In this document: one piece after another, positions 1 to 64,000 of the stretch | Layout of the letters: every line of letters begins with the position of its first letter | Numbering within the stretch: position 1 is the first letter of the stretch | From: a virus | IMG/VR virus record: IMGVR_UViG_3300050151_000086 | Span: 1,575 to 65,574 of that record | Length of the DNA: 64,000 bases | Reading direction: 5' to 3' (one strand) | Translations under genes and position numbers: made by a program | Notes under the pieces: model-generated | What the model was told of the DNA's origin: nothing | Databases searched by the model: none | The model's input: the letters and a program-made list of their open reading frames with translations, nothing else

Positions 1-1347
1 AACCTTGGCGCCCTTGGCAACATGGGCGGCGGCCTTGTTCGCCTTGTCGCTGGCCGCAGTGGCGGCCCTTTCGGCGGCCTTGGTTGCCACCGCTTCGGCC
101 TTGGCACCGTCTGCCACCGCTTGAGCGCTGGCGGCGGCCTTGTCGGCTTCGGCCTTGTCGCTGGCTTCGGCGGCCTTGTCTGCAAAATCGGCGGCCAGCT
201 TGTCGGCGGCGGCCAGCGCTTCCAAATTGGCGGCCACCGCTTCGGCACGCAAACGTGCCACCGTTTCCGCCAGCACTGCCAAATTGGCCGCCGCCACACT
301 GTTACCTGCTAGCAGTGCGGCCAGCGTGCCACCGTCTGCGGTGGCTGTAGCGATCATGGCGGCCAGCTTGTCGGCGGCTTCGGCACGTGCCAGCTTTTGC
401 GCCTTGTCGGCGGCGGCGGCTTCGGCCTTTTTGGTGGCTTCGGCGGCGGCTTCGGCGGCGGCGGCCTTTGCCACTGCGGCGGCCTCGGCGGCGGCCTTGT
501 TGGCCGCCAGCTTGAGTGCAGCGGCTTCGGCCTTGGCGGCCACTGCAGCGGCTTCGGCGGCTTTCTTTGCAGCGGTGGCGGCTTCGGCGGTGGCGGTGGC
601 TTCGGCGGCCTTGTCGGTGGCGGCGGCCACCTTGTCGCGCAGTGCGGCGGCTTCCCCGGCCAACGCCGAAGCGGTGGCGGTGGCGGCCACCGCTTCGGCA
701 TTGGCACTGTTCACCTTGTCGGTGAATTCTGCGGCCTTGGTGGCTTCGGCGGCGGCCTTGTCGGCTTTTGCCTTGTCGGCCTTCGCCTTGGCGGCTTCGG
801 CCTTGGCAGTGTGTGCGGCTTCGGTGGCGGCGGCGGCGGCGGCCTTGGCACGTTCATACAGTGCCAGCGTAGGGGCGGCGGCTTCGGTCAGCGCGGCCGC
901 AGTGGCGGCCAGTGCAGACAGGCCGCACAGTGCGGCGGCTTCGGCCTTGGCGCTGACAAGGGCAAGGCAAGCCACTGCGGCGGCGGCTTCGGCCAATTCC
1001 AGCACGGCCAGCGCGGCGGCGGCCTTGCCTTGCCCCTTCACCGCAACAAGGGCGGCCAGCTTAGCGGCGGCGGCGGCCAGCTTGAGGCCTTCGCCCTTGG
1101 TTGCCACCTTGTCGGCGGCCACTGCGGCCACCTTGGCCGCCATGTTGCCAACATAGCGGGCGGATTCGATCAACGGGGAAACATCCCCATGTGAGAACTG
1201 ATGGTGGGCATTGGCCATAACCGTATCAATCAAATTACGGGTATCCCCCTCATAGGCCGCCGCCAGTGCGGCCACCATGCTTGTTACCCGGGGGGCGGCG
1301 GCGGCCTTGGCGGCGGCCTTGTCAATGGCGGTGGCGGCTTGCGACAT
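1..1347 (-). CDS. Ala/Lys/Glu/Asp-rich helical protein, at least 449 aa, truncated by window edge
   Basis: Hand translation: ATG at 1347 preceded by GAAGGG, upstream in-frame TGA at 1362-1360, no stop down to position 1 (MSQAATAIDKAAAKAAAAPRVTSM...AAEAAADKA...). Confidence 0.85.
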   Translation of the reverse strand, partial: MSQAATAIDKAAAKAAAAPRVTSMVAALAAAYEGDTRNLIDTVMANAHHQFSHGDVSPLIESARYVGNMAAKVAAVAADKVATKGEGLKLAAAAAKLAALVAVKGQGKAAAALAVLELAEAAAAVACLALVSAKAEAAALCGLSALAATAAALTEAAAPTLALYERAKAAAAAATEAAHTAKAEAAKAKADKAKADKAAAEATKAAEFTDKVNSANAEAVAATATASALAGEAAALRDKVAAATDKAAEATATAEAATAAKKAAEAAAVAAKAEAAALKLAANKAAAEAAAVAKAAAAEAAAEATKKAEAAAADKAQKLARAEAADKLAAMIATATADGGTLAALLAGNSVAAANLAVLAETVARLRAEAVAANLEALAAADKLAADFADKAAEASDKAEADKAAASAQAVADGAKAEAVATKAAERAATAASDKANKAAAHVAKGAKV

Positions 1348-1424
1348 GATAGAAACCCTTCAAATGAGGCGGACACAGCTCCGCCGGCTATCACTGCTGC
1401 GTCATTCACTGCAGCGACAAACAA

Positions 1425-1433
1425 ACTATACCA
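1425..1433 (-). promoter_or_regulatory. Extended -10 promoter (TGG-TATAGT) for the Ala-rich gene
   Basis: Minus strand reads GTGGTGGTATAGT about 80 nt upstream of ATG 1347. Confidence 0.5.
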
Positions 1434-1482
1434 CCACGGCCTAGGCGATAGCGCATCATTTTAGGGGCTGCACTCTAATTCT

Positions 1483-1539
1483 TGGCGCTGACGCTGGCGC
1501 TGGCGCTGGCGCTGGCGCCGCTGACGCCGCCAGCGCCAG
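1483..1539. repeat. TGGCGC/TGACGC hexamer tandem repeat with inverted copy (12-bp stem)
   Basis: About 7 hexamer units followed by CGCCAGCGCCAG, the reverse complement of CTGGCGCTGGCG. Confidence 0.85.
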
Positions 1540-1628
1540 ACCTACCCTGCCCACGGTGCCAGCCGCACCGACCGTGACGGGGTAGCTTTCGCGGACACGG
1601 TCGGCGTCGGGGCTTAGCCTGGCTCCCT

Positions 1629-1642
1629 CGAAAAATTTTTCG
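1629..1642. promoter_or_regulatory. Perfect palindrome CGAAAAATTTTTCG, candidate operator
   Basis: 14-bp palindrome over the -35 region of the plus-strand promoter. Confidence 0.5.
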
Positions 1643-1659
1643 CACCTGGCAACTTCCTA

Positions 1660-1668
1660 TGCTACAGT
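1660..1668 (+). promoter_or_regulatory. Extended -10 promoter (TGC-TACAGT), probably leaderless transcript
   Basis: TG-N-TACAGT ends 6 nt before ATG 1675; no Shine-Dalgarno. Confidence 0.5.
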
Positions 1669-1674
1669 CGCCTA

Positions 1675-1971
1675 ATGCTGAAGATCGTAAGAAGGTACTC
1701 CCTCACCGACGACCTCGTCGCCGCGACGGCGACAACGAACAGGTCTGCGTCCGTGTCCGCTGCCATCGACAAGGCCAGAGTCGATCCAACCATCCTCACC
1801 AGGGCGCTCATCAAGCGCCTCACCGACAACACCGAACGGGAGCCCGTCGCCGTCACGGTCTCAATAAGCGTCGAGACCATCGACAAGCTCAGTGAACTCG
1901 CTAAGATGACACGCTTGCCAGTTGAGCATGTCCTCAGACTCGCATTGGAGGCCCACCTGTCACAGAGTTAG
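1675..1971 (+). CDS. Ribbon-helix-helix type DNA-binding protein (possibly tandem RHH)
   Basis: C-terminal VTVSISVETIDKLSELAKMTRLPVEHVLRLALEAHL fits the RHH pattern; N-terminal RRYSLTDDL..NRSASVSAAI looks like a second copy. Confidence 0.6.
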   Translation: MLKIVRRYSLTDDLVAATATTNRSASVSAAIDKARVDPTILTRALIKRLTDNTEREPVAVTVSISVETIDKLSELAKMTRLPVEHVLRLALEAHLSQS

Positions 1972-2001
1972 TCCTTCCTCTTCAACAAGGATTTCAACCA
2001 A

Positions 2002-2649
2002 ATGAAGCTGTACGAAATTTACAAGGAACTGGTCCACGAGCGCTTGACTCCTGCAGAAGCAGCAGAAAAGTTCCGAATGACTGAGCAGGACCTGAAGTTC
2101 CGCATAACCCGGCACGGAAAACGCCTTCCACAAATCTTGAAGACGCTGGACCGTATCAACAATGACGAAATGACCAGGAGTGAAGCCTCAGCTCTGCTTC
2201 AGGTCGGTGAACGTCAAGTAAATAACCTGATGAAAAGCTGGACAGTTGCACGTCCGCTCAAGGAGTACCTGGTCCACAAGGCTGTCACAGGTGTGAAGTG
2301 GGAGATCAGGAAGAAGTTTGCGATTGAGTTCATCGCTGGTAGCTGCACCCTTGAGGAAGCGGCTGAAAATGCTGGTGTCACCGACAGACAAATACGTCGC
2401 TGGGTGAGTGATCTACTCAATACCCACTTCGGAATGGTGTTCAAAGACCTGAAAGAACTGACACTGACCAAGCGCTCGCGCCTGGCAGATGAGATTGAAG
2501 AGGCTGAAGGCCTCGAAGTTGCGAAAATGAACGTGCTGAATGAGGTTGTGAAGGGCCACAAGGCCATTGAAGAGCTTGCCTTGGAGCGCGTCTTGTCCAA
2601 GAGAAGCAACAGAAAGGTCGTAAATGTTCGAGGATTCACCCCCGATTGA
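2002..2649 (+). CDS. Multi-HTH DNA-binding protein
   Basis: Three HTH-like segments (TPAEAAEKFRMTEQDL; TRSEASALLQVGERQV; TLEEAAENAGVTDRQIRRW). Confidence 0.65.
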   Translation: MKLYEIYKELVHERLTPAEAAEKFRMTEQDLKFRITRHGKRLPQILKTLDRINNDEMTRSEASALLQVGERQVNNLMKSWTVARPLKEYLVHKAVTGVKWEIRKKFAIEFIAGSCTLEEAAENAGVTDRQIRRWVSDLLNTHFGMVFKDLKELTLTKRSRLADEIEEAEGLEVAKMNVLNEVVKGHKAIEELALERVLSKRSNRKVVNVRGFTPD

Positions 2650-3064
2650 CCTCGGAAGGGGCAAAAACGCCCCTGCCGGGGCCAAAGCTGCTCCATTTGT
2701 GTGGAAATCGCTGCCAATCAGTGATCTGATCCTCTACAGGGACCAGATCACTGAATGCCTGCCGGCAATCACATTGAGTGAGACCAACCTGGAGCAAGAG
2801 TTGCTGCTCCAGCTTCACGCTGTCCGCGCTCTGCAGAATGACGTAATCGGAGATGACGACATACCGCCAAACCAGCGTGCTCAGGTCGCCAACTCCGTCG
2901 CCGGTATCCTGAACAAGCTCGTGGACATGCAGAAGGCTGTCCAGACGCAGGAGCGGTTCAAAGCCATTGAGTCGCTGATGGTCAAACACCTCCAGAGACT
3001 GCCTGAAGAGACCGCCGAGGCGTTCTTGAAGGAGTACCGCGCACTGCTTGAGGACTTGAAGTGA
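2624..3064 (+). CDS. Putative terminase small subunit
   Basis: 146-aa helical protein two genes upstream of TerL; RBS GAAAGG; position-based call. Confidence 0.45.
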   Translation: MFEDSPPIDLGRGKNAPAGAKAAPFVWKSLPISDLILYRDQITECLPAITLSETNLEQELLLQLHAVRALQNDVIGDDDIPPNQRAQVANSVAGILNKLVDMQKAVQTQERFKAIESLMVKHLQRLPEETAEAFLKEYRALLEDLK

Positions 3065-3324
3065 CACAGTTACAGAAAAGGGTGTATGTGGCCTCCGCCA
3101 GCCTGCGCCTAGCCCAGGTGTTCTGCAGACTCAACAAGGTCAGGCCAGCAGACATGGTCTGGATTGGCAGGCCAGAGGCAGCGAAGGGCCTCAAGGGCGT
3201 GACCGTCTACGTCACTCGCTTTCAGCCGGCCGACTACTACACGATGCACGAGCTTGCCCTGCGGCGCGACTACTGCGACGTGAAGTTGATCGAGGTCGAA
3301 GTCGATCAGGAGATCGACCTTTGA
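3061..3324 (+). CDS. Hypothetical protein
   Basis: 87 aa, GTGA/TTGA overlaps with both neighbours. Confidence 0.7.
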   Translation: MTQLQKRVYVASASLRLAQVFCRLNKVRPADMVWIGRPEAAKGLKGVTVYVTRFQPADYYTMHELALRRDYCDVKLIEVEVDQEIDL

Positions 3325-5009
3325 ACAGCATCGCCCGCAACCATATCGAGCGCCTGGAGACGACGATCCTCAGGCGCTACACGAACGCGCAGATCGCACG
3401 CTGGATCACCGAGAACACGAAGTACGGTAACGACGCCTACAGCTACGTCGACCACGAGTACCAGGAGAAGATTCTCAACGACACGTCCAAGGACGTATCA
3501 GTACGCAAGTGCTCCCAGGTGGGTATCTCGGAGGCCAGCGCACGCATGGCGCTTGCCCTGGTCAACGTGATCTCGCCGTACACGGTCGCATACACGCTCC
3601 CCACGGCTCACTTCGCCGGCACGTTCACCAAGACGCGGATCGACCCAGTGATCGAAGGGTCGAGCAGCATGCGGGACGCTGTCCACAAGTCCAACAACAA
3701 CAACGAGGTCAAGCAGTTCGGCAACTCGTTCCTGTTCGTGCGGGGTGCGGCCTCCAGCAACGCTCCAATCTCGATCCCGTGTGATCACTTGATCCACGAC
3801 GAGGTTGATTTCAGCGACCAGGAGGTCTTGGGCCAGTACGTGTCCCGCTTGACCCACTCGAAGTGGAAGCGCACGCACCGTATCTCGACGCCGACACTGC
3901 CCAACTTTGGCATCGACAAGTTCTTCCAGGAGTCGCGTCGCCACTACTTGATGTGCAAGTGCAACCACTGCAACACATGGTTTGCACCGGACTACTACAA
4001 GCATGTCCGCATCCCTGACTTCACGGACGACTTGCGCACCATCACCAAGGGCAATATCGGCAAGACCAAGTACAAGCAGGCATACCTGAGCTGCCCAAAG
4101 TGCGGCCTTGAGCCCAGCTTGCAGGTTCAGCATCGTGAGTGGGTCTGTGAGAATCCCGACGACGGCTTCGAGGGCGCCGGCTACCAGGTCAGCCCGTTCG
4201 ATGCGCCCAACATCATCCAGGCTTCGTACCTGGTTGAGGCCAGCACCAAGTACGACCGGGTTCAGGACTTCGAGAACTTCAACTTGGGTATCCCGAGTGA
4301 AGACATGGAGGCCACCTTGACGCGGGCCGACATGGTTCCGCTGTTCTTGCTGCTGGAGGCGATGTCATCATCCAGTACCTACGTCATGGGTGTCGACGTG
4401 GGCAACACCTATCACTTTGCGGTTGCGGCCATTGATGGCTATGGCGACATGTTCGTCATCCACACCGAGAAGGTTGCGATGGGTGTTGTGCGGTCGAGGT
4501 ACGTTGAGATTCGGCGCCAATTCAGGGTGGCCTGCACTGTGATCGACTCTGGCCCGCATGCTGAGACTGTGATGGGCCTCCAGGAAATCGACCCCAATCT
4601 GTACGCTTCGGTCTACATGAGGTCCAAGTCAATCCTGACGCACAACGTGGTGACCAAGGACCTTGACGAAGGGAAGGGCATCGAGTTCCTCCGCCAGGTC
4701 AATGTGAATCGCAACCGGGCGTTTGACGGCTACATGAACTTCATCCGTGAGAACCACCTCACGATCAAGTTGACGGAGGATCAGGAGGAGATCATCCAGC
4801 ACCACACGTCGATGAAGCGGGTCAAGGTCTTCGACAATGATTCCGGTGAGATGACGTTTTCATGGCAAAAGACTGATGGCATTGACCACTTTCACCACAC
4901 CTTCCTCTACTGCTGGATCGCCGGCAAGATCAAGGGCCTGGGAAAGCCGATGATCATCCTGAACACCTGTCAGGCATTCAGTTTCCGCTTGAAGCCTAAA
5001 CTGACATAA
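3321..5009 (+). CDS. terL: Terminase large subunit, lambda GpA-like ATPase
   Basis: RKCSQVGISE Walker A variant, LIHDEVD Walker B, ISTPT motif, CxCxxC/CPKC zinc finger, GVDVG nuclease motif. Confidence 0.92.
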   Translation: MNSIARNHIERLETTILRRYTNAQIARWITENTKYGNDAYSYVDHEYQEKILNDTSKDVSVRKCSQVGISEASARMALALVNVISPYTVAYTLPTAHFAGTFTKTRIDPVIEGSSSMRDAVHKSNNNNEVKQFGNSFLFVRGAASSNAPISIPCDHLIHDEVDFSDQEVLGQYVSRLTHSKWKRTHRISTPTLPNFGIDKFFQESRRHYLMCKCNHCNTWFAPDYYKHVRIPDFTDDLRTITKGNIGKTKYKQAYLSCPKCGLEPSLQVQHREWVCENPDDGFEGAGYQVSPFDAPNIIQASYLVEASTKYDRVQDFENFNLGIPSEDMEATLTRADMVPLFLLLEAMSSSSTYVMGVDVGNTYHFAVAAIDGYGDMFVIHTEKVAMGVVRSRYVEIRRQFRVACTVIDSGPHAETVMGLQEIDPNLYASVYMRSKSILTHNVVTKDLDEGKGIEFLRQVNVNRNRAFDGYMNFIRENHLTIKLTEDQEEIIQHHTSMKRVKVFDNDSGEMTFSWQKTDGIDHFHHTFLYCWIAGKIKGLGKPMIILNTCQAFSFRLKPKLT

Positions 5010-5018
5010 CGGTACAAT
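4989..5018 (+). promoter_or_regulatory. Sigma70-like promoter TTGAAG-N18-TACAAT
   Basis: Overlaps the end of terL, directly upstream of the inserted module. Confidence 0.5.
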
Positions 5019-5040
5019 GGGAAGCAAGACAGGGCTTCCC

Positions 5041-5649
5041 ATGACACCGCTGAAGCAGAAACTGACCATCGAGCAAGGCCGGACCTTCCGCTTCCCCATC
5101 CGCTGGGAGTCGGAGGTGTTCGGCTATGCCGCCATTTCGGCCATTTCTGCCTCTGCCCCGTGCCTGGTGACCACCACCCAGCCCCACGGCATCCCAGAAG
5201 GCTGGAGGGCCGCTGTGGTGTCCGCACGGGGCATGGTCGAGATCAACGCCCTCCAGAGCCCCCCGGCAGATGACGAGTTCCGCCGCTCGACGGTGCGCTC
5301 CACCACCCAGATTGAGTTCAACGACCTGAACTCGGCCGACTTCACGGCCTACGTGTCGGGTGGCTACCTCCAATTTCGCCTCCCGGTCGACCTGACGGGC
5401 TACACCGCCCGCATGTCCGTCAAGGACAAGATCGGCGGCACGGTCCTGCTCTCGCTTTCATCCACGGATGGGTCCATCACGCTGGACAACACGACCAAGA
5501 CGATCACGCTGAAGTTGACAGCCACCGCAACGGCTGCCTACACGTGGAAATCTGGTGTGTATGACCTGGAGGTGGTCTCACCGACTGGAGACGTGTTTGC
5601 GTTGATCAATGGCGCGGTTGTCGTCGTCCAAGAGATAACCACCAACTGA
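5041..5649 (+). CDS. Putative virion structural protein (beta-rich; BppU/LtfC-like C-terminus with an FCCH-like insert)
   Basis: LTIEQGRTF...DLTGYTARM..K...GVYDLEVVSPTGDVFALINGAVVV; alternative start 5017. Confidence 0.55.
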   Translation: MTPLKQKLTIEQGRTFRFPIRWESEVFGYAAISAISASAPCLVTTTQPHGIPEGWRAAVVSARGMVEINALQSPPADDEFRRSTVRSTTQIEFNDLNSADFTAYVSGGYLQFRLPVDLTGYTARMSVKDKIGGTVLLSLSSTDGSITLDNTTKTITLKLTATATAAYTWKSGVYDLEVVSPTGDVFALINGAVVVVQEITTN

Positions 5650-5659
5650 GCCGAGACGC

Positions 5660-5959
5660 ATGAGTGATTCGCAACCTGGACCTGCATCAGGGTTCCCCCA
5701 CCCGCTCACTGAAGAGGCCATTGCCCAAGCTATCGAGCGCGGAATGATCCGAGCTGTCAGCAGCGACGCTTTCTGGGAGTCGGCCTCGAAGGCCATGAAG
5801 CGCCAGGCCCAGTCCACTGCTGGCAGCTTGCTCTTCGGTTGGATCAAGACGCTGTGGAACAAGTTCAGCCTTGTCATGTTGGGCCTGCTCGCCTTGTACT
5901 GGGTCGGCGGTTGGGCTGGTGTCGTCGCATTCCTGAAGGCCCAGGCCGTCAGCAAGTAG
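5660..5959 (+). CDS. Small membrane protein
   Basis: Hydrophobic C-terminus FSLVMLGLLALYWVGGWAGVVAFL. Confidence 0.7.
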   Translation: MSDSQPGPASGFPHPLTEEAIAQAIERGMIRAVSSDAFWESASKAMKRQAQSTAGSLLFGWIKTLWNKFSLVMLGLLALYWVGGWAGVVAFLKAQAVSK

Positions 5960-5968
5960 GAGTCAGCA

Positions 5969-6409
5969 ATGCCTGTTTTGACCATCATCTACGCACGTGG
6001 CAGCAACATCGTCAGCCGGGCCATCAAGGCTTTTGACCCGTTTGGGAAGTGGTCGCATTGCGGCGTCGTGACCGAGCGCGGCTCGGTGGTCGAGTCCCGC
6101 ATGCTGCACGGTGTTGTCGAGACCGAGAGCGCTGACTTCATGGCCCGCTACCCGGGCTTCGGCGCCACCTCCGCCATCGACATCCAGTGCCCTGACCCTC
6201 AGGCCGGTATCGCATGGGCACGCTCCAGGATCGGCAATGGCTACGACTACGGCGCCGTCTTGGGCATGCTGCTGCGGATCAAGTCTGCGGATCGCACGCA
6301 TGACAACTGCGTGGAGATCGCTGAGGGGGCTCTGGCTGCGGCTGGCCGCTCACGCCTGCGTGAAGCACCTTGGCGGATCACCCCGAACGTGAGCTGGATG
6401 ATCAAGTGA
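5969..6409 (+). CDS. Permuted papain-like NlpC/P60 (YiiX/YebB-type) enzyme
   Basis: His-before-Cys order: WSHCGVV...GYDY...DNCVEI. Confidence 0.8.
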   Translation: MPVLTIIYARGSNIVSRAIKAFDPFGKWSHCGVVTERGSVVESRMLHGVVETESADFMARYPGFGATSAIDIQCPDPQAGIAWARSRIGNGYDYGAVLGMLLRIKSADRTHDNCVEIAEGALAAAGRSRLREAPWRITPNVSWMIK

Positions 6410-6813
6410 CCACCTATGCCGTGATCGAGAAAGCAACGGGGGCTGAGGTCTACCGCTACACCGCTGACGCCCCGGTCGCGTGGGCCGGCTTCGAGTTCGC
6501 CACCCACGACCACGTTGCGCAGGCTGACCCGCTGGCGCCTGCTGCCCCCGAAGTGGTGCCCGAAGACTGGTTCATCAACGTCGGCCCATTCTTCGACAGG
6601 TTCGGCCCGTACAAGTACCCGATCCTCGCCAGCAGCGACGCGCTGGTGCAGGCCATCATTAAAGACTGCAGCGTGCGCAAGTACATCGACCTGAAGGGCC
6701 GCCGCGCTGATCTGCTCCAGGTGATCGGTTTACTGCAATCGAAGGGATTTCCGGTCACGGCAGCGACCGTGACCGACGCGAAGCCGGCTGAGGCAGAGGT
6801 CTACCGTGGCTGA
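6406..6813 (+). CDS. Hypothetical protein, possible fibre-assembly factor
   Basis: GTG start overlapping upstream TGA; 135 aa. Confidence 0.6.
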
Positions 6814-8980
6814 AAAATACTGTGACCATGGGGCGTATGGCGGCTCCGCGTTCACCGGGAGCATCAGCACAACCACGCTGACTGTTACGGCCATCGCATC
6901 GGGTGTCATCTCGATGGGTACTGAGGTCAGCGGCGCTGGTGTCACTGCCGGCACTTACGTGACTGCCCTGGGTACGGGCACCGGGGGCGCGGGCACCTAC
7001 ACCATCAGCACGTCGCAAACAGTGTCGAGCACCGCGATGACTGGCGCCTACGGCTCGCCTAGCGCAGTGCCGCGTGTGTTTGGCACCGCAGTAGAGGGTG
7101 ACGGTGCGGCGACAGGTCTGGCGACTTCGGCACTGCTGAACATCGACCTGTCTGCGGCCACTGCAGCCGCAGGCGCCGTCATCAGCATCATGGGCGCCAG
7201 TCTCACGTGCGTGGCGAGCGGCGCGGTCGCCAATCAGTTCAACGCCGGTGCGGGCGCGACACTGGTAGCCAACCTGGTCGCCGCGATCAACCGCACCACG
7301 AACACCAGCACGCTGGTGGCGCAGGCCGCGTCGTGGAGCACGCCGAAGTTGCAGGACGCCGTATTTGCGCAGATCGGCTCCCCCACGACCACGTTGCAGC
7401 TCATGACCCGCGCCGGGTCGGCGCAGTACAACACCAGCACCGTCACGACCAGTGGCCTGACGGGCGGCACGTTCGGGCCGTACACCTTCAGCGGCGGTGC
7501 GAGCGGTTGCTGGGGCAGCCTCGTGAACCTGAACACAACGGCTTTTGCGAGTGCTATTGCACGGTGCGGCTACGGTGTGTGGGGAACGCAAGCACCCCTT
7601 GCGGGCGCCACACTGGCCGGAGACAGGGTCTGGTTGCGTAGCAACAGATTGCTGCAGGCTCTCGCGTCATCGCCGCCGAACCTCGTGCCATATGTCATGG
7701 GTACGCAGTATGTGCCCGTTGACTTCGTGGTTGACGACCTTGCCACTGCTTGGACCTCTGACGCCGTTGGAAACTCTGTTGAATTCAGAAATATCCAGGG
7801 AGGTGGCACCCTGCTATTCGCTCCAAGTTTCACAACGGCGACGTTCATGCGTATCACCGGCAGAAAACTTGCTGACGGTACGTTCACACTGAAATTCTCG
7901 AACCGGAACTCGGCGGTAGGTGTGACCCTGGCTGCAGCGGCAGCATTGGAAATGGCCGGCTTCTCCTTGGACGGCAGCGGCTACAACGCCGCAGTCGGCA
8001 TTTATTCCCTCGGGTCAACCCCGGCAGGTCAGAGGTCTGTTTTTCGCAACTTCTTGATGACCACCAACAGGTCACAGACCGGCTCTGTATTTTTCAGTCA
8101 GCAGACCACAAGCTCTTACGCTGTGGACTTTGTGGACTTTGAGGTCAACAACACCGGAGCCTCCACAGCCCACCCTGGAATCTTCAGCCAGGCAGGTAGC
8201 AGCATGTACTCCTTCAGGAGTGGCAAGTTCACAGGGTTCGTGATCGGCAGCGAGCTTGCTCAGTCATTGGCTGGTACTTCGCAGGCACTTGCTTACACCT
8301 TTGAAAACATCTCCTGGGGGAATGTCACCAAGCGGGGACCGTATGTATCCACGATTCTGGCGGCCGGTGGCTTCCTTGATATAACCCAGCGGTGCATATC
8401 AACCGTCAATCGTGATGCACTCAGAGAGTTCTCAATCGACCAAGTGAAAGGGTTTGTCTCTTGGTCTGCGACCCGTGGGCAGCCAGTCTGCACGGCATTG
8501 CTGGATGATGGCGTCACTGGTTACTCGATCATGGTCCTGCCGTCCACTCAGCAGAGCACCACAGGCTGGTCTGTGCCCCTGAAATTGCCACGTTTTGGCA
8601 AGATGAACTCATTTGGGGATGGTGCCAGGACGATCTCAGTAGAGTTCGTGGCTGAGCAGACGTTGGTCCCAACCTCAGCCATCGTCTCGATGCAGGTTGA
8701 GTACCTGGCAGTAGACGGGTCAAGGGTGTTGATTGATACGTTTGATCGTGCCGCTACAGCGATACCGACATCTACCAAGACATGGACTAACGAGGCTGGT
8801 GGATTCGTGACATTCCAGAATGGTGGCACTGTCAACCACAGCAAGTACAAACTGTCAGTCTCAAGTCTGCCCGCCAAACCTATCAAGGGTGGGACGGAGG
8901 TGTCAGTGTGGTTCTTCATCCGTGGATATGTTGCTGACACCAGCAAGACCTACTTCTTTGATGAACCCCAATTGACATGA
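6806..8980 (+). CDS. Putative fibre/spike or receptor-binding protein, 724 aa
   Basis: Thr/Gly/Ser/Ala-rich beta-type sequence; N-terminal [10 protein letters not shown]...[11 protein letters not shown] motif typical of fibre proteins. Confidence 0.6.
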
Positions 8981-9372
8981 GCTTCGTATCATTCGACGTT
9001 CTGCCCTCATATGCGGGCACCGTCAATATACCCACAGCGCGCAGACCAGCCAGGCCTCAGGGCCTGGAGGTCTATGCCAGGCAGACACTCCCGACTGACC
9101 CAACCGGGTCAGCGACACTCATCATTTCTGGAATTCCTGATGGGACCGACATTGTTGTTTTGAACGCCGGCACCACAAACGTGATTCTGCAGGTGGATCA
9201 GAACCCTGGAACGACTTACGTATTCAACTACTCAGTCTACAGTGTGGATACGGCAGTTGACATCGGCTTGATTAAGCCGGGCTACGAGTTGCATTACATC
9301 AGGAATCTGACACTGCCACGGATCAATACCACCCTTCCGGTCGCGTTGCGACTTGACCGCAACTTCTCTTGA
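8977..9372 (+). CDS. Hypothetical beta-sandwich virion protein
   Basis: 131 aa, coupled ATGA overlap. Confidence 0.55.
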
Positions 9373-9381
9373 GGAACTGCC

Positions 9382-10728
9382 ATGGCAAAGATTACCACCC
9401 GCGCCGGCTTGAATGTCGGCACCGAATTGACCGTCGATGAGACGACCAAGACATTCACACTGAACGTGGCAGGCAGCCTTGTCGCCAAGGATGGTGTGAC
9501 GCTACAGGCGCTCTACTCGAAGTTCGTCGAGCTGTGGGCGACGGCGAGCTACCAAGACAGTCCGTTCCCCATGTACGCGATTGACGCGCTGAGCGGCCAG
9601 TTCCAATTCGGCACCGACGGTGCGACTTACTCTGGCTGGAAGCCTGCCGACGACGCCACGCGCCAGAAGTTGCGCGACGGTGGCTGGTCCGAGTACAGCT
9701 CGGCTGGCGTCCTGAACCGGCAGTATGTCGGCATCGTGGGCCTGGGTGTCGTGTCATCTGCTGCGCAGCTCTACTACCAGGCTGACCCTGCTGATGCGCC
9801 GACGAATTTCACGTTCAGTGATCAGGCCAACCAGGGCATCCAGGTCTACGGTGACGCGACGAACGGCTCATTCGACAAGCGGGTCTACTTCAAGGGCTTC
9901 GTGCGTGAGTACGGCCAGAAGTACAAAGACTCGGTCCTTGCTGACACCGGCAAGCTGGCGACGGGCGCCTACATCGTCAACCTGCTGCTGTCGAATGAGG
10001 CCGACCTGAAGATTCAGGCCAATGACGCAGCCATGTCGGGTGCGCCTTACAGCGGCATCACGATCACCTACAGCGCGACGAACGTGAACCGCTTGATCGG
10101 CGGCACCAACTACCCCTTCCGCGTCATCATTGCCGGCAATGGTGCGACCCTGGAGCAAATCTACACCAAGGTGCAGTACCTGTTGCGCCAGTCGACCGAC
10201 GTTGACTCCGGTGTTGGCACGGTGATCGGTAAGACGGCGGCTGCGCTGTTGGCCTTCACCGGCGACAACCTCGTGACCAGCACGGGTGTCTACATCGACA
10301 ACATGTTGGCAGCCGACAGCAACCGCGTCACGTTCACCGATCAAAACGCTGTGGCACGGACCAACCCCTACACGGCAGCCGGCATCATCACTGCCAACAC
10401 GCCGCTGGTGGGAACGGGTTCGAGCTACCGCCTGATGTTCGAGACGCTGCCGGGCGCGAACAACGACTACGGCGAGTCCGGTGCCGTCACGGTCAACGAC
10501 GCGGCCGGCACGCCGATCACTGGCGTCATCACCAGCGCGAGCATTGCGTTCACGTTCGACTATGACGCCAACGTGCAGGGTGGCCGTACTGCTGCCACTG
10601 ACGCGGCTGTTGTGCTGGTGGGCATCAAGCCTGGCACGGGTAAGTTCGTGGTGGCACGCGGCACCCTGACCCGCAGCAAAGCAATCGTGCTGGCGCTGGT
10701 GGCCGAGCAGGACCGCGCCTACGTCTGA
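9382..10728 (+). CDS. Putative virion structural protein, 448 aa
   Basis: RBS GAGGAA, strongly biased phage codon usage, beta-rich composition. Confidence 0.65.
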   Translation: MAKITTRAGLNVGTELTVDETTKTFTLNVAGSLVAKDGVTLQALYSKFVELWATASYQDSPFPMYAIDALSGQFQFGTDGATYSGWKPADDATRQKLRDGGWSEYSSAGVLNRQYVGIVGLGVVSSAAQLYYQADPADAPTNFTFSDQANQGIQVYGDATNGSFDKRVYFKGFVREYGQKYKDSVLADTGKLATGAYIVNLLLSNEADLKIQANDAAMSGAPYSGITITYSATNVNRLIGGTNYPFRVIIAGNGATLEQIYTKVQYLLRQSTDVDSGVGTVIGKTAAALLAFTGDNLVTSTGVYIDNMLAADSNRVTFTDQNAVARTNPYTAAGIITANTPLVGTGSSYRLMFETLPGANNDYGESGAVTVNDAAGTPITGVITSASIAFTFDYDANVQGGRTAATDAAVVLVGIKPGTGKFVVARGTLTRSKAIVLALVAEQDRAYV

Positions 10729-10733
10729 CCCAG

Positions 10734-11162
10734 GTGGCGATCACCTTCGACCCCGCCGCGAGGCGGGTCATCCTCGACAGCGCAGCGGCGTCAGCCAGCG
10801 AGATTTGGTCTCGCTGGACTGACTGGGCTACGCAGGGTGACAACCTCAAGCACCCACCCGCGATGCGACAGCTTGGCGGGGATTCGCTTGGTGGCAGTCT
10901 GCTCGTGCCCATCTACATCTTCCTGCTTAACGGCTGGCGTGTACGGCCTATGGAGTCGAACCACACACTGTCAATCGTTGGAAACTTGTTCGTCGAGGAG
11001 GGTGGGTCACCTGTTGTCAACACCATCGGGGCGTTCAATGTCTCGACCACACTGACTGTCCCCGTTCAGGCCCAGGGGTACAACACGGGTGGGTCGGCCG
11101 CACTGAGTCCGTCTGACATAGCCGCCATTGCGGCAGCCGTCTGGAACAAGGTACTCCCTTGA
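10734..11162 (+). CDS. Putative virion structural protein
   Basis: 142 aa, operon context (MAITFDPAARRVIL...). Confidence 0.6.
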   Translation: MAITFDPAARRVILDSAAASASEIWSRWTDWATQGDNLKHPPAMRQLGGDSLGGSLLVPIYIFLLNGWRVRPMESNHTLSIVGNLFVEEGGSPVVNTIGAFNVSTTLTVPVQAQGYNTGGSAALSPSDIAAIAAAVWNKVLP

Positions 11163-11737
11163 ACTTCGGGGAGCGCCTCGCGTCGCTCAGTGGGCTGACG
11201 GGTGTCAGCGCTGCTACCCATCTGCGGAGATTGGTTGGTGTTGGTGGCACAGCCGGGGCGATGCTCCTGACTTACTCCGGCCTGGTCAGTGGCACGGCGA
11301 CACAGCACATCCTGGCGGCACACGCAGCACTCAGCGGTGTGGTCCTCGACCAGGTGTTTGTTCACCGCGCAGAGACCGACTCCACCGTGGCCCTCTACGC
11401 GCCACGGACGTTTATCAGGAGTGTTGCCGACCTGTTGTTCACTCAACGAGATCAGCCGATGGCCTGGGCCTGGACGGAGCGCAACGAGGCGCACGCCGTG
11501 CGAGCCTATGCAGGACTCGCTGCGGTGAGGCCCACTCAGGGGGTCAGCCCAACCCGGGATGAGCTACGGGTGTTCGCCTCAATGCAGACGACTGCTGCAC
11601 ACCATTGGAGGCAGTTGCAGTGGTGCCCAGTGGTGAGCATAGCTACCAGCGCAACGCCAGTCATTGCGTACTACCAGTCAACTCTGACAGAATCGCGCCA
11701 AAGGAACGAGCTATTCGTTCGTGGAGAAATGCAATGA
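11159..11737 (+). CDS. Hypothetical protein
   Basis: 192 aa, overlaps both neighbours by 4 nt. Confidence 0.55.
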   Translation: MNFGERLASLSGLTGVSAATHLRRLVGVGGTAGAMLLTYSGLVSGTATQHILAAHAALSGVVLDQVFVHRAETDSTVALYAPRTFIRSVADLLFTQRDQPMAWAWTERNEAHAVRAYAGLAAVRPTQGVSPTRDELRVFASMQTTAAHHWRQLQWCPVVSIATSATPVIAYYQSTLTESRQRNELFVRGEMQ

Positions 11738-13278
11738 AAAACCCGTTCAGTGGTCTGTTCAGCAGGACTGAGATCAGCGCCGCCAGTCAGTTCCCCTCAC
11801 CGCCGCCTCCCAAGGTCTCCAACAAGCAGCAGTCCTTCCCGTCGTATTTGACGACAGCGAAGCCGAGCCCAGACTCACTCCTGCTGATCAAGGACCGACA
11901 GCTTGCCAATACTGACATCACGACCCTACGTACTGGCATCGACAGTCGCCAGGTCGTCCGTGACTTTGTTCGTGCCAGCCCTGACCTCAGCGCTGCGGTG
12001 CAGGCCTACGTCCGCACGGGCATCACCAGTGGTTTCACGGCAGTCGCCAAGAGCCTTGACGGCGCGTTCGACCCTGAGGGCACAGCCGCCCTTGCCCAAA
12101 TCATCACCCGCTTCAACGTCCTCAATGACTACCAGATCGGCTTTGATGATGCCCCGTCGATCCGAAGCCTGAGCGAGACCTGGGCACGCGAGATTCTGAT
12201 GACTGGCGCGATGGCCGGCGAGCTGGTACTCGACAAGGCCCGCTTGCCAGACAAGCTCCAGCCGATCAGTGTGAGCCAGATCAAGTTCTATCCGAGCAAG
12301 GATGGCAAGAAGCTGATCCCGGTGCAGCGCCTGGCTGGCGAGGAGGTCGACCTCGACATCCCGACATTCTTCATGGTCACCTTGGATCAGGACACGCTGG
12401 AGACGTACCCAGTTTCGCCGCTGGAGCCGGCCATCCAGGCAGTCATCTTCGCAGCCGAGTTCATGAATGACATCCGCCGCATTGTGAAGAAGGCCATCCA
12501 TCCTCGTGTGGTTGTGACCATAGACGAAGAGAAGTTCCTGAAGGGCCTTCCTCCTGATGTGAGGCAGGATCAGGACAAGTTGAACGCCCACATGGCGAAC
12601 GTGCTTTCCTCTCTGGAGAGCAAGATCAACGACCTGTCGCCCGAGGATGTCCTCGTCATCTTCGACACGATTGGTGTGGAGGTCACCGACCACGGAAACA
12701 CTAACCTGAGCAACGAGTACAAGGTCATCCAAGACCTTGTCAACGCCAAGATGGCGACAGGTGCGAAGGTGCTGCCAACTGTGTTGGGCCACTCGAATGG
12801 CACGTCGAACACAGCCAGCGCTGAGGTCTTGATCTTCATGAAGTACGTGGAGGGTACGGTCTGGGCCAAGCTCAACGAGATGTTCAGCAAGATGCTGACC
12901 CTCGCGCTGCGCCTGCTGGGTCACGACTGCTACGTCGAGTTCGCGTACAACCAGATCGACCTGAGGCCCGACAGCGAGCTTGAGGCCTTCCGTGCCATGA
13001 AGCAGAGTCGCTACCTGGAGCTGCTGAGCCTGGGCATGATCGGCGACGAGGAGTGCAGCGTCGCCCTGACGGGCCACCTACCGCGTGACGGCTATACGCC
13101 ACTTGCGGGCACTGGCTTCCGGCCGGGTACATCAGTTCAGCCGGCCGGTGATGGGTTCAATGGGGCATCCAATGGCGGCAGCACCATGAACCAGAACCTG
13201 AACTCGACAGCGCCCAAGGGAGCCAAGTCACAGAACATGAGGTCAAAGGCGGAAGTCACCGCCTTGAGTCCGACCTAA
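11734..13278 (+). CDS. Portal protein
   Basis: About 514 aa from ATG 11734 (RBS GGAG, ATGA overlap); position before protease and capsid; helical fold pattern. Confidence 0.8.
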   Translation: MKNPFSGLFSRTEISAASQFPSPPPPKVSNKQQSFPSYLTTAKPSPDSLLLIKDRQLANTDITTLRTGIDSRQVVRDFVRASPDLSAAVQAYVRTGITSGFTAVAKSLDGAFDPEGTAALAQIITRFNVLNDYQIGFDDAPSIRSLSETWAREILMTGAMAGELVLDKARLPDKLQPISVSQIKFYPSKDGKKLIPVQRLAGEEVDLDIPTFFMVTLDQDTLETYPVSPLEPAIQAVIFAAEFMNDIRRIVKKAIHPRVVVTIDEEKFLKGLPPDVRQDQDKLNAHMANVLSSLESKINDLSPEDVLVIFDTIGVEVTDHGNTNLSNEYKVIQDLVNAKMATGAKVLPTVLGHSNGTSNTASAEVLIFMKYVEGTVWAKLNEMFSKMLTLALRLLGHDCYVEFAYNQIDLRPDSELEAFRAMKQSRYLELLSLGMIGDEECSVALTGHLPRDGYTPLAGTGFRPGTSVQPAGDGFNGASNGGSTMNQNLNSTAPKGAKSQNMRSKAEVTALSPT

Positions 13279-13326
13279 GTCAACCCCAATACTTTGCCGG
13301 TGAACCGGCGCAACTGAGCACCAACC

Positions 13327-13467
13327 ATGACCAAAGACGAACTGATGGCCGCCATTGACAATTTCTTCGGCGACACGAGCCGCCCGGCCAGCGAGACGAA
13401 AGAAACACTTGCAGAGATTGCGGACCATGCCGCGATGCTGGCCGAGAGCATTGCGGACGACGACTAA
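13327..13467 (+). CDS. 46-aa acidic hypothetical protein (not in ORF track)
   Basis: Hand translation MTKDELMAAIDNFFGDTSRPASETKETLAEIADHAAMLAESIADDD. Confidence 0.6.
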   Translation: MTKDELMAAIDNFFGDTSRPASETKETLAEIADHAAMLAESIADDD

Positions 13468-13490
13468 TTCCCAGCCCCCAGAGGTGACCC

Positions 13491-13799
13491 ATGACATACA
13501 CCGTGACTGAGACCCGCACCTGGCAGCCGTCGCTCACGCCTGCAGATGCTGCACATCTGCAGGCCCTCGGACTCGCGGGCTCGTGCATCAAGGGCAACCC
13601 GTGGATGGCGCACCTGAAAGTGCCGGGCGAGAGAGCCGCGCTCTGCGGCAAAGAACCCGGAGGCTCTGGGCGTGCCAGGCGCATGGTGGATCGTCGCGGG
13701 TGGCTGGTCTACAAGACCTTCGAGGCACCGGGGCGCCAGCCCTGCGAAGCCTGCCTGAAAGCAGCCGAGATCTTCAAGGCGCCGGCAATCCCGGCCTGA
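13491..13799 (+). CDS. Hypothetical protein, possible Zn-binding
   Basis: AHL...ALCG...PCEAC motif; RBS GAGGT. Confidence 0.65.
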   Translation: MTYTVTETRTWQPSLTPADAAHLQALGLAGSCIKGNPWMAHLKVPGERAALCGKEPGGSGRARRMVDRRGWLVYKTFEAPGRQPCEACLKAAEIFKAPAIPA

Positions 13800-14043
13800 T
13801 TTCCCATCCCCTGCCGGTGCCCATGACATGGCCAATCAATCTAACCTGATACGAGCTCTGCGCGACATGCACGCACGCGGGCAATGTCGGGTGCGCGGCA
13901 GCTCTGTTGCCGCCGCGCTGTGGCCCGGCCAGCGCACTCATAACGCAAAGGGCCAGGTTTTCCCGGCTCTGCGGAATAACGTGTGGAAAGCTGCATGATG
14001 TAGCATAATCAAATACCTGATTTTCGCGTGGAAAGGAGCGGTC

Positions 14044-14352
14044 ATGGCGCTGAGCGGATTTGTGTCGAGAGAGGACCGGGCCACTCGGCTGGTGATGACC
14101 AAACAGGGCTTTGTCACGGCGGTCAGACGCGCGCCACAGGACTACGACGTTTTTATGGAAGGCGTGAGATTGGGCCGTGCTGTAAAGTTCAAACACTGGT
14201 ATCCCGAGGTTGCCGGCGACAAGCGGTTGATGTGGCAGTACGGCGATGGGTCTCGGTTCCCACAAAGCACGCGACAGGCGGCTATCGAGTGGGTCGTCAA
14301 ACACCACGTGCGCACGGTGGCCTGCGCCGAACCGCACGGGGCGCTGGCATAG
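14044..14352 (+). CDS. Hypothetical protein
   Basis: Strong RBS AAAGGAG. Confidence 0.65.
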   Translation: MALSGFVSREDRATRLVMTKQGFVTAVRRAPQDYDVFMEGVRLGRAVKFKHWYPEVAGDKRLMWQYGDGSRFPQSTRQAAIEWVVKHHVRTVACAEPHGALA

Positions 14353-14456
14353 CCGGTCGCATGCTCAAGGCGTGCAAGGCAGTGCGCGAGGTGAGCCCAG
14401 GCGAGTACGAAATCCTCACCCACCGGTTGGGCTGATCCCAGCCCCCAGGGGTACAT

Positions 14457-14669
14457 ATGGGATTCATCAAACGCCAAATTCGTCGCTGGTGCGGCTACGA
14501 TGACCTGCTGGCCGAGTATGGTCGGCTGGCGCGGGCAGTGGCGGCAATGGTCGACTCAGTACCCGCACCGCCGCTGCCAGGCCCACCTAGAAGGCGCACC
14601 CCACACTGTTGGCGTGACACGTCTCCGACCCCACCGAAGATTAGCCCAAAGCGTGACACAATCGCGTGA
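14457..14669 (+). CDS. Hypothetical protein, 70 aa
   Basis: Follows motif copy 3; RBS GGGGT. Confidence 0.45.
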   Translation: MGFIKRQIRRWCGYDDLLAEYGRLARAVAAMVDSVPAPPLPGPPRRRTPHCWRDTSPTPPKISPKRDTIA

Positions 14670-14680
14670 AAGGAAATAGC

Positions 14681-16156
14681 ATGGCAGACCACAAGTACCA
14701 ACTTCCCGACACGCTTTGGGCCGGCAACGAGCAGTCCTTCGAGCTTGCCAGCGCGACCTACTCGGCCGTGATGGAGTCGATCCAGGCCGGGATCATGCAG
14801 TCCACCTCGCAACCTGAAGAGCCGAAGCAGTCTTTCCTGCTCTCGAACGTCGGGAGCGTCGGCGTCATCACTATCCGTGGCAGCTTGACGAACTCGGACT
14901 CGCCGTACTACCAGTACTACTCCGACCGGATCACCTCCTACGCCGAGATTCGCCGTGCGCTGATCCAGGCGGCGCAGGACCCAGCCGTCAAGACCATCGT
15001 GATGGACATCGGCAGCGGCGGCGGCGCCGTGGCCGGCATCTCGGATGTTGGAGCCCTGATCAAACAGGTCAATGGCATCAAGAGCGTGTACGCATTCACC
15101 GACTCGTTCATGGCCTCGGCCGCGTACTGGCTCGGCTCATCGGCCTCGAAGGTATTCACCTCGGACACGGCCATCATGGGCTCCATTGGGGTGATCGCCA
15201 CCCACATGGAGTATTCCAAGGCCATGAAGGAGGCAGGTGTTGGTGTGACTGTCCTGCGGGCCGGCGAATTCAAAGCCTTGGTGAACTCGAACGAACCACT
15301 GACCGAGGAGGCCAAGACCCAGTTCCAGGCTCAGCTCAACCAGGCCTATGACCTGTTCACCGCCCACGTTGCCGACGCACGCGGTGAGACGGTGGACCAC
15401 GTCAACAAGGTCATGGCTCAAGGTCGTGAGTTCTTCGGGGCGGCGGCAGTGACCGCTGGCCTCGCAGATGCGGTCACCAGCTTCGACAAGCTCATCAGCA
15501 AGATTCAGTCCAAGAATCAGTCGAAAGCCGTTGACAATACAAGCTACCCAAATCACAATTCTGTCAATCTCAAAACGGGAATGTCCTCCATGAAGACTGT
15601 CTTGACCGACCAGGACATCGCAGCCATCGCTGCCGGTGCCAGCACTCAGACTGCAGCGGCCGATGCTGCTGCGGCTGCCACGGCGGCTGCCACGGCGGCT
15701 GCCACGGCGGCTGCCACTGCGGCTGCTGCAGCCGTGACCACCACCACTGCGGCTGCCGCTCCGGTTGTGACGGAAGTTGTGGAAAAGAACGACGGCGCCC
15801 AGCTCGTCAGCTACCTGACCGGCCAGGTCACCGAGAAGTCGGCCGACAACGTCCGCCTGCAGATCGAGTTGAAGGCTGCCAACGACAAGCTCGCCGAAGT
15901 CGGCGCTTCACACGCCGGCCTGGTCAAGATCGCTGCCGCATCGGTACGCAACATGAAGGTCGCTCTGGGCCACTCGGCCAGCGACTTCAGCGCCATGGGT
16001 GCCACGGCCCTGCTTGCTGAGCACGAGGCCACCAGCGCCCAGTTCACCGCCTCCTTCAAGAGCGGCGGTGTCGCGGCTGTGACTGAGGCTGCCAAGCCGA
16101 AGCCGGCCCATTCGCACGCGGCACAAGCAGCAGCCATTGCTGCCACCCGTTTCTAA
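14681..16156 (+). CDS. S49 family prohead protease with C-terminal scaffold domain
   Basis: DIGSGGG, ASAAYWLGS, GSIGV, GEFK S49 motifs; Ala/Thr-rich linker then helical scaffold; RBS AAAGGA. Confidence 0.9.
   Translation: MADHKYQLPDTLWAGNEQSFELASATYSAVMESIQAGIMQSTSQPEEPKQSFLLSNVGSVGVITIRGSLTNSDSPYYQYYSDRITSYAEIRRALIQAAQDPAVKTIVMDIGSGGGAVAGISDVGALIKQVNGIKSVYAFTDSFMASAAYWLGSSASKVFTSDTAIMGSIGVIATHMEYSKAMKEAGVGVTVLRAGEFKALVNSNEPLTEEAKTQFQAQLNQAYDLFTAHVADARGETVDHVNKVMAQGREFFGAAAVTAGLADAVTSFDKLISKIQSKNQSKAVDNTSYPNHNSVNLKTGMSSMKTVLTDQDIAAIAAGASTQTAAADAAAAATAAATAAATAAATAAAAAVTTTTAAAAPVVTEVVEKNDGAQLVSYLTGQVTEKSADNVRLQIELKAANDKLAEVGASHAGLVKIAAASVRNMKVALGHSASDFSAMGATALLAEHEATSAQFTASFKSGGVAAVTEAAKPKPAHSHAAQAAAIAATRF
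15531..15559 (+). promoter_or_regulatory. Internal sigma70-like promoter TTGACA-N17-CACAAT inside the protease gene
   Basis: AT-rich patch just before in-frame ATGs at 15581/15590. Confidence 0.5.
15671..15730 (+). repeat. 12-bp tandem repeat GCGGCTGCCACG (AAT-A linker), about 5 units
   Basis: Direct reading of sequence. Confidence 0.9.
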
Positions 16157-16171
16157 ATCGAGGAGCAAGAA

Positions 16172-16648
16172 ATGCCCAAGTTCATCTTCACCGAGCTGGT
16201 GGATGTCGAAGAAGTCATGACCGTGCGCCTCGGCGCCGGCACTGGCACCGCCAACAACTACAGCGACAAGGAAGTCGCCAAGTTCGTCAAGCAGGTTGCT
16301 GAGTCGCGCTACGCCTTGTCTGTGGTTGGCGATGAGATCGAGGGTCGCATCACCTCCATTGAGACCGCGACGCAGGACGGCTACACCATCGGTGGCGTCT
16401 GCCCCGAGTCGCGCTTTGAATGCACCTTCGACGGCCTGCAAGGCACCCCCGGCACTGGCGTGCTCGCCATCGGTGATTACGTGGTGACCGGCACCCCTGT
16501 CGCCAAGGACACCGCTCTGACGGTGCCGGCCCGTGTCTGCAAGGCCACGGCTGCTGGCAGTGCTATGAACTTCAAGTGGCGTGTCGTTTCGCTCGGCAGC
16601 GCGGGCACTGGCGCCGTGGGCACCACGGGCTTGATCGACCGCGTCTGA
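16172..16648 (+). CDS. Head decoration / capsid cement protein
   Basis: 158 aa between scaffold and MCP, strong RBS GAGGAG, highly biased codons. Confidence 0.7.
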   Translation: MPKFIFTELVDVEEVMTVRLGAGTGTANNYSDKEVAKFVKQVAESRYALSVVGDEIEGRITSIETATQDGYTIGGVCPESRFECTFDGLQGTPGTGVLAIGDYVVTGTPVAKDTALTVPARVCKATAAGSAMNFKWRVVSLGSAGTGAVGTTGLIDRV

Positions 16649-16667
16649 GAACAAGGAGAACTCTGAA

Positions 16668-17843
16668 ATGACTGGCTTCATCGACCAAAACGGCGCACGC
16701 GCTCAACTCGACATCCACGTCGGCATGTACGCCGAGGCGGCTGACCGTGGCATGACCTTGCCGCAGTACATCAACCTGACCTACCCGACCCAGTCGCCCG
16801 ACAAGGACGGCACCACCTTCCAGCAGCTCATGGCCGCTGAAGGCATCTCGGTCAAGGCCAACCGCGAGTACGGCATCCGCCCCTCGACGATGGACCAAGT
16901 CCTGAACGGCACCAAGATGGAAGCCGGCGTGGTCGTGAAGGACGGCATCCCGACCTCGCGCATCCTGTTCCCGGCTGTGTTCTTGCTGGCCGTCGAAGAC
17001 AAGTTGGTCGCCAACCTGGATATCAACGCCACCGCTTTCGACAAGCTGGTTGCGGTGGACGAGTCGATCAGCCAGGAACGCTACGAGCAGCCGGTGATCA
17101 ACATGAGCAAGCCTGAAGCGGCTCGCGCCATGGGCATCGCTCAGTTGGCGGCGCCGGCTTCGATGCTGACGATCACCACGCTGGACAAGGCCTACCGCAT
17201 CCCGACGTGGTCCATCGGTATGGAGATCAGTGACCAGGCCGTCAAGTCGACGACCCTGGACATCGTCGCCATGGCCTTGGCCCGTCAGGTGGCCGTGCAG
17301 CGCAATGAGCGTGCCCAGAACTACCTGCTGGCCCTGCTGAACGGCGACATCGACAACGCCGATGGCAGCTTGGCCTCGCTGAGCTTGTTCGACAACTCCT
17401 CGGCCTTCGACGCGGCTGCCACGGGTGGTGTGCTGACCCAGAAGGCCTGGATGAAGTACCTGATGAAGAACGGCACGAAGCGCACGATCACGCACATCGT
17501 GACCGACATCGACACCGCGATGAAGATCGAAGGTCGCACCGGCAAGCCGACCGTCATGCAGAACGACGGCACCACCAACCGCTTCGACACGCAGTTCTCG
17601 GTGATGAATCCGACCTGGGCCAAGAACCCGGAAGTGTTCCTGACCGACATCGCTTCGTGGCCGGCGAACACCATGATGGGCTTCGACCGCAACTGGGCGA
17701 TCCGCCGCGTGCGCAACCTGTCGGCGCAATACCAGGCCATCGAAGCCTACGTGATGCGCCGCAGCACGGCCATGCGTTTCGACTTCGGCGAGCACGTCAA
17801 CCGCCTGTTCACCGATGCCTACGGCGGCATGGTCCTGGCGTAA
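16668..17843 (+). CDS. Major capsid protein
   Basis: 391 aa, RBS AAGGAG, highly biased codons, position after protease, followed by a terminator. Confidence 0.88.
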   Translation: MTGFIDQNGARAQLDIHVGMYAEAADRGMTLPQYINLTYPTQSPDKDGTTFQQLMAAEGISVKANREYGIRPSTMDQVLNGTKMEAGVVVKDGIPTSRILFPAVFLLAVEDKLVANLDINATAFDKLVAVDESISQERYEQPVINMSKPEAARAMGIAQLAAPASMLTITTLDKAYRIPTWSIGMEISDQAVKSTTLDIVAMALARQVAVQRNERAQNYLLALLNGDIDNADGSLASLSLFDNSSAFDAAATGGVLTQKAWMKYLMKNGTKRTITHIVTDIDTAMKIEGRTGKPTVMQNDGTTNRFDTQFSVMNPTWAKNPEVFLTDIASWPANTMMGFDRNWAIRRVRNLSAQYQAIEAYVMRRSTAMRFDFGEHVNRLFTDAYGGMVLA

Positions 17844-17863
17844 TCCAGGCAGCACCAGACAAG

Positions 17864-17887
17864 AGGCCCTCCGGGGCCTTTTGCTTT
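17864..17887 (+). terminator. Rho-independent terminator
   Basis: AGGCCC-TCCG-GGGCCT-TTTGCTTT. Confidence 0.8.
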
Positions 17888-17948
17888 ATGTGCAGCCTAT
17901 TTTGTGGTAATGTCACGCTTGACCTTCCACCACCCACAGGAGAACACC

Positions 17949-18143
17949 ATGGCAACCGCCAAACCCGAAGTCGTCGAACAAGCCCCCGAAGTGAAGCGCG
18001 TGCGCGTCAAGGCAGTCCATGGCGACATTGTTCACGCCTTCACGGCACAGCGCTTCACGACCACGGACGAAGACAAGACCGACCTCGACACCTGGGTTCA
18101 AATCCAGCTCGACGCCGGTAAGCTCGAACTGGTCAAGGACTGA
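17949..18143 (+). CDS. Small hypothetical head-associated protein
   Basis: RBS CAGGAG; 64 aa. Confidence 0.7.
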   Translation: MATAKPEVVEQAPEVKRVRVKAVHGDIVHAFTAQRFTTTDEDKTDLDTWVQIQLDAGKLELVKD

Positions 18144-18152
18144 GTCTGAAGC

Positions 18153-18647
18153 ATGGCCCTGACTGATTACACAACCTTCGACGACGTGCGTGCCGCTCTC
18201 GGCGTATCTTCTGAGGAGCTTGAAGACGCCACGCTCTCGTTGGACGTTTATGGGTTCAGTCTGCTGGCCGAGCTGGAGGAGATGACACCATCACCTCTGG
18301 ATGCCTACCTGGCGATCAAGGACTCCGACCTTGAGACCCTGGGGACCAACGAGTCACGCTTCTTCCGCGCAACTCGTTTGTTCGCCACCTATTCAATTGC
18401 CCGTCAGCTCCTGCCCTCGTTGCCCATGCTGGCTCCGAAGGAGTTGAGCGACGGCAAGGCCACGATGGTCCGCTTCCCATCTGACCCCTACAAGGAGACA
18501 GGCAAGCGTGTCGAGTCGCAGTATGAGACGGCCAAGAACCGGCTCAGAGATGCCTTCTCAGCGTTGAGCGCTACGACCAGTGCCTCGCAGTACCGGACCT
18601 ACTTCACCACTGTTGCTTCCAGCAGCGACCCAGTGACGGGCACCTGA
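18153..18647 (+). CDS. Putative head-tail adaptor
   Basis: YTTFDDVRAALGVS N-terminus typical of gp6/gp15-like adaptors; synteny. Confidence 0.6.
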   Translation: MALTDYTTFDDVRAALGVSSEELEDATLSLDVYGFSLLAELEEMTPSPLDAYLAIKDSDLETLGTNESRFFRATRLFATYSIARQLLPSLPMLAPKELSDGKATMVRFPSDPYKETGKRVESQYETAKNRLRDAFSALSATTSASQYRTYFTTVASSSDPVTGT

Positions 18648-18649
18648 CT

Positions 18650-19480
18650 ATGCGCTTGGCTAAGGTCGCCATGTTTTTCGATGACACGCCCTGTGCCAAT
18701 GGCTACACGGGCGTTCACGCATTCTTCGGCCAGCTTGCGCTGTACGATGACACCAAGCGTGATAGTGAGGTTGGTGAGCGCCGAGTGATCTCGGTTGCCC
18801 CCTCAAGTGTGATCCCAGCTCGTCGGGTAGTCTCTGCTGCAGGCACACGGTTCATCATCGGCCACGCCAGCCCTGACGTGTACGCCGGCAAGGTGATCCG
18901 TCTCGGCTTGGTTGCACACGAGGCAACGGACCTGGTCAACATCCGCACCCTTGCGCAGGCATGCGACAACGTGGCTGCTACGTCAGCCTGGTGTGGCCGA
19001 GCCTGGATCAAGAGCTTGACGGACAACGAGCAAAGCTCGAACCTGGTCCCACAGTTCAATGTTCACTTTTCAGTGACTGAGGCCATCAGCCCCGGTCAGG
19101 TTCTGCTTTACAAGGACGGCACCGTCCTACTTGTCCGCACTGTTCATGATGGTGCTGGTGGCACTCGCGTTGTCCTTGCTGATGTCATGCCGGGCATTGA
19201 GGTCGGCACGATCACGGTGGGTAGCTACAACAAGGTCACTGAGGTCTTCACAGGTTCAAGCGCAGCCGTCCGTGTGCTGAAGGCTCGCTGGCAGTCGCTC
19301 TACACCTACCGCAACTACGCCTCGCCGAAGTTCGGCCCTGAGGACCTACAGCTCATCATTTCCAGTTCGGTCGCAATTGTGCCTGGTGCCAAAGTGACCC
19401 TCTCGGATGGCATCTGGCAGATCGACTCCGCGTTTGATGAGGCAGGCGTCTGGAAGTGCAGAGCAGTCAGACATGGTTGA
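18650..19480 (+). CDS. Putative head closure / neck protein
   Basis: Synteny, beta-rich, 276 aa. Confidence 0.5.
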   Translation: MRLAKVAMFFDDTPCANGYTGVHAFFGQLALYDDTKRDSEVGERRVISVAPSSVIPARRVVSAAGTRFIIGHASPDVYAGKVIRLGLVAHEATDLVNIRTLAQACDNVAATSAWCGRAWIKSLTDNEQSSNLVPQFNVHFSVTEAISPGQVLLYKDGTVLLVRTVHDGAGGTRVVLADVMPGIEVGTITVGSYNKVTEVFTGSSAAVRVLKARWQSLYTYRNYASPKFGPEDLQLIISSSVAIVPGAKVTLSDGIWQIDSAFDEAGVWKCRAVRHG

Positions 19481-20012
19481 TGTACCTCTGGATGCCTCAT
19501 GGGACAACCTTGATGAGGCATTTGCGTCACTTGAAAATGAGTGCGCCGACATCATCCGAGGACTGACCGTTGAGGTGTGGGAGGGGGTCCTCAACCGCAC
19601 ACCACAGTGGTACGGTCGGATGGTAGTCAGCTACACCTACAGCCTGAACATACCCATTACGGTTGATAGGTCCTATGCGATTGGCCCACAGGAAACACTT
19701 CACGGTGACGAGGCCCTGGCCTACGTCAGATCGCGGGGTGACCAAGAAGCAGTAGACCTCGCCAACTTCTTCAGCCTTGGCAAGGACAAGCCCTACAAAC
19801 TGGGTGATACGGTCTGGATCACCAACGGTGTTGACCACGGTGAAGGCGGCTACTCGCAGGCCATTGAGGATGGACTGATCAGTCTCCGATCAGTTAATCG
19901 TCCAGGAGCCCCGGCACAGCGCACCCTTGACTCGGTTGCCGCTCGATACGGCAAGAATATCTCAGCTAACCGGGCTGCGATCCTGAAGACCACCACCATC
20001 TCATCAGCCTGA
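19473..20012 (+). CDS. Putative tail completion / neck protein
   Basis: RTPQWYGRM...ITNGVDH...IEDG pattern; synteny. Confidence 0.55.
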   Translation: MVDVPLDASWDNLDEAFASLENECADIIRGLTVEVWEGVLNRTPQWYGRMVVSYTYSLNIPITVDRSYAIGPQETLHGDEALAYVRSRGDQEAVDLANFFSLGKDKPYKLGDTVWITNGVDHGEGGYSQAIEDGLISLRSVNRPGAPAQRTLDSVAARYGKNISANRAAILKTTTISSA

Positions 20013-20014
20013 TC

Positions 20015-20416
20015 ATGTTCAGTGAAATCGTCTCATCCATCTATGGCCTGGTCGACCCTGGCTTCGAGGTTGCAAACCCAGGTGTCATTCTGGTTTTGGA
20101 GAACCAGCCATTCGACTGGGACAACCCGCCGCAGCGGTTCGTCGAGTTCGAGGTCAAGCTCTACAGCGGCCACCAGATCGGCATGTCGAACAAGCCGGGC
20201 ACCCGCCTCTCTGGTTACGTCTACGCCTGCGCCTACGCCAAACTGGGTACGGGCACCTTGGACTCACTCCGCGCTTTGGAGTGGATCGCGGACCTCCTGA
20301 AGTACAGGTCAGTGTCTGGCGTCCAGTTCCAGGCACCGGAGGTCACGGACTCAAAGCCCTTCAAGGGCTGGCAGACCACCGACCTCAAGGTTGCTTTTCA
20401 CTCCGACAAGGCCTAA
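20015..20416 (+). CDS. Putative tail terminator
   Basis: 133 aa directly before tail tube. Confidence 0.55.
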   Translation: MFSEIVSSIYGLVDPGFEVANPGVILVLENQPFDWDNPPQRFVEFEVKLYSGHQIGMSNKPGTRLSGYVYACAYAKLGTGTLDSLRALEWIADLLKYRSVSGVQFQAPEVTDSKPFKGWQTTDLKVAFHSDKA

Positions 20417-20483
20417 GGCCTACCAAACAGGGCGCATCCGCGTCTACAATTCCATCTGACGCTTTCGCAAAACAGGACGCACC

Positions 20484-21776
20484 ATGCCGCAACTTTCCTC
20501 ATCGAACCGCTCACAGCTTTCGTACAAGCTGGAGGGCGCCTACCCGACGAACTGGGGTGCTCCGCAGGGCGGCAATGGTGTGTTGCTGAACATGCTGTCG
20601 GAGTCGTTCAACTTCGACATCAAGACCCTGTCGTCCAAGGCGATCCGCTCTGACCGCCAGGTGCCCGACGTGTCGCTGGTCAGTGCCATGGCGAACGGCG
20701 GATTCGCTTTCGAGCACGTCTACAAGGAGTATGACCCGTTCATCGAAGGCGTGATGCAGTCGACGTTCACCCCGTTCGGCACGCTGGGTGTGACGGCGGC
20801 CTTGCCGGCGATCACCAGCATTGTCACGGCATCCAGCATCACCACGATCACCTTCGCTTCGGCCACGTCGGGCAATGACCTGCTGACCTTGCTGCACAAG
20901 GGTCAGTGGATCATCCTGGAGGCGCCTGCCGCCGCGACGCAAGCCGTCAAGGACTACATGAACCGCCGCGCTCTGCGTGTGTCGCTGGCGACTGCTCCGA
21001 CCTCGACTGTGCTGGTGCTGGATGCCTCGACCCCGCTGGACACGGCTGTTGTCGGCGCCACCATGGCAGCCGGCACCATCATCGGCTCCTCGCGTATCGG
21101 TCCCGTCGCCCTGACCGGCTACAACCCCGTGAATGTGATGAAGTCGTACACGGTCGAGGTGCAGCACGCCGACATCGGTCAGTTCCGCCAGTACAAGGGC
21201 ATGATCCCCTCGAAGATGGCGCTGAAGCTGGCTGTGGGCGAGATCGTGACGGGCTCGTTCGACTTCATGGGCAAAGACTTTTCGCTGCTCCAGGCCACGA
21301 GCATGGGCACCCCTGCTGCGTCCCAGGCGTTCACGCCGGCCAACGCGACCAAGGGCGTGTTCGACCTCTTCGAGAACGGCACCTCGATCTCGGCGATCAC
21401 CTACATCAAGTCGGCCGAGCTGAACATCGACAACACGCTGCGCGGCCAGGAAGCCGTGGGCGTGTTCGGCTACGCGGGCGTCGGCGCCGGCACGATGCAG
21501 ATCACCGGCAAGCTGGAGGTGTACTTCGCTGAAGCGACGCTGTACCAGCGCTTCCAGAACGGCACCGCTTCGAGCTTGTCGATCCCGGTGCTGGACGTGG
21601 ACGGCAACGGCTACGTCTACTACTTCCCGAAGATTCGCTACACGTCGGGCAAGGTCTCGGTCGGTGGCCTCGACCAAGACAACATGTTGTCGCTGGACTT
21701 CCAGGCTGTGCCTGACACCTTGGTCGGCTCTCCGACCTTCGGCCAGTCGGTTGTCATCTACCGCGTCGGCACCTGA
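20484..21776 (+). CDS. Major tail tube protein
   Basis: IRSDRQVPD, AMANGGFAFE, ITGKLEVYF motifs of tail_tube-type proteins; RBS CAGGA. Confidence 0.85.
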   Translation: MPQLSSSNRSQLSYKLEGAYPTNWGAPQGGNGVLLNMLSESFNFDIKTLSSKAIRSDRQVPDVSLVSAMANGGFAFEHVYKEYDPFIEGVMQSTFTPFGTLGVTAALPAITSIVTASSITTITFASATSGNDLLTLLHKGQWIILEAPAAATQAVKDYMNRRALRVSLATAPTSTVLVLDASTPLDTAVVGATMAAGTIIGSSRIGPVALTGYNPVNVMKSYTVEVQHADIGQFRQYKGMIPSKMALKLAVGEIVTGSFDFMGKDFSLLQATSMGTPAASQAFTPANATKGVFDLFENGTSISAITYIKSAELNIDNTLRGQEAVGVFGYAGVGAGTMQITGKLEVYFAEATLYQRFQNGTASSLSIPVLDVDGNGYVYYFPKIRYTSGKVSVGGLDQDNMLSLDFQAVPDTLVGSPTFGQSVVIYRVGT

Positions 21777-21790
21777 CACTGACAGAACTA

Positions 21791-21815
21791 GAGGGTAGGC
21801 AGTAGACCTACCCTC
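21791..21815 (+). other. Intergenic RNA hairpin without U-tract
   Basis: GAGGGTAGG-CAGTAGA-CCTACCCTC. Confidence 0.6.
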
Positions 21816-21844
21816 AGTACCACCCACCACCACAAGGAATCATC

Positions 21845-22240
21845 ATGGACATCTTCGCCCAATACGCCACCGACGAGACCCTCGAAAACAGCGGCACTTG
21901 GTTTGATCTGGGTGGCGACGCCCGCGTTCTGGTTGCCCGCTCGGGCAACAAGGCTTTCGGCAAGGTGCTGACCAAGCAAGTCGAGCTGGCCCGCAAGACG
22001 CTGGACCGCAACGACGAAGTCGCCGAAGCCAAGAGCCAGGAGATCATGATCGGCGCGATGGCTCAGGGCATCCTGCTGGGCTGGGAAGGCCTGAGCTTCA
22101 AGGGCAAGGCGCTGGACTACAGCCTGGACAACGCCAAGACCCTGTTGGCCGTCAAGGACTTCCGCCGTCAGATCGAGGTGTTCTCGAACGATGTCGACGC
22201 CTACCGCGCCAAGCTGGAGGCGGAGCAGGGGGAAGCCTAA
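21845..22240 (+). CDS. Tail assembly chaperone (gpG-like)
   Basis: Between tail tube and tape measure; ends at slippery site. Confidence 0.8.
   Translation: MDIFAQYATDETLENSGTWFDLGGDARVLVARSGNKAFGKVLTKQVELARKTLDRNDEVAEAKSQEIMIGAMAQGILLGWEGLSFKGKALDYSLDNAKTLLAVKDFRRQIEVFSNDVDAYRAKLEAEQGEA
22228..22234 (+). other. Programmed -1 frameshift slippery site G-GGG-GAA
   Basis: The -1 frame is open (GSLRAYLEWQ...ALFKLIKE) into ORF 22291-22587. Confidence 0.75.
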
Positions 22241-22587
22241 GGGCCTACCTGGAGTGGCAGCTCCAGCACGGTGACCCGAAGAGCCAGGCCTTGTTCAAGC
22301 TGATCAAGGAAGACACTGGCAAGGATCACCCTGCACTCAGCAACAAGCCGGCGCTCAGAAGCGACTGCATCAAGTACCACGATGCTTTCTGCTTTCTGGG
22401 CGCTAGTCGTTTGTGGAGCCAGGTAGGCCCCAACCCGATCCAAGTGAGTGAGGTTGAGTCCATGTTGCGGATGATGGGCATTGAATCGAGTGAGACTCAG
22501 TTGAAGTACCTGAGGCTCATACAACGGATGGACCGAGTCGAGATGAAGCACCTCTCGGAACAAATGAAAGCAGCGAGGAAGACATGA
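22231..22587 (+). CDS. Tail assembly chaperone gpT part (gpGT fusion via -1 frameshift)
   Basis: Contains LGASR..SQVGPNPIQVSEV, typical of gpT-like tails. Confidence 0.7.
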   Translation, partial: GSLRAYLEWQLQHGDPKSQALFKLIKEDTGKDHPALSNKPALRSDCIKYHDAFCFLGASRLWSQVGPNPIQVSEVESMLRMMGIESSETQLKYLRLIQRMDRVEMKHLSEQMKAARKT

Positions 22588-25500
22588 CCACTACCGCGAA
22601 TCTGTCAGTTGGCATCAACACCGGTGCAGCTAAGGAGGCACTCAAGGAGTTGAAGCAGGCCATGGCTGGCTCGATGAACACCCTTGCGGTGAGTATCGAC
22701 CCGAACTCCATTGACCGACAGATCGCGGGCTTCTTCAAGCAGCGGACATTCAAGTTCAAGACTGATGTTGCCAGCTTCAAAGAGATTGCTGCAGAGATTG
22801 AGAATGAGTTGGGTGTCGGTGTCAACCGGGCCTTCTCGAAGAACCGCGAGTTGCGTTGGAACTTCGCGCAGTTCGATGCCAGCCTTGGTGCAGCATTCAA
22901 GCGCAGCTTCGACTTTAAGGACCGCAAGGTCCTGTTTGACAGTACAGGCCTGACACGCTCCCTTGAGCTGGCGATCCAGGGCGCGTTCGCCGTACCCAAG
23001 CACGTCAGCATCAATACGGACGGAGTCAAGGAGCAGCTTGCCGGCCTGAAGGTGGGTGTGTCGGCCACCATGCCGGTGCCCCCACGTGCGGCGTTGAGCC
23101 AGGCACCGGCTGCCGCCTTCGACCAGCGGATGGGCGAATCCATGACCACGATGGTCCGCTCTATCCTGGTTGGCCCGCTGGATGAGCTGGCGAAGGCCGT
23201 GGCGACCCTTGGCGCCTCCGCACGCAAGGTGGGTGGGGGTATGGGTGCCGGAGGGGCTGCCAGTGCCTCAAAATCCATCGCCTCGACTGGGCCTGATGGG
23301 TTCCGTACCACCTACCGCGAGAAGTTGGAGAACCCGGCCGACGCTCTCACGGGTATCCAGAGTGCCACGGCCCTTGAAAAGGCCAGCCAAGCGCACTCGC
23401 GTCGCCGCAACTTCGAGAACAATCTCGACCTTGCTGATGTACGTCAGGCTGAGCGTCGGGCAGAGGCAGACCGCAAGGCTGCTGAATTGGCTGCGTCTGA
23501 AGTCGGACCAAACCGCGAGACCTTGCTTGGACTCCGTGATCAGTCCAGCTCACGTGCTCGCCAGTTCTACATGCGTCGCCGCAACTTCGAGAACAATCTC
23601 GATCTCGCTGATGTACGTCAGGCTGAGCGTCGGGCAGAGGCAGACCGCAAGGCTGCTGAATTGGCTGCGTCTGAAGTCGGACCAAACCGCGAGACCTTAC
23701 TGAAGCTGCGCGATCAGGCCAGCACAGTAGCAGCTCAGGCCGCAAAGGCTGCACAGGCTGCGCAGGTCCAGAACCTCATCAGGTCCACCAAGGCCGCTGC
23801 GTCTGACCAGTACACCAGCAAGGGCCAAGCGTTGCTGGCCTACCAGGCTGTGAAGGAGAACTTCGGCGGGAATACTGCCGATGCCACGTTCAACAGTCGC
23901 TGGCTTGCTGAGAACCTTGGCAACCTGGAGAAGTACCGCGTCAAGGTCAAGGAGACCGCTGATGATGTTGCCCGCAACATGCGCAGCGCGATGCAGACTG
24001 TCTACAACACTGCGAAGTGGACGGCAGCGGGCCAGACAAACTCTGATGGTAGTGCCAAGTTCACTGCGCGGGGCACGCAGGTTGCGGGCGCTACCGCACT
24101 CATTGGGAAGTACGGCCAGACCGATGGGGGTATGGCACAGGTCAAGGGCTTCCTGAACAACGACGCGCTCGTCGCGGAGGCCAGCCTGATCGCCTCAGGC
24201 GCAAAGGGGCTGGATGCCTACCACGCGGCCATCAAGAAGGCCAGTGTGGCTGGCAACGAGCACACCCAGATCAACAAGGCGATGAGCCAGAGCCTGGGTG
24301 AGGTTCATTCCAGCGTGCGAGGTCTGGCCGGTGGGCTGGGCATGCTGTGGGCAACCTGGGGCAGTACGGTCCCGCTGCTGGCTGGCGCAGCCATCGCAGC
24401 CGGCCTCAAGGGCGTATACGACGAGGGCAAACGGGTTGAGTACCAACTTGCGTTCATCAAGGGGCTGTCTGGCACTACGCTGAACCAGAAGGACATCGAA
24501 TCGTCTGTCGCCGGGTCGCTCTTCGGGGTCAAAGACGCCCTGGATGGTTTGCGCTCCTTGACTCAGTCTGGCCTCACCGCCAAGGAGGCAGTTGCAGCTC
24601 TGCCTGACGTGCTCCAGCTCGCCACGGTCGGTGAAGTCTCCGTGGGTGACGCTGCCTTCGCAGCTACCGGCGTACTGAAGGCATTCGGCTTGTCCATCAA
24701 CGAGGTGGGCCGGGTCTCTGATGTCATGGCAAAGGCATCTGCGATGTCCAACGCCAGCGTACAGGACATGATGCAGGCGTTCAAGTACGCCTCGGCATCT
24801 TCTGCGCTGTACGGCGTCTCCCTGGAGGAGACCGGCGCTGCACTGGCGATGCTGTCTGAGAAGAACATCAAGGGGTCGATGGCGGGCACGGCCCACATGA
24901 ACCTGTTGCGGGAAATCTACACCCCGACTGGCAACGCGGCAAAGGCGTTCAAGGTCCTTGGCCTGAACATGGAGGAGATGCAGCGTAAGGGCATGTCGAG
25001 TGTGGACATGCTCGACGCGATCCGCACCAAGACGGCGGCACTGGATTCCACCGGCCTGCGGGCCTTCACCGCTGTGATCGGCGGTGAGCGTGGCTCACGC
25101 GAGCTGGCACCACTCCTTGAGGGCGGGACCAAAAAGCTGAAGGATGTCGAGAACCAACTGAATGAGTCCAAGGGATTCACTCAGGCCGTCATGCTGCAAC
25201 TGCAAGACACTGTTGAAGCGTCCTCTGCCCGTATGCGTCAGTCACTGACGATGGCCTTCAGCGGTGCGTTCGAGGACAGCAAGGGCCAGGTCCAGAGGTT
25301 CAACGACACCCTCGCCACGGCCTTCCGTAGCGAGGGCTTCCGCAGCTCTGTCGAATCCATGGCAAGTGCTGTGGTAAACCTGACTCGCTTCATGAGCGAC
25401 CATGCCAGCACACTCCTGCTGGTTGTCGAGGCATACGCAGCCCTCAAGGTAGTGCAGATCGTCTCCGGCATCATGTCTGGACTCACTGCTCAGGTGTTCA

Positions 25501-28022
25501 TGTTGAGCGGAGCCATGACTGCGCAGGCAGCAGCCACTGCTACGGCGGCGACGGCCATCGGCTGGCTCAGCCGTGCCATGGGCCTGCTCTCATCGTCCTT
25601 CGGGATCATCAGCCTGGTGGTGGGTGCCGCAGTGGTCGCTTACCAGATGCTGACCTCACGCACCGATGAGGCGCGGGAGGCTCAGGACAGGTACAACAAC
25701 CGCACGGCCAACACGCTCAACCTTCTTGACGAGGAGATCAAGCGCCTGAAGATGAAGCGGGAGTTGATCGAGAACCCCGGTAAGTCTGAAGCTCAGGTGA
25801 CAGTGAAGACCGAGACAGACCGCCTCAGGAACCATATCGAGTCTGTGGAAGCGGCCGATAGGTTTCTGAAGCAGGAGTCGGCGAAGGGCAGCTCTGGCAT
25901 CCGTGAAGTTGGTGTCCTGATGGCCGATGGCAGCTCACAACGCATGGACCAGTACGCGGTCATGCAGGCCATGAAGCAGGTAGCCAAAGAGCGTGAGGAC
26001 CTCTCCGTTCGGATGAAGAAGTCAGCGGAGGTTGATGCTGAGTCCGCCGCATTGGATGCCTCGACTGCGCGGGCGTCTATGCAGACCTGGCTTGCACAGG
26101 CGAAGGACGGTCTGCGTGCCCGCATGGAGCTGACCAAGGACCCGAAGAAGCTGGCGAACATGTCGTCGGCCCTCAACTCGCTCAGCAAGTACGAGTCTGA
26201 AGAGGGTCTGTCTGGCATCTACTCAGCCAAACAGGCTGAGCAGGTCCAGAAGAGGCTGATGCCGTTCAAGGATACCGAGGGCAGTGGCTTCACGATGCCA
26301 AAGACGGGTAAGGTCGACCGCCAGCCGGAGAAGGACGCCTTCGCCGCCCTGGCTGAGAAGGAGGCGCAGTACAACCGTGAGACGGCACTCCTCGACTCCA
26401 GCTACAAGACGCAGGAGGCAATCCTCAAGGCCCGGGAGAGCGCGAAGCTGATCACGCTGGGTGAGTTTGAGACGCGGCAGGACGAGCTTGCCCGCAACCA
26501 CCTCCAGGGCCGGCAGGACCTGGCAGCCACGATGCTGCGTGATGTCAAGTCGTTCGCTGACGCCAACCCACTCTTCAAGGACGACAAGAAGGCTCGCCTT
26601 GACACGTGGATTGAGAACGCCAAGAACAAGGTGCGCCTTGTCGAGGATGACGCACGTGAGGCCATTGGCAAAGCGGATGCCGCAGTGCAGGGCAAGCTGA
26701 AGGCTATCGCTGAGGCTGGTGCCGATGCTCGCATCGAGAGCGTCCTGCGTGACATGAAGATGCTGCGCGAGCTGTCGAAGACATCGCAGGAGCTTGATCT
26801 CGGACTCATCCAGGGCGCTGGTCCTGCCGCACAGCAGTCCATGTTTCCGAAGGAGTACGTCAACAACCTGAGCACATCAGGGCTGAGCGATGCGTCAAGG
26901 GTTGCGGTCAACGCAGAGCGGGAGAACCAGCGCCGAGACAACTACGAAGCCAGGATGGCGAAGAAGTTTTCTGAAACGACGCTCCGGGGTGCGGGGGCAA
27001 AGGACACGTCCGTCAAGGCGGCGATGGCTGCTTACGATGGGTACGAGTCCAAGATTGTCCAGTTCACGAAGGACGCTGAGGCTGTAGGCCGGGACCTCGA
27101 ACGCCTTGTTGGCGAGCGTGACGCCTTGGTTGCCCGCATGGTTGACCCATCGGCATCTGTCCAGATGATCGACAGGCTGACCGACAAGGTCGCAACTCTC
27201 AACGGGGACATCGCCAAGGCGACGAAGAACTCAGAGTTGGTCAAGGCCAACCTCAGCGAGCAGGACAAGTTACGCAACCAGTCGGCTGAAGCCATGGGAG
27301 CCGCAGCCGGCAAGGTCTACGAGCAGCAGCGCACTCCCGAGTACGGGATGATCAGCTTTTGGAAATCGTATGTACGTGAGGCTGGCGATGCCGCCAAGCT
27401 GGTCAACAACGTGATGGGTCAGAGCTTCTCGTCGATTGAGGCAGGCCTGCTGCAGTTCGCCACTACCGGCAAGCTGCACTTCAAGTCGTTCGCGTCTAGC
27501 GTGATTGCTGACGCTGCTCGGATGATGGCGGCCAACGGGATCAAGCAACTCCTGTCGATGGGTTTGAACTTCGTCATGTCAGCGATGGGTGGGGGGAGTA
27601 ATAACTACACTGGTGCTGGAAACACAGGCTCTGGGATCGGTAACGCTGGTGCTGGGGACTATGCCAGTCTCACGACCAGCGCAAACGGCAATATCATGAC
27701 CAGCGCTGGCCCCTTGGCATTGCAGAAGTACGCCAACGGCGGCATCGCACGTACCCCACAGCTCAGCCTGTTCGGTGAAGGCAAGCTGCCCGAGGCCTAC
27801 GTCCCCCTGCCGGACGGCCGCACCATCCCCGTCACCATGAGCGGCGGGGGCGGTGGCGCCATCCAGGTCAGCAGCACCATCAACATTGCCAGCGATGGAA
27901 AATCTCAGGTAGAGTCTGACGTTTCCGGCGAAAAGGCAGCACAATTGCAGCAGATGGTCGACCAGGCGGTGGTCAGCATCATCCAACGCGAAAAGCGCCA
28001 CGGCGGCATCCTCTCTGCATAA
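22584..28022 (+). CDS. Tape measure protein, 1812 aa
   Basis: Long helical protein, TP901-like core, hydrophobic segment, ANGGI/GEG..PEAYVPL C-terminus. Confidence 0.93.
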   Translation: MTTTANLSVGINTGAAKEALKELKQAMAGSMNTLAVSIDPNSIDRQIAGFFKQRTFKFKTDVASFKEIAAEIENELGVGVNRAFSKNRELRWNFAQFDASLGAAFKRSFDFKDRKVLFDSTGLTRSLELAIQGAFAVPKHVSINTDGVKEQLAGLKVGVSATMPVPPRAALSQAPAAAFDQRMGESMTTMVRSILVGPLDELAKAVATLGASARKVGGGMGAGGAASASKSIASTGPDGFRTTYREKLENPADALTGIQSATALEKASQAHSRRRNFENNLDLADVRQAERRAEADRKAAELAASEVGPNRETLLGLRDQSSSRARQFYMRRRNFENNLDLADVRQAERRAEADRKAAELAASEVGPNRETLLKLRDQASTVAAQAAKAAQAAQVQNLIRSTKAAASDQYTSKGQALLAYQAVKENFGGNTADATFNSRWLAENLGNLEKYRVKVKETADDVARNMRSAMQTVYNTAKWTAAGQTNSDGSAKFTARGTQVAGATALIGKYGQTDGGMAQVKGFLNNDALVAEASLIASGAKGLDAYHAAIKKASVAGNEHTQINKAMSQSLGEVHSSVRGLAGGLGMLWATWGSTVPLLAGAAIAAGLKGVYDEGKRVEYQLAFIKGLSGTTLNQKDIESSVAGSLFGVKDALDGLRSLTQSGLTAKEAVAALPDVLQLATVGEVSVGDAAFAATGVLKAFGLSINEVGRVSDVMAKASAMSNASVQDMMQAFKYASASSALYGVSLEETGAALAMLSEKNIKGSMAGTAHMNLLREIYTPTGNAAKAFKVLGLNMEEMQRKGMSSVDMLDAIRTKTAALDSTGLRAFTAVIGGERGSRELAPLLEGGTKKLKDVENQLNESKGFTQAVMLQLQDTVEASSARMRQSLTMAFSGAFEDSKGQVQRFNDTLATAFRSEGFRSSVESMASAVVNLTRFMSDHASTLLLVVEAYAALKVVQIVSGIMSGLTAQVFMLSGAMTAQAAATATAATAIGWLSRAMGLLSSSFGIISLVVGAAVVAYQMLTSRTDEAREAQDRYNNRTANTLNLLDEEIKRLKMKRELIENPGKSEAQVTVKTETDRLRNHIESVEAADRFLKQESAKGSSGIREVGVLMADGSSQRMDQYAVMQAMKQVAKEREDLSVRMKKSAEVDAESAALDASTARASMQTWLAQAKDGLRARMELTKDPKKLANMSSALNSLSKYESEEGLSGIYSAKQAEQVQKRLMPFKDTEGSGFTMPKTGKVDRQPEKDAFAALAEKEAQYNRETALLDSSYKTQEAILKARESAKLITLGEFETRQDELARNHLQGRQDLAATMLRDVKSFADANPLFKDDKKARLDTWIENAKNKVRLVEDDAREAIGKADAAVQGKLKAIAEAGADARIESVLRDMKMLRELSKTSQELDLGLIQGAGPAAQQSMFPKEYVNNLSTSGLSDASRVAVNAERENQRRDNYEARMAKKFSETTLRGAGAKDTSVKAAMAAYDGYESKIVQFTKDAEAVGRDLERLVGERDALVARMVDPSASVQMIDRLTDKVATLNGDIAKATKNSELVKANLSEQDKLRNQSAEAMGAAAGKVYEQQRTPEYGMISFWKSYVREAGDAAKLVNNVMGQSFSSIEAGLLQFATTGKLHFKSFASSVIADAARMMAANGIKQLLSMGLNFVMSAMGGGSNNYTGAGNTGSGIGNAGAGDYASLTTSANGNIMTSAGPLALQKYANGGIARTPQLSLFGEGKLPEAYVPLPDGRTIPVTMSGGGGGAIQVSSTINIASDGKSQVESDVSGEKAAQLQQMVDQAVVSIIQREKRHGGILSA
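23399..23698 (+). repeat. 126-bp near-identical direct repeat (period 174 bp) in tape measure
   Basis: 23399-23524 versus 23573-23698, 2 mismatches seen. Confidence 0.9.
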
Positions 28023-28028
28023 CCCACC

Positions 28029-28367
28029 ATGACAACACTGAACCTCACCAAGCCGGACCAGGGGGCCTCACGCGAGGTCACCCCCAGGGTCAAGTCGATC
28101 TCGTTCGGGGATGGGTATGAAATGCGTGCGGGCGACGGCATCAACACCTTGAGCGAGGTGTGGAGCCTGTCCTGGACCGGCCGGCTACTGAGTGAGATCA
28201 CAGCCCTGGACACGTTCATGAAGACCCAGGCCGGCATCCTCTGGTTCTACTGGACGACGCCCCTCGGAGTCACCCTGAAGTTCATGTGCAAGAAGTGGAG
28301 TGTGAGCTACAACAACGACTATGACTCGTCGATGACTGCCACCTTCACGCAGGACTTCGGCCTGTGA
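28029..28367 (+). CDS. Minor tail protein, lambda gpM-like (distal tail)
   Basis: SFGDGYEMRAGDGIN...FYWTTP. Confidence 0.85.
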   Translation: MTTLNLTKPDQGASREVTPRVKSISFGDGYEMRAGDGINTLSEVWSLSWTGRLLSEITALDTFMKTQAGILWFYWTTPLGVTLKFMCKKWSVSYNNDYDSSMTATFTQDFGL

Positions 28368-29080
28368 CTACCATCGCCGAACGCCTGCAGCAGTTGACGC
28401 CAGGCTCAATCGTTGAGATGTACGAGATCGACATCTCTCCGATCACCAAGACCAACACTGCGTCAGACCACCTCTACTTCTTCAACGACATCAACCCACA
28501 AGGCCAGCCCCTGGTGTGGAAGGGCATCCTCTACCAGCCCTGGGCGGTGAAGGCTGAAGGCTTCGAGATGACGACGAAGGGTGCCATGCCACGGCCCAGC
28601 TTTGTGGTCGGCAACACGTCGGGTGTAGTGACTGCGCTGTGCGTGGCTTACGACGACCTGGTCGGTGCCCGCTTCATCCGCCGCCGCACCTTGGTGGAGT
28701 ATCTGGACGCGGCGAACTTTGTGGGTGGCAACGCCACTGCAGACTCGACGCAAGAGCTGCCGGACGATGTCTTCTTCATTGAGCGCAAAGTCACGGCCAA
28801 CCGGATGTCTGTGGAGTGGGAGCTGTCCTCGGCGATGGACTTCCAGGGAGTGATGCTTCCGTCTCGGATCATCACCGCCACCTACTGTCCCTGGCGATAC
28901 CGCAGTGCAGAGTGCAGCAAGACGGGCACGTCCAACATGTTTGATGTCAACGGCAACACCGTCACTTCGCAGGCGCTGGATGTCTGCGCTAAGACTCTGT
29001 CTGCGTGCAAGTTGCGATTCGGCGCAAAGAACCCCCTGCCGTTCGGCGGCTTCCCCGCGTCACGTGTCTACAAGGGCTGA
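28364..29080 (+). CDS. Minor tail protein, lambda gpL-like
   Basis: YCPWRYRSAEC...DVCAKTLSACKLRFG...PFGGFP Fe-S Cys motif. Confidence 0.92.
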   Translation: MTTIAERLQQLTPGSIVEMYEIDISPITKTNTASDHLYFFNDINPQGQPLVWKGILYQPWAVKAEGFEMTTKGAMPRPSFVVGNTSGVVTALCVAYDDLVGARFIRRRTLVEYLDAANFVGGNATADSTQELPDDVFFIERKVTANRMSVEWELSSAMDFQGVMLPSRIITATYCPWRYRSAECSKTGTSNMFDVNGNTVTSQALDVCAKTLSACKLRFGAKNPLPFGGFPASRVYKG

Positions 29081-29082
29081 CC

Positions 29083-29793
29083 ATGATCGACCTGATGATG
29101 GCCCATGCGGCTGATGAATTCCCCAACGAGTGCTGTGGCCTGCTGGTCACTGGCCCGAGGGGAGATAGGCTTGTCAGGGCGAAGAACCTGGCGATCCAGC
29201 CTGGCAGGGAGTTCGACCTTGACCCCGACGCCTGGCTTGAGGTTGAGGATGACGAGACTGTGTCTGCGGTCTACCACTCGCACCCCAACGGCACCAGCGA
29301 GCCCAGTCTTGCCGACAAGTCGGCCTGCGAGTCCTCCGGCTTGCCGTGGCACATCGTGGGCTACCCCGGGGGAAGTCACACCCTGATCGACCCATCAGGC
29401 TTCGATGCGCCCTACCTGGAGCGCCCCTACGTTCACGGCGTGCATGACTGCTACTCCATCGTGCGTGACTGGTACAGGCGTGAGTGTGGTGTCGAGTTGC
29501 CTGACTTCGACCGCCGCGATGGTTGGTGGAACCGTGGCGAGAACCTGTACGTGGACAACTTCGCGGATTGCGGCTTCACTCAGATCAGTGACGAACCGAA
29601 GCTCGGCGACTTGTTCCTGATGCAGGTTGGCTCACGCAAGCCGAACCACGCTGCGATCTACATGGGTGATGGCACGATCCTGCACCATGTCTACGGCAAC
29701 CTGTCATCCCTGGACGCCTGGGGCGGCTACTGGCTCAAGCACACCGTGATGACGATCCGCCACGAAAGCCGGATGAGGACCACCCATGGTTGA
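29083..29793 (+). CDS. Tail tip assembly protein, lambda gpK-like (JAB + NlpC/P60)
   Basis: ECCGLL, YHSHP...PSLAD, DCYS, NHAAIY...ILHH. Confidence 0.92.
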   Translation: MIDLMMAHAADEFPNECCGLLVTGPRGDRLVRAKNLAIQPGREFDLDPDAWLEVEDDETVSAVYHSHPNGTSEPSLADKSACESSGLPWHIVGYPGGSHTLIDPSGFDAPYLERPYVHGVHDCYSIVRDWYRRECGVELPDFDRRDGWWNRGENLYVDNFADCGFTQISDEPKLGDLFLMQVGSRKPNHAAIYMGDGTILHHVYGNLSSLDAWGGYWLKHTVMTIRHESRMRTTHG

Positions 29794-30754
29794 AGTACGC
29801 CTCCACGGCCCGCTGGCTACCCAGTTCGGTGCCCACTGGGACCTCGACATCAGCACACCGCTTGAAGCTGTGTCTGCCATCGAGTGTGCCCGGCCAGGCT
29901 TTCGACAGGCGATTGCAGACCTTGCCGAGAAGGGTATGGTCTTCCGCGTCAGGACCAAGAACCACGACTACGGCGAGGAAGACATCGCCATGCGTCTTGG
30001 GTCGCAGCGTCGGGTCGACATCGTCCCCCTCGTACTCGGTGCGAGCGCAGGCGTGCGCTTCGTCATCGGGGCTGTGCTGATTGCAACCAGTGTGATGTTC
30101 CTTGGGGGTCCAACCAACCCTCTGGGCGCTGCTGTGTTTGCTACAGGCACCAGCCTGGTACTTGGAGCAGTCACCGAGTGGCTCACCCCCAACATCAAGA
30201 GGGATGACACCCCCTCGGGCCTGCAGAGTTGGGGTATCAGCGGCCCGACCAACACAGCGGATCAGGGCAGCCCTGTGCCTGTCATCTATGGTGAAGTCCT
30301 GACGGGTGGCTACCCCATCAGTGCCGGCTTGACATCTTCAGCCTATGGCTCGGACGCGGCAGCCACCAGCACTGCCACCATTGGTGGCGAGAGCGACTTC
30401 TCTGTCTCGCTCGCAACGTCGGATAGTGGTGTCGTCACAGCCTCTATCAGTCTCAGCGTGAGCACGGCCTATATCGACGAAGACGTGACCTACTCCTGGA
30501 GCTACTCTGGCTTCCCAGGCAGCCAGGCCGTCCGACTTGTCCGTGGCAACACGGACTCAGTCATTCTTGAGGTTGACTACGTCATCGGCACGGTGCTGAC
30601 CAGTGCTTTCTTCGAGAGCTATGGCAATCTGGCCGTTACCGTCAATGGCTACTACAGGTCAGCGTACACACAGGTGGGTGGGCGCTCTGCCCGGTCGGCT
30701 TCTACAAACAGACAGGTGCGCGTGTATCTCCAGCGCCCGTTCGAGGGTGCATGA
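29786..30754 (+). CDS. Tail tip assembly protein, lambda gpI-like with C-terminal extension
   Basis: VRLHGPLA..FG, QGSPVPVIYGEVLTGG..ISAG followed by about 140 extra aa. Confidence 0.85.
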   Translation: MVEVRLHGPLATQFGAHWDLDISTPLEAVSAIECARPGFRQAIADLAEKGMVFRVRTKNHDYGEEDIAMRLGSQRRVDIVPLVLGASAGVRFVIGAVLIATSVMFLGGPTNPLGAAVFATGTSLVLGAVTEWLTPNIKRDDTPSGLQSWGISGPTNTADQGSPVPVIYGEVLTGGYPISAGLTSSAYGSDAAATSTATIGGESDFSVSLATSDSGVVTASISLSVSTAYIDEDVTYSWSYSGFPGSQAVRLVRGNTDSVILEVDYVIGTVLTSAFFESYGNLAVTVNGYYRSAYTQVGGRSARSASTNRQVRVYLQRPFEGA

Positions 30755-33700
30755 GCATGCGGATCATTGGTTCTGGTGGTGGTAAGGGCGGTAGTGGTGC
30801 TGGCGGTGTCAGTGAGTCTCCTGACACGTTGGCGTCGGTAACGACTGCGAGCTTTGTCGACTTGATCTCCGAAGGCGAGATCGTCGGCCTGGTGAACAAT
30901 GACTACTCCATCTACATGGATGGTGTACCGCTGAAGACGATAGTCTCCGATACCACTCTGGGCGCCTACGCCTTCGACAACCGTCAAGGCGCCCAGGGCC
31001 AGACGGTGATGTCAGGCTTCTCTGGCACGCAGAGTGAAATCTCTGTCAATAGCCTGAAGATACTCGCCACCCAAGGCAAGGTCATCAGGGCTGTGACCGA
31101 CGCCGATGCGGACTCAGTCCGCTTCAACGTCTCAGTGCATGGCCTGTACCAGACCACCAGTGATGGCAAGGTCACTGGCAGCAGCGTCAACTTCCGGCTG
31201 TGGAAGCGGATCACTGGAGGCGCCTGGGTCTCTGTGCGTGAGGAGACCATCACTGGGAAGACCACTTCCAACTACCAGCGGTCGATTGAGGTCGACCTGA
31301 ACTCACTTGGCGCTGGACCCTACGAGATCGCCATCGAGCGAATCAAGGACGACTCTGCCAGCGGCCTCCTGGTGGACGCACTGTACTGGGACAGCTACAC
31401 GGTCATCAATTACGAGCAGCTCCGCTACCCGAACTCAGCACTCGTTGGCGTTCGCATCAACGCGCAGTATTTCAGCTCGATACCAGCCCGCACCTACCAC
31501 GTCAAGGGTCTGCTAGTGAAGGTGCCTGACAACTATGACCCAGTCACCAGGGTCTACCGCACCACCGGCGCCGGCACGACCAATGGCGCGTGGAACGGGG
31601 CGATGAACCAGGTCGCCTACACCGACAACCCGGCCTGGTGCTACTTCGACTTGATGACCAGCTCCCGCTACGGCCTGGGCGAGTTGATCGACGCATCGAA
31701 GATCGACAAGTGGGCGCTGTACCAGATCGCGCAATACTGCGACCAGCTTGTGCCCACGGGCCTGACGCTGAACGTGTTTGGCCCGAAGGGCTCAGCAGGT
31801 GTCACCAGCAGCGGCCAACCGATGGCCGGCGTGCCCCTGACGGTGGGCAACTCTGAGCGCCGTTTCCGTCTGAACTGCGTATTGAACACACGTGACGATG
31901 CCTACCGTGTGTTGAACCAGTTGACCTCGGTGTTCTGGGGTATGGCGTACTGGGGCTCGAACAGTGTCACCTTGACGCAGGACCGGCCGACAGCCCCGTC
32001 CATGCTCTACACCAACGCCAATGTGGAGGGCGGCCTCTTCACCTACGAGGGTTCTGCCAAGAGCCAACGCAACACCGTCGCTATCGTCGGCTGGAATGAC
32101 CCAGCCGAAGACTTCAAGCAGAAGTTCGAGTACGTCGAGGACCGCGACGGCATCGCCCGCTACGGCCTGCGCTCTACCGACGTAGTTGCCTTTGGCTGTA
32201 CCTCACGCTCACAGGCCCGTCGCATGGGTCTGTGGCTGCTCTATACCCAGCGCCTTGAGACTGAGATGATCTCGTTCAAGGTGGGCCAGGATAGCGCCTT
32301 CGTGCGCCCTGGTGCAGTCATCAAGATCAAGGACAACGACTACGCCGGCATCCGCTGGGGTGGCCGTGTCACCTCCTGCACTACCACGCGCCTGGAGTTC
32401 GACTCTACTGTTGACTTCCCGGTCGGCACACATACCTGCACGATCATCCAGCCCAACGGCACCCCCTACGCCTTCCAGTTCCTTTCCAACGGCACTGCTG
32501 GTGCCACAGGCATCAACCTCAGTACCCCCTTCACAGCCTCGCAGCAGCCAATCGTTGGGGCCGTCTGGATGGTGGAGACTTCGAGCCTGGCAGCGAGGCT
32601 CGCCCGGGTAGTCTCTACGAGGCATGATGGCATCGGCTACCGGATCACTGCCCTGGAGCATGACCCAGGCAAGTATGCTGCCATCGAGTCCGGTGCCGGG
32701 TACGAGAAGTACAACTACACGGTGATCAGCTACGACAGCGTGCCGCCTGTCACCGGCCTTGCTGCCGTTGAGAGCACCTTCATCCCGACAGGGACGAGGG
32801 ACTTCACGAGTCGCCTGGAAATCTCCTGCGACGCGATCAACTCAAGCCAGGTGCGGGGTTACATCTTCGACGTGACAGGGAGCGATGGTAGCGGCTACAC
32901 GTTCCCGGAGACCAGCTCGCCCACGGCGACGTTGGAGAACGCGCAGCCGATCACCTACACGATCACTGCGAAGGCAGTCAACTCGTTGGGCATCGCTGGA
33001 GCCAAGGTCGCCATCGTGAAGACGGTGTTGGCGATTGACCAGCGCAACCCGCCCAGCGCCATCGGTCTGGCTGTCACGACTGAGTTTGCCAACTTCATCA
33101 TCTCTTGGACGGCACAGACTTACCCGGAGGGTGGTGGCCACAAGAAGGTCTCTGTCTACGCCAGCACCACCAACCTGTTTACAAACGCGGTGCTGGTTGG
33201 AGATAGCGAAGGCAACAGCTTGACCTATGCATCGGCGCCGTCGAAGACCCTGTACTTCTTCTTGCGCAACACTTCAGTCAATGGTCAGAAGCAGGTCACG
33301 GCAACTGGCCCAGTCTCTGCGACCACTGCAACGATTGCCTCTGCGCAGAATACGCAGGTCTACCTTTACCGATGGTCGGTGTCGCAGCCAGCCAAGCCGG
33401 CCGGCATCAGTACCTACACCTGGAGCAGCTCGACTCACTCTGGCTACACGGGTGTTGACGGCTGGAGCACAACGATCCCACCCAACACGGGTGTGAGTGG
33501 CCTGCAGTTGTGGGCCTCGCAGATCAGGGTTAGTGCCGCATCCGACTCTGCTTCGATCAACATTGATTGGACTGCCTCGGCATCTGCGGTCATGCTTGCC
33601 TCCATCTCCGCCAATGCAACGGCTGTGTCGGCAATTGTCACTACGGTCTACCAGTCCTCGGCATCACAGCCAACCACCCCGACCGGGGGTTCCTATGAGT

Positions 33701-36612
33701 TCTCGACGGGCGTGCTGACCCCTCCCTCGGGTGGTTGGCTCACATTGAACCCCGGCACGTCATCAAACCCCGTCTGGGCCAGCTCACAGGTGTTCCGCAC
33801 CAACTACGTGGACGCCACGGTATTTGCCGATACCTCCAGCGGCACGAGTACGATCCTTCACTTCGACGGTGTGAATGCGGCAACGACCACAGGCGACAGT
33901 GGCCTGGCTGCAAGGACTGTGTCGCTGGTGAACGCCACGCTCTCGACGACCCGCTCCTTCTTCGGTGGGTCTTCGCTGAAGCTGTCAGGGACTGGGTATG
34001 CAGACGTTACTGTGGCTGCTGGACAGTCCGGCGACTTCACACTTCGTGGCAAGTTCTTCATCACCAGCTCCGATGGCACGAACCAGGCATTCTTCACTGT
34101 TGGTGCCTTGACGGATGGGTTTGAGCTGTACCGACGGACGAATGCCAATAACAACGTCATTGGCTTGTACTCAGGTTCTGCAGCAAATCTGGTATTGGGT
34201 CAGGGTACAACTAGCCTGCCAATAAATCAGTGGCTCGACATCGAGTGGACACGGGCCAGCGGCGTACACCGAGTCTGGCTCGACGGTGTTCTCCAGTTCT
34301 CGTACACACAGGGCACAGCCATGGTGTTCGGTACGAACATCCGAATTGGTGGCTACAACGGAACGACTGAGTTCTTCAACGGCAACGTCGATGAGGTCTA
34401 CATCTCGACGACTTCGGCTCTGCACAACACGTCAGCGAACTTCACACCTCCGACAGCGACGACGACAGCCGCCACCGCATGGTCAATGCCCGTCAAGTTC
34501 GGTGAGAACGGCGCTACAGGTCAGTCATCAGTCACGGTCAACGCCTACAAGGTTTCATCAGCACAGCCTGCTACGCCGTCCGGTGGCACCTACAACGTGG
34601 CGAGCGGCCTGCTGACTCTGACGGGTTGGTCAAAGGACTACCCCGGCTCCACCTCTGGCACAGTGTGGCAGACATCGCAGACGTTCACCACCAACACGCC
34701 AGCTATCGACGTGGCCGGTGGTAACCTCGATGCGAAATACTCGATCTACCACCTTGAGAATTCGACCCTTGATGAGGCCGGCGCCCTCAGGACAATGACT
34801 CTTGCGGGTGCAGCGGCACTGTCCACTGTACGTGCCGCCGTTGGTACGTCGTCGCTCTTCACTGGTGCCAACGGTTACGCCACGGTCGCCATCTCGGGGA
34901 CGAATACTGGTGACTTCACACTGCGTGGCAAGTTCTTCATCTCTGACACAAGCAGCCAAAATCGCGCCCTCATCAGTACGGGCGGCAGCAACGCGATGGA
35001 GCTGTACCGCCGAAGCGATACAGGTGGTAATGCGCTTACTGTCTATGACAGTCTGACGGCAGCGAATATCGGGACGGGCGCGGCAGTGCCGGCCAATGCT
35101 TGGGTGGACATTGAGTGGACACGCGCTGCGGGAGTTCATCGAATCTACATGGACGGCGTCTTCCGCTTCACATTCACCAACAACGCTGCTACAGACCTCG
35201 GCCCAATCGTTCGTTTTGGAGCGCCCGCAACGCCTGGAGACTATCTGAATGGCTACGTAGACGAGGTCTTGGTATGTGTCGGGGTCGCACTGCACAACAC
35301 CACTACGACGTTCAGCGTCCAGAACACGCCGCAAGTTGCACCAGTGGCGTCTGGTAGTAACGCAGCTTGGACCTACCCTGTGGTGGCTCCGACAGGTTTC
35401 TCCGTCACGTCGATCAACATCTACGCAACGGCAGCGAGTCAGCCGGCGCTGCCTACTGGTGGCAGCTACCTCTTCTCGACCGACACGCTCACCCCCCCGT
35501 CCGGTTGGAGCCGCACGAACCCGGGTGTCGCCTCAGGCCCTATATGGGTCAGCAGTCAGTCCTTCAAGACTGCGACCCCGGATGTCTCGGTTGCATCTAC
35601 CGCTTGGACGGCGGCAGTGCGGCTGAGTACGGACGGCCTGGCTGGTCAGCGTGGCAGTGTCGAAGCCAGTCGCCTCATCACCGGCACGACCTGGAGTGAC
35701 TCTGAAGCGGTGTTGGCACTGTCTGCTGCTGGCTACGCAACCCCTGTCAAGCTCGACCGCGTGACGGAGTACAACGCAGCGGGTAGCTTCAGCCAGAGCA
35801 AGTATTTTGATGGCACGAGCTGGCTGACTTGGTCGATGCTGATCAACGGCAACCTGCTTGTCACCGGCAGCATCGGCGCCAACAAGCTCGCGGTGACCAG
35901 TCTCAGCTCCATCGCTGCGGACCTTGGAACCATCACTGCTGGCACCCTCACAGCCGGCACTGTCTTCGCTGGGGCCTTGAGTGCAGCGACTGGTACATTC
36001 TCCGGCTCTCTGACTGCCGCAACGGGTACGTTCGCTGGCTCACTCAGCGCTGCAACGGGCTCTTTCGCTGGGGCATTGAACGCTGCAACCGGCTCTTTCG
36101 CCGGCTCCCTGACTGCAGTCACTGGAACCTTCCAGTCACTGGAGTTCGCCACCAACGGCTACTTGCGGTCTGGTCAGACGGCATTCGACACGGGCACAGG
36201 CGTCTGGCTAGGCGTCGTCTCAGGCGTTCCGAAGTTCAGCATCGGCGGCCCGACATCAGCCTTGTTGTGGGATGGTACTTCGCTGACGCTACGCAACGCG
36301 AGCTTCGAGACCTTCTCTGTCTCCATCGCGGGTGGTGACATCTTTGGACCAGCAGTTTCCAGAACAGCTACGGCGTCCGGCGGTAAGGCTCCCTATGCGT
36401 ACAACTGGGTATTCACACCATCCAGTCAGTACGCTGGTCAGGTCGTTTACATCACTGAGTCTGGCACTGCCACGGCGACAGCGCATGCGCAGACCAATGC
36501 TGATGGCTCATTCTCTGGTGTACTGACGTGCATGGTCCGGGACTCGAACAACAGGGTGTCCTGGGCCTCAGTGAACATCGCTGTCTCAATCACTGCCGGT
36601 GGTGGCCTCTAA
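30751..36612 (+). CDS. Host specificity / central tail fibre, lambda gpJ-like, with two LamG-like domains
   Basis: VDLISEGEIVGL, NPAWCYFD, GCTSRSQARRMG, RPGAVIKI; Fn3-like region; duplicated GDFTLRGKFFI...W.DIEWTRA.GVHR..NG.VDEV domains. Confidence 0.93.
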   Translation: MSMRIIGSGGGKGGSGAGGVSESPDTLASVTTASFVDLISEGEIVGLVNNDYSIYMDGVPLKTIVSDTTLGAYAFDNRQGAQGQTVMSGFSGTQSEISVNSLKILATQGKVIRAVTDADADSVRFNVSVHGLYQTTSDGKVTGSSVNFRLWKRITGGAWVSVREETITGKTTSNYQRSIEVDLNSLGAGPYEIAIERIKDDSASGLLVDALYWDSYTVINYEQLRYPNSALVGVRINAQYFSSIPARTYHVKGLLVKVPDNYDPVTRVYRTTGAGTTNGAWNGAMNQVAYTDNPAWCYFDLMTSSRYGLGELIDASKIDKWALYQIAQYCDQLVPTGLTLNVFGPKGSAGVTSSGQPMAGVPLTVGNSERRFRLNCVLNTRDDAYRVLNQLTSVFWGMAYWGSNSVTLTQDRPTAPSMLYTNANVEGGLFTYEGSAKSQRNTVAIVGWNDPAEDFKQKFEYVEDRDGIARYGLRSTDVVAFGCTSRSQARRMGLWLLYTQRLETEMISFKVGQDSAFVRPGAVIKIKDNDYAGIRWGGRVTSCTTTRLEFDSTVDFPVGTHTCTIIQPNGTPYAFQFLSNGTAGATGINLSTPFTASQQPIVGAVWMVETSSLAARLARVVSTRHDGIGYRITALEHDPGKYAAIESGAGYEKYNYTVISYDSVPPVTGLAAVESTFIPTGTRDFTSRLEISCDAINSSQVRGYIFDVTGSDGSGYTFPETSSPTATLENAQPITYTITAKAVNSLGIAGAKVAIVKTVLAIDQRNPPSAIGLAVTTEFANFIISWTAQTYPEGGGHKKVSVYASTTNLFTNAVLVGDSEGNSLTYASAPSKTLYFFLRNTSVNGQKQVTATGPVSATTATIASAQNTQVYLYRWSVSQPAKPAGISTYTWSSSTHSGYTGVDGWSTTIPPNTGVSGLQLWASQIRVSAASDSASINIDWTASASAVMLASISANATAVSAIVTTVYQSSASQPTTPTGGSYEFSTGVLTPPSGGWLTLNPGTSSNPVWASSQVFRTNYVDATVFADTSSGTSTILHFDGVNAATTTGDSGLAARTVSLVNATLSTTRSFFGGSSLKLSGTGYADVTVAAGQSGDFTLRGKFFITSSDGTNQAFFTVGALTDGFELYRRTNANNNVIGLYSGSAANLVLGQGTTSLPINQWLDIEWTRASGVHRVWLDGVLQFSYTQGTAMVFGTNIRIGGYNGTTEFFNGNVDEVYISTTSALHNTSANFTPPTATTTAATAWSMPVKFGENGATGQSSVTVNAYKVSSAQPATPSGGTYNVASGLLTLTGWSKDYPGSTSGTVWQTSQTFTTNTPAIDVAGGNLDAKYSIYHLENSTLDEAGALRTMTLAGAAALSTVRAAVGTSSLFTGANGYATVAISGTNTGDFTLRGKFFISDTSSQNRALISTGGSNAMELYRRSDTGGNALTVYDSLTAANIGTGAAVPANAWVDIEWTRAAGVHRIYMDGVFRFTFTNNAATDLGPIVRFGAPATPGDYLNGYVDEVLVCVGVALHNTTTTFSVQNTPQVAPVASGSNAAWTYPVVAPTGFSVTSINIYATAASQPALPTGGSYLFSTDTLTPPSGWSRTNPGVASGPIWVSSQSFKTATPDVSVASTAWTAAVRLSTDGLAGQRGSVEASRLITGTTWSDSEAVLALSAAGYATPVKLDRVTEYNAAGSFSQSKYFDGTSWLTWSMLINGNLLVTGSIGANKLAVTSLSSIAADLGTITAGTLTAGTVFAGALSAATGTFSGSLTAATGTFAGSLSAATGSFAGALNAATGSFAGSLTAVTGTFQSLEFATNGYLRSGQTAFDTGTGVWLGVVSGVPKFSIGGPTSALLWDGTSLTLRNASFETFSVSIAGGDIFGPAVSRTATASGGKAPYAYNWVFTPSSQYAGQVVYITESGTATATAHAQTNADGSFSGVLTCMVRDSNNRVSWASVNIAVSITAGGGL
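35930..36135 (+). repeat. 33-bp (11-aa) tandem repeats AATG(T/S)F(A/S)G(S/A)L(T/S/N) in J C-terminus
   Basis: Five to six units visible in translation. Confidence 0.8.
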
Positions 36613-36639
36613 ATGACAAAACAGTAAGAAAGGAAACCT

Positions 36640-37110
36640 ATGATCATCTCCACACTCCTCTCCTTCTTCGGTGGCACCGCCTTCCGCATGGTCTGGGGCG
36701 AGATCAGCAGTTGGATCACTGCAAGGCAGGACCACAAGTTCGAGATCGAGCGGATGCAGGCGCAGGAAGCGATCAACGCCGCTGACCACTCCCGCAACCT
36801 TGAAGCCATGAAGGTCCAGGCGGAACTCAAGATCGAGGTCATCACGCAACAGGGCGACGTTGACATCTCCAAGATCGACGCCGAGAGCTTCGGCCGAGGT
36901 GTCGAGGGTCTGTCCAAGCTGTCAGGCTTCAAGCCGGTCGACGCCTGGAAGGCATCAATCCAGCCGGCTCTGGCGACGATGATCATGTTCCTACTGGTCA
37001 AGCACTATGCGAAGGCTGGGTGGGTGATGGATGAGCACGGCTGGGAGCTTGCCGGTGGCGTACTCGGTCTGTTCATCGCTGACCGCATGCTGTTCCGCAG
37101 AGGCAAGTGA
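36640..37110 (+). CDS. Membrane protein, putative holin
   Basis: Hydrophobic N-terminus and two C-terminal hydrophobic segments; directly upstream of endolysin. Confidence 0.55.
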   Translation: MIISTLLSFFGGTAFRMVWGEISSWITARQDHKFEIERMQAQEAINAADHSRNLEAMKVQAELKIEVITQQGDVDISKIDAESFGRGVEGLSKLSGFKPVDAWKASIQPALATMIMFLLVKHYAKAGWVMDEHGWELAGGVLGLFIADRMLFRRGK

Positions 37111-37559
37111 TGAACTGGGGACACGCAACGGAGTTGGTGACCCCAATCATCCACACCTTCGAGGGCTTCTCCTCGAAGCCCTACCTCTGCCCGAGGGGCA
37201 TCCCAACAGTCGGGTTCGGGGCTACGTACTACGCAAATCGGAAAAAGGTCACGCTGTTCGACCCGCCGATCAGCAGGGCTGATGCTGATCAGTTGCTGAG
37301 CACGATGATCAGTCGGGACTTCATGCCGGGAGTTCTGGCAGTGTGCCCCGGCATCGACAACGACTACCGCCTCGCCGCGATCACGGACTTCGCCTTCAAC
37401 CTCGGCCTCGGCCGGTTGAAGACCAGCACGCTCCGCAGGCTGGTCAACGCAGGCGACTGGGACCTCGTCAGGGCAGAGCTGATGAAGTGGGTCAACGCTG
37501 GCGGCAAGGTCTACAAGGGCCTGGTGAAGCGGCGCACGTTGGAGTCCATGCTGATCTGA
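37107..37559 (+). CDS. Endolysin, GH24 phage lysozyme
   Basis: FEG...PYLCPRGIPTVGFG catalytic motif, FAFNLG, WV.AGGKVYKGLVKRR..E. Confidence 0.93.
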   Translation: MMNWGHATELVTPIIHTFEGFSSKPYLCPRGIPTVGFGATYYANRKKVTLFDPPISRADADQLLSTMISRDFMPGVLAVCPGIDNDYRLAAITDFAFNLGLGRLKTSTLRRLVNAGDWDLVRAELMKWVNAGGKVYKGLVKRRTLESMLI

Positions 37560-37584
37560 TTTTCCTCCTGTGGTGGGAGTCTTT

Positions 37585-37609
37585 GGCCCGACTCTGTCGG
37601 GCCTTTTTT
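37585..37609 (+). terminator. Rho-independent terminator of late arm
   Basis: GGCCCGAC-TCT-GTCGGGCC-TTTTTT. Confidence 0.85.
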
Positions 37610-38666
37610 ATGCCGCCAGGCGATTAGGGAGCAGGGCGGCAGACCGCTTCGCGTCGTGGTTGTAGTAGGTGTCGCGCAGCAGGCGTATGTCCTTGGTGCC
37701 GATGGCATGGGACAGGGCCAGCACGTCCAGGAACTGGCTCAGCCGTGTGGCTGCCTCATGCTTCGTGTCGTGGAAGTGGAGGTCCTCGACGGTCGACTGC
37801 TTGACCGCCTTGCGCCATAGAGCATCCCGCTGTTGGTCGGTCATACCCACGATGTAGCCTGGCTGGGGTGGCCGGCGCAGGAGTAGGTCCAGCAGCTCCA
37901 CGGCTCTGGCTGTGAGGGGTACGTCGCGGCTGGCGCTGCGGGTGCTGCGGCCAGACCTGGAGCCCTTGCGGCCACCAACCTCCAGGGCGGCGACATGGAT
38001 CACCTTGTCGTCCCTGTGGTAGTCCACCGGCCGCAGCCGCAGAATCTCACCAGATCGCATTCCCGTCTCCAGGGCCAGCAGGAAGCAGGCTCCGACGCGG
38101 GAGGTCAGGGTGCGCAGCTCGGGATCAGTGGCGAAGCCCGTGGACACGCACAGCATCTCGACCTCAGCAGGGGTCAGCAGGCGCCGGCCACGGGGGCGCC
38201 CCTTCTCGGGCCTACGGGCGCCGTGGCAGGGGTTGACGGCGATCCAGCGGCGATCCTTGACGGCGTAGGTGAAGGCGCCACTCATGAGGTTCAGTTCACG
38301 GTTCACCGTCGCCCCCGACACGCTCTTGCCGCGTCGCGTGATCCACTCGTTGATCTCATGGGTTGTAACCTGGGAGACACGGATGGAGGCCAGCGGATCG
38401 GTCAGCCACTTGTTGATCCGTAGCGAGTTCCACTTCGCTGAGTCCGTCTTCGACGCTACGGCCAGGTCGTAGGCCTCGAACAGATCGCTGACCAGGACAC
38501 CACTGCTGGCCGATGACTTGAGCTGACCGACAGCCTTCTTGCGTTCAAGGTCGTCGGCCCAGCGCTCGGCTTCTGCGCGGGTGTCGAATGTGGCGGTCTC
38601 ACGACCCCCACCAGGGAGCCGGACGGTGACGCGGACAGCGCCGCTGCGTTCGCTGAAGCTAGCCAT
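37608..38666 (-). CDS. int: Tyrosine recombinase / integrase
   Basis: LALETGMRSGE, LHFHDTKHEA, TYYN; true start ATG 38666 with RBS AGGAAAG. Confidence 0.9.
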   Translation of the reverse strand: MASFSERSGAVRVTVRLPGGGRETATFDTRAEAERWADDLERKKAVGQLKSSASSGVLVSDLFEAYDLAVASKTDSAKWNSLRINKWLTDPLASIRVSQVTTHEINEWITRRGKSVSGATVNRELNLMSGAFTYAVKDRRWIAVNPCHGARRPEKGRPRGRRLLTPAEVEMLCVSTGFATDPELRTLTSRVGACFLLALETGMRSGEILRLRPVDYHRDDKVIHVAALEVGGRKGSRSGRSTRSASRDVPLTARAVELLDLLLRRPPQPGYIVGMTDQQRDALWRKAVKQSTVEDLHFHDTKHEAATRLSQFLDVLALSHAIGTKDIRLLRDTYYNHDAKRSAALLPNRLAA

Positions 38667-38786
38667 GATCGCTTTCCTGTTGATGGTGTCACCTGTGGTG
38701 ACACCGTGGTGCCAATGGTAGTCGGCTCCCCAGGTGCATATCCGGCGATTCCTGGTGACGCTCGGCACCAAGGAATGACGCAATTG

Positions 38787-38825
38787 AAAAGAAAAAACCC
38801 GCTAAATCAATGACTTAGCGGGTTT
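38787..38825 (-). terminator. Rho-independent terminator downstream of the tRNA-like core
   Basis: AAACCCGCTAA/TTAGCGGGTTT stem with a U-tract on the minus strand. Confidence 0.8.
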
Positions 38826-38840
38826 GAATGAGTGTTACAG

Positions 38841-38860
38841 TGGTGCCCAGGAGAGGACTC
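38841..38860 (-). other. attP core = 3' end of a tRNA (GAGTCCTCTCCTGGGCACCA), tRNA-Leu-like
   Basis: Ends in CCA; resembles, from memory, the 3' end of betaproteobacterial tRNA-Leu; adjacent to int. Confidence 0.8.
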
Positions 38861-38917
38861 TAAACCCAGTGTTTATGCGGTTCTCCGGGGTTTTGGTGTC
38901 AGCGCTGACACCACAGA

Positions 38918-39202
38918 TCAGAAAGCCCTCGCCTTAATGACCTCCAGCGCCGCCTTGGCAAGGGCATCACGGATGATGCTGTCGTTGTAGCCACGACTGA
39001 TCACTTTGCCCACGGCCTGATCTGCAGCAGCCTGCACTGACTCCCGGACGCCTCCCTCGGTGATCCGGTTGAACTTCACGCCCAGGACTCGGTCGATCTC
39101 CTTGGTGATGTGCTCAGTCCCCAGGCCCGAGATCACCTTTGCCAGTTGCTGGTCGATGGCACGCCTGAGGTCGTGGTCGTCCAGCTCGATCACGATCTTC
39201 AT
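38918..39202 (-). CDS. Hypothetical protein
   Basis: Start MKIVIELDD at 39202 (ATGA overlap, RBS GGAGG). Confidence 0.7.
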   Translation of the reverse strand: MKIVIELDDHDLRRAIDQQLAKVISGLGTEHITKEIDRVLGVKFNRITEGGVRESVQAAADQAVGKVISRGYNDSIIRDALAKAALEVIKARAF

Positions 39203-39705
39203 GGCTTTGCCTCCAGACTGACCACGACCGGCTGCACCGACAACCTGAACGGCTTGTCGCTGTAGAGGTACTTGCCATTCCACTGGATGAACTGGCCTGC
39301 CGGCGTCCAGAAGAACACGTAGTCGCCGCTAGTGCCGTAGGTGCCCTCGTCGGAGGGTGCAGCAACGTCCTTGGTACAGCCGTACTGGCCGCAGTCGAAC
39401 CTTGCTGATTGCCAAGTCGGTGTGAGGCGCTTCGAGCCGCTGGTGATCTTGCCCTTGACGCCGGTATACATCACGGGTGCGCCCATCTCGTTGAGCAGCA
39501 CCACATAGCCGAGCAGGCCTGGGTTGGCCGTCAGCTCCAGCCGCGCCTTGATGTTGTCGATCTCGGCGTTCTCAGTGAAGTGGATGGAGTTGGCCGCAGC
39601 CTTCGCCTTGTCCGACTGCACTGTCTTTGTCGCCTTCGGGACAGCCTCCTCCTGGCACCCCACCATGAGGATGGCTGCCAGGGTCGAGATGATCAAGCGT
39701 CGCAT
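39199..39705 (-). CDS. Lipoprotein
   Basis: MRRLIISTLAAILMVG-C lipobox; RBS GGAG. Confidence 0.8.
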   Translation of the reverse strand: MRRLIISTLAAILMVGCQEEAVPKATKTVQSDKAKAAANSIHFTENAEIDNIKARLELTANPGLLGYVVLLNEMGAPVMYTGVKGKITSGSKRLTPTWQSARFDCGQYGCTKDVAAPSDEGTYGTSGDYVFFWTPAGQFIQWNGKYLYSDKPFRLSVQPVVVSLEAKP

Positions 39706-40109
39706 TGCGAGGTCTCCAGAGTTTGAGGTACTGCGCTGCCCTTGAAGATCGCCTTGTTGGCTTTCTCCGAATTGGCGTTGAAGCGGGTGGCAAGGTCGCG
39801 GCAAGACTGCTGCATCGCGGCCAGCTCGATACTCAAGCGGGTGCGCTCCTTGGGGTCGGTCTCAGCCTTGGCGATAGCGCGGTGGCCCTTGATCTGACCA
39901 AGGCGTGACTGGTACTGCGCATTCACGTCGTAGAACCACTCGTAGGACGAGATGATGTTGTCCGTCTGGAGGGTCTTGTTCACGACCCGGCCAGGGGCGG
40001 TCAGAGCTGTGCCGACTACCCCGAGCGCGTGACCGGCCAGACCGAGTACGGTGGTCACGGCCAGGATGCCCAGGCCCCACTTCGTGGCGGTGATGAGGTC
40101 GTCTTTCAT
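39693..40109 (-). CDS. Single-pass membrane protein with helical periplasmic domain (LemA-like pattern)
   Basis: N-terminal TM; YEWFYD...RFNANS. Confidence 0.7.
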   Translation of the reverse strand: MKDDLITATKWGLGILAVTTVLGLAGHALGVVGTALTAPGRVVNKTLQTDNIISSYEWFYDVNAQYQSRLGQIKGHRAIAKAETDPKERTRLSIELAAMQQSCRDLATRFNANSEKANKAIFKGSAVPQTLETSQCDA

Positions 40110-40441
40110 GCTACGTCCACCCCCTCGACACCACGCACCATGCGGCGGGCCGTGCGGACCTCTAGGTTGACCAAGGCCTCCTCCATGTGCTGGATGGCCC
40201 GCTTGTTCTCGTCGCAGGCAAACTTGCGGTCGAGCAGGCTGGTACGGTGGATCAAGATCGCCAGCAGGGCTTCGTTGGTCAGGCCGTTGACGCCGTTGGT
40301 CAGCACCGGGCCGTGCTGGAAGTGGATGTACTGGGTCGTTGCGCCGATCAGCACCTGGTACTGGTGGCCCTCGACGTTGACGCCGTGGCTATGGCTGATC
40401 GCGTTGACGGCGACGCCGTTATGGTCTGTGTGGATTCGCAT
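40106..40441 (-). CDS. tad1: Tad1-like anti-defence nucleotide sponge
   Basis: HQY..IHFQHG..G.TNEALLAILIHR..F..DEN..AI.H.EEAL..L..R..RR..RGVEG matches the Tad1 pattern as recalled. Confidence 0.75.
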   Translation of the reverse strand: MRIHTDHNGVAVNAISHSHGVNVEGHQYQVLIGATTQYIHFQHGPVLTNGVNGLTNEALLAILIHRTSLLDRKFACDENKRAIQHMEEALVNLEVRTARRMVRGVEGVDVA

Positions 40442-40450
40442 CTCGTTCTT

Positions 40451-40726
40451 TCAGTGGTTTTTGCGGGGTCTTCCCGCCTTCTTCTCGCGGTGGGAGGCCA
40501 CCCAGTCGCTGATGTCCGAGCGGACCCAGCGTGGGTGGCCTGCCTTGCCATCAGGACCCCTGGGGCGGATCGCCTTGGGGAACCCATCAGCCTTTGCCCA
40601 ATACTCCAAGACCTGGCGGCGGCTGGCCTCAATCAAGGCACCAACGCCGTCAGCGTCAAGGAGTGCATCGGGGCACATGAAGCGGGCCAAGTGGACGGCC
40701 AGCTTCTCGTAGTCAATCTCAGGCAC
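40451..40726 (-). CDS. AlpA/excisionase-like winged HTH protein
   Basis: LLDADGVGALI...DGFPKAIR...PRWVRSDISDW. Confidence 0.8.
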   Translation of the reverse strand: MPEIDYEKLAVHLARFMCPDALLDADGVGALIEASRRQVLEYWAKADGFPKAIRPRGPDGKAGHPRWVRSDISDWVASHREKKAGRPRKNH

Positions 40727-41551
40727 TTAGACGGCCTGGTCGTTCTCGATGAACCAGCGGTACTGGCGCCAGCCAACGAAGTTGGCAGCCCGCGATTCCT
40801 GGCCCATGTTGCGGGCCTGGTGTTCGGTCGGGCTGGCGTGGATCGGAGTGCTGCCCACCAGGAGGTCATGGCGCTCGAACTCCTTGATCAGGCTGGCGTT
40901 GCCGTCGAACGGCTCGTAGCTGACCCGGGCGCAACGGGCCGTGGAGAGCTTCAGGCGGTCCACCAGCAGCAGGCTCTGCTCACTGTCGAGGATGTAGGGG
41001 ATGTGCCACTCACCTGACCGGCGCTCATGGACACAGCCAGCCTTGACGGTGTCTCCCATCGCTTCCAGGATGAGCTGGGCCAGTGTCCAGAACTCCGGCT
41101 GGGCGTCCTCGTGGTTGCGAAGGTGGAAGAAGTTGTCCCACTCCGTGGCCGAGACCAGCACGTCGATGTACTGCCACGGCTCCAGCAGGCGGTTGGCAAC
41201 CTGCTTGTGCAGGCCCAACTTCATCATGGCCCAGGCGAAGCCACACATGACTTTGCCGGCACCACGCCACAGGGCGCCGGCTGCGGCACGCTTCCAGCCC
41301 ACCAGCTCAGCACGCGCCTGCATGCCTGCCTGGTTGACGCCCCAGTGCTCGGGTCCAGCCGGGTCGTTCCAGACCTGGGTCAGCACCTTCTTTACCGGCT
41401 TGGCACGGCTGGAGCCTGCGTTGCGGCTGAAGACGCGGTGCGTCATGAACTCCGAGTGGATCGCACGCCAGTAGCGCAGATGTAGGGTCCACAAGATCAC
41501 ACCTGACTTCGGGCAGGCCGAGGCCAGGATCACTTTCACTTTCGATGTCAC
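40727..41551 (-). CDS. thyX: Flavin-dependent thymidylate synthase
   Basis: IHSEFMTHRVFSRNAGSSRA, HKQVANRLLEP, HASPTEH; GTG start with RBS GGAG. Confidence 0.85.
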   Translation of the reverse strand: MTSKVKVILASACPKSGVILWTLHLRYWRAIHSEFMTHRVFSRNAGSSRAKPVKKVLTQVWNDPAGPEHWGVNQAGMQARAELVGWKRAAAGALWRGAGKVMCGFAWAMMKLGLHKQVANRLLEPWQYIDVLVSATEWDNFFHLRNHEDAQPEFWTLAQLILEAMGDTVKAGCVHERRSGEWHIPYILDSEQSLLLVDRLKLSTARCARVSYEPFDGNASLIKEFERHDLLVGSTPIHASPTEHQARNMGQESRAANFVGWRQYRWFIENDQAV

Positions 41552-41567
41552 GTTCTCATTCTCCGTT

Positions 41568-42083
41568 TTAGTCAAACTCGATCATTGAGACACCGCACTC
41601 CAGGAACAGAGCGCGGCTGCGTTCAAACTCCTCCCTCCAGCGGGGGGCGAATTCGCCGCTGGGCTTCGGCGTGTAGACAGACTTGATCCCAGCCTGAACG
41701 ATCAACTTCGCGCAGGCCATGCACGGAATATGGGTGCAGACCAGAGTGCTGCCTTCAAGCGGGGTGCCAACCCGGGCAGCATTCACAATCGCATTGGCTT
41801 CCGCGTGAGCTGTCCAGTACAGCTTCTCCTCGCGGGTCTTCGAGCGCTGGTCCTCATCAGCCTTCGAGCCACGGGGTGCCCCATTCCAGCCGCTGGAGCG
41901 AACCTCGAAGCTCGGGCCGAGGATCACAGCACCAACCTTGGTGCTGGCGTCCTTGGACATCGCTGCGAAGGCCAGCGCCACCGGCAGGAATCGCCTGTAC
42001 TTCCCGGCCATGCGCTTCCGGTGGAAGTTCTCGACCTGAAGCAACTGTGCGGGGTTCATGTAGACCTGAGCGTTGTCCATCAC
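41568..42083 (-). CDS. dCMP deaminase
   Basis: KVGAVI, GWNGAPRG, HAEANA, PCMAC. Confidence 0.92.
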   Translation of the reverse strand: MMDNAQVYMNPAQLLQVENFHRKRMAGKYRRFLPVALAFAAMSKDASTKVGAVILGPSFEVRSSGWNGAPRGSKADEDQRSKTREEKLYWTAHAEANAIVNAARVGTPLEGSTLVCTHIPCMACAKLIVQAGIKSVYTPKPSGEFAPRWREEFERSRALFLECGVSMIEFD

Positions 42084-42946
42084 TCCTCCGACGCCGGCAT
42101 CTCCGGCAGCTTGCTGAGGATGTCGTCGATGAACGCCTTGGTTGCGGCGTCCATCTTTGCGTAGGCCGGGTCAGCCTGGACAAACTTCACGCAAGAGAAG
42201 AGGTCGGGGCCGGAGGCCTTGACTGCCGCACGCCACGTCGGAGCCACGTGCTTGGCAGTCGCCTTGTCCTTGCCGGCCTTCTTCGCCGTGGTCACGGCCT
42301 CCTGGAGGACTGCAACAGCCTTGGTGCCATGCTTCTTCACGGCGCTGATGGCGACACCGGCCGAGACCTTGCCGGTGCGGACCATGTCGCGGATCGTCTT
42401 CGACGCGCCCTGCAGCAGCAGCAAGTCGTTGACATAGCCAGACGTGACACCGATCTTGGCGCCGATCTTCTTCTCGTCCCAGCCGTAGCCGATCAGGCGC
42501 TTGATGACGGTGCCGACCTCGAACGGGGTCAGCGGGCGCCCCGAGTTCGACGTGATCAAGTCGACGGTCATGTCTTCCATCGACGTGCCACGGGGCTTCG
42601 TGATCACCGGAATCGTCAGGACTTCAACACCCTTCTCACGCAGGCGGCGCACGGCTTCATGGCGGCTGTGGCCGGCAGTCACGGCAATACGGCTGACACC
42701 GTCGACTTCAATGACGTAGCCCGACATGGGCTTATCGCGGTCGTAGCCGTTGCCTTCGATCAACTCCATCAGGCCGATGATGTGGGCCTCGTAGGCTTCA
42801 TCATGCTCACGGACGTTGTAGCCCGGGATGATGTAGAGCTGCTCGAACGGCACCTGCCAGAGGTCAGAGGACTTGACGCCCTTCATTGCCTCCTTGACGT
42901 TGCCAGCGGTGAGTTCGATGAGGTTGGTTTCGACTTTGGTTGCCAT
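42080..42946 (-). CDS. ParB/Srx-domain DNA-binding protein
   Basis: GYNVRE, VTAGHSRHEA, NSGRPLTPFE, HTH IGAKIGVTSGYV. Confidence 0.8.
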   Translation of the reverse strand: MATKVETNLIELTAGNVKEAMKGVKSSDLWQVPFEQLYIIPGYNVREHDEAYEAHIIGLMELIEGNGYDRDKPMSGYVIEVDGVSRIAVTAGHSRHEAVRRLREKGVEVLTIPVITKPRGTSMEDMTVDLITSNSGRPLTPFEVGTVIKRLIGYGWDEKKIGAKIGVTSGYVNDLLLLQGASKTIRDMVRTGKVSAGVAISAVKKHGTKAVAVLQEAVTTAKKAGKDKATAKHVAPTWRAAVKASGPDLFSCVKFVQADPAYAKMDAATKAFIDDILSKLPEMPASEE

Positions 42947-43000
42947 GATGTTTCCTAGTGGTTGGTAATGTCAGAGTGCAGTGATGCTGAGAATTTGGGC

Positions 43001-43243
43001 TCAGCGGCCCCAGGAGCAAGACGGAAGCGAGAACACACGGCTACTGTCCTTGAGGGACTCTTTGGCGATTCGTTCGACGCTCTCCAAGCAGGCCCTGTAG
43101 GCGTTGTCTTTAGTCTGCATGTCCCTGAGGTTCATGACGGTGATCGAGGTGAAGACAGTCACGACCACGGCAAGGATCAACGACATGGCTAATCGGACTG
43201 TGTGGTCTACCGACTCGGTGGTGTTCTTGGATTGGTGCTGCAT
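43001..43243 (-). CDS. Small membrane protein
   Basis: LAMSLILAVVVTVFTSITV TM segment. Confidence 0.6.
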   Translation of the reverse strand: MQHQSKNTTESVDHTVRLAMSLILAVVVTVFTSITVMNLRDMQTKDNAYRACLESVERIAKESLKDSSRVFSLPSCSWGR

Positions 43244-43244
43244 G

Positions 43245-45374
43245 TCAGACCCCCAGTGCGATGACGTTGTCAGAGACTGCTTCGCTGAGTTCGTCATGTG
43301 AGGCCAAGATCGTCTGCTGGAAGCCGACTCCGGCGAGAAAGCCCAACACGCTGGATGTGCGGTCTGTATCGCATCCGTGTGCCGGCTCATCCAGGGTGAT
43401 GAAGCTGGCGTGGGGAATGAATGTCTTGGTCAAGGCGACTCGCACCGCCAGGGCCAGGACATCCATGGTGGAGCCGCTCAGGGACTCCACGGACTTACCA
43501 TTGACCTTGAAGCCGTCCTTGTCCTTGGTGACGACACTCTGCTCGCCGCGCATCTGCGAGAAGAAGACGCCGACAGCGGCAAGGACGGTGCCCCAGAGGT
43601 GGTCAGTGATCGCCGGCTTGATCTTCTTGAGCTTGCCGACCAGCACGTTGTTGAACTCCGTCGTGCGGATATCAGCCTGCAGCTCGGCGATACGGCTGGT
43701 GGCCGACGAGATGCGCAGTGCCACCAACTGGACCAGGGCCTGGTGGGCACTGATAGTGTTCGTATGGGTCGTCTTTTCGTCACGCCAGATGCGCAGCTTG
43801 TTCGAGTTCTCGGCGTAGACCTGGTAAGCCGTATCATGAGCGGCCTTCAGGGGCTCGATGTCGACCACGCTGAGTTGTGCAGCCTGGGCCGACACGGTCT
43901 GGATTTGCTTCTCCAGAGTCAGAGCCTGCTGGACAGCCGCATCGTGCCGGCCCTGGGCCACGTCTGCGGCCCGTTGCAGAGCCTCAGCCTCACGCAGCTT
44001 GGCCGCAGCCTGGGTGCCTGCCACTGCAGCCGGTACAGTAGCGATCCAGGCAGCCTTCGCGGGGTAGAACGACGTATCCATCTTGACCATGTCGCCGAAG
44101 ACGGCCACGCCCCGGTAGTAGGCCTGGGCGGCGGTCTGCACAGCCTCCATGTCCCTGACCGTGCTCGCCAGGCCCTTCTCGTTCTCTATCCAGGCAGCCA
44201 GCGGCGCCTTGAGTGTGGCGATCTCGGCTTGGATGTCGCCGTTGTGGGCGGCAACATGCTCGTCGCTCTGAGATGCGTGGCCGCAAGTGGGGCACTTACC
44301 GTTGGTGATCAGTCGGCCCGTCAGAGTCCTGATCTGGGTCTGCTGATCAGCGATGAGGTCACGCTGGGTGCTCAACGAGACACGGTCTGCCTCAAGGGCT
44401 ACCAGGAACGATCCCTCATCGCCTTCCCAGAACTCGGCCGGGTACTTCAGCCGGCCGAACGACTGGTGCTTCGCCAGGGCTGCGGCGTGGTTGGTCTCGT
44501 CAGCCAACAGGTTGCGTAGGCTCGTCAGGACGGCGTTGCCAGGCGCCTTGACGATGTCAGCGATGGCTGCCTTGCGCTTCTCATCCTCAGCGACCAGGGA
44601 GCGCTGTAGGTTGGTGACCTGGCTGCCAAGCGCAGCGATGTCGGCGTTGTTCTTCTCAGCGGCGCCAACAGCCTGATCGGCTGCAACGATGGCCGGCTGG
44701 AGCACGTCACGCTCCAGGGCTTCGTGGGTCACGATCATGGTAGAGACCATGTCCAGCGCAGCCTGAGCGGTGACGACAGTCCCTTCGTCTGGAACTGTCA
44801 AACGGGCGGAGACCAGGTCGGCCTCGGCCGCAGCCAGCTTCTCCACCATCGGGACGGTGGAGCCAAGGCTCAGCTTCTGGGTGGCCGACTCCATGATCTT
44901 GTCCAGCACGTCGAAGTCGGCCAGCTTCGCCATCAGGCTGGAGACAGCGGCGGGGCCGTCGTCCAGGGCACCACGCAGGCCAGACTGGGACGCCATCATC
45001 AGCAGGCTGGCGATCTTGGCATCGGCACCCAGCAGCTCGGCGGCGTAGGCCGTGACCTCGCCCTGGCCGGTGACGACCACACCGTCGTCGCCACGGCACT
45101 CGGCGCCGGACTTCGAGCGCTTGAACGAGTACATCGTGTCGCGCACCTTGATGACCAGCTTGGACACCAGCGACGACTCCTTCTCGCCCCAGGTCACCGT
45201 CTCGGCAAGCGTGTCACGCAGAGCCTTGGCACCGTACAGGGCGTACAGGACGCCCTCGATCACAGTGCTCTTGCCCTGCTCGTTCGCACCCTTGAGTGTG
45301 TTCAGGCCTGTGGTGAAGTTGATGGTCAACGCCTGGTGGCGTCGGAAGTTTTGCAGTTCGAGTGAGAGGATCAC
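43245..45374 (-). CDS. sbcC: SbcC/Rad50-like SMC ATPase
   Basis: GANEQGKST Walker A, coiled coil with CPTCG zinc hook, LSGS signature, ITLDEP Walker B. Confidence 0.93.
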   Translation of the reverse strand: MILSLELQNFRRHQALTINFTTGLNTLKGANEQGKSTVIEGVLYALYGAKALRDTLAETVTWGEKESSLVSKLVIKVRDTMYSFKRSKSGAECRGDDGVVVTGQGEVTAYAAELLGADAKIASLLMMASQSGLRGALDDGPAAVSSLMAKLADFDVLDKIMESATQKLSLGSTVPMVEKLAAAEADLVSARLTVPDEGTVVTAQAALDMVSTMIVTHEALERDVLQPAIVAADQAVGAAEKNNADIAALGSQVTNLQRSLVAEDEKRKAAIADIVKAPGNAVLTSLRNLLADETNHAAALAKHQSFGRLKYPAEFWEGDEGSFLVALEADRVSLSTQRDLIADQQTQIRTLTGRLITNGKCPTCGHASQSDEHVAAHNGDIQAEIATLKAPLAAWIENEKGLASTVRDMEAVQTAAQAYYRGVAVFGDMVKMDTSFYPAKAAWIATVPAAVAGTQAAAKLREAEALQRAADVAQGRHDAAVQQALTLEKQIQTVSAQAAQLSVVDIEPLKAAHDTAYQVYAENSNKLRIWRDEKTTHTNTISAHQALVQLVALRISSATSRIAELQADIRTTEFNNVLVGKLKKIKPAITDHLWGTVLAAVGVFFSQMRGEQSVVTKDKDGFKVNGKSVESLSGSTMDVLALAVRVALTKTFIPHASFITLDEPAHGCDTDRTSSVLGFLAGVGFQQTILASHDELSEAVSDNVIALGV

Positions 45375-45388
45375 ATGACCTCCTATGG

Positions 45389-45601
45389 TTACTCGTTTGT
45401 CGGCTTGTTCTCGAAGAACGGAATCTCCGGGAAGTTCTTGTTGTTGAACCGCTTGCTGCGGTAATTGAGGTTGGCGATCTGCACACGGGCTGTCGTGTTG
45501 TAGATGCTGGCCTGGGACTGCGCCAGCCTTGCATCGACCACGCCGGACTCCAATTGGTCGGAGAGGGCGTCCATCTTTGCTGTGAGTTGTTGCATGTTCA
45601 T
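45389..45601 (-). CDS. Hypothetical protein, 70 aa
   Basis: ATGA-coupled to upstream gene. Confidence 0.7.
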   Translation of the reverse strand: MNMQQLTAKMDALSDQLESGVVDARLAQSQASIYNTTARVQIANLNYRSKRFNNKNFPEIPFFENKPTNE

Positions 45602-46140
45602 TTAAGTTCCTCGATGAGACGTTTGAGTTTGATTCCTGCGCGTTTGAGAGAGATTAGTTCTTCAGTGATCGCCTCCCTGGGTATGCTTTGGGTTAGGTTA
45701 TTGATGATGTAGCTGTCTGACAGTCCTTTGATAGCTTTGTCACGTGACCTCTGCCTGTACTCAGGGTGAAGATCGTGGTCCCGTCTAGACCGCTCCCGCG
45801 CCTTCTCCGGGTTGGCTTCGCGCCGTAATTTCTGAGCAACCTTCGCCTTCTCTGAGTTGGCCTCGTAGTACGTCTTGGAGTACGCCTTCACCTTCTCCGA
45901 GTTGGCCTCGTAGTACGCCTTCGCCTTCTCCGAGTTGGCCTCGTAGTACGCCTTGGAGTACGCCTTCACTTTCTCCGAGTTGGCTTCCCGCCATGCCTTC
46001 TGACAGGCCTTCTGACAGGCCTTTGCCTTCTCCGGGTTGGCCTCCCGCCATGCCTTATTACAGGCCTTCACTTTCTCCGGGTTGGCTTCGTAGCGCGCCT
46101 TCTGACGAGCTTTAGCTTTCTCTGGGTCTTTGTACGGCAC
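45598..46140 (-). CDS. Basic repeat protein with seven (Y/R)EAN(P/S)EK units
   Basis: Translation and DNA tandem repeats at about 45800-46110. Confidence 0.75.
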   Translation of the reverse strand: MPYKDPEKAKARQKARYEANPEKVKACNKAWREANPEKAKACQKACQKAWREANSEKVKAYSKAYYEANSEKAKAYYEANSEKVKAYSKTYYEANSEKAKVAQKLRREANPEKARERSRRDHDLHPEYRQRSRDKAIKGLSDSYIINNLTQSIPREAITEELISLKRAGIKLKRLIEELK

Positions 46141-46141
46141 C

Positions 46142-47200
46142 TCAGGCCCCGATCAACCCCGTGACGACGACCATCTCCTCGGCATCGAGGTGGCGCGAGA
46201 TGAACTCCATCACGTCGAATGCCTTGGTTGCCTCGAACGTCTCCGGCAGGTCGGCGATCTCGACCATGCCTTCGATCTTCACGGCGTTGGTGACCACAAA
46301 GGCTTCGGACTGAGTCCTGAACTTGGCGATGCTGTTGATCACGTCGCTGGCTTCGTTGGCCGATGCCTGACCGACGATGCGGATGAAGTCGGCGTTGCCA
46401 CCACCAAGGGTCGTCAGCTCGCGCCAGTCGATCTCGGCGTAGCCGGACATGCCATCACGCGACCACGTCTCGATGGGCGTGATGTCGTTGTCGGAGTCGA
46501 TCACGTGGGCGAACTTCTTGTCGTTGCCCAAGCAGTCCACGATGGACGTGGGCCACTGGTTGCCCAGTACGACCACACTGCCGCCCATCGACGCGCGGGC
46601 CTGGTGCTCATGGGCAAAGACCAGGGTGACTCCACGGGTCTTGAAGTCTGCGGCCTGCTGGCGTGTGACGTTCAAGCTGTGGTCGCTCTGGGCTGCGAAG
46701 TTGTTGTCGAAGTTCGCGTGGAGCAGGAGGATGTCACCCTTGACGACGGACCCCAGCAGCTTGCCCAGGTTCAGGTTGAACATGTCCTGGTTGGAGCAGT
46801 GGGCGAGGGCGATGACCTTGGTCTGGCCCAGGGCTGTGTACTCGTCGATGCCGATGACCGTCACCAGGTCTTTGAACTGGCCCTTGAGGACCTCGCACAG
46901 CATCTGGAACGACGAGACGCGCAGGGCCTTGGCGCTGTGGTCATGGTTGCCGGCCACCAGGTACAGCTTGCGACCTTGGCTCAGCCAAGCTGCGAAGATG
47001 GAGTAGGTCTGAACCCAGTCGCGGGGGTCGATCTCGAAGTCATCGAAGAGGTCGCCGTTGATTACCAGCTCACGCTCGTCGGTGGCAGACAGAGTCGACT
47101 GGAGACTGGAGAACAGGAAGTTGCGGAGCTTCTCGCGGCTGCGGGGTGTGGTGCCACCCTTGCGTTGAACACCCACGTGGATGTCGTTCAGGACTAGCAT
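46142..47200 (-). CDS. sbcD: SbcD/Mre11-like metallophosphoesterase nuclease
   Basis: NDIHVG, NGDLFD, AGNHD, LLHAN, AHEH. Confidence 0.9.
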   Translation of the reverse strand: MLVLNDIHVGVQRKGGTTPRSREKLRNFLFSSLQSTLSATDERELVINGDLFDDFEIDPRDWVQTYSIFAAWLSQGRKLYLVAGNHDHSAKALRVSSFQMLCEVLKGQFKDLVTVIGIDEYTALGQTKVIALAHCSNQDMFNLNLGKLLGSVVKGDILLLHANFDNNFAAQSDHSLNVTRQQAADFKTRGVTLVFAHEHQARASMGGSVVVLGNQWPTSIVDCLGNDKKFAHVIDSDNDITPIETWSRDGMSGYAEIDWRELTTLGGGNADFIRIVGQASANEASDVINSIAKFRTQSEAFVVTNAVKIEGMVEIADLPETFEATKAFDVMEFISRHLDAEEMVVVTGLIGA

Positions 47201-47209
47201 GATGATCCT

Positions 47210-47233
47210 TCAGATGAAGAAGAACGACCACAT
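47210..47233 (-). CDS. 7-aa leader ORF MWSFFFI
   Basis: RBS TAAGGA upstream; its TGA begins the sbcD RBS (TGAAGGA). Confidence 0.4.
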   Translation of the reverse strand: MWSFFFI

Positions 47234-47251
47234 GGCCGTTCCTTAGTTGTG

Positions 47252-47280
47252 AATATGTCAAAGACAGAGGAGTCTGTCAA
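47252..47280 (-). promoter_or_regulatory. Sigma70-like promoter TTGACA-N17-CATATT
   Basis: The -35 hexamer contains the ligase TGA stop. Confidence 0.55.
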
Positions 47281-48182
47281 GCGTCGAATTTCGGCCGCAG
47301 CCCCAGGAAGACTGGGAAGCGGGGTGCGACGACGACGCCGACAGCGAAGAACTTGTACTTGGCGAACTGGCCCACGAGTGACTCCTTGATCGCCCACATC
47401 TCCTCGCGCATCTTCGCGGTGTAGCCGGTGCCGATGCGGAACTCCACGCCCTGCGGCGTGCGGCAGATCAGACCGCCCAAGCGACCCTTGCCGACCTTGT
47501 TCTCCGCGTGGCTGCTGCGTTTGCTGTGGCCCAACTCATCGACCGTCTTCTCGTTCTGGTTCTCCTGCTCCTCGAAGGTGCCGATGATCTCGGCCTCAGC
47601 GTCCTCGAAGCGCTTCACCTTCAGCAGGGTGCCAGCCTTGGCTGTGCTGCGGCCGAACTTGTAGGCACTGCTGGGGCCATGGTAGGCACGGAGCATGGCT
47701 CCCTCGTAGCCCAGGTTGAGGAAGTCCTGCTCAACCATCTCCAACGTGGTCTGGGAAGTGACCTCCGACTGGACCACCAGGTGGAGCCTGTCTGCGTAGG
47801 TGTTGGCATCGACGTTCAGACGCCTGGAGAGGCCTTGGTATCGCTCACGGTACTCGCGCTCAGGTCCAGTGATGTCGTCGAACAGGTAGTAGTGGACATC
47901 GGGCTGGCCGTCTTTGCGGCGAACGGCGCCGGTCGTCTCATTGAACACGGTCTTCGAGTTGGGCTCGCCGCAGATCAGCTCGCCGTCCAGGCCGTTGTAC
48001 TCAGGCCGACCGTACATGTACTGGACGAACTCGTTGGGGATCGGGATCAGGTTGCGACTCATAACGGTGCCGTCGATGACCAGGGCACGGATGCCGTCGA
48101 GCTTGGGACTCATCCAGAGGTTGGAGAAGTCGAGCTTGTTGGCTTCGTACTCGACAGCCAGGAGTGGGGAAAATTTGGACAT
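47277..48182 (-). CDS. ATP-dependent DNA ligase
   Basis: SPKLDGIRA (KxDG), LDGEL, YEGAMLR, LLKVK, PRFPVF. Confidence 0.93.
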   Translation of the reverse strand: MSKFSPLLAVEYEANKLDFSNLWMSPKLDGIRALVIDGTVMSRNLIPIPNEFVQYMYGRPEYNGLDGELICGEPNSKTVFNETTGAVRRKDGQPDVHYYLFDDITGPEREYRERYQGLSRRLNVDANTYADRLHLVVQSEVTSQTTLEMVEQDFLNLGYEGAMLRAYHGPSSAYKFGRSTAKAGTLLKVKRFEDAEAEIIGTFEEQENQNEKTVDELGHSKRSSHAENKVGKGRLGGLICRTPQGVEFRIGTGYTAKMREEMWAIKESLVGQFAKYKFFAVGVVVAPRFPVFLGLRPKFDA

Positions 48183-48188
48183 GATCTT

Positions 48189-48638
48189 TCAGTTGGGGAA
48201 GAGTGCATCAAGTGCAGAAGCTGCCGACTGGTAGGGGGCCAGGCCGGCAAACGGAAACGAGGTAGGAAGCTCCTCGTAGCAGAACAAGTCTTCAGGAGTG
48301 AACATCACCCAGTCCTTCAGCTCGCTGCGGAAGACCAGCACGACGGTGTCGAAGCCGGCCTCGTGGAACAGCTTGAGCTTGCCATACTGCCCAATCTTCG
48401 CTTTGGGCAGACGCCGGACTTCTTTCGTCTCCTTCACTTCGAGGTGGCACGCGACCTTGTCCAGCTTGGTCTTGCGTGCCACCAGGAAGTCAGCCGGCTG
48501 GTTGGCAAGTGCTCCTCGTGCCGCTCTGGCATCGGGGTAGCGGTGGTAGGCGAAGGCCAGCTCGGAAGCTGAGCGCTTCTCCAACCACTTCTGCACCTGA
48601 GCTTCCGCCCACTTGCCGCGATCACCGAACATCGTCAT
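48189..48638 (-). CDS. PD-(D/E)xK nuclease, possible Holliday junction resolvase (RecU-like)
   Basis: PADFLV...LEVKET. Confidence 0.7.
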   Translation of the reverse strand: MTMFGDRGKWAEAQVQKWLEKRSASELAFAYHRYPDARAARGALANQPADFLVARKTKLDKVACHLEVKETKEVRRLPKAKIGQYGKLKLFHEAGFDTVVLVFRSELKDWVMFTPEDLFCYEELPTSFPFAGLAPYQSAASALDALFPN

Positions 48639-51600
48639 GCTGCCACCGCCTCACGCTTGAAGCACTTCTCGATGGCTGCCTTGATCCGGTCTTCGATGAA
48701 CCAGTCTCCGCATTCAATCTGGTCTGCGAAGTCCGTGCCCAGTGAGATCGAACCCAAGATCGGCACAGACATGTCGGCGTAGCTACCAGTCATGCACTCA
48801 TGCTTGATCTTCAGGAACTCGACGGCGTGGTCCTTGTGGACGCTGGTGACCAGTTCATCGTGAATCGGTGCGAAGAAGCGAACGTCATACTTGAACAGGG
48901 CGCCACTCTTCCAGAGGCGACCCATGCCGATCTTCGTCATCTCACCGGCTGACCCCTGAATCTCCATATTCCAGGCCTGACGCAAAGCGCCGGAGGCGAT
49001 GCGCTTGTCGTCAGACATGACCGAGTCACGCAGATGGCGGCGGGCACCCATCAAGGTCCTGGCGTAGCCGAACTCCTCGGCGAACGCTGCAGCCATCTTC
49101 GCGGCACGGTCAACGTCAGGGAACATGGCACTACGGGCGTCCAGGAACAACTGGGCGTCCTCGATACGCATGATCAGCGTCTCGCTCAGCTTGGCAGCCT
49201 GACCACCGAACTGGGCTGCGAAGTTCACGTTCTTCGACTCCTTGCGCAGATCGTCAGCGACCTTGCCCATGGTGTGACTCTTGCCCAGGTCACGCAGCTT
49301 CAGGAACAGACGGTACTCGAACTCCTCCTTCGTCAGGCCAATGGCCTGGATCGACGCGCCGAACTCGACAGCCAGCTCATCAACTCGGGCGTCACCCCAC
49401 TTCAGACGCATGGCGCTGGCAGCGGTGATGGAGTGGATGTCCTTCAGGTTGTCGCCGATGTAGCAGGCGAGCATGTTCCGGTCCTGCGACACCTCAGCAG
49501 CGAGACGCAACTCCTGGCCGGTGAAGTCAATCGAGCAGATGACGGCGTCGCGGTGGTGGGGCTTGAAGAACCCACGGAAGCGGACGGCCTCCCCCTTCTT
49601 CGGCAACTGCTGAAGGTTCGGGTTGGACATCGAGTAACGTCGCGTCACAGCAGCGCACTGGTTGACGCTGGAGTGAATCTTGCCGTCCTTCCAGTGCCGC
49701 ACGCCCCAGTAGTTCCTGTAGTACAGGCTGCGGCGGGTCATCACCTTCTTCATCTTCTGGACGCAAGCCAGAGCGGCCTTGTCGTCGTCGTTGATGCTGT
49801 CGGCGTCGAAGGCCAGGGCGTAGTCGATGGCCGTGTCGTCGGTCTTCGCCTTCCGCCTCAGCAGCTCGAAGTCACGGTCGGTCATGGCATCGGTCGCCTT
49901 GCCCATCCGCTTACGCTTGTGCTTGTAGATCGCATCGGCAAGCTCGGGCTGCTTCTGGCGCTCCGTGGGCGTCACGTCGTTGACGATCTGCACCGGCAGG
50001 CCCACCGTCTCGTACAGGAACTTGCGCATCGTCTTGGGCGATGCCATGTCCAGGCGTGGCTCGCCGACGAAGTGCTGGGCCACCAGGGCGTTCACGCCTG
50101 CCAGGCTTTCGGCTGCGACCTGGGTGGCAAGGGCGTAGCCCATGTCATCGTCCTCGTACTCCTCGGCCTGCTGCTCGATCAGCTTCGCCAGCTTGGAGTG
50201 AGTCCGTACCATCGTCGAAAGCTCACGGCCGGTGACGATCAGGTGGGCTTCCTTGATGTTGGCCGGCGACAGCTCGGTGTACTGTGGGCAGACCGTGCCG
50301 TCGAAACCCTTGCGCATCAGGTAGTCACGCAGGACTTCCCAACCCTTGTCATACGTGGCCGTGTCTTCCTTCTCCATCTCAGCCATCTCAGCCAGGGAGA
50401 AGTCAACGCCCTGGACAAAGCCCAGGGCCGTCAAGTACGCAGGCCAGGTCTCGACTTCATGGAACACGTCGTCAGTGCCCTCGATCTCCATCACGAACTG
50501 GAAGTGGTTCGCCAAGGCTGACGTGGTGATCGCGTCATCAGCGCCGTAGGTCAGGACGTGGCGAGCGGTCAGCTCGTTCATCTTGTGCTGGACCTTGACC
50601 ATGAGGTCGCCGTTGACGGTGATCTCGTTGCCCTGAACCTTCACCTCCTCGCCGGTGTCGGGGTCAATACGGTGCGACCACTCATACTCGCCGGTGCTGA
50701 TCTGGTCGTACCACTCACCCAGCACCTTGCCCTTGCCGTCCCAGACCTCCTTGATGTAGTTCACCGTGGTGACTTCATCGAAGGTCTGCTGCTCATAGCC
50801 CAGAAGTGTCGAAGACAGGCTCTTCAGGCCACGGCGGCGGTTCTCATCGACGTAGCTGGAGGCGATGGCGGTGTCACGGACGTTGCGCAGGAAGCCGTGG
50901 TAGTCAGGGTCTTCGATCCAGTCCTGACCCCACTCGCTGTAGAGCACCGGCATCTCGAAGGCGTTGTTGTGGACCCAGGTGATCTTCTCGCGGGGGATCA
51001 TGTCGACCATGTCGCGGACCTGGGCCAGCGTCAGGTTGGTGACACCGGCTTCCTCGACGTGCTCATGGGTGAGGTAGTAGGTGTACTGGAGGTTGGGGCC
51101 GAAGGTGATCGACAGGCCGGTCAGCTCAGAGCCGAACACGTCGAGGACCTTGTCTTCCTTGTCCTGACGCTCCAGCCACTCGTCGCTCTCAGGGGGTGTG
51201 GACGTTTCGATGTCCAGGCTGAACCAGGGTGTCGAGTACAGGTGCTTCTTCAGGAAGTCAACTGACTCCTGATAGGTCTCGGCTGACACCAACCGTATCT
51301 GGCCGGCGTACTTGAACATGACGTTGTCGGGGCACTGGGCGCGAGGCTTGACCATGCCGGCCTGGTACTGGAGTGGGTTGCGCAGCGTGTTGACGTGCTC
51401 GGTGCGCAGTCGGCCCAGCTCATAGCACTTGTAGACGTTGCTGGCGTCGTCGATGAGCTTCTGTAGCTCCTTCATCTCGCCCACGTCTTCGGACAGACGG
51501 CCGAGTGACTGGCTGCGGATCAAGCCGTCGAGCATCTCCAGGCCGTCGTTGCCGAACGCCACCAGGAGCTTCTCACCAGCCTTCTCACCGAAGCCCTTGG

Positions 51601-52210
51601 CGCCGGGGATGCCGTCAGCCGTGTCGCCGACGATGGCGATCCAGGCTGCGATCCACCGCACATCAAACGGGCCGAATGGGTTGGTGTCCTTCTCGCCGCG
51701 ACGGTACAGGTGGACGTTGCCGCCGATGCACTGGGCCAAGTCCTTGTCGCCGGTCACGATCCAGGTCTCGGACTTCAGGTGCTTTGCCAGGTAGCCCAAG
51801 ACATCGTCGGCCTCGACGCCGTCCTGCCAGACGACCTGGCTGCCCAGACCCAGGAACAAGTCCAGGAGCATGTCCTTGCACTTGTTGAACTCCAGGTACT
51901 CCTGCGAGAGCTTGTCACGCTTGGCCTTGTACGTGCCAAGGATGCTCTGCCGGCCTTGCTTCGAGTTCATACCCTCGCGGACAAACACGAACTGGTGGGG
52001 CTGGAGCTGCAACTCCTTCATTACCTGGATCAGGTGCTGCATGGCGTTGTCGTAGCCGTAGCCGGCTGAGTTCGCCAGCTTCGGCTTGCCGTTGCTCTTG
52101 AGCACAGGGGTGCCGGCTTCATCGAGTACGGGGATACCATGCTCAGTGTCTTCGCCTGCCTTCAGGCAGGTCCAGATCACACTGGACAGGTCAATCAGTG
52201 CGCGTTTCAC
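48635..52210 (-). CDS. polA: Family A DNA polymerase with 5'-3' and 3'-5' exonuclease domains
   Basis: EADD, TGDKD, GDTADGIPG; LDIET, HNNAFE, YGADD; IDFTGQELR, RKESKNVNF, IHDELV. Confidence 0.95.
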   Translation of the reverse strand: MKRALIDLSSVIWTCLKAGEDTEHGIPVLDEAGTPVLKSNGKPKLANSAGYGYDNAMQHLIQVMKELQLQPHQFVFVREGMNSKQGRQSILGTYKAKRDKLSQEYLEFNKCKDMLLDLFLGLGSQVVWQDGVEADDVLGYLAKHLKSETWIVTGDKDLAQCIGGNVHLYRRGEKDTNPFGPFDVRWIAAWIAIVGDTADGIPGAKGFGEKAGEKLLVAFGNDGLEMLDGLIRSQSLGRLSEDVGEMKELQKLIDDASNVYKCYELGRLRTEHVNTLRNPLQYQAGMVKPRAQCPDNVMFKYAGQIRLVSAETYQESVDFLKKHLYSTPWFSLDIETSTPPESDEWLERQDKEDKVLDVFGSELTGLSITFGPNLQYTYYLTHEHVEEAGVTNLTLAQVRDMVDMIPREKITWVHNNAFEMPVLYSEWGQDWIEDPDYHGFLRNVRDTAIASSYVDENRRRGLKSLSSTLLGYEQQTFDEVTTVNYIKEVWDGKGKVLGEWYDQISTGEYEWSHRIDPDTGEEVKVQGNEITVNGDLMVKVQHKMNELTARHVLTYGADDAITTSALANHFQFVMEIEGTDDVFHEVETWPAYLTALGFVQGVDFSLAEMAEMEKEDTATYDKGWEVLRDYLMRKGFDGTVCPQYTELSPANIKEAHLIVTGRELSTMVRTHSKLAKLIEQQAEEYEDDDMGYALATQVAAESLAGVNALVAQHFVGEPRLDMASPKTMRKFLYETVGLPVQIVNDVTPTERQKQPELADAIYKHKRKRMGKATDAMTDRDFELLRRKAKTDDTAIDYALAFDADSINDDDKAALACVQKMKKVMTRRSLYYRNYWGVRHWKDGKIHSSVNQCAAVTRRYSMSNPNLQQLPKKGEAVRFRGFFKPHHRDAVICSIDFTGQELRLAAEVSQDRNMLACYIGDNLKDIHSITAASAMRLKWGDARVDELAVEFGASIQAIGLTKEEFEYRLFLKLRDLGKSHTMGKVADDLRKESKNVNFAAQFGGQAAKLSETLIMRIEDAQLFLDARSAMFPDVDRAAKMAAAFAEEFGYARTLMGARRHLRDSVMSDDKRIASGALRQAWNMEIQGSAGEMTKIGMGRLWKSGALFKYDVRFFAPIHDELVTSVHKDHAVEFLKIKHECMTGSYADMSVPILGSISLGTDFADQIECGDWFIEDRIKAAIEKCFKREAVAA

Positions 52211-52238
52211 GTTAAGTCCTTTCGGTTGGAAGTGTCAA

Positions 52239-52493
52239 TCAGCGGGCTCGACGTTCACGCAGGGTGGCGCAATGGACGCAGAGCGTGTTCTTGATGGCGA
52301 CCTTCAGGCGGGCAGCACCGATTTCGTTGCCGCAGTCGTCGCAGTCGGTGACCTCGTAGGTGCCATTCTTGAGGGGTGCCTGGGTGGGCTTGCAGTAGCG
52401 CCGCACCTCGTAGATGGCCTGGTCAGTGGCCGCTTGCTCCAGGGCTGATGCCTGGTCGAAGGGGTCAGGGTGGTTGTGCTCTTGGGCGCTCAT
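52239..52493 (-). CDS. DksA/TraR C4 zinc-finger protein
   Basis: DPFDQAS...CDDCGNEIGAARL...LCVHCA. Confidence 0.9.
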   Translation of the reverse strand: MSAQEHNHPDPFDQASALEQAATDQAIYEVRRYCKPTQAPLKNGTYEVTDCDDCGNEIGAARLKVAIKNTLCVHCATLRERRAR

Positions 52494-52951
52494 GCGGACT
52501 CGATCTGGAGTGGTTTGACGACCGTGTTCAAGATCGTGTACGGATTGCGGGGGATATGGCTGTAGCGCAGGCGGGCCTGGGCCATGCGCTCTTCCACGTA
52601 CTTGTAGGTGGGGCGCATGTCGACGACGGGGGCGCGGTCATCAACGGCCACGCCGGCTGCGATGGCGTCGAGCATGATGGCGCAGCAGGCCATCACGTTG
52701 CCCAGGTGGTTGCTCAGGTCGTCAGGGTCCAGAGTCTCACCAGACTTGAAGCCATCAAGGTGACGCTCAGCCGCCGCGATGTAGACCGACAACAGGATGC
52801 CGCCCGCCCGCCAGTTCCACTGCTGGTATTTGCAGTCGCCGACGAACTGGGCCAACGCCCACTCCGCCTTTGCGATGGGGGAGAGGAGGTGCAGAGGCAC
52901 CTTGGCGGCGCCAATGCCGTCCTTGGGGTTCGTTGCTTTGAGGTTGCTCAT
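52490..52951 (-). CDS. dATP/dGTP diphosphohydrolase-domain protein (DUF5664 type)
   Basis: NPKDGIG..K.PLHLL...KY..WNWR...AA.RHL...HLG....C.AI.LD. Confidence 0.8.
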   Translation of the reverse strand: MSNLKATNPKDGIGAAKVPLHLLSPIAKAEWALAQFVGDCKYQQWNWRAGGILLSVYIAAAERHLDGFKSGETLDPDDLSNHLGNVMACCAIMLDAIAAGVAVDDRAPVVDMRPTYKYVEERMAQARLRYSHIPRNPYTILNTVVKPLQIESA

Positions 52952-53967
52952 CGGATCATCTGTTGTAGTTCGAGTGCCTCAAGGGCGCTGAGGTCTGGTT
53001 GCTGAACCTTGTCACCTACGGCGGTGCTGATAGCCTCCAGCCGCTTGTTCTCAAGGAGGCGTAGGCATTTGTTTCGCACCGCTGTGCTGAGGGTGCAGTT
53101 TGCCCACCTGTTGGGTGGGCCAAAGATGTCAAAGAAGGTTCTGCGTGTGCAGATGCCCTCAAGTATCGACCAGTAAACCTCTGGCTCAAACTTGTCAGAC
53201 CTCTGCACAGCGTTGATCGCCTGCTGCCAGATCACGCCCACCTTGCCAGGGAACACGTCGGAGTGATACGTTATGTCAAATGCCTCCTGGAGCTTGTCTT
53301 CGCACCGGGTGTAGACGGCAGCGCAGAACAAACTGTTCAGCGCTTGCCTGTGCTCAGGTACAGCCTTGTGGAGGAACCGCAGCAGGGCGCCGGTCCTGCC
53401 GTGCCCGCCAGCCCGCCACCCTAGGGGCTGGTCAATCGCACGTCTGAATGACACACCCAGTCGTTGGGGCAGCCTGCGGTAGCCGTCCGGCCCTTCCAGT
53501 GCCTGGTCGTAAAATTCCCAGTGCTCACCTCTCCGATTGGTGAATCGTGTGAACCTGCTCAGGGTCTGAAGCTGGCAGCGGCCATCCCAGGTCATTGCGC
53601 CAAGGACCTGGATGAGTACGGCCATGGGTGAGGCGCCAGACACCTTGGTGACTGGCAACTCACCAGCCACCTTGATCACCGCTTGACGCATCCTCGCGCC
53701 AGCTTCGGCTGAGTGACCCCAGGACCGGGCTGCCTTGATCAGGTCATCAAACACGTCGTCGCTGTAGGCGACACCGTAGACAGCCGGAGCCAGTCTGGAC
53801 AGGTCGACACTGCCGATGTAGTAGTCGGTCAGCACGGGTGGGCCAGCAAGCAGCACCCGGTCAACGTCTGACGCCGATAGGCTGATGTTGTTGATCTTCC
53901 TGATGCAGATGTTGCGCAGCTCGGCGGCGGCAGCCGACACGATCTGGTGTACTTCAGGGTTGGACAT
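52948..53967 (-). CDS. Hypothetical protein, 339 aa
   Basis: Long ORF coupled to downstream gene; no recognised motif. Confidence 0.75.
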   Translation of the reverse strand: MSNPEVHQIVSAAAAELRNICIRKINNISLSASDVDRVLLAGPPVLTDYYIGSVDLSRLAPAVYGVAYSDDVFDDLIKAARSWGHSAEAGARMRQAVIKVAGELPVTKVSGASPMAVLIQVLGAMTWDGRCQLQTLSRFTRFTNRRGEHWEFYDQALEGPDGYRRLPQRLGVSFRRAIDQPLGWRAGGHGRTGALLRFLHKAVPEHRQALNSLFCAAVYTRCEDKLQEAFDITYHSDVFPGKVGVIWQQAINAVQRSDKFEPEVYWSILEGICTRRTFFDIFGPPNRWANCTLSTAVRNKCLRLLENKRLEAISTAVGDKVQQPDLSALEALELQQMIR

Positions 53968-53982
53968 AGTGTTCCGGGTATG

Positions 53983-54006
53983 AGAAAGCGCCCCTCAGGG
54001 CGCTTT
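53983..54006 (-). terminator. Probable terminator
   Basis: AAAGCGCCC-CTCA-GGGCGCTTT with short U-tract on the minus strand. Confidence 0.6.
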
Positions 54007-54025
54007 CAGTGGCGGTCAGTAGCGA

Positions 54026-54322
54026 TCAGGCAGCCGGAGCGGCAGCAGCCTTCTTGGCTTCACGTGCCGCCTTCTTCTCAGCCTTCTCGGCTTCGGTCAG
54101 CTTCGGCTCAACGGCAGGCGGGATGCCATCGTTGATGAAGGCCAGGAACTGGGGCAGGTGCTTGCGCATCAGGCCGGCTTGGGCCTTTTCCAGGCCGGCA
54201 GCGGCGATGTAGTCGTCGAACTGCTTGCTCTCGGCCAGGGCCGCATCATGGGCGTCAGCATCGACTTCGTTGTCGAACTCGGTGCCGTCTTCGGCCAGGT
54301 ACTTCGTGAGGGTCTTTGCCAT
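54026..54322 (-). CDS. Hypothetical protein
   Basis: RBS CAGGAG; YLAEDGTEF motif; Lys/Ala tail. Confidence 0.75.
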   Translation of the reverse strand: MAKTLTKYLAEDGTEFDNEVDADAHDAALAESKQFDDYIAAAGLEKAQAGLMRKHLPQFLAFINDGIPPAVEPKLTEAEKAEKKAAREAKKAAAAPAA

Positions 54323-54373
54323 GGTTTTCTCCTGAGGCGTGGTGGGTGGGAAATCCGGTTCTGCCGGGTCAGT

Positions 54374-55045
54374 TCAGCGGGAGGTCAGTGCCTCACGCAG
54401 ATCGGGGTCAAGGTTGTCTGCTTTGTGCAGCAACCAGTGAACGTAGGTGGCGGGCAGGTCGCCGAGCTTGGTGCCCTTGTGCTTGCCAAAGGTGAGCTTC
54501 GTCTCCAGGCTGATCGGCCTCTTGACCAAGGCCAACAGGTCATCGACATCAAGGCTGCGCTGTTCAGCCACCAAGCGTAGGAGGCTGATGCACGTGATCA
54601 CGTCACCCATCGCACGGTGGGCATCACCAGCCTCCAGGCCATGCAGGTAGCGCAGGGTCTGGAGCTTGTGGTTCTCGGCGTCAGGCCAGACCAGTTTTGC
54701 CAGCTTCAGGGTGCAGAGCCGGGTGTGGACCGGGGGGATGTGCTCGCCGAGCATGCGAACATCGAAGGCGATGTTGTGGCCGCAGATAATCGGGTTCTCA
54801 GACGCCTTGAACGGGTTGCCACTCATGTCCATGAACTCAGACAGCGTCGGCTCGAACTCCACCATCTCGTTGGTGATGTGGTGGACACCCATCGCGCTCG
54901 GGCTGATCGGACGCTCCGGGTCGATCAGATGCTCAACCTGGTAGACGATGTCCAGGTTCTCGTTCAGCTCAACGATAGCCAGATCGCAGACGCCGCCCTC
55001 AAGGCCAGCAGTCTCGGTGTCAGTGATGAAGAGTCGTTGTTCCAT
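54374..55045 (-). CDS. DnaQ-family 3'-5' exonuclease (ExoX-like)
   Basis: DTET, GHNIAFD, CTLKLA, AHRAMGDV, C-terminal FGKHKG...YVHWL. Confidence 0.9.
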   Translation of the reverse strand: MEQRLFITDTETAGLEGGVCDLAIVELNENLDIVYQVEHLIDPERPISPSAMGVHHITNEMVEFEPTLSEFMDMSGNPFKASENPIICGHNIAFDVRMLGEHIPPVHTRLCTLKLAKLVWPDAENHKLQTLRYLHGLEAGDAHRAMGDVITCISLLRLVAEQRSLDVDDLLALVKRPISLETKLTFGKHKGTKLGDLPATYVHWLLHKADNLDPDLREALTSR

Positions 55046-55182
55046 GAGTTGTTTCGTTGTTGATCTGCTTGCGCAAGCAGCCGGTGAGCCACTTACGCCT
55101 GAAGACCCACTTCAGGCTGGCCGGTGGAATCCACCACCGGACACTGGCAGCCAGGCGCCCCGCCCGGCTGCCGCCCGCCCGA

Positions 55183-55977
55183 TCAGGCGACCTTGATACC
55201 GAAGTTCATGACACCGTAGGTGTTGCTGCCCTGGGTCACACGCTCGCTGCCGATGCGGAACTTGTTGGTCACGTCCTTCTTCTGGAAGGCCTTCATCTTC
55301 GACTCCAGCAGGAAGCGCTGGAACTGCTTGACCGACTGCGGTGACACGCTGATCTGCACGATCTTGATGTCGTCGTCGGTGATCGCACCACCTTTGTCGG
55401 AACCACGGAGCGAGCCGTAGATTTCGATGTACTTCTTGGTGTTGGTGCCGTCGTAGCCGTCTTCCTTCAGGGCCGTGACGTAGTCGGCCACGGTGCCTTC
55501 GCCGTTGGGCAGGTTCACGTGGTCGTAGCTGGAGCGGATCAGCTTGTCGGCTTCCTTGTTGTCCTTCTCACCCGTGGTGATCAGGGTCACGAAGTTCCAG
55601 CTCATCAGCTCGATGTCGATCCAGGCGCCGAGGAACTTGGTCTTGTTCTCGGAGAAGCCGCCTTGGTCGACGGTCACGCGGGGGAAGGCGCCGATGCCCA
55701 TCGTCTCCAGGGTCTGGATGTCGATGACACCTTGCGACTCGTCCAGCGACGTGCCCTTGCGCAGGGCTTGGGCCAGGGCGTTGTTGCTGGCGACGACCAC
55801 GGCAGTCGAAGCAGCCGGCTTGGCAACAGCGACCAGGGCTTCAGCCGAGGTGGCCGACTCGGTCTTCACTTCAGTGCGCTCGACGGTGGCCGTGTTGCCC
55901 TCGTCCTCGGCTTCAAAGGCCGGGTTGGCGGCGTTGTTGGTGGTGTCGGTGCTGGGGGTGTCTTTGCGGAGTGCCAT
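55183..55977 (-). CDS. Putative single-stranded DNA-binding / annealing protein
   Basis: Highly expressed codon bias, own promoter, replication-module context; no exact family recognised. Confidence 0.45.
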   Translation of the reverse strand: MALRKDTPSTDTTNNAANPAFEAEDEGNTATVERTEVKTESATSAEALVAVAKPAASTAVVVASNNALAQALRKGTSLDESQGVIDIQTLETMGIGAFPRVTVDQGGFSENKTKFLGAWIDIELMSWNFVTLITTGEKDNKEADKLIRSSYDHVNLPNGEGTVADYVTALKEDGYDGTNTKKYIEIYGSLRGSDKGGAITDDDIKIVQISVSPQSVKQFQRFLLESKMKAFQKKDVTNKFRIGSERVTQGSNTYGVMNFGIKVA

Positions 55978-56054
55978 GTCAGTTCCTAAGTACGTTTAAT
56001 GTCAATGTCAGTAGTGCCGCTGGTGGAGAAGAAGAACTACAGCGTGCGGCGGTA

Positions 56055-56091
56055 ACTATAGCTCTTTTTGCAAAAGCGTCAAACGCTTTTG
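56055..56091 (-). promoter_or_regulatory. Promoter TTGACG-N16-TATAGT overlapped by inverted repeat CAAAAGCGT-N3-ACGCTTTTG
   Basis: The -35 hexamer contains the primase TGA stop; hairpin at 56071-56091. Confidence 0.6.
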
Positions 56092-59033
56092 AATGCTTGC
56101 ACTCCTTCTCGTGAAAGGAGTTTGAGGCTGAATCGAACTACTCGCTCAGTGCTTCCGTTTTCCCGGAGGGGTGACCCGGGAACCTGCTTCTCAGTGCAGG
56201 GGGAGTAGTTGGTCAAGGCGTGGCTGAATGCGTCCAGGTTGTCGAACAGCGGGGTGTCTCGGACGGTGGCGCAGTAGATGCGGTACTTGTCGTATGCCTT
56301 CTCAACCTTGAGGTCCAAAAAACCCTCACCCAGCATGTAGTCCTGGCCTGCCACGATGTCGTAGGGGCTGTCCCTCTCACGGCTCAGCAAGGCGATACGG
56401 CTCAGCACCTTGCTCATCTCGCTGATCGCATAGAGCTGGACGACCTGGTTGTCTTCGCCATCCGTCTCGTCGTTCTTGGCCGTGGCGAGGGCGTGGCACA
56501 TGGTGTCGAACTCATCTCCGAACACACCATGCAGCGCCCGCTTGAAGATGGACAAGCCGTGGATCACGACCGCACGGTTGAAGATCATGCGCGGCGCCAG
56601 GCGCCGCTTGTTCTCATCATCAATGGCCGGCTGACGCAGCTCGATGTCAGCGATGATCGCCCTCAGCTCATCACGGAAGCCGGGTAGGCCGATCTTGAAG
56701 CCCATGGTGACGATCTCCCTGCCGATGGAGGAGATGATCGTGGGGTCCATCTGGAGTCGGTTGAACGCTGCGCTGCGCTTGGCCGAGTGGAACAGCTTGG
56801 AGAAGGGCACGCAGACCGAGCGTTCCACGATGGCTGTCTCCATCTCGATGGCCTCACCCATGAAGCAGATGGGAGCCGTCGCCTTGCTCTTGATCAGGGC
56901 CAGACTGTTCTCAGCACCCTTGTTCACCGTACCGCGTTCGCCGATGTCGCCGCCGATGTACGAAGCCTTGAACAAGTCCTTGAGCTTCTCGAACTTGCCC
57001 TTGGCCGACCTCAGCTCGCGGGGCTTGTACTCGTCGATGATGAAGGGCGCTGACGTGGAGCTGGACGCATGGGAGTCCAGGGCAAACGGGGTGAACGACA
57101 TTGCCGACTTGATCGAGATGCGGTCAGACATGTACCAGTGGAAGTGGGCCATGGTGATGATGCTCTGCGACTTGCCAGAGCCAGCCTCGCCGAAGGCCTG
57201 CAGCATCGGGAACTGTCCAAACAGCCTCAGGTAGATGCTGCGGTAGTGCGCAGCGCAGAACCAACCGATCAGGTCAGCCACGACCGTGGGCTTGTTGAAG
57301 TTGAACAGGTCGTAGACGGACTCGCTCATTGACTTCTCAAGGGGCGGTGCCCAGTGGATGTCGATGTCGTAGCTGCTGACCGCCATCGTCGGCTTGTACT
57401 TGAGCTGGAAGTACGCCGGGTCATCCGGTGCGATGGATGACAGAAACGTGTCCTTCGTCAAGAACACCTTCACAGGTGTCGGCTTGTCAGCCTCAGGGTG
57501 GTTGATGATGAAGAACCCCTCCCTGGGGTAGGTGTAGACCTTGCCACCCCGTTCGGCCTTCTCTGCCATGATGTCCATGAGTGCTGCAGCGTCTGAGTCG
57601 CTGCCCTGAAATGAGATTTGGTAGGCAGCAAAGAACTTGCGTAGTTGCTGAGCTGACGTGAAGATTTCTGATGAAGCCATTTGCCGGCTGCGCTTCTTGC
57701 CCGCGATGACAATGTCGAACTCATACCCCATGAACGTGGACTTCTCAACGTCGTAGAAGGCATCGACGTTGCGCAGAGTCGCTCTGCACACCGGCTCGAC
57801 ATCCTCGCCACTCTTCTTGAACATACCCTCAGCATTCATGAAGAAGCCACGACGCAGCTTGCGGTGGATGTTGAGGTCCACCACAGCCGGTGCCTCCCCA
57901 GCATCACCATCAGCCGTGTCGGTCTCGGCAGGCCCTACCACCTCGGGTGGCTTCGTTTCCCGGTCCTCACGATCCTCGGTGGCAAGCACCCCCAGGTCGC
58001 TGGTGTCGGTGCCCTGCTTGAGCAGCCTGACCAGTGGGTCCACCTCGAAGTCGTAGAGCGAGTTCTCGCTCATGTACTCCCACATGCGGGACAACTCTTC
58101 GCGGCGCCTGTCGGGGGAGTTGTAGCGGGTGCCGTCGCTGACGTGGCGCTCCACCAGGCCCTTGCACCTGTCGAGGAACTCAGCCAGCGGCATCGAGACG
58201 CTGGTGGCGTAGACGCTGAGCTGCATGGCAATAGACTGGAAGCCGGCCCGGTCGGAAATCTCCCGACCATCCATCAGCATCTCAACCGTGGGCGGCGTCT
58301 TCTTCGCGGCCCGCCACGGGTCAAGCACCACGTTGGCCTTGTCGACGCGCTTCTTCTTGTTGCGCATCTGGGAGGTGACCTTCTCCCGACCACGCTCGAA
58401 GAGCATGACGAACTTGGGGTTCGTCAGTGGTGGTGAGGGGATCGGCTCAACACGGGGCGCCTTGATAAGTTCACGGTAGAGGTCCGCGTCCATCGACAAG
58501 GCCTCCTCCAGCGTCAGGGGCACCTTGTAGCAGCCGTTCTCCCGCACGACGTTCGTGGTACGCCACTGGCGACCACGCTTGCCGGTGTAGACGTTCAGGT
58601 CGAGCGTGTCCACGATGAGCGACTCAGCCATCGTGCGGTAGACATAGGCCAGCCAGGGCGTCCCAGTGGGGGGCACCTTGGCCATGAAGCACTCAGCCGG
58701 AATCTCGACGTGAAAGCCCTTGCTGCCTGAGGCATACAGGCGGGCCTGGGTCAGGTCAAAGTCGAGGTCGGCGTCGAGCTTGACCAGGAAGTCCTTGAAC
58801 CTGTCACAGACCAGGGGCAGATCGTCGCCGGCATCGAAGTCGGCGTAGAACGGGCCACGGTAGCGGACCTTCGACCAGTCCCTGTCCTCAGGGACCGTGT
58901 TCAGCTCCAGGACGGTGCTGAATGCGGGCTTACGGGAAAGAACCTTGTCCCGGTCGGACGCCAGGCTCATCTCCCACTTGCTCTCCTTGTTCTGCTGTTG
59001 GTGGAATATGTAGAAGGTGTTGGCGCTGGACAA
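56079..59033 (-). CDS. Primase-helicase fusion (AEP-like N-terminus, P-loop ATPase C-terminus)
   Basis: YADFD and SGSKGFHV primase motifs; GEAGSGKS Walker A, IIDEY Walker B; TTG start with RBS AGGAG. Confidence 0.8.
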   Translation of the reverse strand: MSSANTFYIFHQQQNKESKWEMSLASDRDKVLSRKPAFSTVLELNTVPEDRDWSKVRYRGPFYADFDAGDDLPLVCDRFKDFLVKLDADLDFDLTQARLYASGSKGFHVEIPAECFMAKVPPTGTPWLAYVYRTMAESLIVDTLDLNVYTGKRGRQWRTTNVVRENGCYKVPLTLEEALSMDADLYRELIKAPRVEPIPSPPLTNPKFVMLFERGREKVTSQMRNKKKRVDKANVVLDPWRAAKKTPPTVEMLMDGREISDRAGFQSIAMQLSVYATSVSMPLAEFLDRCKGLVERHVSDGTRYNSPDRRREELSRMWEYMSENSLYDFEVDPLVRLLKQGTDTSDLGVLATEDREDRETKPPEVVGPAETDTADGDAGEAPAVVDLNIHRKLRRGFFMNAEGMFKKSGEDVEPVCRATLRNVDAFYDVEKSTFMGYEFDIVIAGKKRSRQMASSEIFTSAQQLRKFFAAYQISFQGSDSDAAALMDIMAEKAERGGKVYTYPREGFFIINHPEADKPTPVKVFLTKDTFLSSIAPDDPAYFQLKYKPTMAVSSYDIDIHWAPPLEKSMSESVYDLFNFNKPTVVADLIGWFCAAHYRSIYLRLFGQFPMLQAFGEAGSGKSQSIITMAHFHWYMSDRISIKSAMSFTPFALDSHASSSTSAPFIIDEYKPRELRSAKGKFEKLKDLFKASYIGGDIGERGTVNKGAENSLALIKSKATAPICFMGEAIEMETAIVERSVCVPFSKLFHSAKRSAAFNRLQMDPTIISSIGREIVTMGFKIGLPGFRDELRAIIADIELRQPAIDDENKRRLAPRMIFNRAVVIHGLSIFKRALHGVFGDEFDTMCHALATAKNDETDGEDNQVVQLYAISEMSKVLSRIALLSRERDSPYDIVAGQDYMLGEGFLDLKVEKAYDKYRIYCATVRDTPLFDNLDAFSHALTNYSPCTEKQVPGSPLRENGSTERVVRFSLKLLSREGVQAFKSV

Positions 59034-59045
59034 GGGTCTCTCCTG

Positions 59046-59570
59046 TCAGCGGGTCAGGCCTTCAAATTCCCGGGCATAGCTGATACCCGTTTCGCAATAG
59101 ACGACACCGTACTCCCTCAGGTGAAATCGTGAGCGGGTACGGATGACCAGGTCAAACGCCAGGGAGCCACCCTCCACCTCATCTGGGGTAGTCGACCACC
59201 GCAGCTTGGCGTGCAGAGGCATCCAGATGAACACGGGGTATGAGAAAAGCTGGACCGGCTTGTAGCCAATGATCAGCTCCTTGCCGAGTGTCTCACTGCG
59301 AATCTCACAAGAGGCACCGCTCTTGTCGTCTGCAACAAAGTCCAGGATTTTGATAGTGTCCAGAATGCGTGGCTTGCGCGGCGCACTCTCCATCACTCCG
59401 GGCTGCCGCTGCTCAACCTCGTAGATGATGAGGGAGCGGTTGCGGTAGCAGGCCTCACTGCGGACGTGGGCCAGTGTGTCATAAACCTTTTTCTTGTCGC
59501 CGTCAATGGCCTCCAGCAAAGCCTCGTAGTGGTTGCCGGGTGTCATGAACTGCTGTGCTGCTTGAGCCAT
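59046..59570 (-). CDS. Hypothetical protein
   Basis: RBS AAAGGA; 174 aa. Confidence 0.7.
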   Translation of the reverse strand: MAQAAQQFMTPGNHYEALLEAIDGDKKKVYDTLAHVRSEACYRNRSLIIYEVEQRQPGVMESAPRKPRILDTIKILDFVADDKSGASCEIRSETLGKELIIGYKPVQLFSYPVFIWMPLHAKLRWSTTPDEVEGGSLAFDLVIRTRSRFHLREYGVVYCETGISYAREFEGLTR

Positions 59571-59633
59571 TTGTTGATCCTTTGCTGGGCCAGGCGGCGA
59601 TTCTACGCACGTCCTGCCCTTTGTCCCAAAACG

Positions 59634-59879
59634 TCAATCCGACCGCGCTGGCATCGCGGGTGGGATGTATGTAGAAATTGCGGTGGTAACCGCGATGGAT
59701 CGCACCTTGCTGGGATTGGTCTTTGCCATGATCCTCAGCGAGATCGCTGCGAAGGTTTCGATGCCGGCCCAGGCATCACTGATCGCTGGGTCGGAGAGGT
59801 CCAACAACTTACGGATGGTCGACAGGTCATCCATCAAGTCGTTGGTGATCTCCCCTATATCAGTCCGTGCTCTTGCCAC
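59634..59879 (-). CDS. Hypothetical protein
   Basis: GTG start with RBS AGGAG; 81 aa. Confidence 0.6.
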   Translation of the reverse strand: MARARTDIGEITNDLMDDLSTIRKLLDLSDPAISDAWAGIETFAAISLRIMAKTNPSKVRSIAVTTAISTYIPPAMPARSD

Positions 59880-59881
59880 AT

Positions 59882-61318
59882 TCAGTCTCCTAGTGTTGTC
59901 CCGCCGTCTTCGCCGAATATCTCCCGACGAAGATCAATAGCGTTCCGTACTACCTTGTTGATGAGCGTGTCATTCTCGATGAGCGTCCTAAAGCCACGTA
60001 CCTGCAAGGTGCCTCGGGCCACAGGAAGCATGACGTGAACCTTAAACCGCTGGCCCCGCCGCTGGACACGGGCAATGGCCTGGTGGAAGTCCCGAGGCTG
60101 CTGGCAGGGTTCGATGCACAGCACGGTGTGACAGGCGTGCTGCAGCCCGTCCAGACCCTTACCGCCGCTGACATACTGGATGACGATGACCCGGCAAGTG
60201 GGGTCGTCGATGAAGCGTTGGACGTTGAGGTCCTTCTGCTTCTCCGAGACCTCGGAGTTGACCGAGACCGCGCCGAACTTACCCAGCTTGCCTACTAAGC
60301 CTCGCACCGTCATCTTGTAGTGCGCAAACACAACGAGCTTGGCAGAGCCCAGCGCATGGAGCTTCTCCTCGATCATCTCCACGGCTGCAGAGGTCTTTGA
60401 GGGGTCGCCAGCAAAGTGACCCCAGTTACAGACGATCTGACCCAGAGCGTGTCTGAGCTTGTTGGCACTGGTTGCCTCGATCTTGCCGCCGTCGTCGAGC
60501 TTGAGCATCTCCTCCGTCGCCAGCTTGCGGTAGAGTTTCGTGTGGTCGTCGTCGAGATCGTACTGGATCGGGTCGTACAGTGGGTTCTCGATGTCAGAGT
60601 ACATGTCCTGATAGAGCACCCGCTTGGAGTTGATCATCAGGTTCGTGTTCATGACATCGAGGAGCTTCCACTCCTTGGGCTTGTCGTAGAAGTCGAACTC
60701 CTCGACGTGGATGTTCTCGAAGTGCTTCTTGCTTCGGTAGACGCCCGGTGCTGTGAACTTCATCAGCCCGTAGGTATCAGCCGGGTTGTTGGCCGGTGTG
60801 CCCGTCAGGAGAAACTTCGGACGACCCACCAGGAACTCGAACACTGCCTCGTGATTGGCACTGTTGATGTTGGCAACGAAGGTGGCCTCATCAACGATGC
60901 CGCAGTAGTTCGTTCCGTTGAAATACGCCACAAAGCGGTCGTAGTCACGCTTGAAGATTTGGACGCCCACCAAGACAAAGTCGGCGTCGAGGCTCAAGGC
61001 CTTACGCTGCTTGGGGTTGCCCCGGTACTCAACGATGTCCAGGGCAGGGGAGATGAGGCGTAGCCACCTTGCCCACTGCCGGATGAGCAGCGGAGGCATG
61101 ATGACCACGCAGCGGCAGCCTGTGGTCGCCCGATGGAAGAGCGCACAGGCCGTCGACACGAAGGTCTTGCCGGTTCCCATGTCGAGCCAGATGCCCGCCT
61201 CGTTCTTCTCGGCAAGCTCGTTGATGGACTCGATCTGGAGCGGCTCGGGAACGAAGGGTATCGCCCCGATCCGCTCCGGGAAACGGTAGAAGTCAAGCAC
61301 CGTTTCCCACGGGGTCAT
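59882..61318 (-). CDS. SNF2-family superfamily 2 helicase
   Basis: DMGTGKT, IVDEAT, LLTGTP, GLDGLQ, QAIARVQRRGQ. Confidence 0.9.
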   Translation of the reverse strand: MTPWETVLDFYRFPERIGAIPFVPEPLQIESINELAEKNEAGIWLDMGTGKTFVSTACALFHRATTGCRCVVIMPPLLIRQWARWLRLISPALDIVEYRGNPKQRKALSLDADFVLVGVQIFKRDYDRFVAYFNGTNYCGIVDEATFVANINSANHEAVFEFLVGRPKFLLTGTPANNPADTYGLMKFTAPGVYRSKKHFENIHVEEFDFYDKPKEWKLLDVMNTNLMINSKRVLYQDMYSDIENPLYDPIQYDLDDDHTKLYRKLATEEMLKLDDGGKIEATSANKLRHALGQIVCNWGHFAGDPSKTSAAVEMIEEKLHALGSAKLVVFAHYKMTVRGLVGKLGKFGAVSVNSEVSEKQKDLNVQRFIDDPTCRVIVIQYVSGGKGLDGLQHACHTVLCIEPCQQPRDFHQAIARVQRRGQRFKVHVMLPVARGTLQVRGFRTLIENDTLINKVVRNAIDLRREIFGEDGGTTLGD

Positions 61319-61791
61319 GCAGCCGCCCTGAAGTTGACGCTGATGACGTTGCCAGTAATGGTGACAGGTGGATTTGTTTCAAGCATGCGGTCAGATGCCT
61401 CCTTGCATCGTTGTAGGACCAGGGCAGCCCAGTCGTCACGCCCTGACGCTTGGGAAGTCCTGAAATTTGCCGGCTCCTGGCGCTCGAACCACTCAGCAAA
61501 CGCCAATGGGTGCATCATCAGTTTGCGCATGGTGACCACATCTGCAGCCACATCACGCATGACAGCCACGAGCAGGCCCTGCACTGGGCTGTAATGCTTG
61601 AACCACCGCTTACCTGTGGTGGGGACCAGGTCGATGGTTGGGCTGGATAGCCAGAAGAGATTCCACACGGGTATAGAGTCTGTCAGGCCCTGGATCACTG
61701 AGACCTCATCCTGTGCAACCCCGTCCAGGTGGTAGGCCGGTATCGGGTGGTGCGAGTACCGCACAGCCCCTTCCCGCACTAATTTCGTCAC
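61315..61791 (-). CDS. Hypothetical protein
   Basis: RBS GAGGGAG; 158 aa. Confidence 0.65.
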   Translation of the reverse strand: MTKLVREGAVRYSHHPIPAYHLDGVAQDEVSVIQGLTDSIPVWNLFWLSSPTIDLVPTTGKRWFKHYSPVQGLLVAVMRDVAADVVTMRKLMMHPLAFAEWFERQEPANFRTSQASGRDDWAALVLQRCKEASDRMLETNPPVTITGNVISVNFRAAA

Positions 61792-61804
61792 TTGTTCTAC
61801 TCCC

Positions 61805-62053
61805 TCAGGTAAGCCCCTGCGCCGCAGCCAGGGCGGCTGCAGGAAGTTGCAACTGCGTGCAACGAAACAGGGGCTTCACATTCTCGTTGACGAATGCACC
61901 AGCGGAGGGAGCTGTCATCAGCCTGTCAAAGACCTCCTTGGGAACAAGGTGGTAGACATACGCCCCACCTCTGATGTAGTTAATCCGCAGCTCGCCTTCA
62001 GACCAGCTTGCAGACCTGACGTTGGAGCTTCCGAGGAACTCGTGATCCATCAT
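61805..62053 (-). CDS. KTSC domain protein
   Basis: SSNVRSA...LRINY..G..YVY..VP.EV...LM.APSAG.FVN.NVK. Confidence 0.88.
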   Translation of the reverse strand: MMDHEFLGSSNVRSASWSEGELRINYIRGGAYVYHLVPKEVFDRLMTAPSAGAFVNENVKPLFRCTQLQLPAAALAAAQGLT

Positions 62054-62301
62054 TGAATTGCCTTCTTGACGATGAGGTCCATGGGGCTGTACCCACGGTC
62101 CAGTTGATACATGCCGTCTGCCCAGAACAGCTCCAGCGACAGGTCCCACAGGTCGAGCATGACGAGGCTCTGGCTGTTGGACACGGCAAACTCAAACGCA
62201 ACGAACCGGAAGGGTCTCCCCTCCCGGCTCGTAACTTCAGACCCGGTCATCGCACAGCCGAGGTCGAAGACCGCGCTTCCGTGCTCCAGCCGGGTGGTCA
62301 T
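62050..62301 (-). CDS. Hypothetical protein
   Basis: Coupled overlaps. Confidence 0.6.
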   Translation of the reverse strand: MTTRLEHGSAVFDLGCAMTGSEVTSREGRPFRFVAFEFAVSNSQSLVMLDLWDLSLELFWADGMYQLDRGYSPMDLIVKKAIQ

Positions 62302-62519
62302 CAGACTGCCGTGGCTTCGCTCGGGCGAATCTTGGACAGGCGCAGCTTGCCGTCGACCTTGCGGGTTTCGCCGTCGACCAGCACGGCAAACCAGGCGTCG
62401 AGGCCGGTGCTTTCATGCTTGATCTTCGACTTCAGCACGCCTTCGACACGCTCGCCGTTGCGGCGGGTGAACTTGACACGGCTGTGCAATTTGATCGTTT
62501 GTGCTGCCTTGGTGACCAT
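62301..62519 (-). CDS. Hypothetical SH3-like basic protein
   Basis: RBS AAAGGA; 72 aa. Confidence 0.6.
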   Translation of the reverse strand: MVTKAAQTIKLHSRVKFTRRNGERVEGVLKSKIKHESTGLDAWFAVLVDGETRKVDGKLRLSKIRPSEATAV

Positions 62520-62643
62520 GACGTATTTCCTTTGTGGTGGGAGTGACAAATGTGCAGCCCATTGATTTCAAGGCGTTCCCGGGGCTGCTGCGGAATCAGT
62601 GACTACCCTGCCCCTATCCATAGGGGTTGTTCCTGGGTAATAG

Positions 62644-63219
62644 TTACGACATGCGGGCCGTCAGGCCCCCCTTATCCAGGCGGGCCTCAGCGGCTTCGTC
62701 GCTGTACGCGTCGGGGAAGCGCAGCCGCAGCTTGTCAATGTTCATGGCAAGGACTTCACCGAGGTCTGTGCCCAGGGCAACGCACGCCTCGATGATTGAG
62801 AACTTGGAGATACCAAGGACTTCAACGCTCTCGACACTGTCCGTTTCAGTGGGTTTGCAGGTCAGCATCCAGGTGTAGCCGGCCAGGATTGCTCCGGTCG
62901 CGCAGAGACCTGTCAGTGGGTCCATCTTCTTGAGCTGCTCCTGTGTTTCCAGGTCCGTCACGGGGACATCACCCATCGACAAGTGCAGGCTCGCAGCCAG
63001 CAGGGCGGTGTACCAGCAGAAGTCGCCGATCTCCTCGACCATGTGCGCAATCATCTCTGGTGTCGCCGTGCGGCCGTAGATTTCGATGCGCTTGACCTCA
63101 GTGGCGAACTCGCCGATCTCAGTGGTCAGACCGAAGGCGGCGTGGCGGAGGTTCTCCGTCGTCGTCGGGAACATCTTGGCCGTGCGCAGGGCCAGGGGTT
63201 GGTACTCGGCCCAGTTCAT
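62644..63219 (-). CDS. MazG-like nucleotide pyrophosphohydrolase
   Basis: YQ..ALRT...GLTTEIGE...EEIGD..WY...NIDKLRLRFP. Confidence 0.88.
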   Translation of the reverse strand: MNWAEYQPLALRTAKMFPTTTENLRHAAFGLTTEIGEFATEVKRIEIYGRTATPEMIAHMVEEIGDFCWYTALLAASLHLSMGDVPVTDLETQEQLKKMDPLTGLCATGAILAGYTWMLTCKPTETDSVESVEVLGISKFSIIEACVALGTDLGEVLAMNIDKLRLRFPDAYSDEAAEARLDKGGLTARMS

Positions 63220-63446
63220 CGTGCAACTCCTGCGCGGCGCAGCGGCTGCGGCGACTGGACAAACATCGGCTCGTCATTGGCCGGCGCAGTGCCAACGATG
63301 CGGTCGACGCCGGCCTGGTAGGTCTCAGCCAGACTGCGGTGATGGTCAGCCAGGGCCTGGAGACGCGCAACGCCGCCTTCAACGACGCTGATCTCTTGTG
63401 CGGCCAGGTCGCTCTGGGTGACACGGAACAGATTCTTGAACTTCAT
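63216..63446 (-). CDS. Hypothetical protein
   Basis: RBS AAGGAG; 76 aa. Confidence 0.7.
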   Translation of the reverse strand: MKFKNLFRVTQSDLAAQEISVVEGGVARLQALADHHRSLAETYQAGVDRIVGTAPANDEPMFVQSPQPLRRAGVAR

Positions 63447-63465
63447 ATGGACTCCTTCAGGTGAG

Positions 63466-63500
63466 GTGACGCAGTACGTCACGAGTTGCGATTATGTCAA
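63466..63500 (-). promoter_or_regulatory. TTGACA hexamer with downstream palindrome GTGACG-N5-CGTCAC, candidate promoter/operator
   Basis: Direct reading; the -10 match is weak. Confidence 0.4.
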
Positions 63501-63504
63501 AGTT

Positions 63505-63993
63505 TTAGTAGAGGCGGTAGATGTAGTAAGTCTGATCTCCTGCGTCCTCCCACTCCTCGTTGCCGTCGTAGCTGGCAAGGTTGTGACCCCGTCCGTCGAT
63601 CTTGGCATCCGACTTCCAACGCTCGCGGTCGAAGTAGGGTCCATCGGCACCGGGGACGCACTCGTCGAGGAAGCTGTCGAGGGCTCCATCCCAGGCTTTG
63701 TCGGCGTCGCTGTCGTCCAGGACACGGTAGCACCGCTTCCCGACGTTGATGATGCCGTGATCGTTGATGTCCAACTCCTCGAACTCACCGAGGTTGAAGC
63801 ACAGGGCGAGGACACGGCAGGCGTCATCCTCGTGGTCGGCCAGGTAGAGCCAGCCCTCAGGAAGGATTTCGTTTTCGTCCGCATCCAGCTCGAATTCAGG
63901 TGCCTCGGTCACGCCGTAGGGGGCAGCGTAATAGCCGTCCTGGAGTTTCCTGCTGGTGAAGCTGAGTTGCAGCGGCTTGCGTGAGTAGTCCAT
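63505..63993 (-). CDS. Acidic hypothetical protein
   Basis: 162 aa, strongly Asp/Glu-rich; FDRERWKSDA..DGRGH.LASYDG.E motif. Confidence 0.75.
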   Translation of the reverse strand: MDYSRKPLQLSFTSRKLQDGYYAAPYGVTEAPEFELDADENEILPEGWLYLADHEDDACRVLALCFNLGEFEELDINDHGIINVGKRCYRVLDDSDADKAWDGALDSFLDECVPGADGPYFDRERWKSDAKIDGRGHNLASYDGNEEWEDAGDQTYYIYRLY

Positions 63994-64000
63994 TAGTAAA

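Follow-up and report, generated by a model that had tools for sequence, protein, structure and literature searches.

The nine genes that lie between the terminase and portal genes of a lambda-type temperate siphovirus probably form a module for a virion appendage, a fibre on the head or neck, with a mobile cassette of the Syn5 'horn' type at its centre. The product of the block is most likely an extra head- or neck-borne fibre and not a second tail tip. This reading was adopted because the core is homologous to genes of the Syn5 horn region and the cassette is usually found among head genes; its neck-collar part was included because the first gene (g1) is homologous to a chain that is probably a neck collar. 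The block is composite, with a horn-type core, a collar relative and lineage-specific genes. The window, i.e. the whole stretch of 64 000 nucleotides that was analysed, comes from a metagenomic IMG/VR record (IMGVR_UViG_3300050151_000086, positions 1575 to 65 574) without a cultured host, and the particle is known here from its genes alone. The features of the block and its boundaries are listed below.

3321-5009, + strand: terL, left boundary, outside the module (PF05876 GpA_ATPase, E 1e-21)
4989-5018, + strand: promoter-like motif TTGAAG-N18-TACAAT, present in the sequence
5017-5649, + strand: g1, collar-type two-domain all-beta protein, probable start ATG 5041 (phrog_1084, E 7e-28)
5660-5959, + strand: g2, 99-aa protein with one C-terminal hydrophobic segment (Kyte-Doolittle)
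5969-6409, + strand: g3, predicted permuted NlpC/P60 (Peptidase_C92 / YiiX-like) cysteine hydrolase (from its fold)
6406-6813, + strand: g4, cassette accessory protein of about 135 aa, in an ORF that opens at TTG 6370 (from its position in the loci)
6806-8980, + strand: g5, 724-aa body of the large variable 'X' subunit (gp54-type), without the docking domain
8977-9372, + strand: g6, 131-aa stand-alone 'dock' domain of X proteins (from a domain HMM)
9382-10728, + strand: g7, 448-aa all-beta core subunit, Syn5 gp53 homologue (from tblastn and HMM)
10734-11162, + strand: g8, 142-aa Syn5 gp55 homologue (from HMM)
11159-11737, + strand: g9, 192-aa protein (GC3 0.68)
about 11734-13278, + strand: portal, right boundary, outside the module (phrog_3753, E 5e-73)

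The nine ORFs (5017-11737) are all carried by the + strand between terL and portal, with stop-to-start spacings of -8 to +10 nt; the g8 start lies 6 nt past the g7 stop. GC3 values of 0.63-0.82 for g1 to g9, in a genome of 60% GC, fit coding sequence. An earlier sequence-only reading had described terL and portal as split by a tightly coupled run of nine genes, and this was borne out, the boundaries being set by PF05876 and phrog_3753. For g1, ATG 5041 is the likelier start because homology begins at residue 9 and a putative -10 box overlaps ATG 5017. For g4, the start is more likely GTG 6406, which makes a GTGA overlap with the g3 stop. The block had also been credited with its own promoter. 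The motif exists, yet three promoter-like sites were observed in 12 kb and 2.5 +/- 1.8 were expected from shuffles; the promoter claim was rejected because the site count is no higher than shuffles give.

The core of the block was compared with the genes of the Synechococcus phage (cyanophage) Syn5. Using tblastn, g7 was aligned with Syn5 gp53 over its full length (residues 1-447, 37% identity, E 3e-67), and the g7 HMM matched gp53 with an E of 1e-177. The g6-domain HMM matched the C-terminus of Syn5 gp54 (residues 539-618 of 622, E 1.6e-10; E 3.5e-34 for g6 itself) and the g8 HMM matched gp55 (E 5e-31). From these alignments, g7 is assigned as the gp53 homologue, g5 and g6 together as the gp54-type large subunit and g8 as the gp55 homologue. 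Both gp53 and gp54 are structural proteins in the GenBank annotation. The large subunit is usually one protein of about 860 aa with the dock domain fused; here the domain, a conserved C-terminal stretch of about 85 aa, has a small gene of its own (g6). The dock domain is likewise split off in a different frame in three of the related loci (L004, L007 and L101) and in the P0427 contig.

Work by Raytcheva in 2014 is said to have found that gp53 and gp54 make up the Syn5 'horn', a structure whose function has, to our knowledge, been without explanation since 2007. The horn joins the particle later than the tail, at the vertex opposite to it (PMC4238041). The block and Syn5 have in common that all three families are present and adjacent, as late structural genes. 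The differences are several. Syn5 is a T7-like podovirus, whereas the window belongs to a temperate lambda-type siphovirus; the order is X-g7-g8 in the window and 53-54-55 in Syn5; the large subunit is made up of two proteins, g5 and g6, and the g5 body is unrelated in sequence to Syn5 gp54; and the window has extra genes (the g1 collar, g2, g3, g4 and g9). The Syn5 horn is a slender structure on the vertex opposite the tail, whereas the appendage of the window is predicted from genes.

About 60 full-length homologues of g5 (32-49% identity) make up a family of their own, which has no Pfam domain, and a profile search of the PDB gave no relative of g5. Its residues 14-88 are a shuffled domain that recurs in the tail-fibre family phrog_38233 (E 4e-11), and a beta-helix or pectate-lyase fold is a weak ESM lead, with a feature score of 0.83 only. 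More than 3191 homologues of g7 were found, in 732 clusters at 50% identity. The AlphaFold2 model of g7 (pLDDT 94, pTM 0.81) is beta-rich, as had been claimed for this 448-aa protein; the 'high-expression' label that went with the claim was supported by no test. The C-terminal domain of g7 (residues 328-447) is CnaB- or transthyretin-like, a generic likeness (VIA-align, Z 8.6), and the best viral fold match of g7 is Syn5 gp54. Searches of the PDB with g7 gave no solved relative by phmmer and only weak pilin- or adhesin-like strings by Foldseek (TM < 0.2), and an ESM Atlas shape search was uninformative. The N-terminal 70 aa or so of g8 resemble the N-terminus of g7 (hhalign probability 61%, E 8e-5). 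Comparison of g6 with the g7 C-terminus by hhalign was weak (probability 6%) and homology is not claimed; a complex prediction for g7, g8 and g6 scored 0.00, which speaks neither for nor against binding. In PHROGs, g2, g4, g6, g7, g8 and g9 had no family even at E <= 10. The core trio (g5 with g6, g7, g8) is without a Pfam or PHROG family, and ten large-subunit proteins of other loci had no match in either database. Separately, g6 and g7 were seen to terminate in the same motif, D-R-(N/A)-(Y/F).

The cassette was followed through about 80 related loci, 65 of them non-redundant. The dock-domain HMM matched one ORF per locus in 81 loci. This ORF lies directly upstream of g7 in 59/65 non-redundant loci, and g8 lies directly downstream of g7 in 55/65. 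Homologues of g4 were found one or two genes upstream of the large subunit in 9/65 loci, and a gene like g4 in size and position stands directly upstream of it in L101 and the P0427 contig; g4 itself, without a family match in Pfam or PHROG, is a recurrent companion gene of the cassette. Since g1 accompanies the cassette in only about six of the 80 loci (about 8%), the collar is not required for it. The large upstream neighbours of the cassette include 15 portals of five families and 13 terminases. Downstream, they include nine prohead proteases, ten major capsid proteins (five families), T4-type scaffolds and Mu F proteins, and the scan of 62 proteins met no tail family there; explicit cases of a cassette among head genes are the P0028 contig, L014 and L101. 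Phages with six or more portal types carry the cassette, which is transferred as a unit and mostly lies in head-gene modules. In L007, the closest relative (identity to the window of 68% for terL, 66% for portal and 70% for the major capsid protein), g4 to g8 are placed after the portal, whereas in the window they precede it. A DNA-level search of the phage collection gave no relative of the block, and a single-protein genome scan gave matches in MAG contigs only. The sequence-only reading had proposed looking for the block as a moving unit among unrelated phages: g4 to g8 behave in this way, and g2, g3 and g9 are lineage-specific. Its picture of one nine-gene system was given up, only g4 to g8 travelling together.

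The g1 protein was aligned with chain M of PDB entry 26dk (E 1.4e-28, g1 residues 16-207 against chain residues 7-195, about 33-35% identity) and is, by this alignment, assigned as its full-length homologue. Chain M is identical at 195/197 positions to a 197-aa ORF of the KPP25-like phage CRPAP1904. [quoted passage not shown] Chain M is probably the A1002 neck collar gp33, judging by its length, the PDB code series and the type of phage; the A1002 paper does not print the code 26DK (PMC13730344), and the identification rests on these matching properties. A1002 gp33 and g1 are of the same size and align over their full length. The gp33-type collar fold is a double jelly-roll with two domains (PMC13730344), and the AlphaFold2 model of g1 (pLDDT 96.5) has two all-beta domains. 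A1002 differs in being a podophage without the horn cassette, and a ring made of g1 would be a putative counterpart of its collar.

Foldseek also placed g1 close to T5 p132 (7qg9_L) and DT57C LtfC (8hqz_Q) (probability 1.0, TM 0.60-0.64 by target, E about 1e-5), and PF23926 (LtfC / p132) was matched at 20 bits, under the Pfam cutoff of 27 (E 0.0011). The description of g1 as LtfC-like thus agrees with both fold and sequence, but no BppU family was present among its Pfam and PHROG matches, and the BppU-like part of that description was dropped. The beta-sandwich fold is common to g1, T5 p132 and DT57C LtfC; g1 has an extra N-terminal barrel domain, and no LtfA-like coiled-coil fibre gene follows it. 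The T5 and DT57C proteins form a dodecameric tail-tip collar (PF23926), and LtfC anchors lateral fibres through beta-strand augmentation (PMC10713586). The likeness of g1 to these collars is the starting point of an alternative in which the genes specify lateral (side) tail fibres, g1 being a collar round the distal tail and g5 to g8 the fibre, adaptor and assembly factor; the module would then be an ordinary host-range determinant that merely happens to lie near the portal gene. In MD8/F10-like phages, relatives of g1 follow the tail-tip genes, among tail-distal genes, and the relatives in Pseudomonas phages carry a predicted tail-fibre annotation. The cassette itself stands beside tail genes in L013 (order TMP ... 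g1-X-g7) and in the P0427 contig, where a PF09327 tail-tip protein and DUF4376 come next, and the shuffled domain of g5 occurs in a tail-fibre PHROG. We nevertheless consider lateral fibres unlikely. In most loci the cassette is flanked by portal on one side and protease or capsid genes on the other, and at least six portal lineages are involved; the sole studied homologues belong to the Syn5 horn, opposite the tail; and the closest solved relative of g1 by sequence is the probable neck collar and not a tail-tip collar. Across related loci g7 is 64-67% identical where terL and portal are 30-45% identical, and g7 is therefore unlike a receptor-binding fibre. The sequence-only reading had named homology to standard tail-fibre or baseplate parts as speaking against it; this is touched on by g1 only, through the T5/DT57C collar fold and the tail-fibre annotations.

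A separate, complete lambda-type tail tip (M, L, K, I, J), claimed in the sequence-only reading, is indeed found in the window and, with the endolysin, counts in favour of the preferred reading. Pfam matches were obtained for M (PF05939), L (PF05100), K (NLPC_P60 and JAB) and the tail tube (PF18906). The I-like ORF (29786-30754) had no match in the Pfam scan, and its label, like that of the J-like ORF (30751-36612, 1953 aa), was given from position and size only.

Capsid decoration or cement is a more doubtful explanation still; g7, g8 and the large subunit would then occupy many lattice sites, in the form of knobs or head fibres, chiefly to stabilize the shell, and a single horn or collar fibre would not exist. 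Syn5 gp55, the homologue of g8, was assigned to knob densities on the capsid hexons, tentatively and from secondary structure only (PMC4102127). The usual position of the cassette adjoins capsid and protease genes, and g7 has a weak ESM feature match to the crAss001 auxiliary capsid protein, whose score of 0.83 is under the trust level of the tool. However, the cassette occurs with many unrelated major capsid protein families and g7 is nonetheless 60-80% identical across them, which disfavours direct lattice contacts by g7. A decoration-type gene is also already present (16172-16648), adjoining the major capsid protein gene.

The other genes, g2, g3 and g9, are lineage-specific additions outside the conserved cassette. 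The hydrophobic segment of g2 (residues 70-92; Kyte-Doolittle 19-residue maximum 1.93) agrees with the membrane protein described earlier, and g2 is predicted to be a small single-pass membrane protein; it had no family match in Pfam or PHROG, and none of the 80 related loci has it. The ESM Atlas model of g3 matched a YiiX/YebB-like cluster (TM 0.88, feature score 0.96), 80% of whose members have PF05708. As in the YiiX/YaeF permuted papain-like amidases (Peptidase_C92, NlpC/P60 clan), His30 (WSHCG) precedes Cys114 (HDNCVE) in g3. Its sequence matched phrog_1128 (E 2e-13), but, unlike those amidases, no Pfam family at E <= 0.1, PF05708 and PF00877 included. The fold thus agrees with the permuted NlpC/P60 assignment made earlier, and g3 is predicted from it to be a Peptidase_C92-type hydrolase, a putative enzyme; the maturation or wall-acting role proposed for it earlier is hypothetical. 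Only the N-terminal 60 aa or so of g9 resemble an ORF, the one after g8 in L006 and L007, and g9 had no family match in Pfam or PHROG. A lysis pair made of g2 and g3 was considered but not kept as the main reading, since the window has a Phage_lysozyme gene at 37107-37559 (endolysin, PF00959). Non-virion cargo of the moron type, with g2 and g3 as a lysis or exclusion pair beside surface proteins expressed from the prophage, is very improbable: the pair does resemble a small membrane protein plus wall hydrolase and the phage is temperate (integrase, 37608-38783), but the genes belong to the late structural operon, in which stops and starts overlap, Syn5 gp53 and gp54 are annotated as virion proteins, a canonical endolysin lies elsewhere in the window, and both genes fall outside the conserved cassette.

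Under the preferred reading of a head- or neck-borne fibre, g7 would be the conserved shaft or hub, onto which the variable g5 body may plug via the g6 dock domain. The g8 protein, with an N-terminal domain common with g7 and a variable C-terminus, might join or cap the assembly or link it to the particle. The finished fibre would be added late on the head or neck, possibly on the g1 collar, and would serve in reversible binding to cell-surface polymers, DNA delivery remaining with the separate lambda-type J tail tip. Lambda Stf/Tfa would be comparable as an accessory, non-essential adhesion fibre, as proposed here, on a phage with a J-type tip; it has no sequence or family similarity to the block, and in lambda these genes follow J and are not next to the portal. 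The cassettes beside tail genes in L013 and the P0427 contig, and the equal likeness of the g1 fold to tail-tip collars, count against the preferred reading. A second structure made of head, neck or collar fibres, as proposed from the sequence, is supported by the Syn5 homology, the head-gene context and the collar homology of g1; it is neither a single nine-gene system nor 'undescribed', as a studied relative exists in Syn5.

A temperate siphovirus of the lambda type is now seen to have the three Syn5 proteins, and in it they are linked to a collar protein with a solved relative. Their family is large (732 clusters at the same 50% threshold), mobile among at least six head-gene lineages and almost unstudied. 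Three handles on an unexplained virion structure are provided: a conserved g7 core that folds with high confidence, a g6 dock naturally separated from its cargo, and cultured carriers of the cassette in Syn5, S-TIP28 and Maribacter phage Panino. Pseudomonas phage records that label g1-type proteins 'tail fibre' may be mistaken. Beyond this, it is possible, though we hold it only tentatively, that horn-type appendages are a common exchangeable accessory organelle of tailed phages rather than a peculiarity of Syn5, represented here with a free dock adaptor and a fibre mounted on a gp33-type neck collar. Such an organelle would combine a highly conserved gp53-type core, a distal plug-in subunit with the 85-aa dock and a gp55-type partner. 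If this is true, the block would specify a whisker-like device of a new kind, for sensing or adhesion, on a siphovirus of the lambda type.

The IMG/VR record containing the window measures 81,622 bp and was rated complete by CheckV. The gene layout proposed in the sequence-only reading was correct: nine ORFs (g1 to g9) lie between terL and the portal gene, and a tail tip and an endolysin are encoded downstream.

3321-5009, + strand, terL (PF05876, E 1e-21)
5017/5041-5649, + strand, ORF g1, two candidate starts
5660-5959, + strand, ORF g2
5969-6409, + strand, ORF g3
6370/6406-6813, + strand, ORF g4, two candidate starts
6806-8980, + strand, ORF g5
8977-9372, + strand, ORF g6
9382-10728, + strand, ORF g7
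10734-11162, + strand, ORF g8
11159-11737, + strand, ORF g9
~11734-13278, + strand, portal (phrog_3753, E 5e-73)

Adjacent ORFs from g1 to g9 overlap (ATGA, GTGA) or lie at most 10 nt apart, and the GC3 excess typical of coding sequence in this genome was found in 9 of 9 ORFs. The promoter attributed to the block, TTGAAG-N18-TACAAT, is present at 4989-5018, but such motifs are not above chance (3 sites versus 2.5 +/- 1.8 in shuffled sequence); its -10 box extends into the first ATG of g1. Two ORFs located 5' of terL (2002-3064) encode proteins of 215 aa, with several HTH motifs, and 146 aa. They are conserved (43-63% identity) and colinear in L007, the closest relative, and are likely to be the small terminase with a partner protein.

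The portal gene is followed by genes for an S49 prohead protease and the major capsid protein, then, further 3', by those for the tail tube protein, the tape measure protein, M, L, K, an I-like ORF (no Pfam match), a J-like protein of 1953 aa assigned from its position and size, and a Phage_lysozyme endolysin. The phage possesses a separate, complete tail tip. The K-like tail-tip protein (29005-29793) carries both JAB and NlpC/P60 domains. The predicted model of g3 has the fold of a permuted NlpC/P60 hydrolase (TM 0.88 to a YiiX/YebB-like cluster), with His30 N-terminal to Cys114; no match to g3 was found by Pfam. The phage therefore has two NlpC/P60-clan enzymes (K and g3) plus a lysozyme. 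A single C-terminal hydrophobic helix was found in g2. None of g2, g3 and g9 was recurrent in the related loci compared.

The core of the block is homologous to the horn-region genes of the Synechococcus phage Syn5. Protein g7 matched Syn5 gp53 over its full length (37% identity, E 3e-67; E 1e-177 with an HMM built from g7 homologues). The g8 HMM matched gp55 (E 5e-31) and the g6 HMM matched the last ~80 residues of gp54 (E 1.6e-10). Syn5 gp53 and gp54 are labelled structural proteins in GenBank, and the two horn proteins described by Raytcheva in 2014 are reportedly gp53 and gp54. By cryo-tomography, the horn stands at the vertex opposite the tail and joins after the tail (PMC4238041). Syn5 gp55 was tentatively assigned, by secondary structure only, to the capsid knobs (PMC4102127).

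More than 3,000 g7 homologues were found in a collection clustered at 90%, all lacking both Pfam domains and informative names; at 50% identity, g7 falls into 732 clusters. The order was near-invariant across 80 IMG/VR loci, a large protein ending in a g6-type (dock) domain being followed by g7 and g8 (together, the cassette), and it was kept in 55-59 of 65 non-redundant loci. The large protein is mostly ~860 aa long (~450 to 1230 aa) and varies outside its C-terminal domain; g5 and g6 combined reach 855 aa. The same g5/g6-type split was found in L004, L007, L101 and the P0427 contig, and g4 is located 5' of the large protein in nine loci. The g4-g5-g6-g7-g8 unit was found again in otherwise unrelated phages. 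Conservation of g7 exceeds that of the hallmark genes: in three loci (L017, L021 and L056), g7 is 64-67% identical, with terL at 30-39% and portal at 39-45%. As a unit, the cassette is self-contained and transferable. In the Maribacter phage Panino (L099:10354-13772), two consecutive proteins of 414 and 724 aa each end in a g6-type dock domain (E 1.8e-10 and 3.2e-12), so two or more kinds of distal subunit may be mounted on a single g7 core. The g5 family comprises ~60 proteins whose N-terminal third is conserved and whose middle varies; residues 14-88 of g5 form a small domain shuffled among fibre-like proteins. A beta-helix fold of g5 is only a weak lead.

The AlphaFold2 model of g7 (55 sequences; pLDDT 94, pTM 0.81) is almost all beta, and no solved structure resembling the whole protein was retrieved with it. 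The last domain (residues 328-447) is a CnaB/transthyretin-like sandwich (Z 8.6), and some homologues have insertions near residue 220-235. Among predicted viral structures the best match of g7 was Syn5 gp54 (E 2.5e-9), and therefore the two horn proteins (gp53- and gp54-type) seem to be built from related modules. The N-terminal ~70 residues of g8 resemble the g7 N-terminus (hhalign probability 61%, E 8e-5).

The large neighbours of the cassette (56 upstream, 62 downstream) were scanned with Pfam. Upstream were 15 portals of five families (lambda, Mu, HK97, T4, SU10), 13 large terminases, 4 capsid proteins and 1 tape measure protein. Downstream were 9 prohead proteases, 10 capsid proteins of five families including T4 gp23, T4-type scaffolds, Mu F and 6 portals, and no tail family was found among the 62. 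Three loci illustrate these positions (X, large subunit).

P0028 contig: portal-134-172-470-g7-177-309-capsid
L014: terL-portal-capsid-202-X-g7-g8
L101: terL-P22 portal-g4-g5-g6-g7-g8-...-capsid

Three exceptions were found: in L013 the cassette and a g1 homologue close a tail cluster, on the P0427 contig a PF09327 tail-tip protein comes next after the cassette, and in L084 the cassette lies among DarA/DarB-like genes. In this last locus (564-18663 of a JGI contig of 86.8 kb), g7 is 83% identical and the cassette is placed between genes for a DarA_N/InPase protein, an LPD3 protein and a 2183-aa N6_Mtase-helicase protein. These flanking genes are of the P1 Dar-like, capsid-packaged anti-restriction type.

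The g1 protein (phrog_1084) matched PDB 26dk chain M (197 aa, 'Structural protein') over its full length (E 1.4e-28). This chain is identical at 195 of 197 positions to a 197-aa ORF of Pseudomonas phage CRPAP1904, a 62-kb sewage phage of carbapenem-resistant P. aeruginosa. Phage A1002 (63.8 kb, genus Kochitakasuvirus; 2026 PLoS Biology, PMC13730344) has the same source and host type, and its collar protein gp33 is 197 aa long with a double jelly-roll fold; the PDB codes printed in that paper are 26DE, 26FB, 26GP and 46KE, and not 26DK. We infer that 26dk chain M is A1002 gp33. Similar collars in DEV and GP4 bear tail fibres (PMC13730344). The g1 model (pLDDT 96.5) matched T5 p132 (7qg9) and DT57C LtfC (8hqz) with TM 0.60-0.64 by target, collars that anchor fibres (PMC10713586); the match of g1 to Pfam LtfC was under the cutoff. 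The solved relative of g1 is probably a neck collar protein. In MD8/F10-like Pseudomonas phages, g1 relatives come after the tail-tip genes with the predicted label tail fibre; those of MD8 (gp23, L083:7001-7588) and the LESphi2/3 records are annotated 'tail fiber' or 'L-shaped tail fiber protein'. The nearest solved relative of these siphophage proteins (E 3.4e-24) is a presumed neck collar protein, and such labels may be wrong. Together with the cassette, g1 was found in ~6 of 80 loci, in every case 5' of the large subunit and separated from it by a few small genes.

L007 is 68% (terL), 66% (portal) and 70% (capsid) identical to the window and colinear with it, except that g4-g8 are located 3' of portal and g1-g3 are absent. 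Where L007 has g4-g8, the window has 1.4 kb of small ORFs between portal and protease (13280-14666), which may represent a rearrangement scar or replacement. The GC3 of g5 (0.68) and g6 (0.63) is below that of their neighbours (~0.8; 0.80-0.82 for g1, g3, g4 and g7), a possible sign that the distal subunit with its dock (6806-9372) was swapped later than the rest of the cassette.

The core homology, the transferable unit, the separate tail tip and the probable collar relative of g1 fit a head- or neck-borne accessory appendage. Judging from conserved versus variable parts, g7 would form the core of this appendage, g5 would be held on via g6, g8 would be a partner via the N-domain common with g7, and g1 would serve as the mount. 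The attachment site may instead lie on the tail, to which a minority of the loci and the LtfC-like g1 fold point. What is new here is a cassette placed between terL and portal whose transposition relative to the close relative L007 is demonstrated, a recurrent five-gene form in which the dock domain is split off, and the connection with a collar protein that has a solved relative.

Follow-up and report, generated by a model that had tools for sequence, protein, structure and literature searches.

A Tad1-family protein of a temperate phage that retains the residues of the gcADPR pocket and lacks those of the trinucleotide site

The small protein described here, 111 amino acids (aa) in length, is a member of the Tad1 sponge family, and this membership is secure. 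Its residues point to a sponge with a single kind of pocket, possibly formed by a dimer only, that would take up Thoeris signals and cyclic dinucleotides (CDNs) but would not bind cA3. We give this reading a probability of about 0.7. Judged from alignments, the one observation that it adds to what is known of Tad1 is the apparent joint absence of the trinucleotide site and of the hexamer tryptophan in its branch of the family.

The gene was found in a window of 64 kb, the whole stretch of DNA analysed, to which all positions given here refer. The window is taken from an 81,622-bp virus record that CheckV estimates to be 100% complete.

40106 to 40441, minus strand: tad1-like gene, 111 aa plus stop codon (ORF call, sequence and fold matches).

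The minus-strand frame of 111 codons plus stop fills this interval exactly; the plus-strand frame is interrupted by a stop. The gene is shown to be part of an early leftward operon, in the early arm adjoining xis and int and far from the head genes. The residue pattern quoted for the protein in the earlier note is exact in its C-terminal half (F74, E78-N79, A82, H85, E87-E88-A89-L90, R96, R100, R103, V105 and G107), and in the N-terminal half it is present (H26.Y28, I39.F41 Q42.G44, L59 L60.I62...R66) with spacing slips of one residue. A 90%-cluster database contains 374 relatives at E ≤ 0.001, with 65–81% identity among the 120 matches listed, and an exhaustive search found 2,826 related representative clusters. 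The protein also matches phrog_2428, for which no function is named, at 2e-31. This pattern of matches is far above chance, and the gene is real and conserved. When the region was compared with phage records by megablast, a 70-nt ThyX match to jumbo phages of Brevundimonas was the sole result, and therefore no close cultured relative was found.

Family membership is secured by both sequence and fold matches to Tad1 structures. In a phmmer search of all PDB chains the protein matched CmTad1 (8KBB/C/D) at E 1e-11 and phiKZ gp184 (8Y6V_I) at E 4.4e-6, and four CbTad1 chain sequences (7UAV, 8KBE, 8KBG and 8KBH) appeared at E ~0.25. Among 50,697 phage records searched by tblastn, Bacillus phage SBSphiJ7 was matched (2e-11, 48% identity) at the gene annotated as its Tad1. 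The AlphaFold2 (AF2) model, for which an alignment of 116 rows (A1) was the input, has a mean pLDDT of 95.4 and a pTM of 0.82. Two parts are assigned in it by DSSP, the second also by the PF24729 annotation.

40319 to 40438, minus strand: N-terminal antiparallel β-sheet, residues 2-41 (strands 2-5, 10-18, 21-32 and 35-41).
40133 to 40276, minus strand: C-terminal two-helix hairpin, residues 56-103 (helices 56-73 and 77-103).

Residues Y28, F41 and Q42 are near-invariant among relatives. The hairpin is of the Acb2/Tad1 type, which bears both ligand sites. When the model was compared with the PDB using Foldseek, the best 20 matches were all CmTad1 or CbTad1 (E 1.6e-7 to 4e-4, TMq 0.71–0.83), and the next match, at rank 21, had an E of 0.39. 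No usable name for the protein was obtained from Pfam (in the release containing PF24729.2), NCBIfam or PADLOC profiles. PF24729.3 (Acb2_Tad1_hairpin) is listed for it in precomputed annotation; PF24729.2 gives no match even at E 10, yet recognizes SBSphiJ7 Tad1 at 2.9e-8, and its failure here is probably a version effect. The homology to Tad1 proposed in the earlier note is borne out by sequence, by fold and by the conserved ligand-contacting Asn and Arg residues described below, and the Foldseek comparison that it had suggested returned Tad1 structures.

Tad1 assembles as a D3 hexamer from three dimers and has ligand sites of two kinds. The interfaces within the dimers hold six pockets for 1''-3' or 1''-2' gcADPR or cyclic dinucleotides; in CbTad1, F82, N92, R109 and R113 bind gcADPR and 2',3'-cGAMP, and double mutants of the pocket residues abolish binding (Li et al., bioRxiv 10.1101/2023.11.15.567273). 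These residues were mapped from HMMER alignments and a MAFFT alignment to CbTad1 and CmTad1. They correspond to L69, N79, R96 and R100, so that three of the four are identical and the fourth is hydrophobic.

40205 to 40207, minus strand: codon of N79, equivalent to CbTad1 N92 (alignment to 8kbh/7uav).
40142 to 40156, minus strand: codons of R96 to R100, equivalent to CbTad1 R109 and R113 (alignment).

In alignment A1 the Asn is kept in 115 of 116 rows, R96 in 113 and R100 in 112, and the N-R-R triad is present in 118 of 119 close relatives. The suggestion of the earlier note that C-terminal Arg residues contact the ligand agrees with these alignments, N79, R96 and R100 all being conserved and near-invariant. 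Position 69 is Leu here, as against Phe in CbTad1, but is F, Y or H in 105 of the 119 close relatives. Such a replacement of the pocket Phe could weaken or alter ligand binding.

Predicted as two copies, the protein gave an ipSAE of 0.85, against a highest value of 0.03 among three controls; in calibration, 20 of 30 proteins with solved homo-pair structures reach the mark applied to this score, as does one of 23 with single-chain structures. All contacts (100%) are shared by the three runs, and the pLDDT of the partner does not fall below 89. The low-error contacts (85-85', 82-89', 79-92', 79-93' and 78-96') describe, in the model, an antiparallel packing of the second helices with N79 beside R96 and R100 of the partner chain, and this predicted packing is the arrangement required for a pocket of the CbTad1 type. 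Because Tad1 oligomers are present in the PDB, the result may in part reflect these solved structures and is to be read as likeness rather than as binding.

The second kind of site in Tad1 consists of two pockets on the three-fold axis, which bind cA3 or cAAG via R90 and T97 in CbTad1 (R88 and T95 in CmTad1). The CmTad1 residues hold the phosphates, and either R90A or T97A in CbTad1 markedly lowers cA3 binding. The same Arg/Thr pair, together with CmTad1 Q98, E99, M102, W103 and K106, helps to build the hexamer, and a five-alanine CmTad1 mutant is a dimer that has lost cA3 binding. Substitutions in the trinucleotide site were reported for 6% of Tad1 homologues (Li et al., bioRxiv 10.1101/2023.11.15.567273). 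The trinucleotide site and hexamer interface are thus a variable feature of the Tad1 family and do not define it.

40190 to 40213, minus strand: codons of D77 to Q84, at the positions of CbTad1 R90/T97 and CmTad1 R88/T95 (alignments and motif counts).
40157 to 40171, minus strand: codons of V91 to V95, at the positions of CmTad1 M102/W103/K106, which read V/N/V here (alignments).

In the 111-aa protein the Arg is replaced by D77 and the Thr by Q84, so that the canonical form of this site is absent. A conserved Arg, R81, follows one helical turn (i+4) after D77. CmTad1 Q98, E99, M102, W103 and K106 align with E87, E88, V91, N92 and V95, and the Met-Trp of the hexamer interface is therefore Val-Asn. 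None of the 119 close relatives carries either an R/K plus T/S pair or the Trp, and at position 77, 91 of them have Asp and 16 have Glu. It is from the kept N79, R96 and R100, D77 and Q84, the Val-Asn and the absence of both features among these 119 relatives that a Thoeris/CDN sponge without cA3 binding, and perhaps only dimeric, is predicted. The earlier note had referred to several CBASS nucleotides that are sequestered by Tad1. With Asp and Gln in place of the Arg and Thr, the CBASS ligands here probably exclude cyclic trinucleotides.

The two features go together in the wider family. Among the best 150 representatives of the family, the Trp is found in 11 of the 13 sequences with the pair and in five of the 137 without it (Fisher 2e-11, relatedness uncorrected). 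The rows with the canonical RT/MW adjoin the SBSphiJ7 outgroup in a tree of poor resolution, and the 111-aa protein falls within a clade of 14 rows (SH-aLRT 97) in which position 77 is D/E in 13 rows and Ala in one, with no Arg or Lys. Homologues from Acinetobacter (47% identity) and Piscirickettsiaceae (56%) are aligned with the canonical residues C-R-E-N...A-I-T...M-W. As these retain the canonical residues, the loss is a derived trait of this Tad1 branch. A much broader proposal can be made, namely that the betaproteobacterial clade and most of the ~2,800 related clusters form a distinct Tad1 branch with a single kind of pocket and only a dimer. In that branch the three-fold surface would have been rebuilt (Asp77, Arg81, Gln84 and no Trp), and cover against trinucleotide CBASS would have been given up or a new signal bound, produced by the TIR systems without ThsA that are common among such hosts. 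This is speculative and, in our judgement, rather unlikely.

The first description of Tad1 already included phages of Proteobacteria, Firmicutes and Cyanobacteria, and all ten homologues tested inhibited Thoeris, including one from A. baumannii (Leavitt et al. 2022). A survey from the Sorek laboratory found 1,587 non-redundant Tad1 homologues in IMG/VR. The tblastn search found homologues in 195 of the 50,697 phage records, and 65 viral contigs carry one as well; the phage records include 64 from Pseudomonas, nine from Aeromonas and nine from Vibrio, and others from Shewanella, Rhizobium, Agrobacterium and Burkholderia. Homologues that are 75-76% identical to the 111-aa protein occur in unrelated settings, one in a prophage beside HicAB and terminase and one in the tail-fibre region of a 266-kb contig. 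Tad1 thus behaves as a mobile accessory gene of phages and prophages. The premise of the earlier note that a proteobacterial Tad1 is unusual is not supported, in view of the homologue of A. baumannii tested in 2022, the 64 Pseudomonas records and the gp184 protein of phiKZ, which is already called Tad1.

The whole-length fold of the 111-aa protein is that of SBSphiJ7 Tad1, CmTad1 (8KBB-D) and CbTad1 (7UAV/7UAW, 8SMD and 8KBE-H), with a TMq of up to 0.83. It shares with them the motif set FQxGP...NG...E...R...C.EN..A...R(T)..R..RGVEG, the pocket Asn and two Arg residues, a predicted dimer of the same type and the nature of a small phage-borne accessory gene. It differs in identity (27-28% to the structures, and 48% to SBSphiJ7 over the C-terminal 63%), in a shorter N-terminus (111 aa compared with 142) and in the exchange of Arg/Thr for Asp/Gln, Met-Trp-Lys for Val-Asn-Val and the pocket Phe for Leu. 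A group of Acinetobacter prophage proteins of 113 aa, likewise from a proteobacterial host, is 45-47% identical over the full length and has the same pocket residues; these proteins, however, keep the canonical C-R-E-N...A-I-T and M-W and should, from these residues, retain the trinucleotide site. The A. baumannii protein shown to inhibit Thoeris may not belong exactly to this group. The helical hairpin is also common to Acb2 (PF24729, Acb2_Tad1_hairpin), a sponge that forms hexamers and has one site for dinucleotides and another for trinucleotides, but no Acb2 structure is among the significant fold matches, and the β-sheet N-terminal domain and motifs of the 111-aa protein are those of Tad1.

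The nearest genomic homologues are from Polaromonas sp. P2-4 (75% identity), an uncultured betaproteobacterium (73%) and a Ferribacterium limneticum metagenome-assembled genome (MAG; 69%). The GC content of ~60% is compatible with hosts of the Alpha-, Beta- or Gammaproteobacteria type. The 20-nt attP core at 38841-38860 exactly matches the 3' ends of tRNAs in all three of these classes; its match does not extend further in any sampled genome, and a 29-nt core has no exact match. Since the core is matched throughout Pseudomonadota without extension, the phylum alone is indicated as host. The assignment of the phage to a proteobacterial type in the earlier note accords with the attP core and with the Polaromonas and Ferribacterium homologues. 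Of 201 genomes sampled from the order that includes Polaromonas, 30 encode ThsB_TIR (PF08937), which is present also in the Ferribacterium MAG whose prophage carries the 69% homologue, so TIR signalling exists in the presumed hosts. At two Burkholderiales clusters, in each of which five ORFs were scanned with PADLOC, the ThsB model matches four of the five ORFs in one and two of the five in the other, and no ThsA was found beside ThsB among these ORFs.

The residues that bear on the trinucleotide site also bear on whether the protein could be a canonical Tad1 with two sites, forming a hexamer and binding cyclic trinucleotides via shifted residues (R81 and K80). R81 shares a helix face with D77, the 'RAI' sequence is kept in most close relatives, and most Tad1 homologues retain both sites (Li et al., bioRxiv 10.1101/2023.11.15.567273). 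The charge is, however, reversed at the phosphate-binding Arg, with D/E in 107 of the 119 close relatives, and the Thr is lost together with the Met-Trp that forms part of the five-alanine CmTad1 dimer mutant. Position 81 is, moreover, poorly conserved in the wider set, being Arg in 16 of 116 rows. Retention of two sites by this shift is considered improbable. The Leu at the aromatic position of the pocket raises a different question, whether the Tad1 fold has been retuned to another signal, for example the product of a non-type-I TIR system of Betaproteobacteria. Sponge families shift specificity readily, 19 of the 84 sponge homologues tested in the Sorek laboratory (about a quarter) having inhibited none of seven systems, and the ThsB-like TIR clusters in the order of the presumed host have no ThsA match among the scanned neighbours. 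Such retuning nevertheless seems quite unlikely, because the pocket's contacts to the ADP-ribose/AMP moiety are made by three polar residues that do not vary, position 69 is F, Y or H in most close relatives, and in the 20-protein Tad1 panel of the same laboratory, where inhibition of CBASS and type I Thoeris was widespread, inhibition of these two alone is reported.

The match to phiKZ gp184 could instead suggest a virion or capsid-associated protein with a structural role. This protein, from a phage of a proteobacterium, sits at the inner capsid vertex, and some Bacillus phage homologues of the 111-aa protein are annotated as structural. However, gp184 (8Y6V chain I), at 33-34% identity, has 230 aa, and its likeness to Tad1 is confined to a C-terminal domain (residues 155-226). 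An N-terminal part fixes gp184 in the capsid and is removed by the head protease; the C-terminal part is packaged, released and injected. In its own right gp184 is considered an anti-Thoeris Tad1, acting as an injected factor. The 111-aa protein has no such extension, its Tad1 domain beginning at residue 1-2, and it would be a free-standing product of the early arm, at a distance from the head genes. A structural role is hardly credible here, and a Tad1 sponge with one kind of pocket remains the preferred reading.

The tad1-like gene is followed by three genes on the same strand, here termed A, B and C.

39693 to 40109, minus strand: gene A, 138 aa, N-terminal transmembrane helix and helical domain (ORF; its start overlaps the tad1 stop).
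39199 to 39705, minus strand: gene B, a 168-aa lipoprotein (lipobox LMVGC), ATG at 39705 (13-nt overlap with the end of gene A).
38918 to 39202, minus strand: gene C, 94 aa, ATG at 39202 (ATGA overlap with the gene B stop).
38795 to 38825, minus strand: intrinsic-terminator-like hairpin of 14 pairs followed by a T-run, closing the tad1-A-B-C unit before attP and int.

The four genes are translationally coupled through successive ATGA (at 40109-40106 for tad1 and gene A), 13-nt and ATGA overlaps. None of A, B and C belongs to a known family (for gene A, in Pfam, PHROG and NCBIfam). Their Atlas neighbours are viral hypothetical proteins for gene A, which also has a weak LemA-like structural match (TM 0.56), viral 'lipoprotein family' clusters for gene B and, similarly, viral hypothetical or lipoprotein clusters for gene C. 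When ten flanking window proteins were searched by tblastn, genes A, B and C were absent from all 73 Tad1-bearing loci, and a conserved cluster of Tad1 neighbours was rejected. Genes A and B recur together, with 56-63% identity for the pair and 59-63% for gene B, in two viral contigs (L207 and L208), where no Tad1, endolysin or integrase lies near the pair and no match to the holin of the window was found; in L208 the pair lies among early-type genes.

The earlier note had placed the gene at the head of a possible counter-defence cluster and had named the unknown genes at 38918-40109 as candidates for new anti-defence factors. The first idea is not supported, in view of the 0 of 73 Tad1-bearing loci and of the occurrence of the A/B pair without Tad1, and nothing marks this envelope pair as a cytosolic counter-defence factor. 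Given the differing settings of Tad1 and the A/B pair without it, the 'cluster' is a local juxtaposition of mobile accessory modules, and co-transcription alone does not make genes A-C anti-defence. The A/B pair is an envelope module, most likely with a role in superinfection exclusion or another surface function. A spanin reading of the pair was considered because no spanin follows the endolysin in the window; it is not favoured, as the operon is early, L207 and L208 have no holin or endolysin match, and the lipoprotein is a folded domain of 168 aa.

The protein would thus act as a small cytosolic phage sponge of the Tad1 family, produced from the early leftward operon. Two chains would pair through their antiparallel second helices, bringing N79 of one next to R96 and R100 of the other as in the model. 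Each dimer would trap two molecules of the Thoeris signal made by TIR proteins (gcADPR), and possibly a CBASS cyclic dinucleotide. With the signal sequestered, a host effector of the ThsA type would never be switched on and the infected cell would not abort. The canonical second site for cA3 and cAAG, at the three-fold axis of the hexamer, appears to be missing, and the clade would give no cover against CBASS of the trinucleotide type.

The assignment provides a safe functional label for a gene left unnamed by PHROGs and PF24729.2, and for several hundred metagenomic relatives. It also identifies this temperate phage as exposed to signalling of the TIR/Thoeris type in a proteobacterial host of freshwater type. 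The branch represents a natural experiment in which loss of the trinucleotide site has gone along with loss of the hexamer Trp and the gcADPR pocket has not varied, and this joint loss fits the published mutant data in that the hexamer would exist to build the trinucleotide site. If a dimer-only branch of the broader kind is real, the published figure of 6% without a trinucleotide site would be an artefact of having sampled isolate genomes. The proteins of this branch may be minimal forms of Tad1, usable for studies of specificity or as gcADPR-selective reagents.

The tad1 gene, which encodes the 111-aa Tad1-family sponge, heads a four-gene unit (tad1 and the downstream genes A, B and C) that stands between an excisionase/AlpA-like ORF and the integrase gene. 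The features of this part of the window are as follows.

36640-37559: holin-like gene and endolysin gene, followed directly by the integrase gene on the opposite strand
39199-40109, minus strand: gene A (138-aa single-pass membrane protein) and gene B (168-aa lipoprotein), downstream of tad1
40451-40726, minus strand: 91-aa excisionase/AlpA-like ORF, immediately upstream of tad1
40727-42946, minus strand: nucleotide-metabolism block upstream of tad1 and in the same run of genes on this strand, with a ThyX-type thymidylate synthase, a dCMP deaminase and a ParB-like protein

The 91-aa ORF gives weak PHROG matches (phrog_4996, 1e-5; phrog_66, 4e-4). Within the block beyond it, the thymidylate synthase matches phrog_85 (1e-68) and the dCMP deaminase PF00383 (2e-20), and the block could point to the synthesis of modified or dU/dT-biased DNA. 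At the lysis genes, no spanin genes are observed behind the endolysin in the window.

Genes A and B occur together again in two further viral contigs with 56-63% identity (L207:24-935 and L208:3950-5202), and Tad1 is absent from both. In L208 a 91-aa ORF lies between the two homologues, and their neighbours are early-type genes, with a DnaQ-like exonuclease upstream and an RtcB-like ORF downstream. The pair resembles a mobile envelope module.

The 20-nt attP core (38841-38860) has CCA as its last three bases and exactly matches the 3' ends of tRNAs in at least 120 genomes of Alpha-, Beta- and Gammaproteobacteria. As the match extends 0 nt further 5' in every sampled genome, attP does not narrow down the host. 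Among Burkholderiales genomes, two loci contain clusters with several PADLOC matches to ThsB (TIR).

L216 (G196:C3:60500-71500): ThsB matches in 4 of 5 scanned ORFs
L217 (G008:C3:223500-234500): ThsB matches in 2 of 5 scanned ORFs

Since PADLOC gave no ThsA match among the five ORFs scanned in each, these clusters may represent non-type-I TIR signalling systems.

At the family level (150 representatives, P0121-P0270, alignment A1), the cyclic-trinucleotide Arg/Thr pair (CbTad1 R90/T97) and the hexamer-interface Trp (CmTad1 W103) co-occur, with the Trp found in 11 of 13 pair-bearing and 5 of 137 pair-less representatives. Neither is present in 132/150, a share far above the 6% of Tad1 homologues reported with trinucleotide-site substitutions in NCBI nr (Li et al., bioRxiv 10.1101/2023.11.15.567273).

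Many Tad1 relatives are 160-562 aa long (P0121, P0166, P0220, P0244 and other representatives). In these the Tad1 domain is mostly C-terminal (e.g. residues 287-399/400 and 364-436/437), although two proteins carry it at the N-terminal end (1-112 of 264; 79-191 of 562). Those with a C-terminal domain resemble the phiKZ capsid protein gp184, whose own N-terminus is a capsid anchor, and by this analogy the packaging of Tad1 in virions may be widespread.
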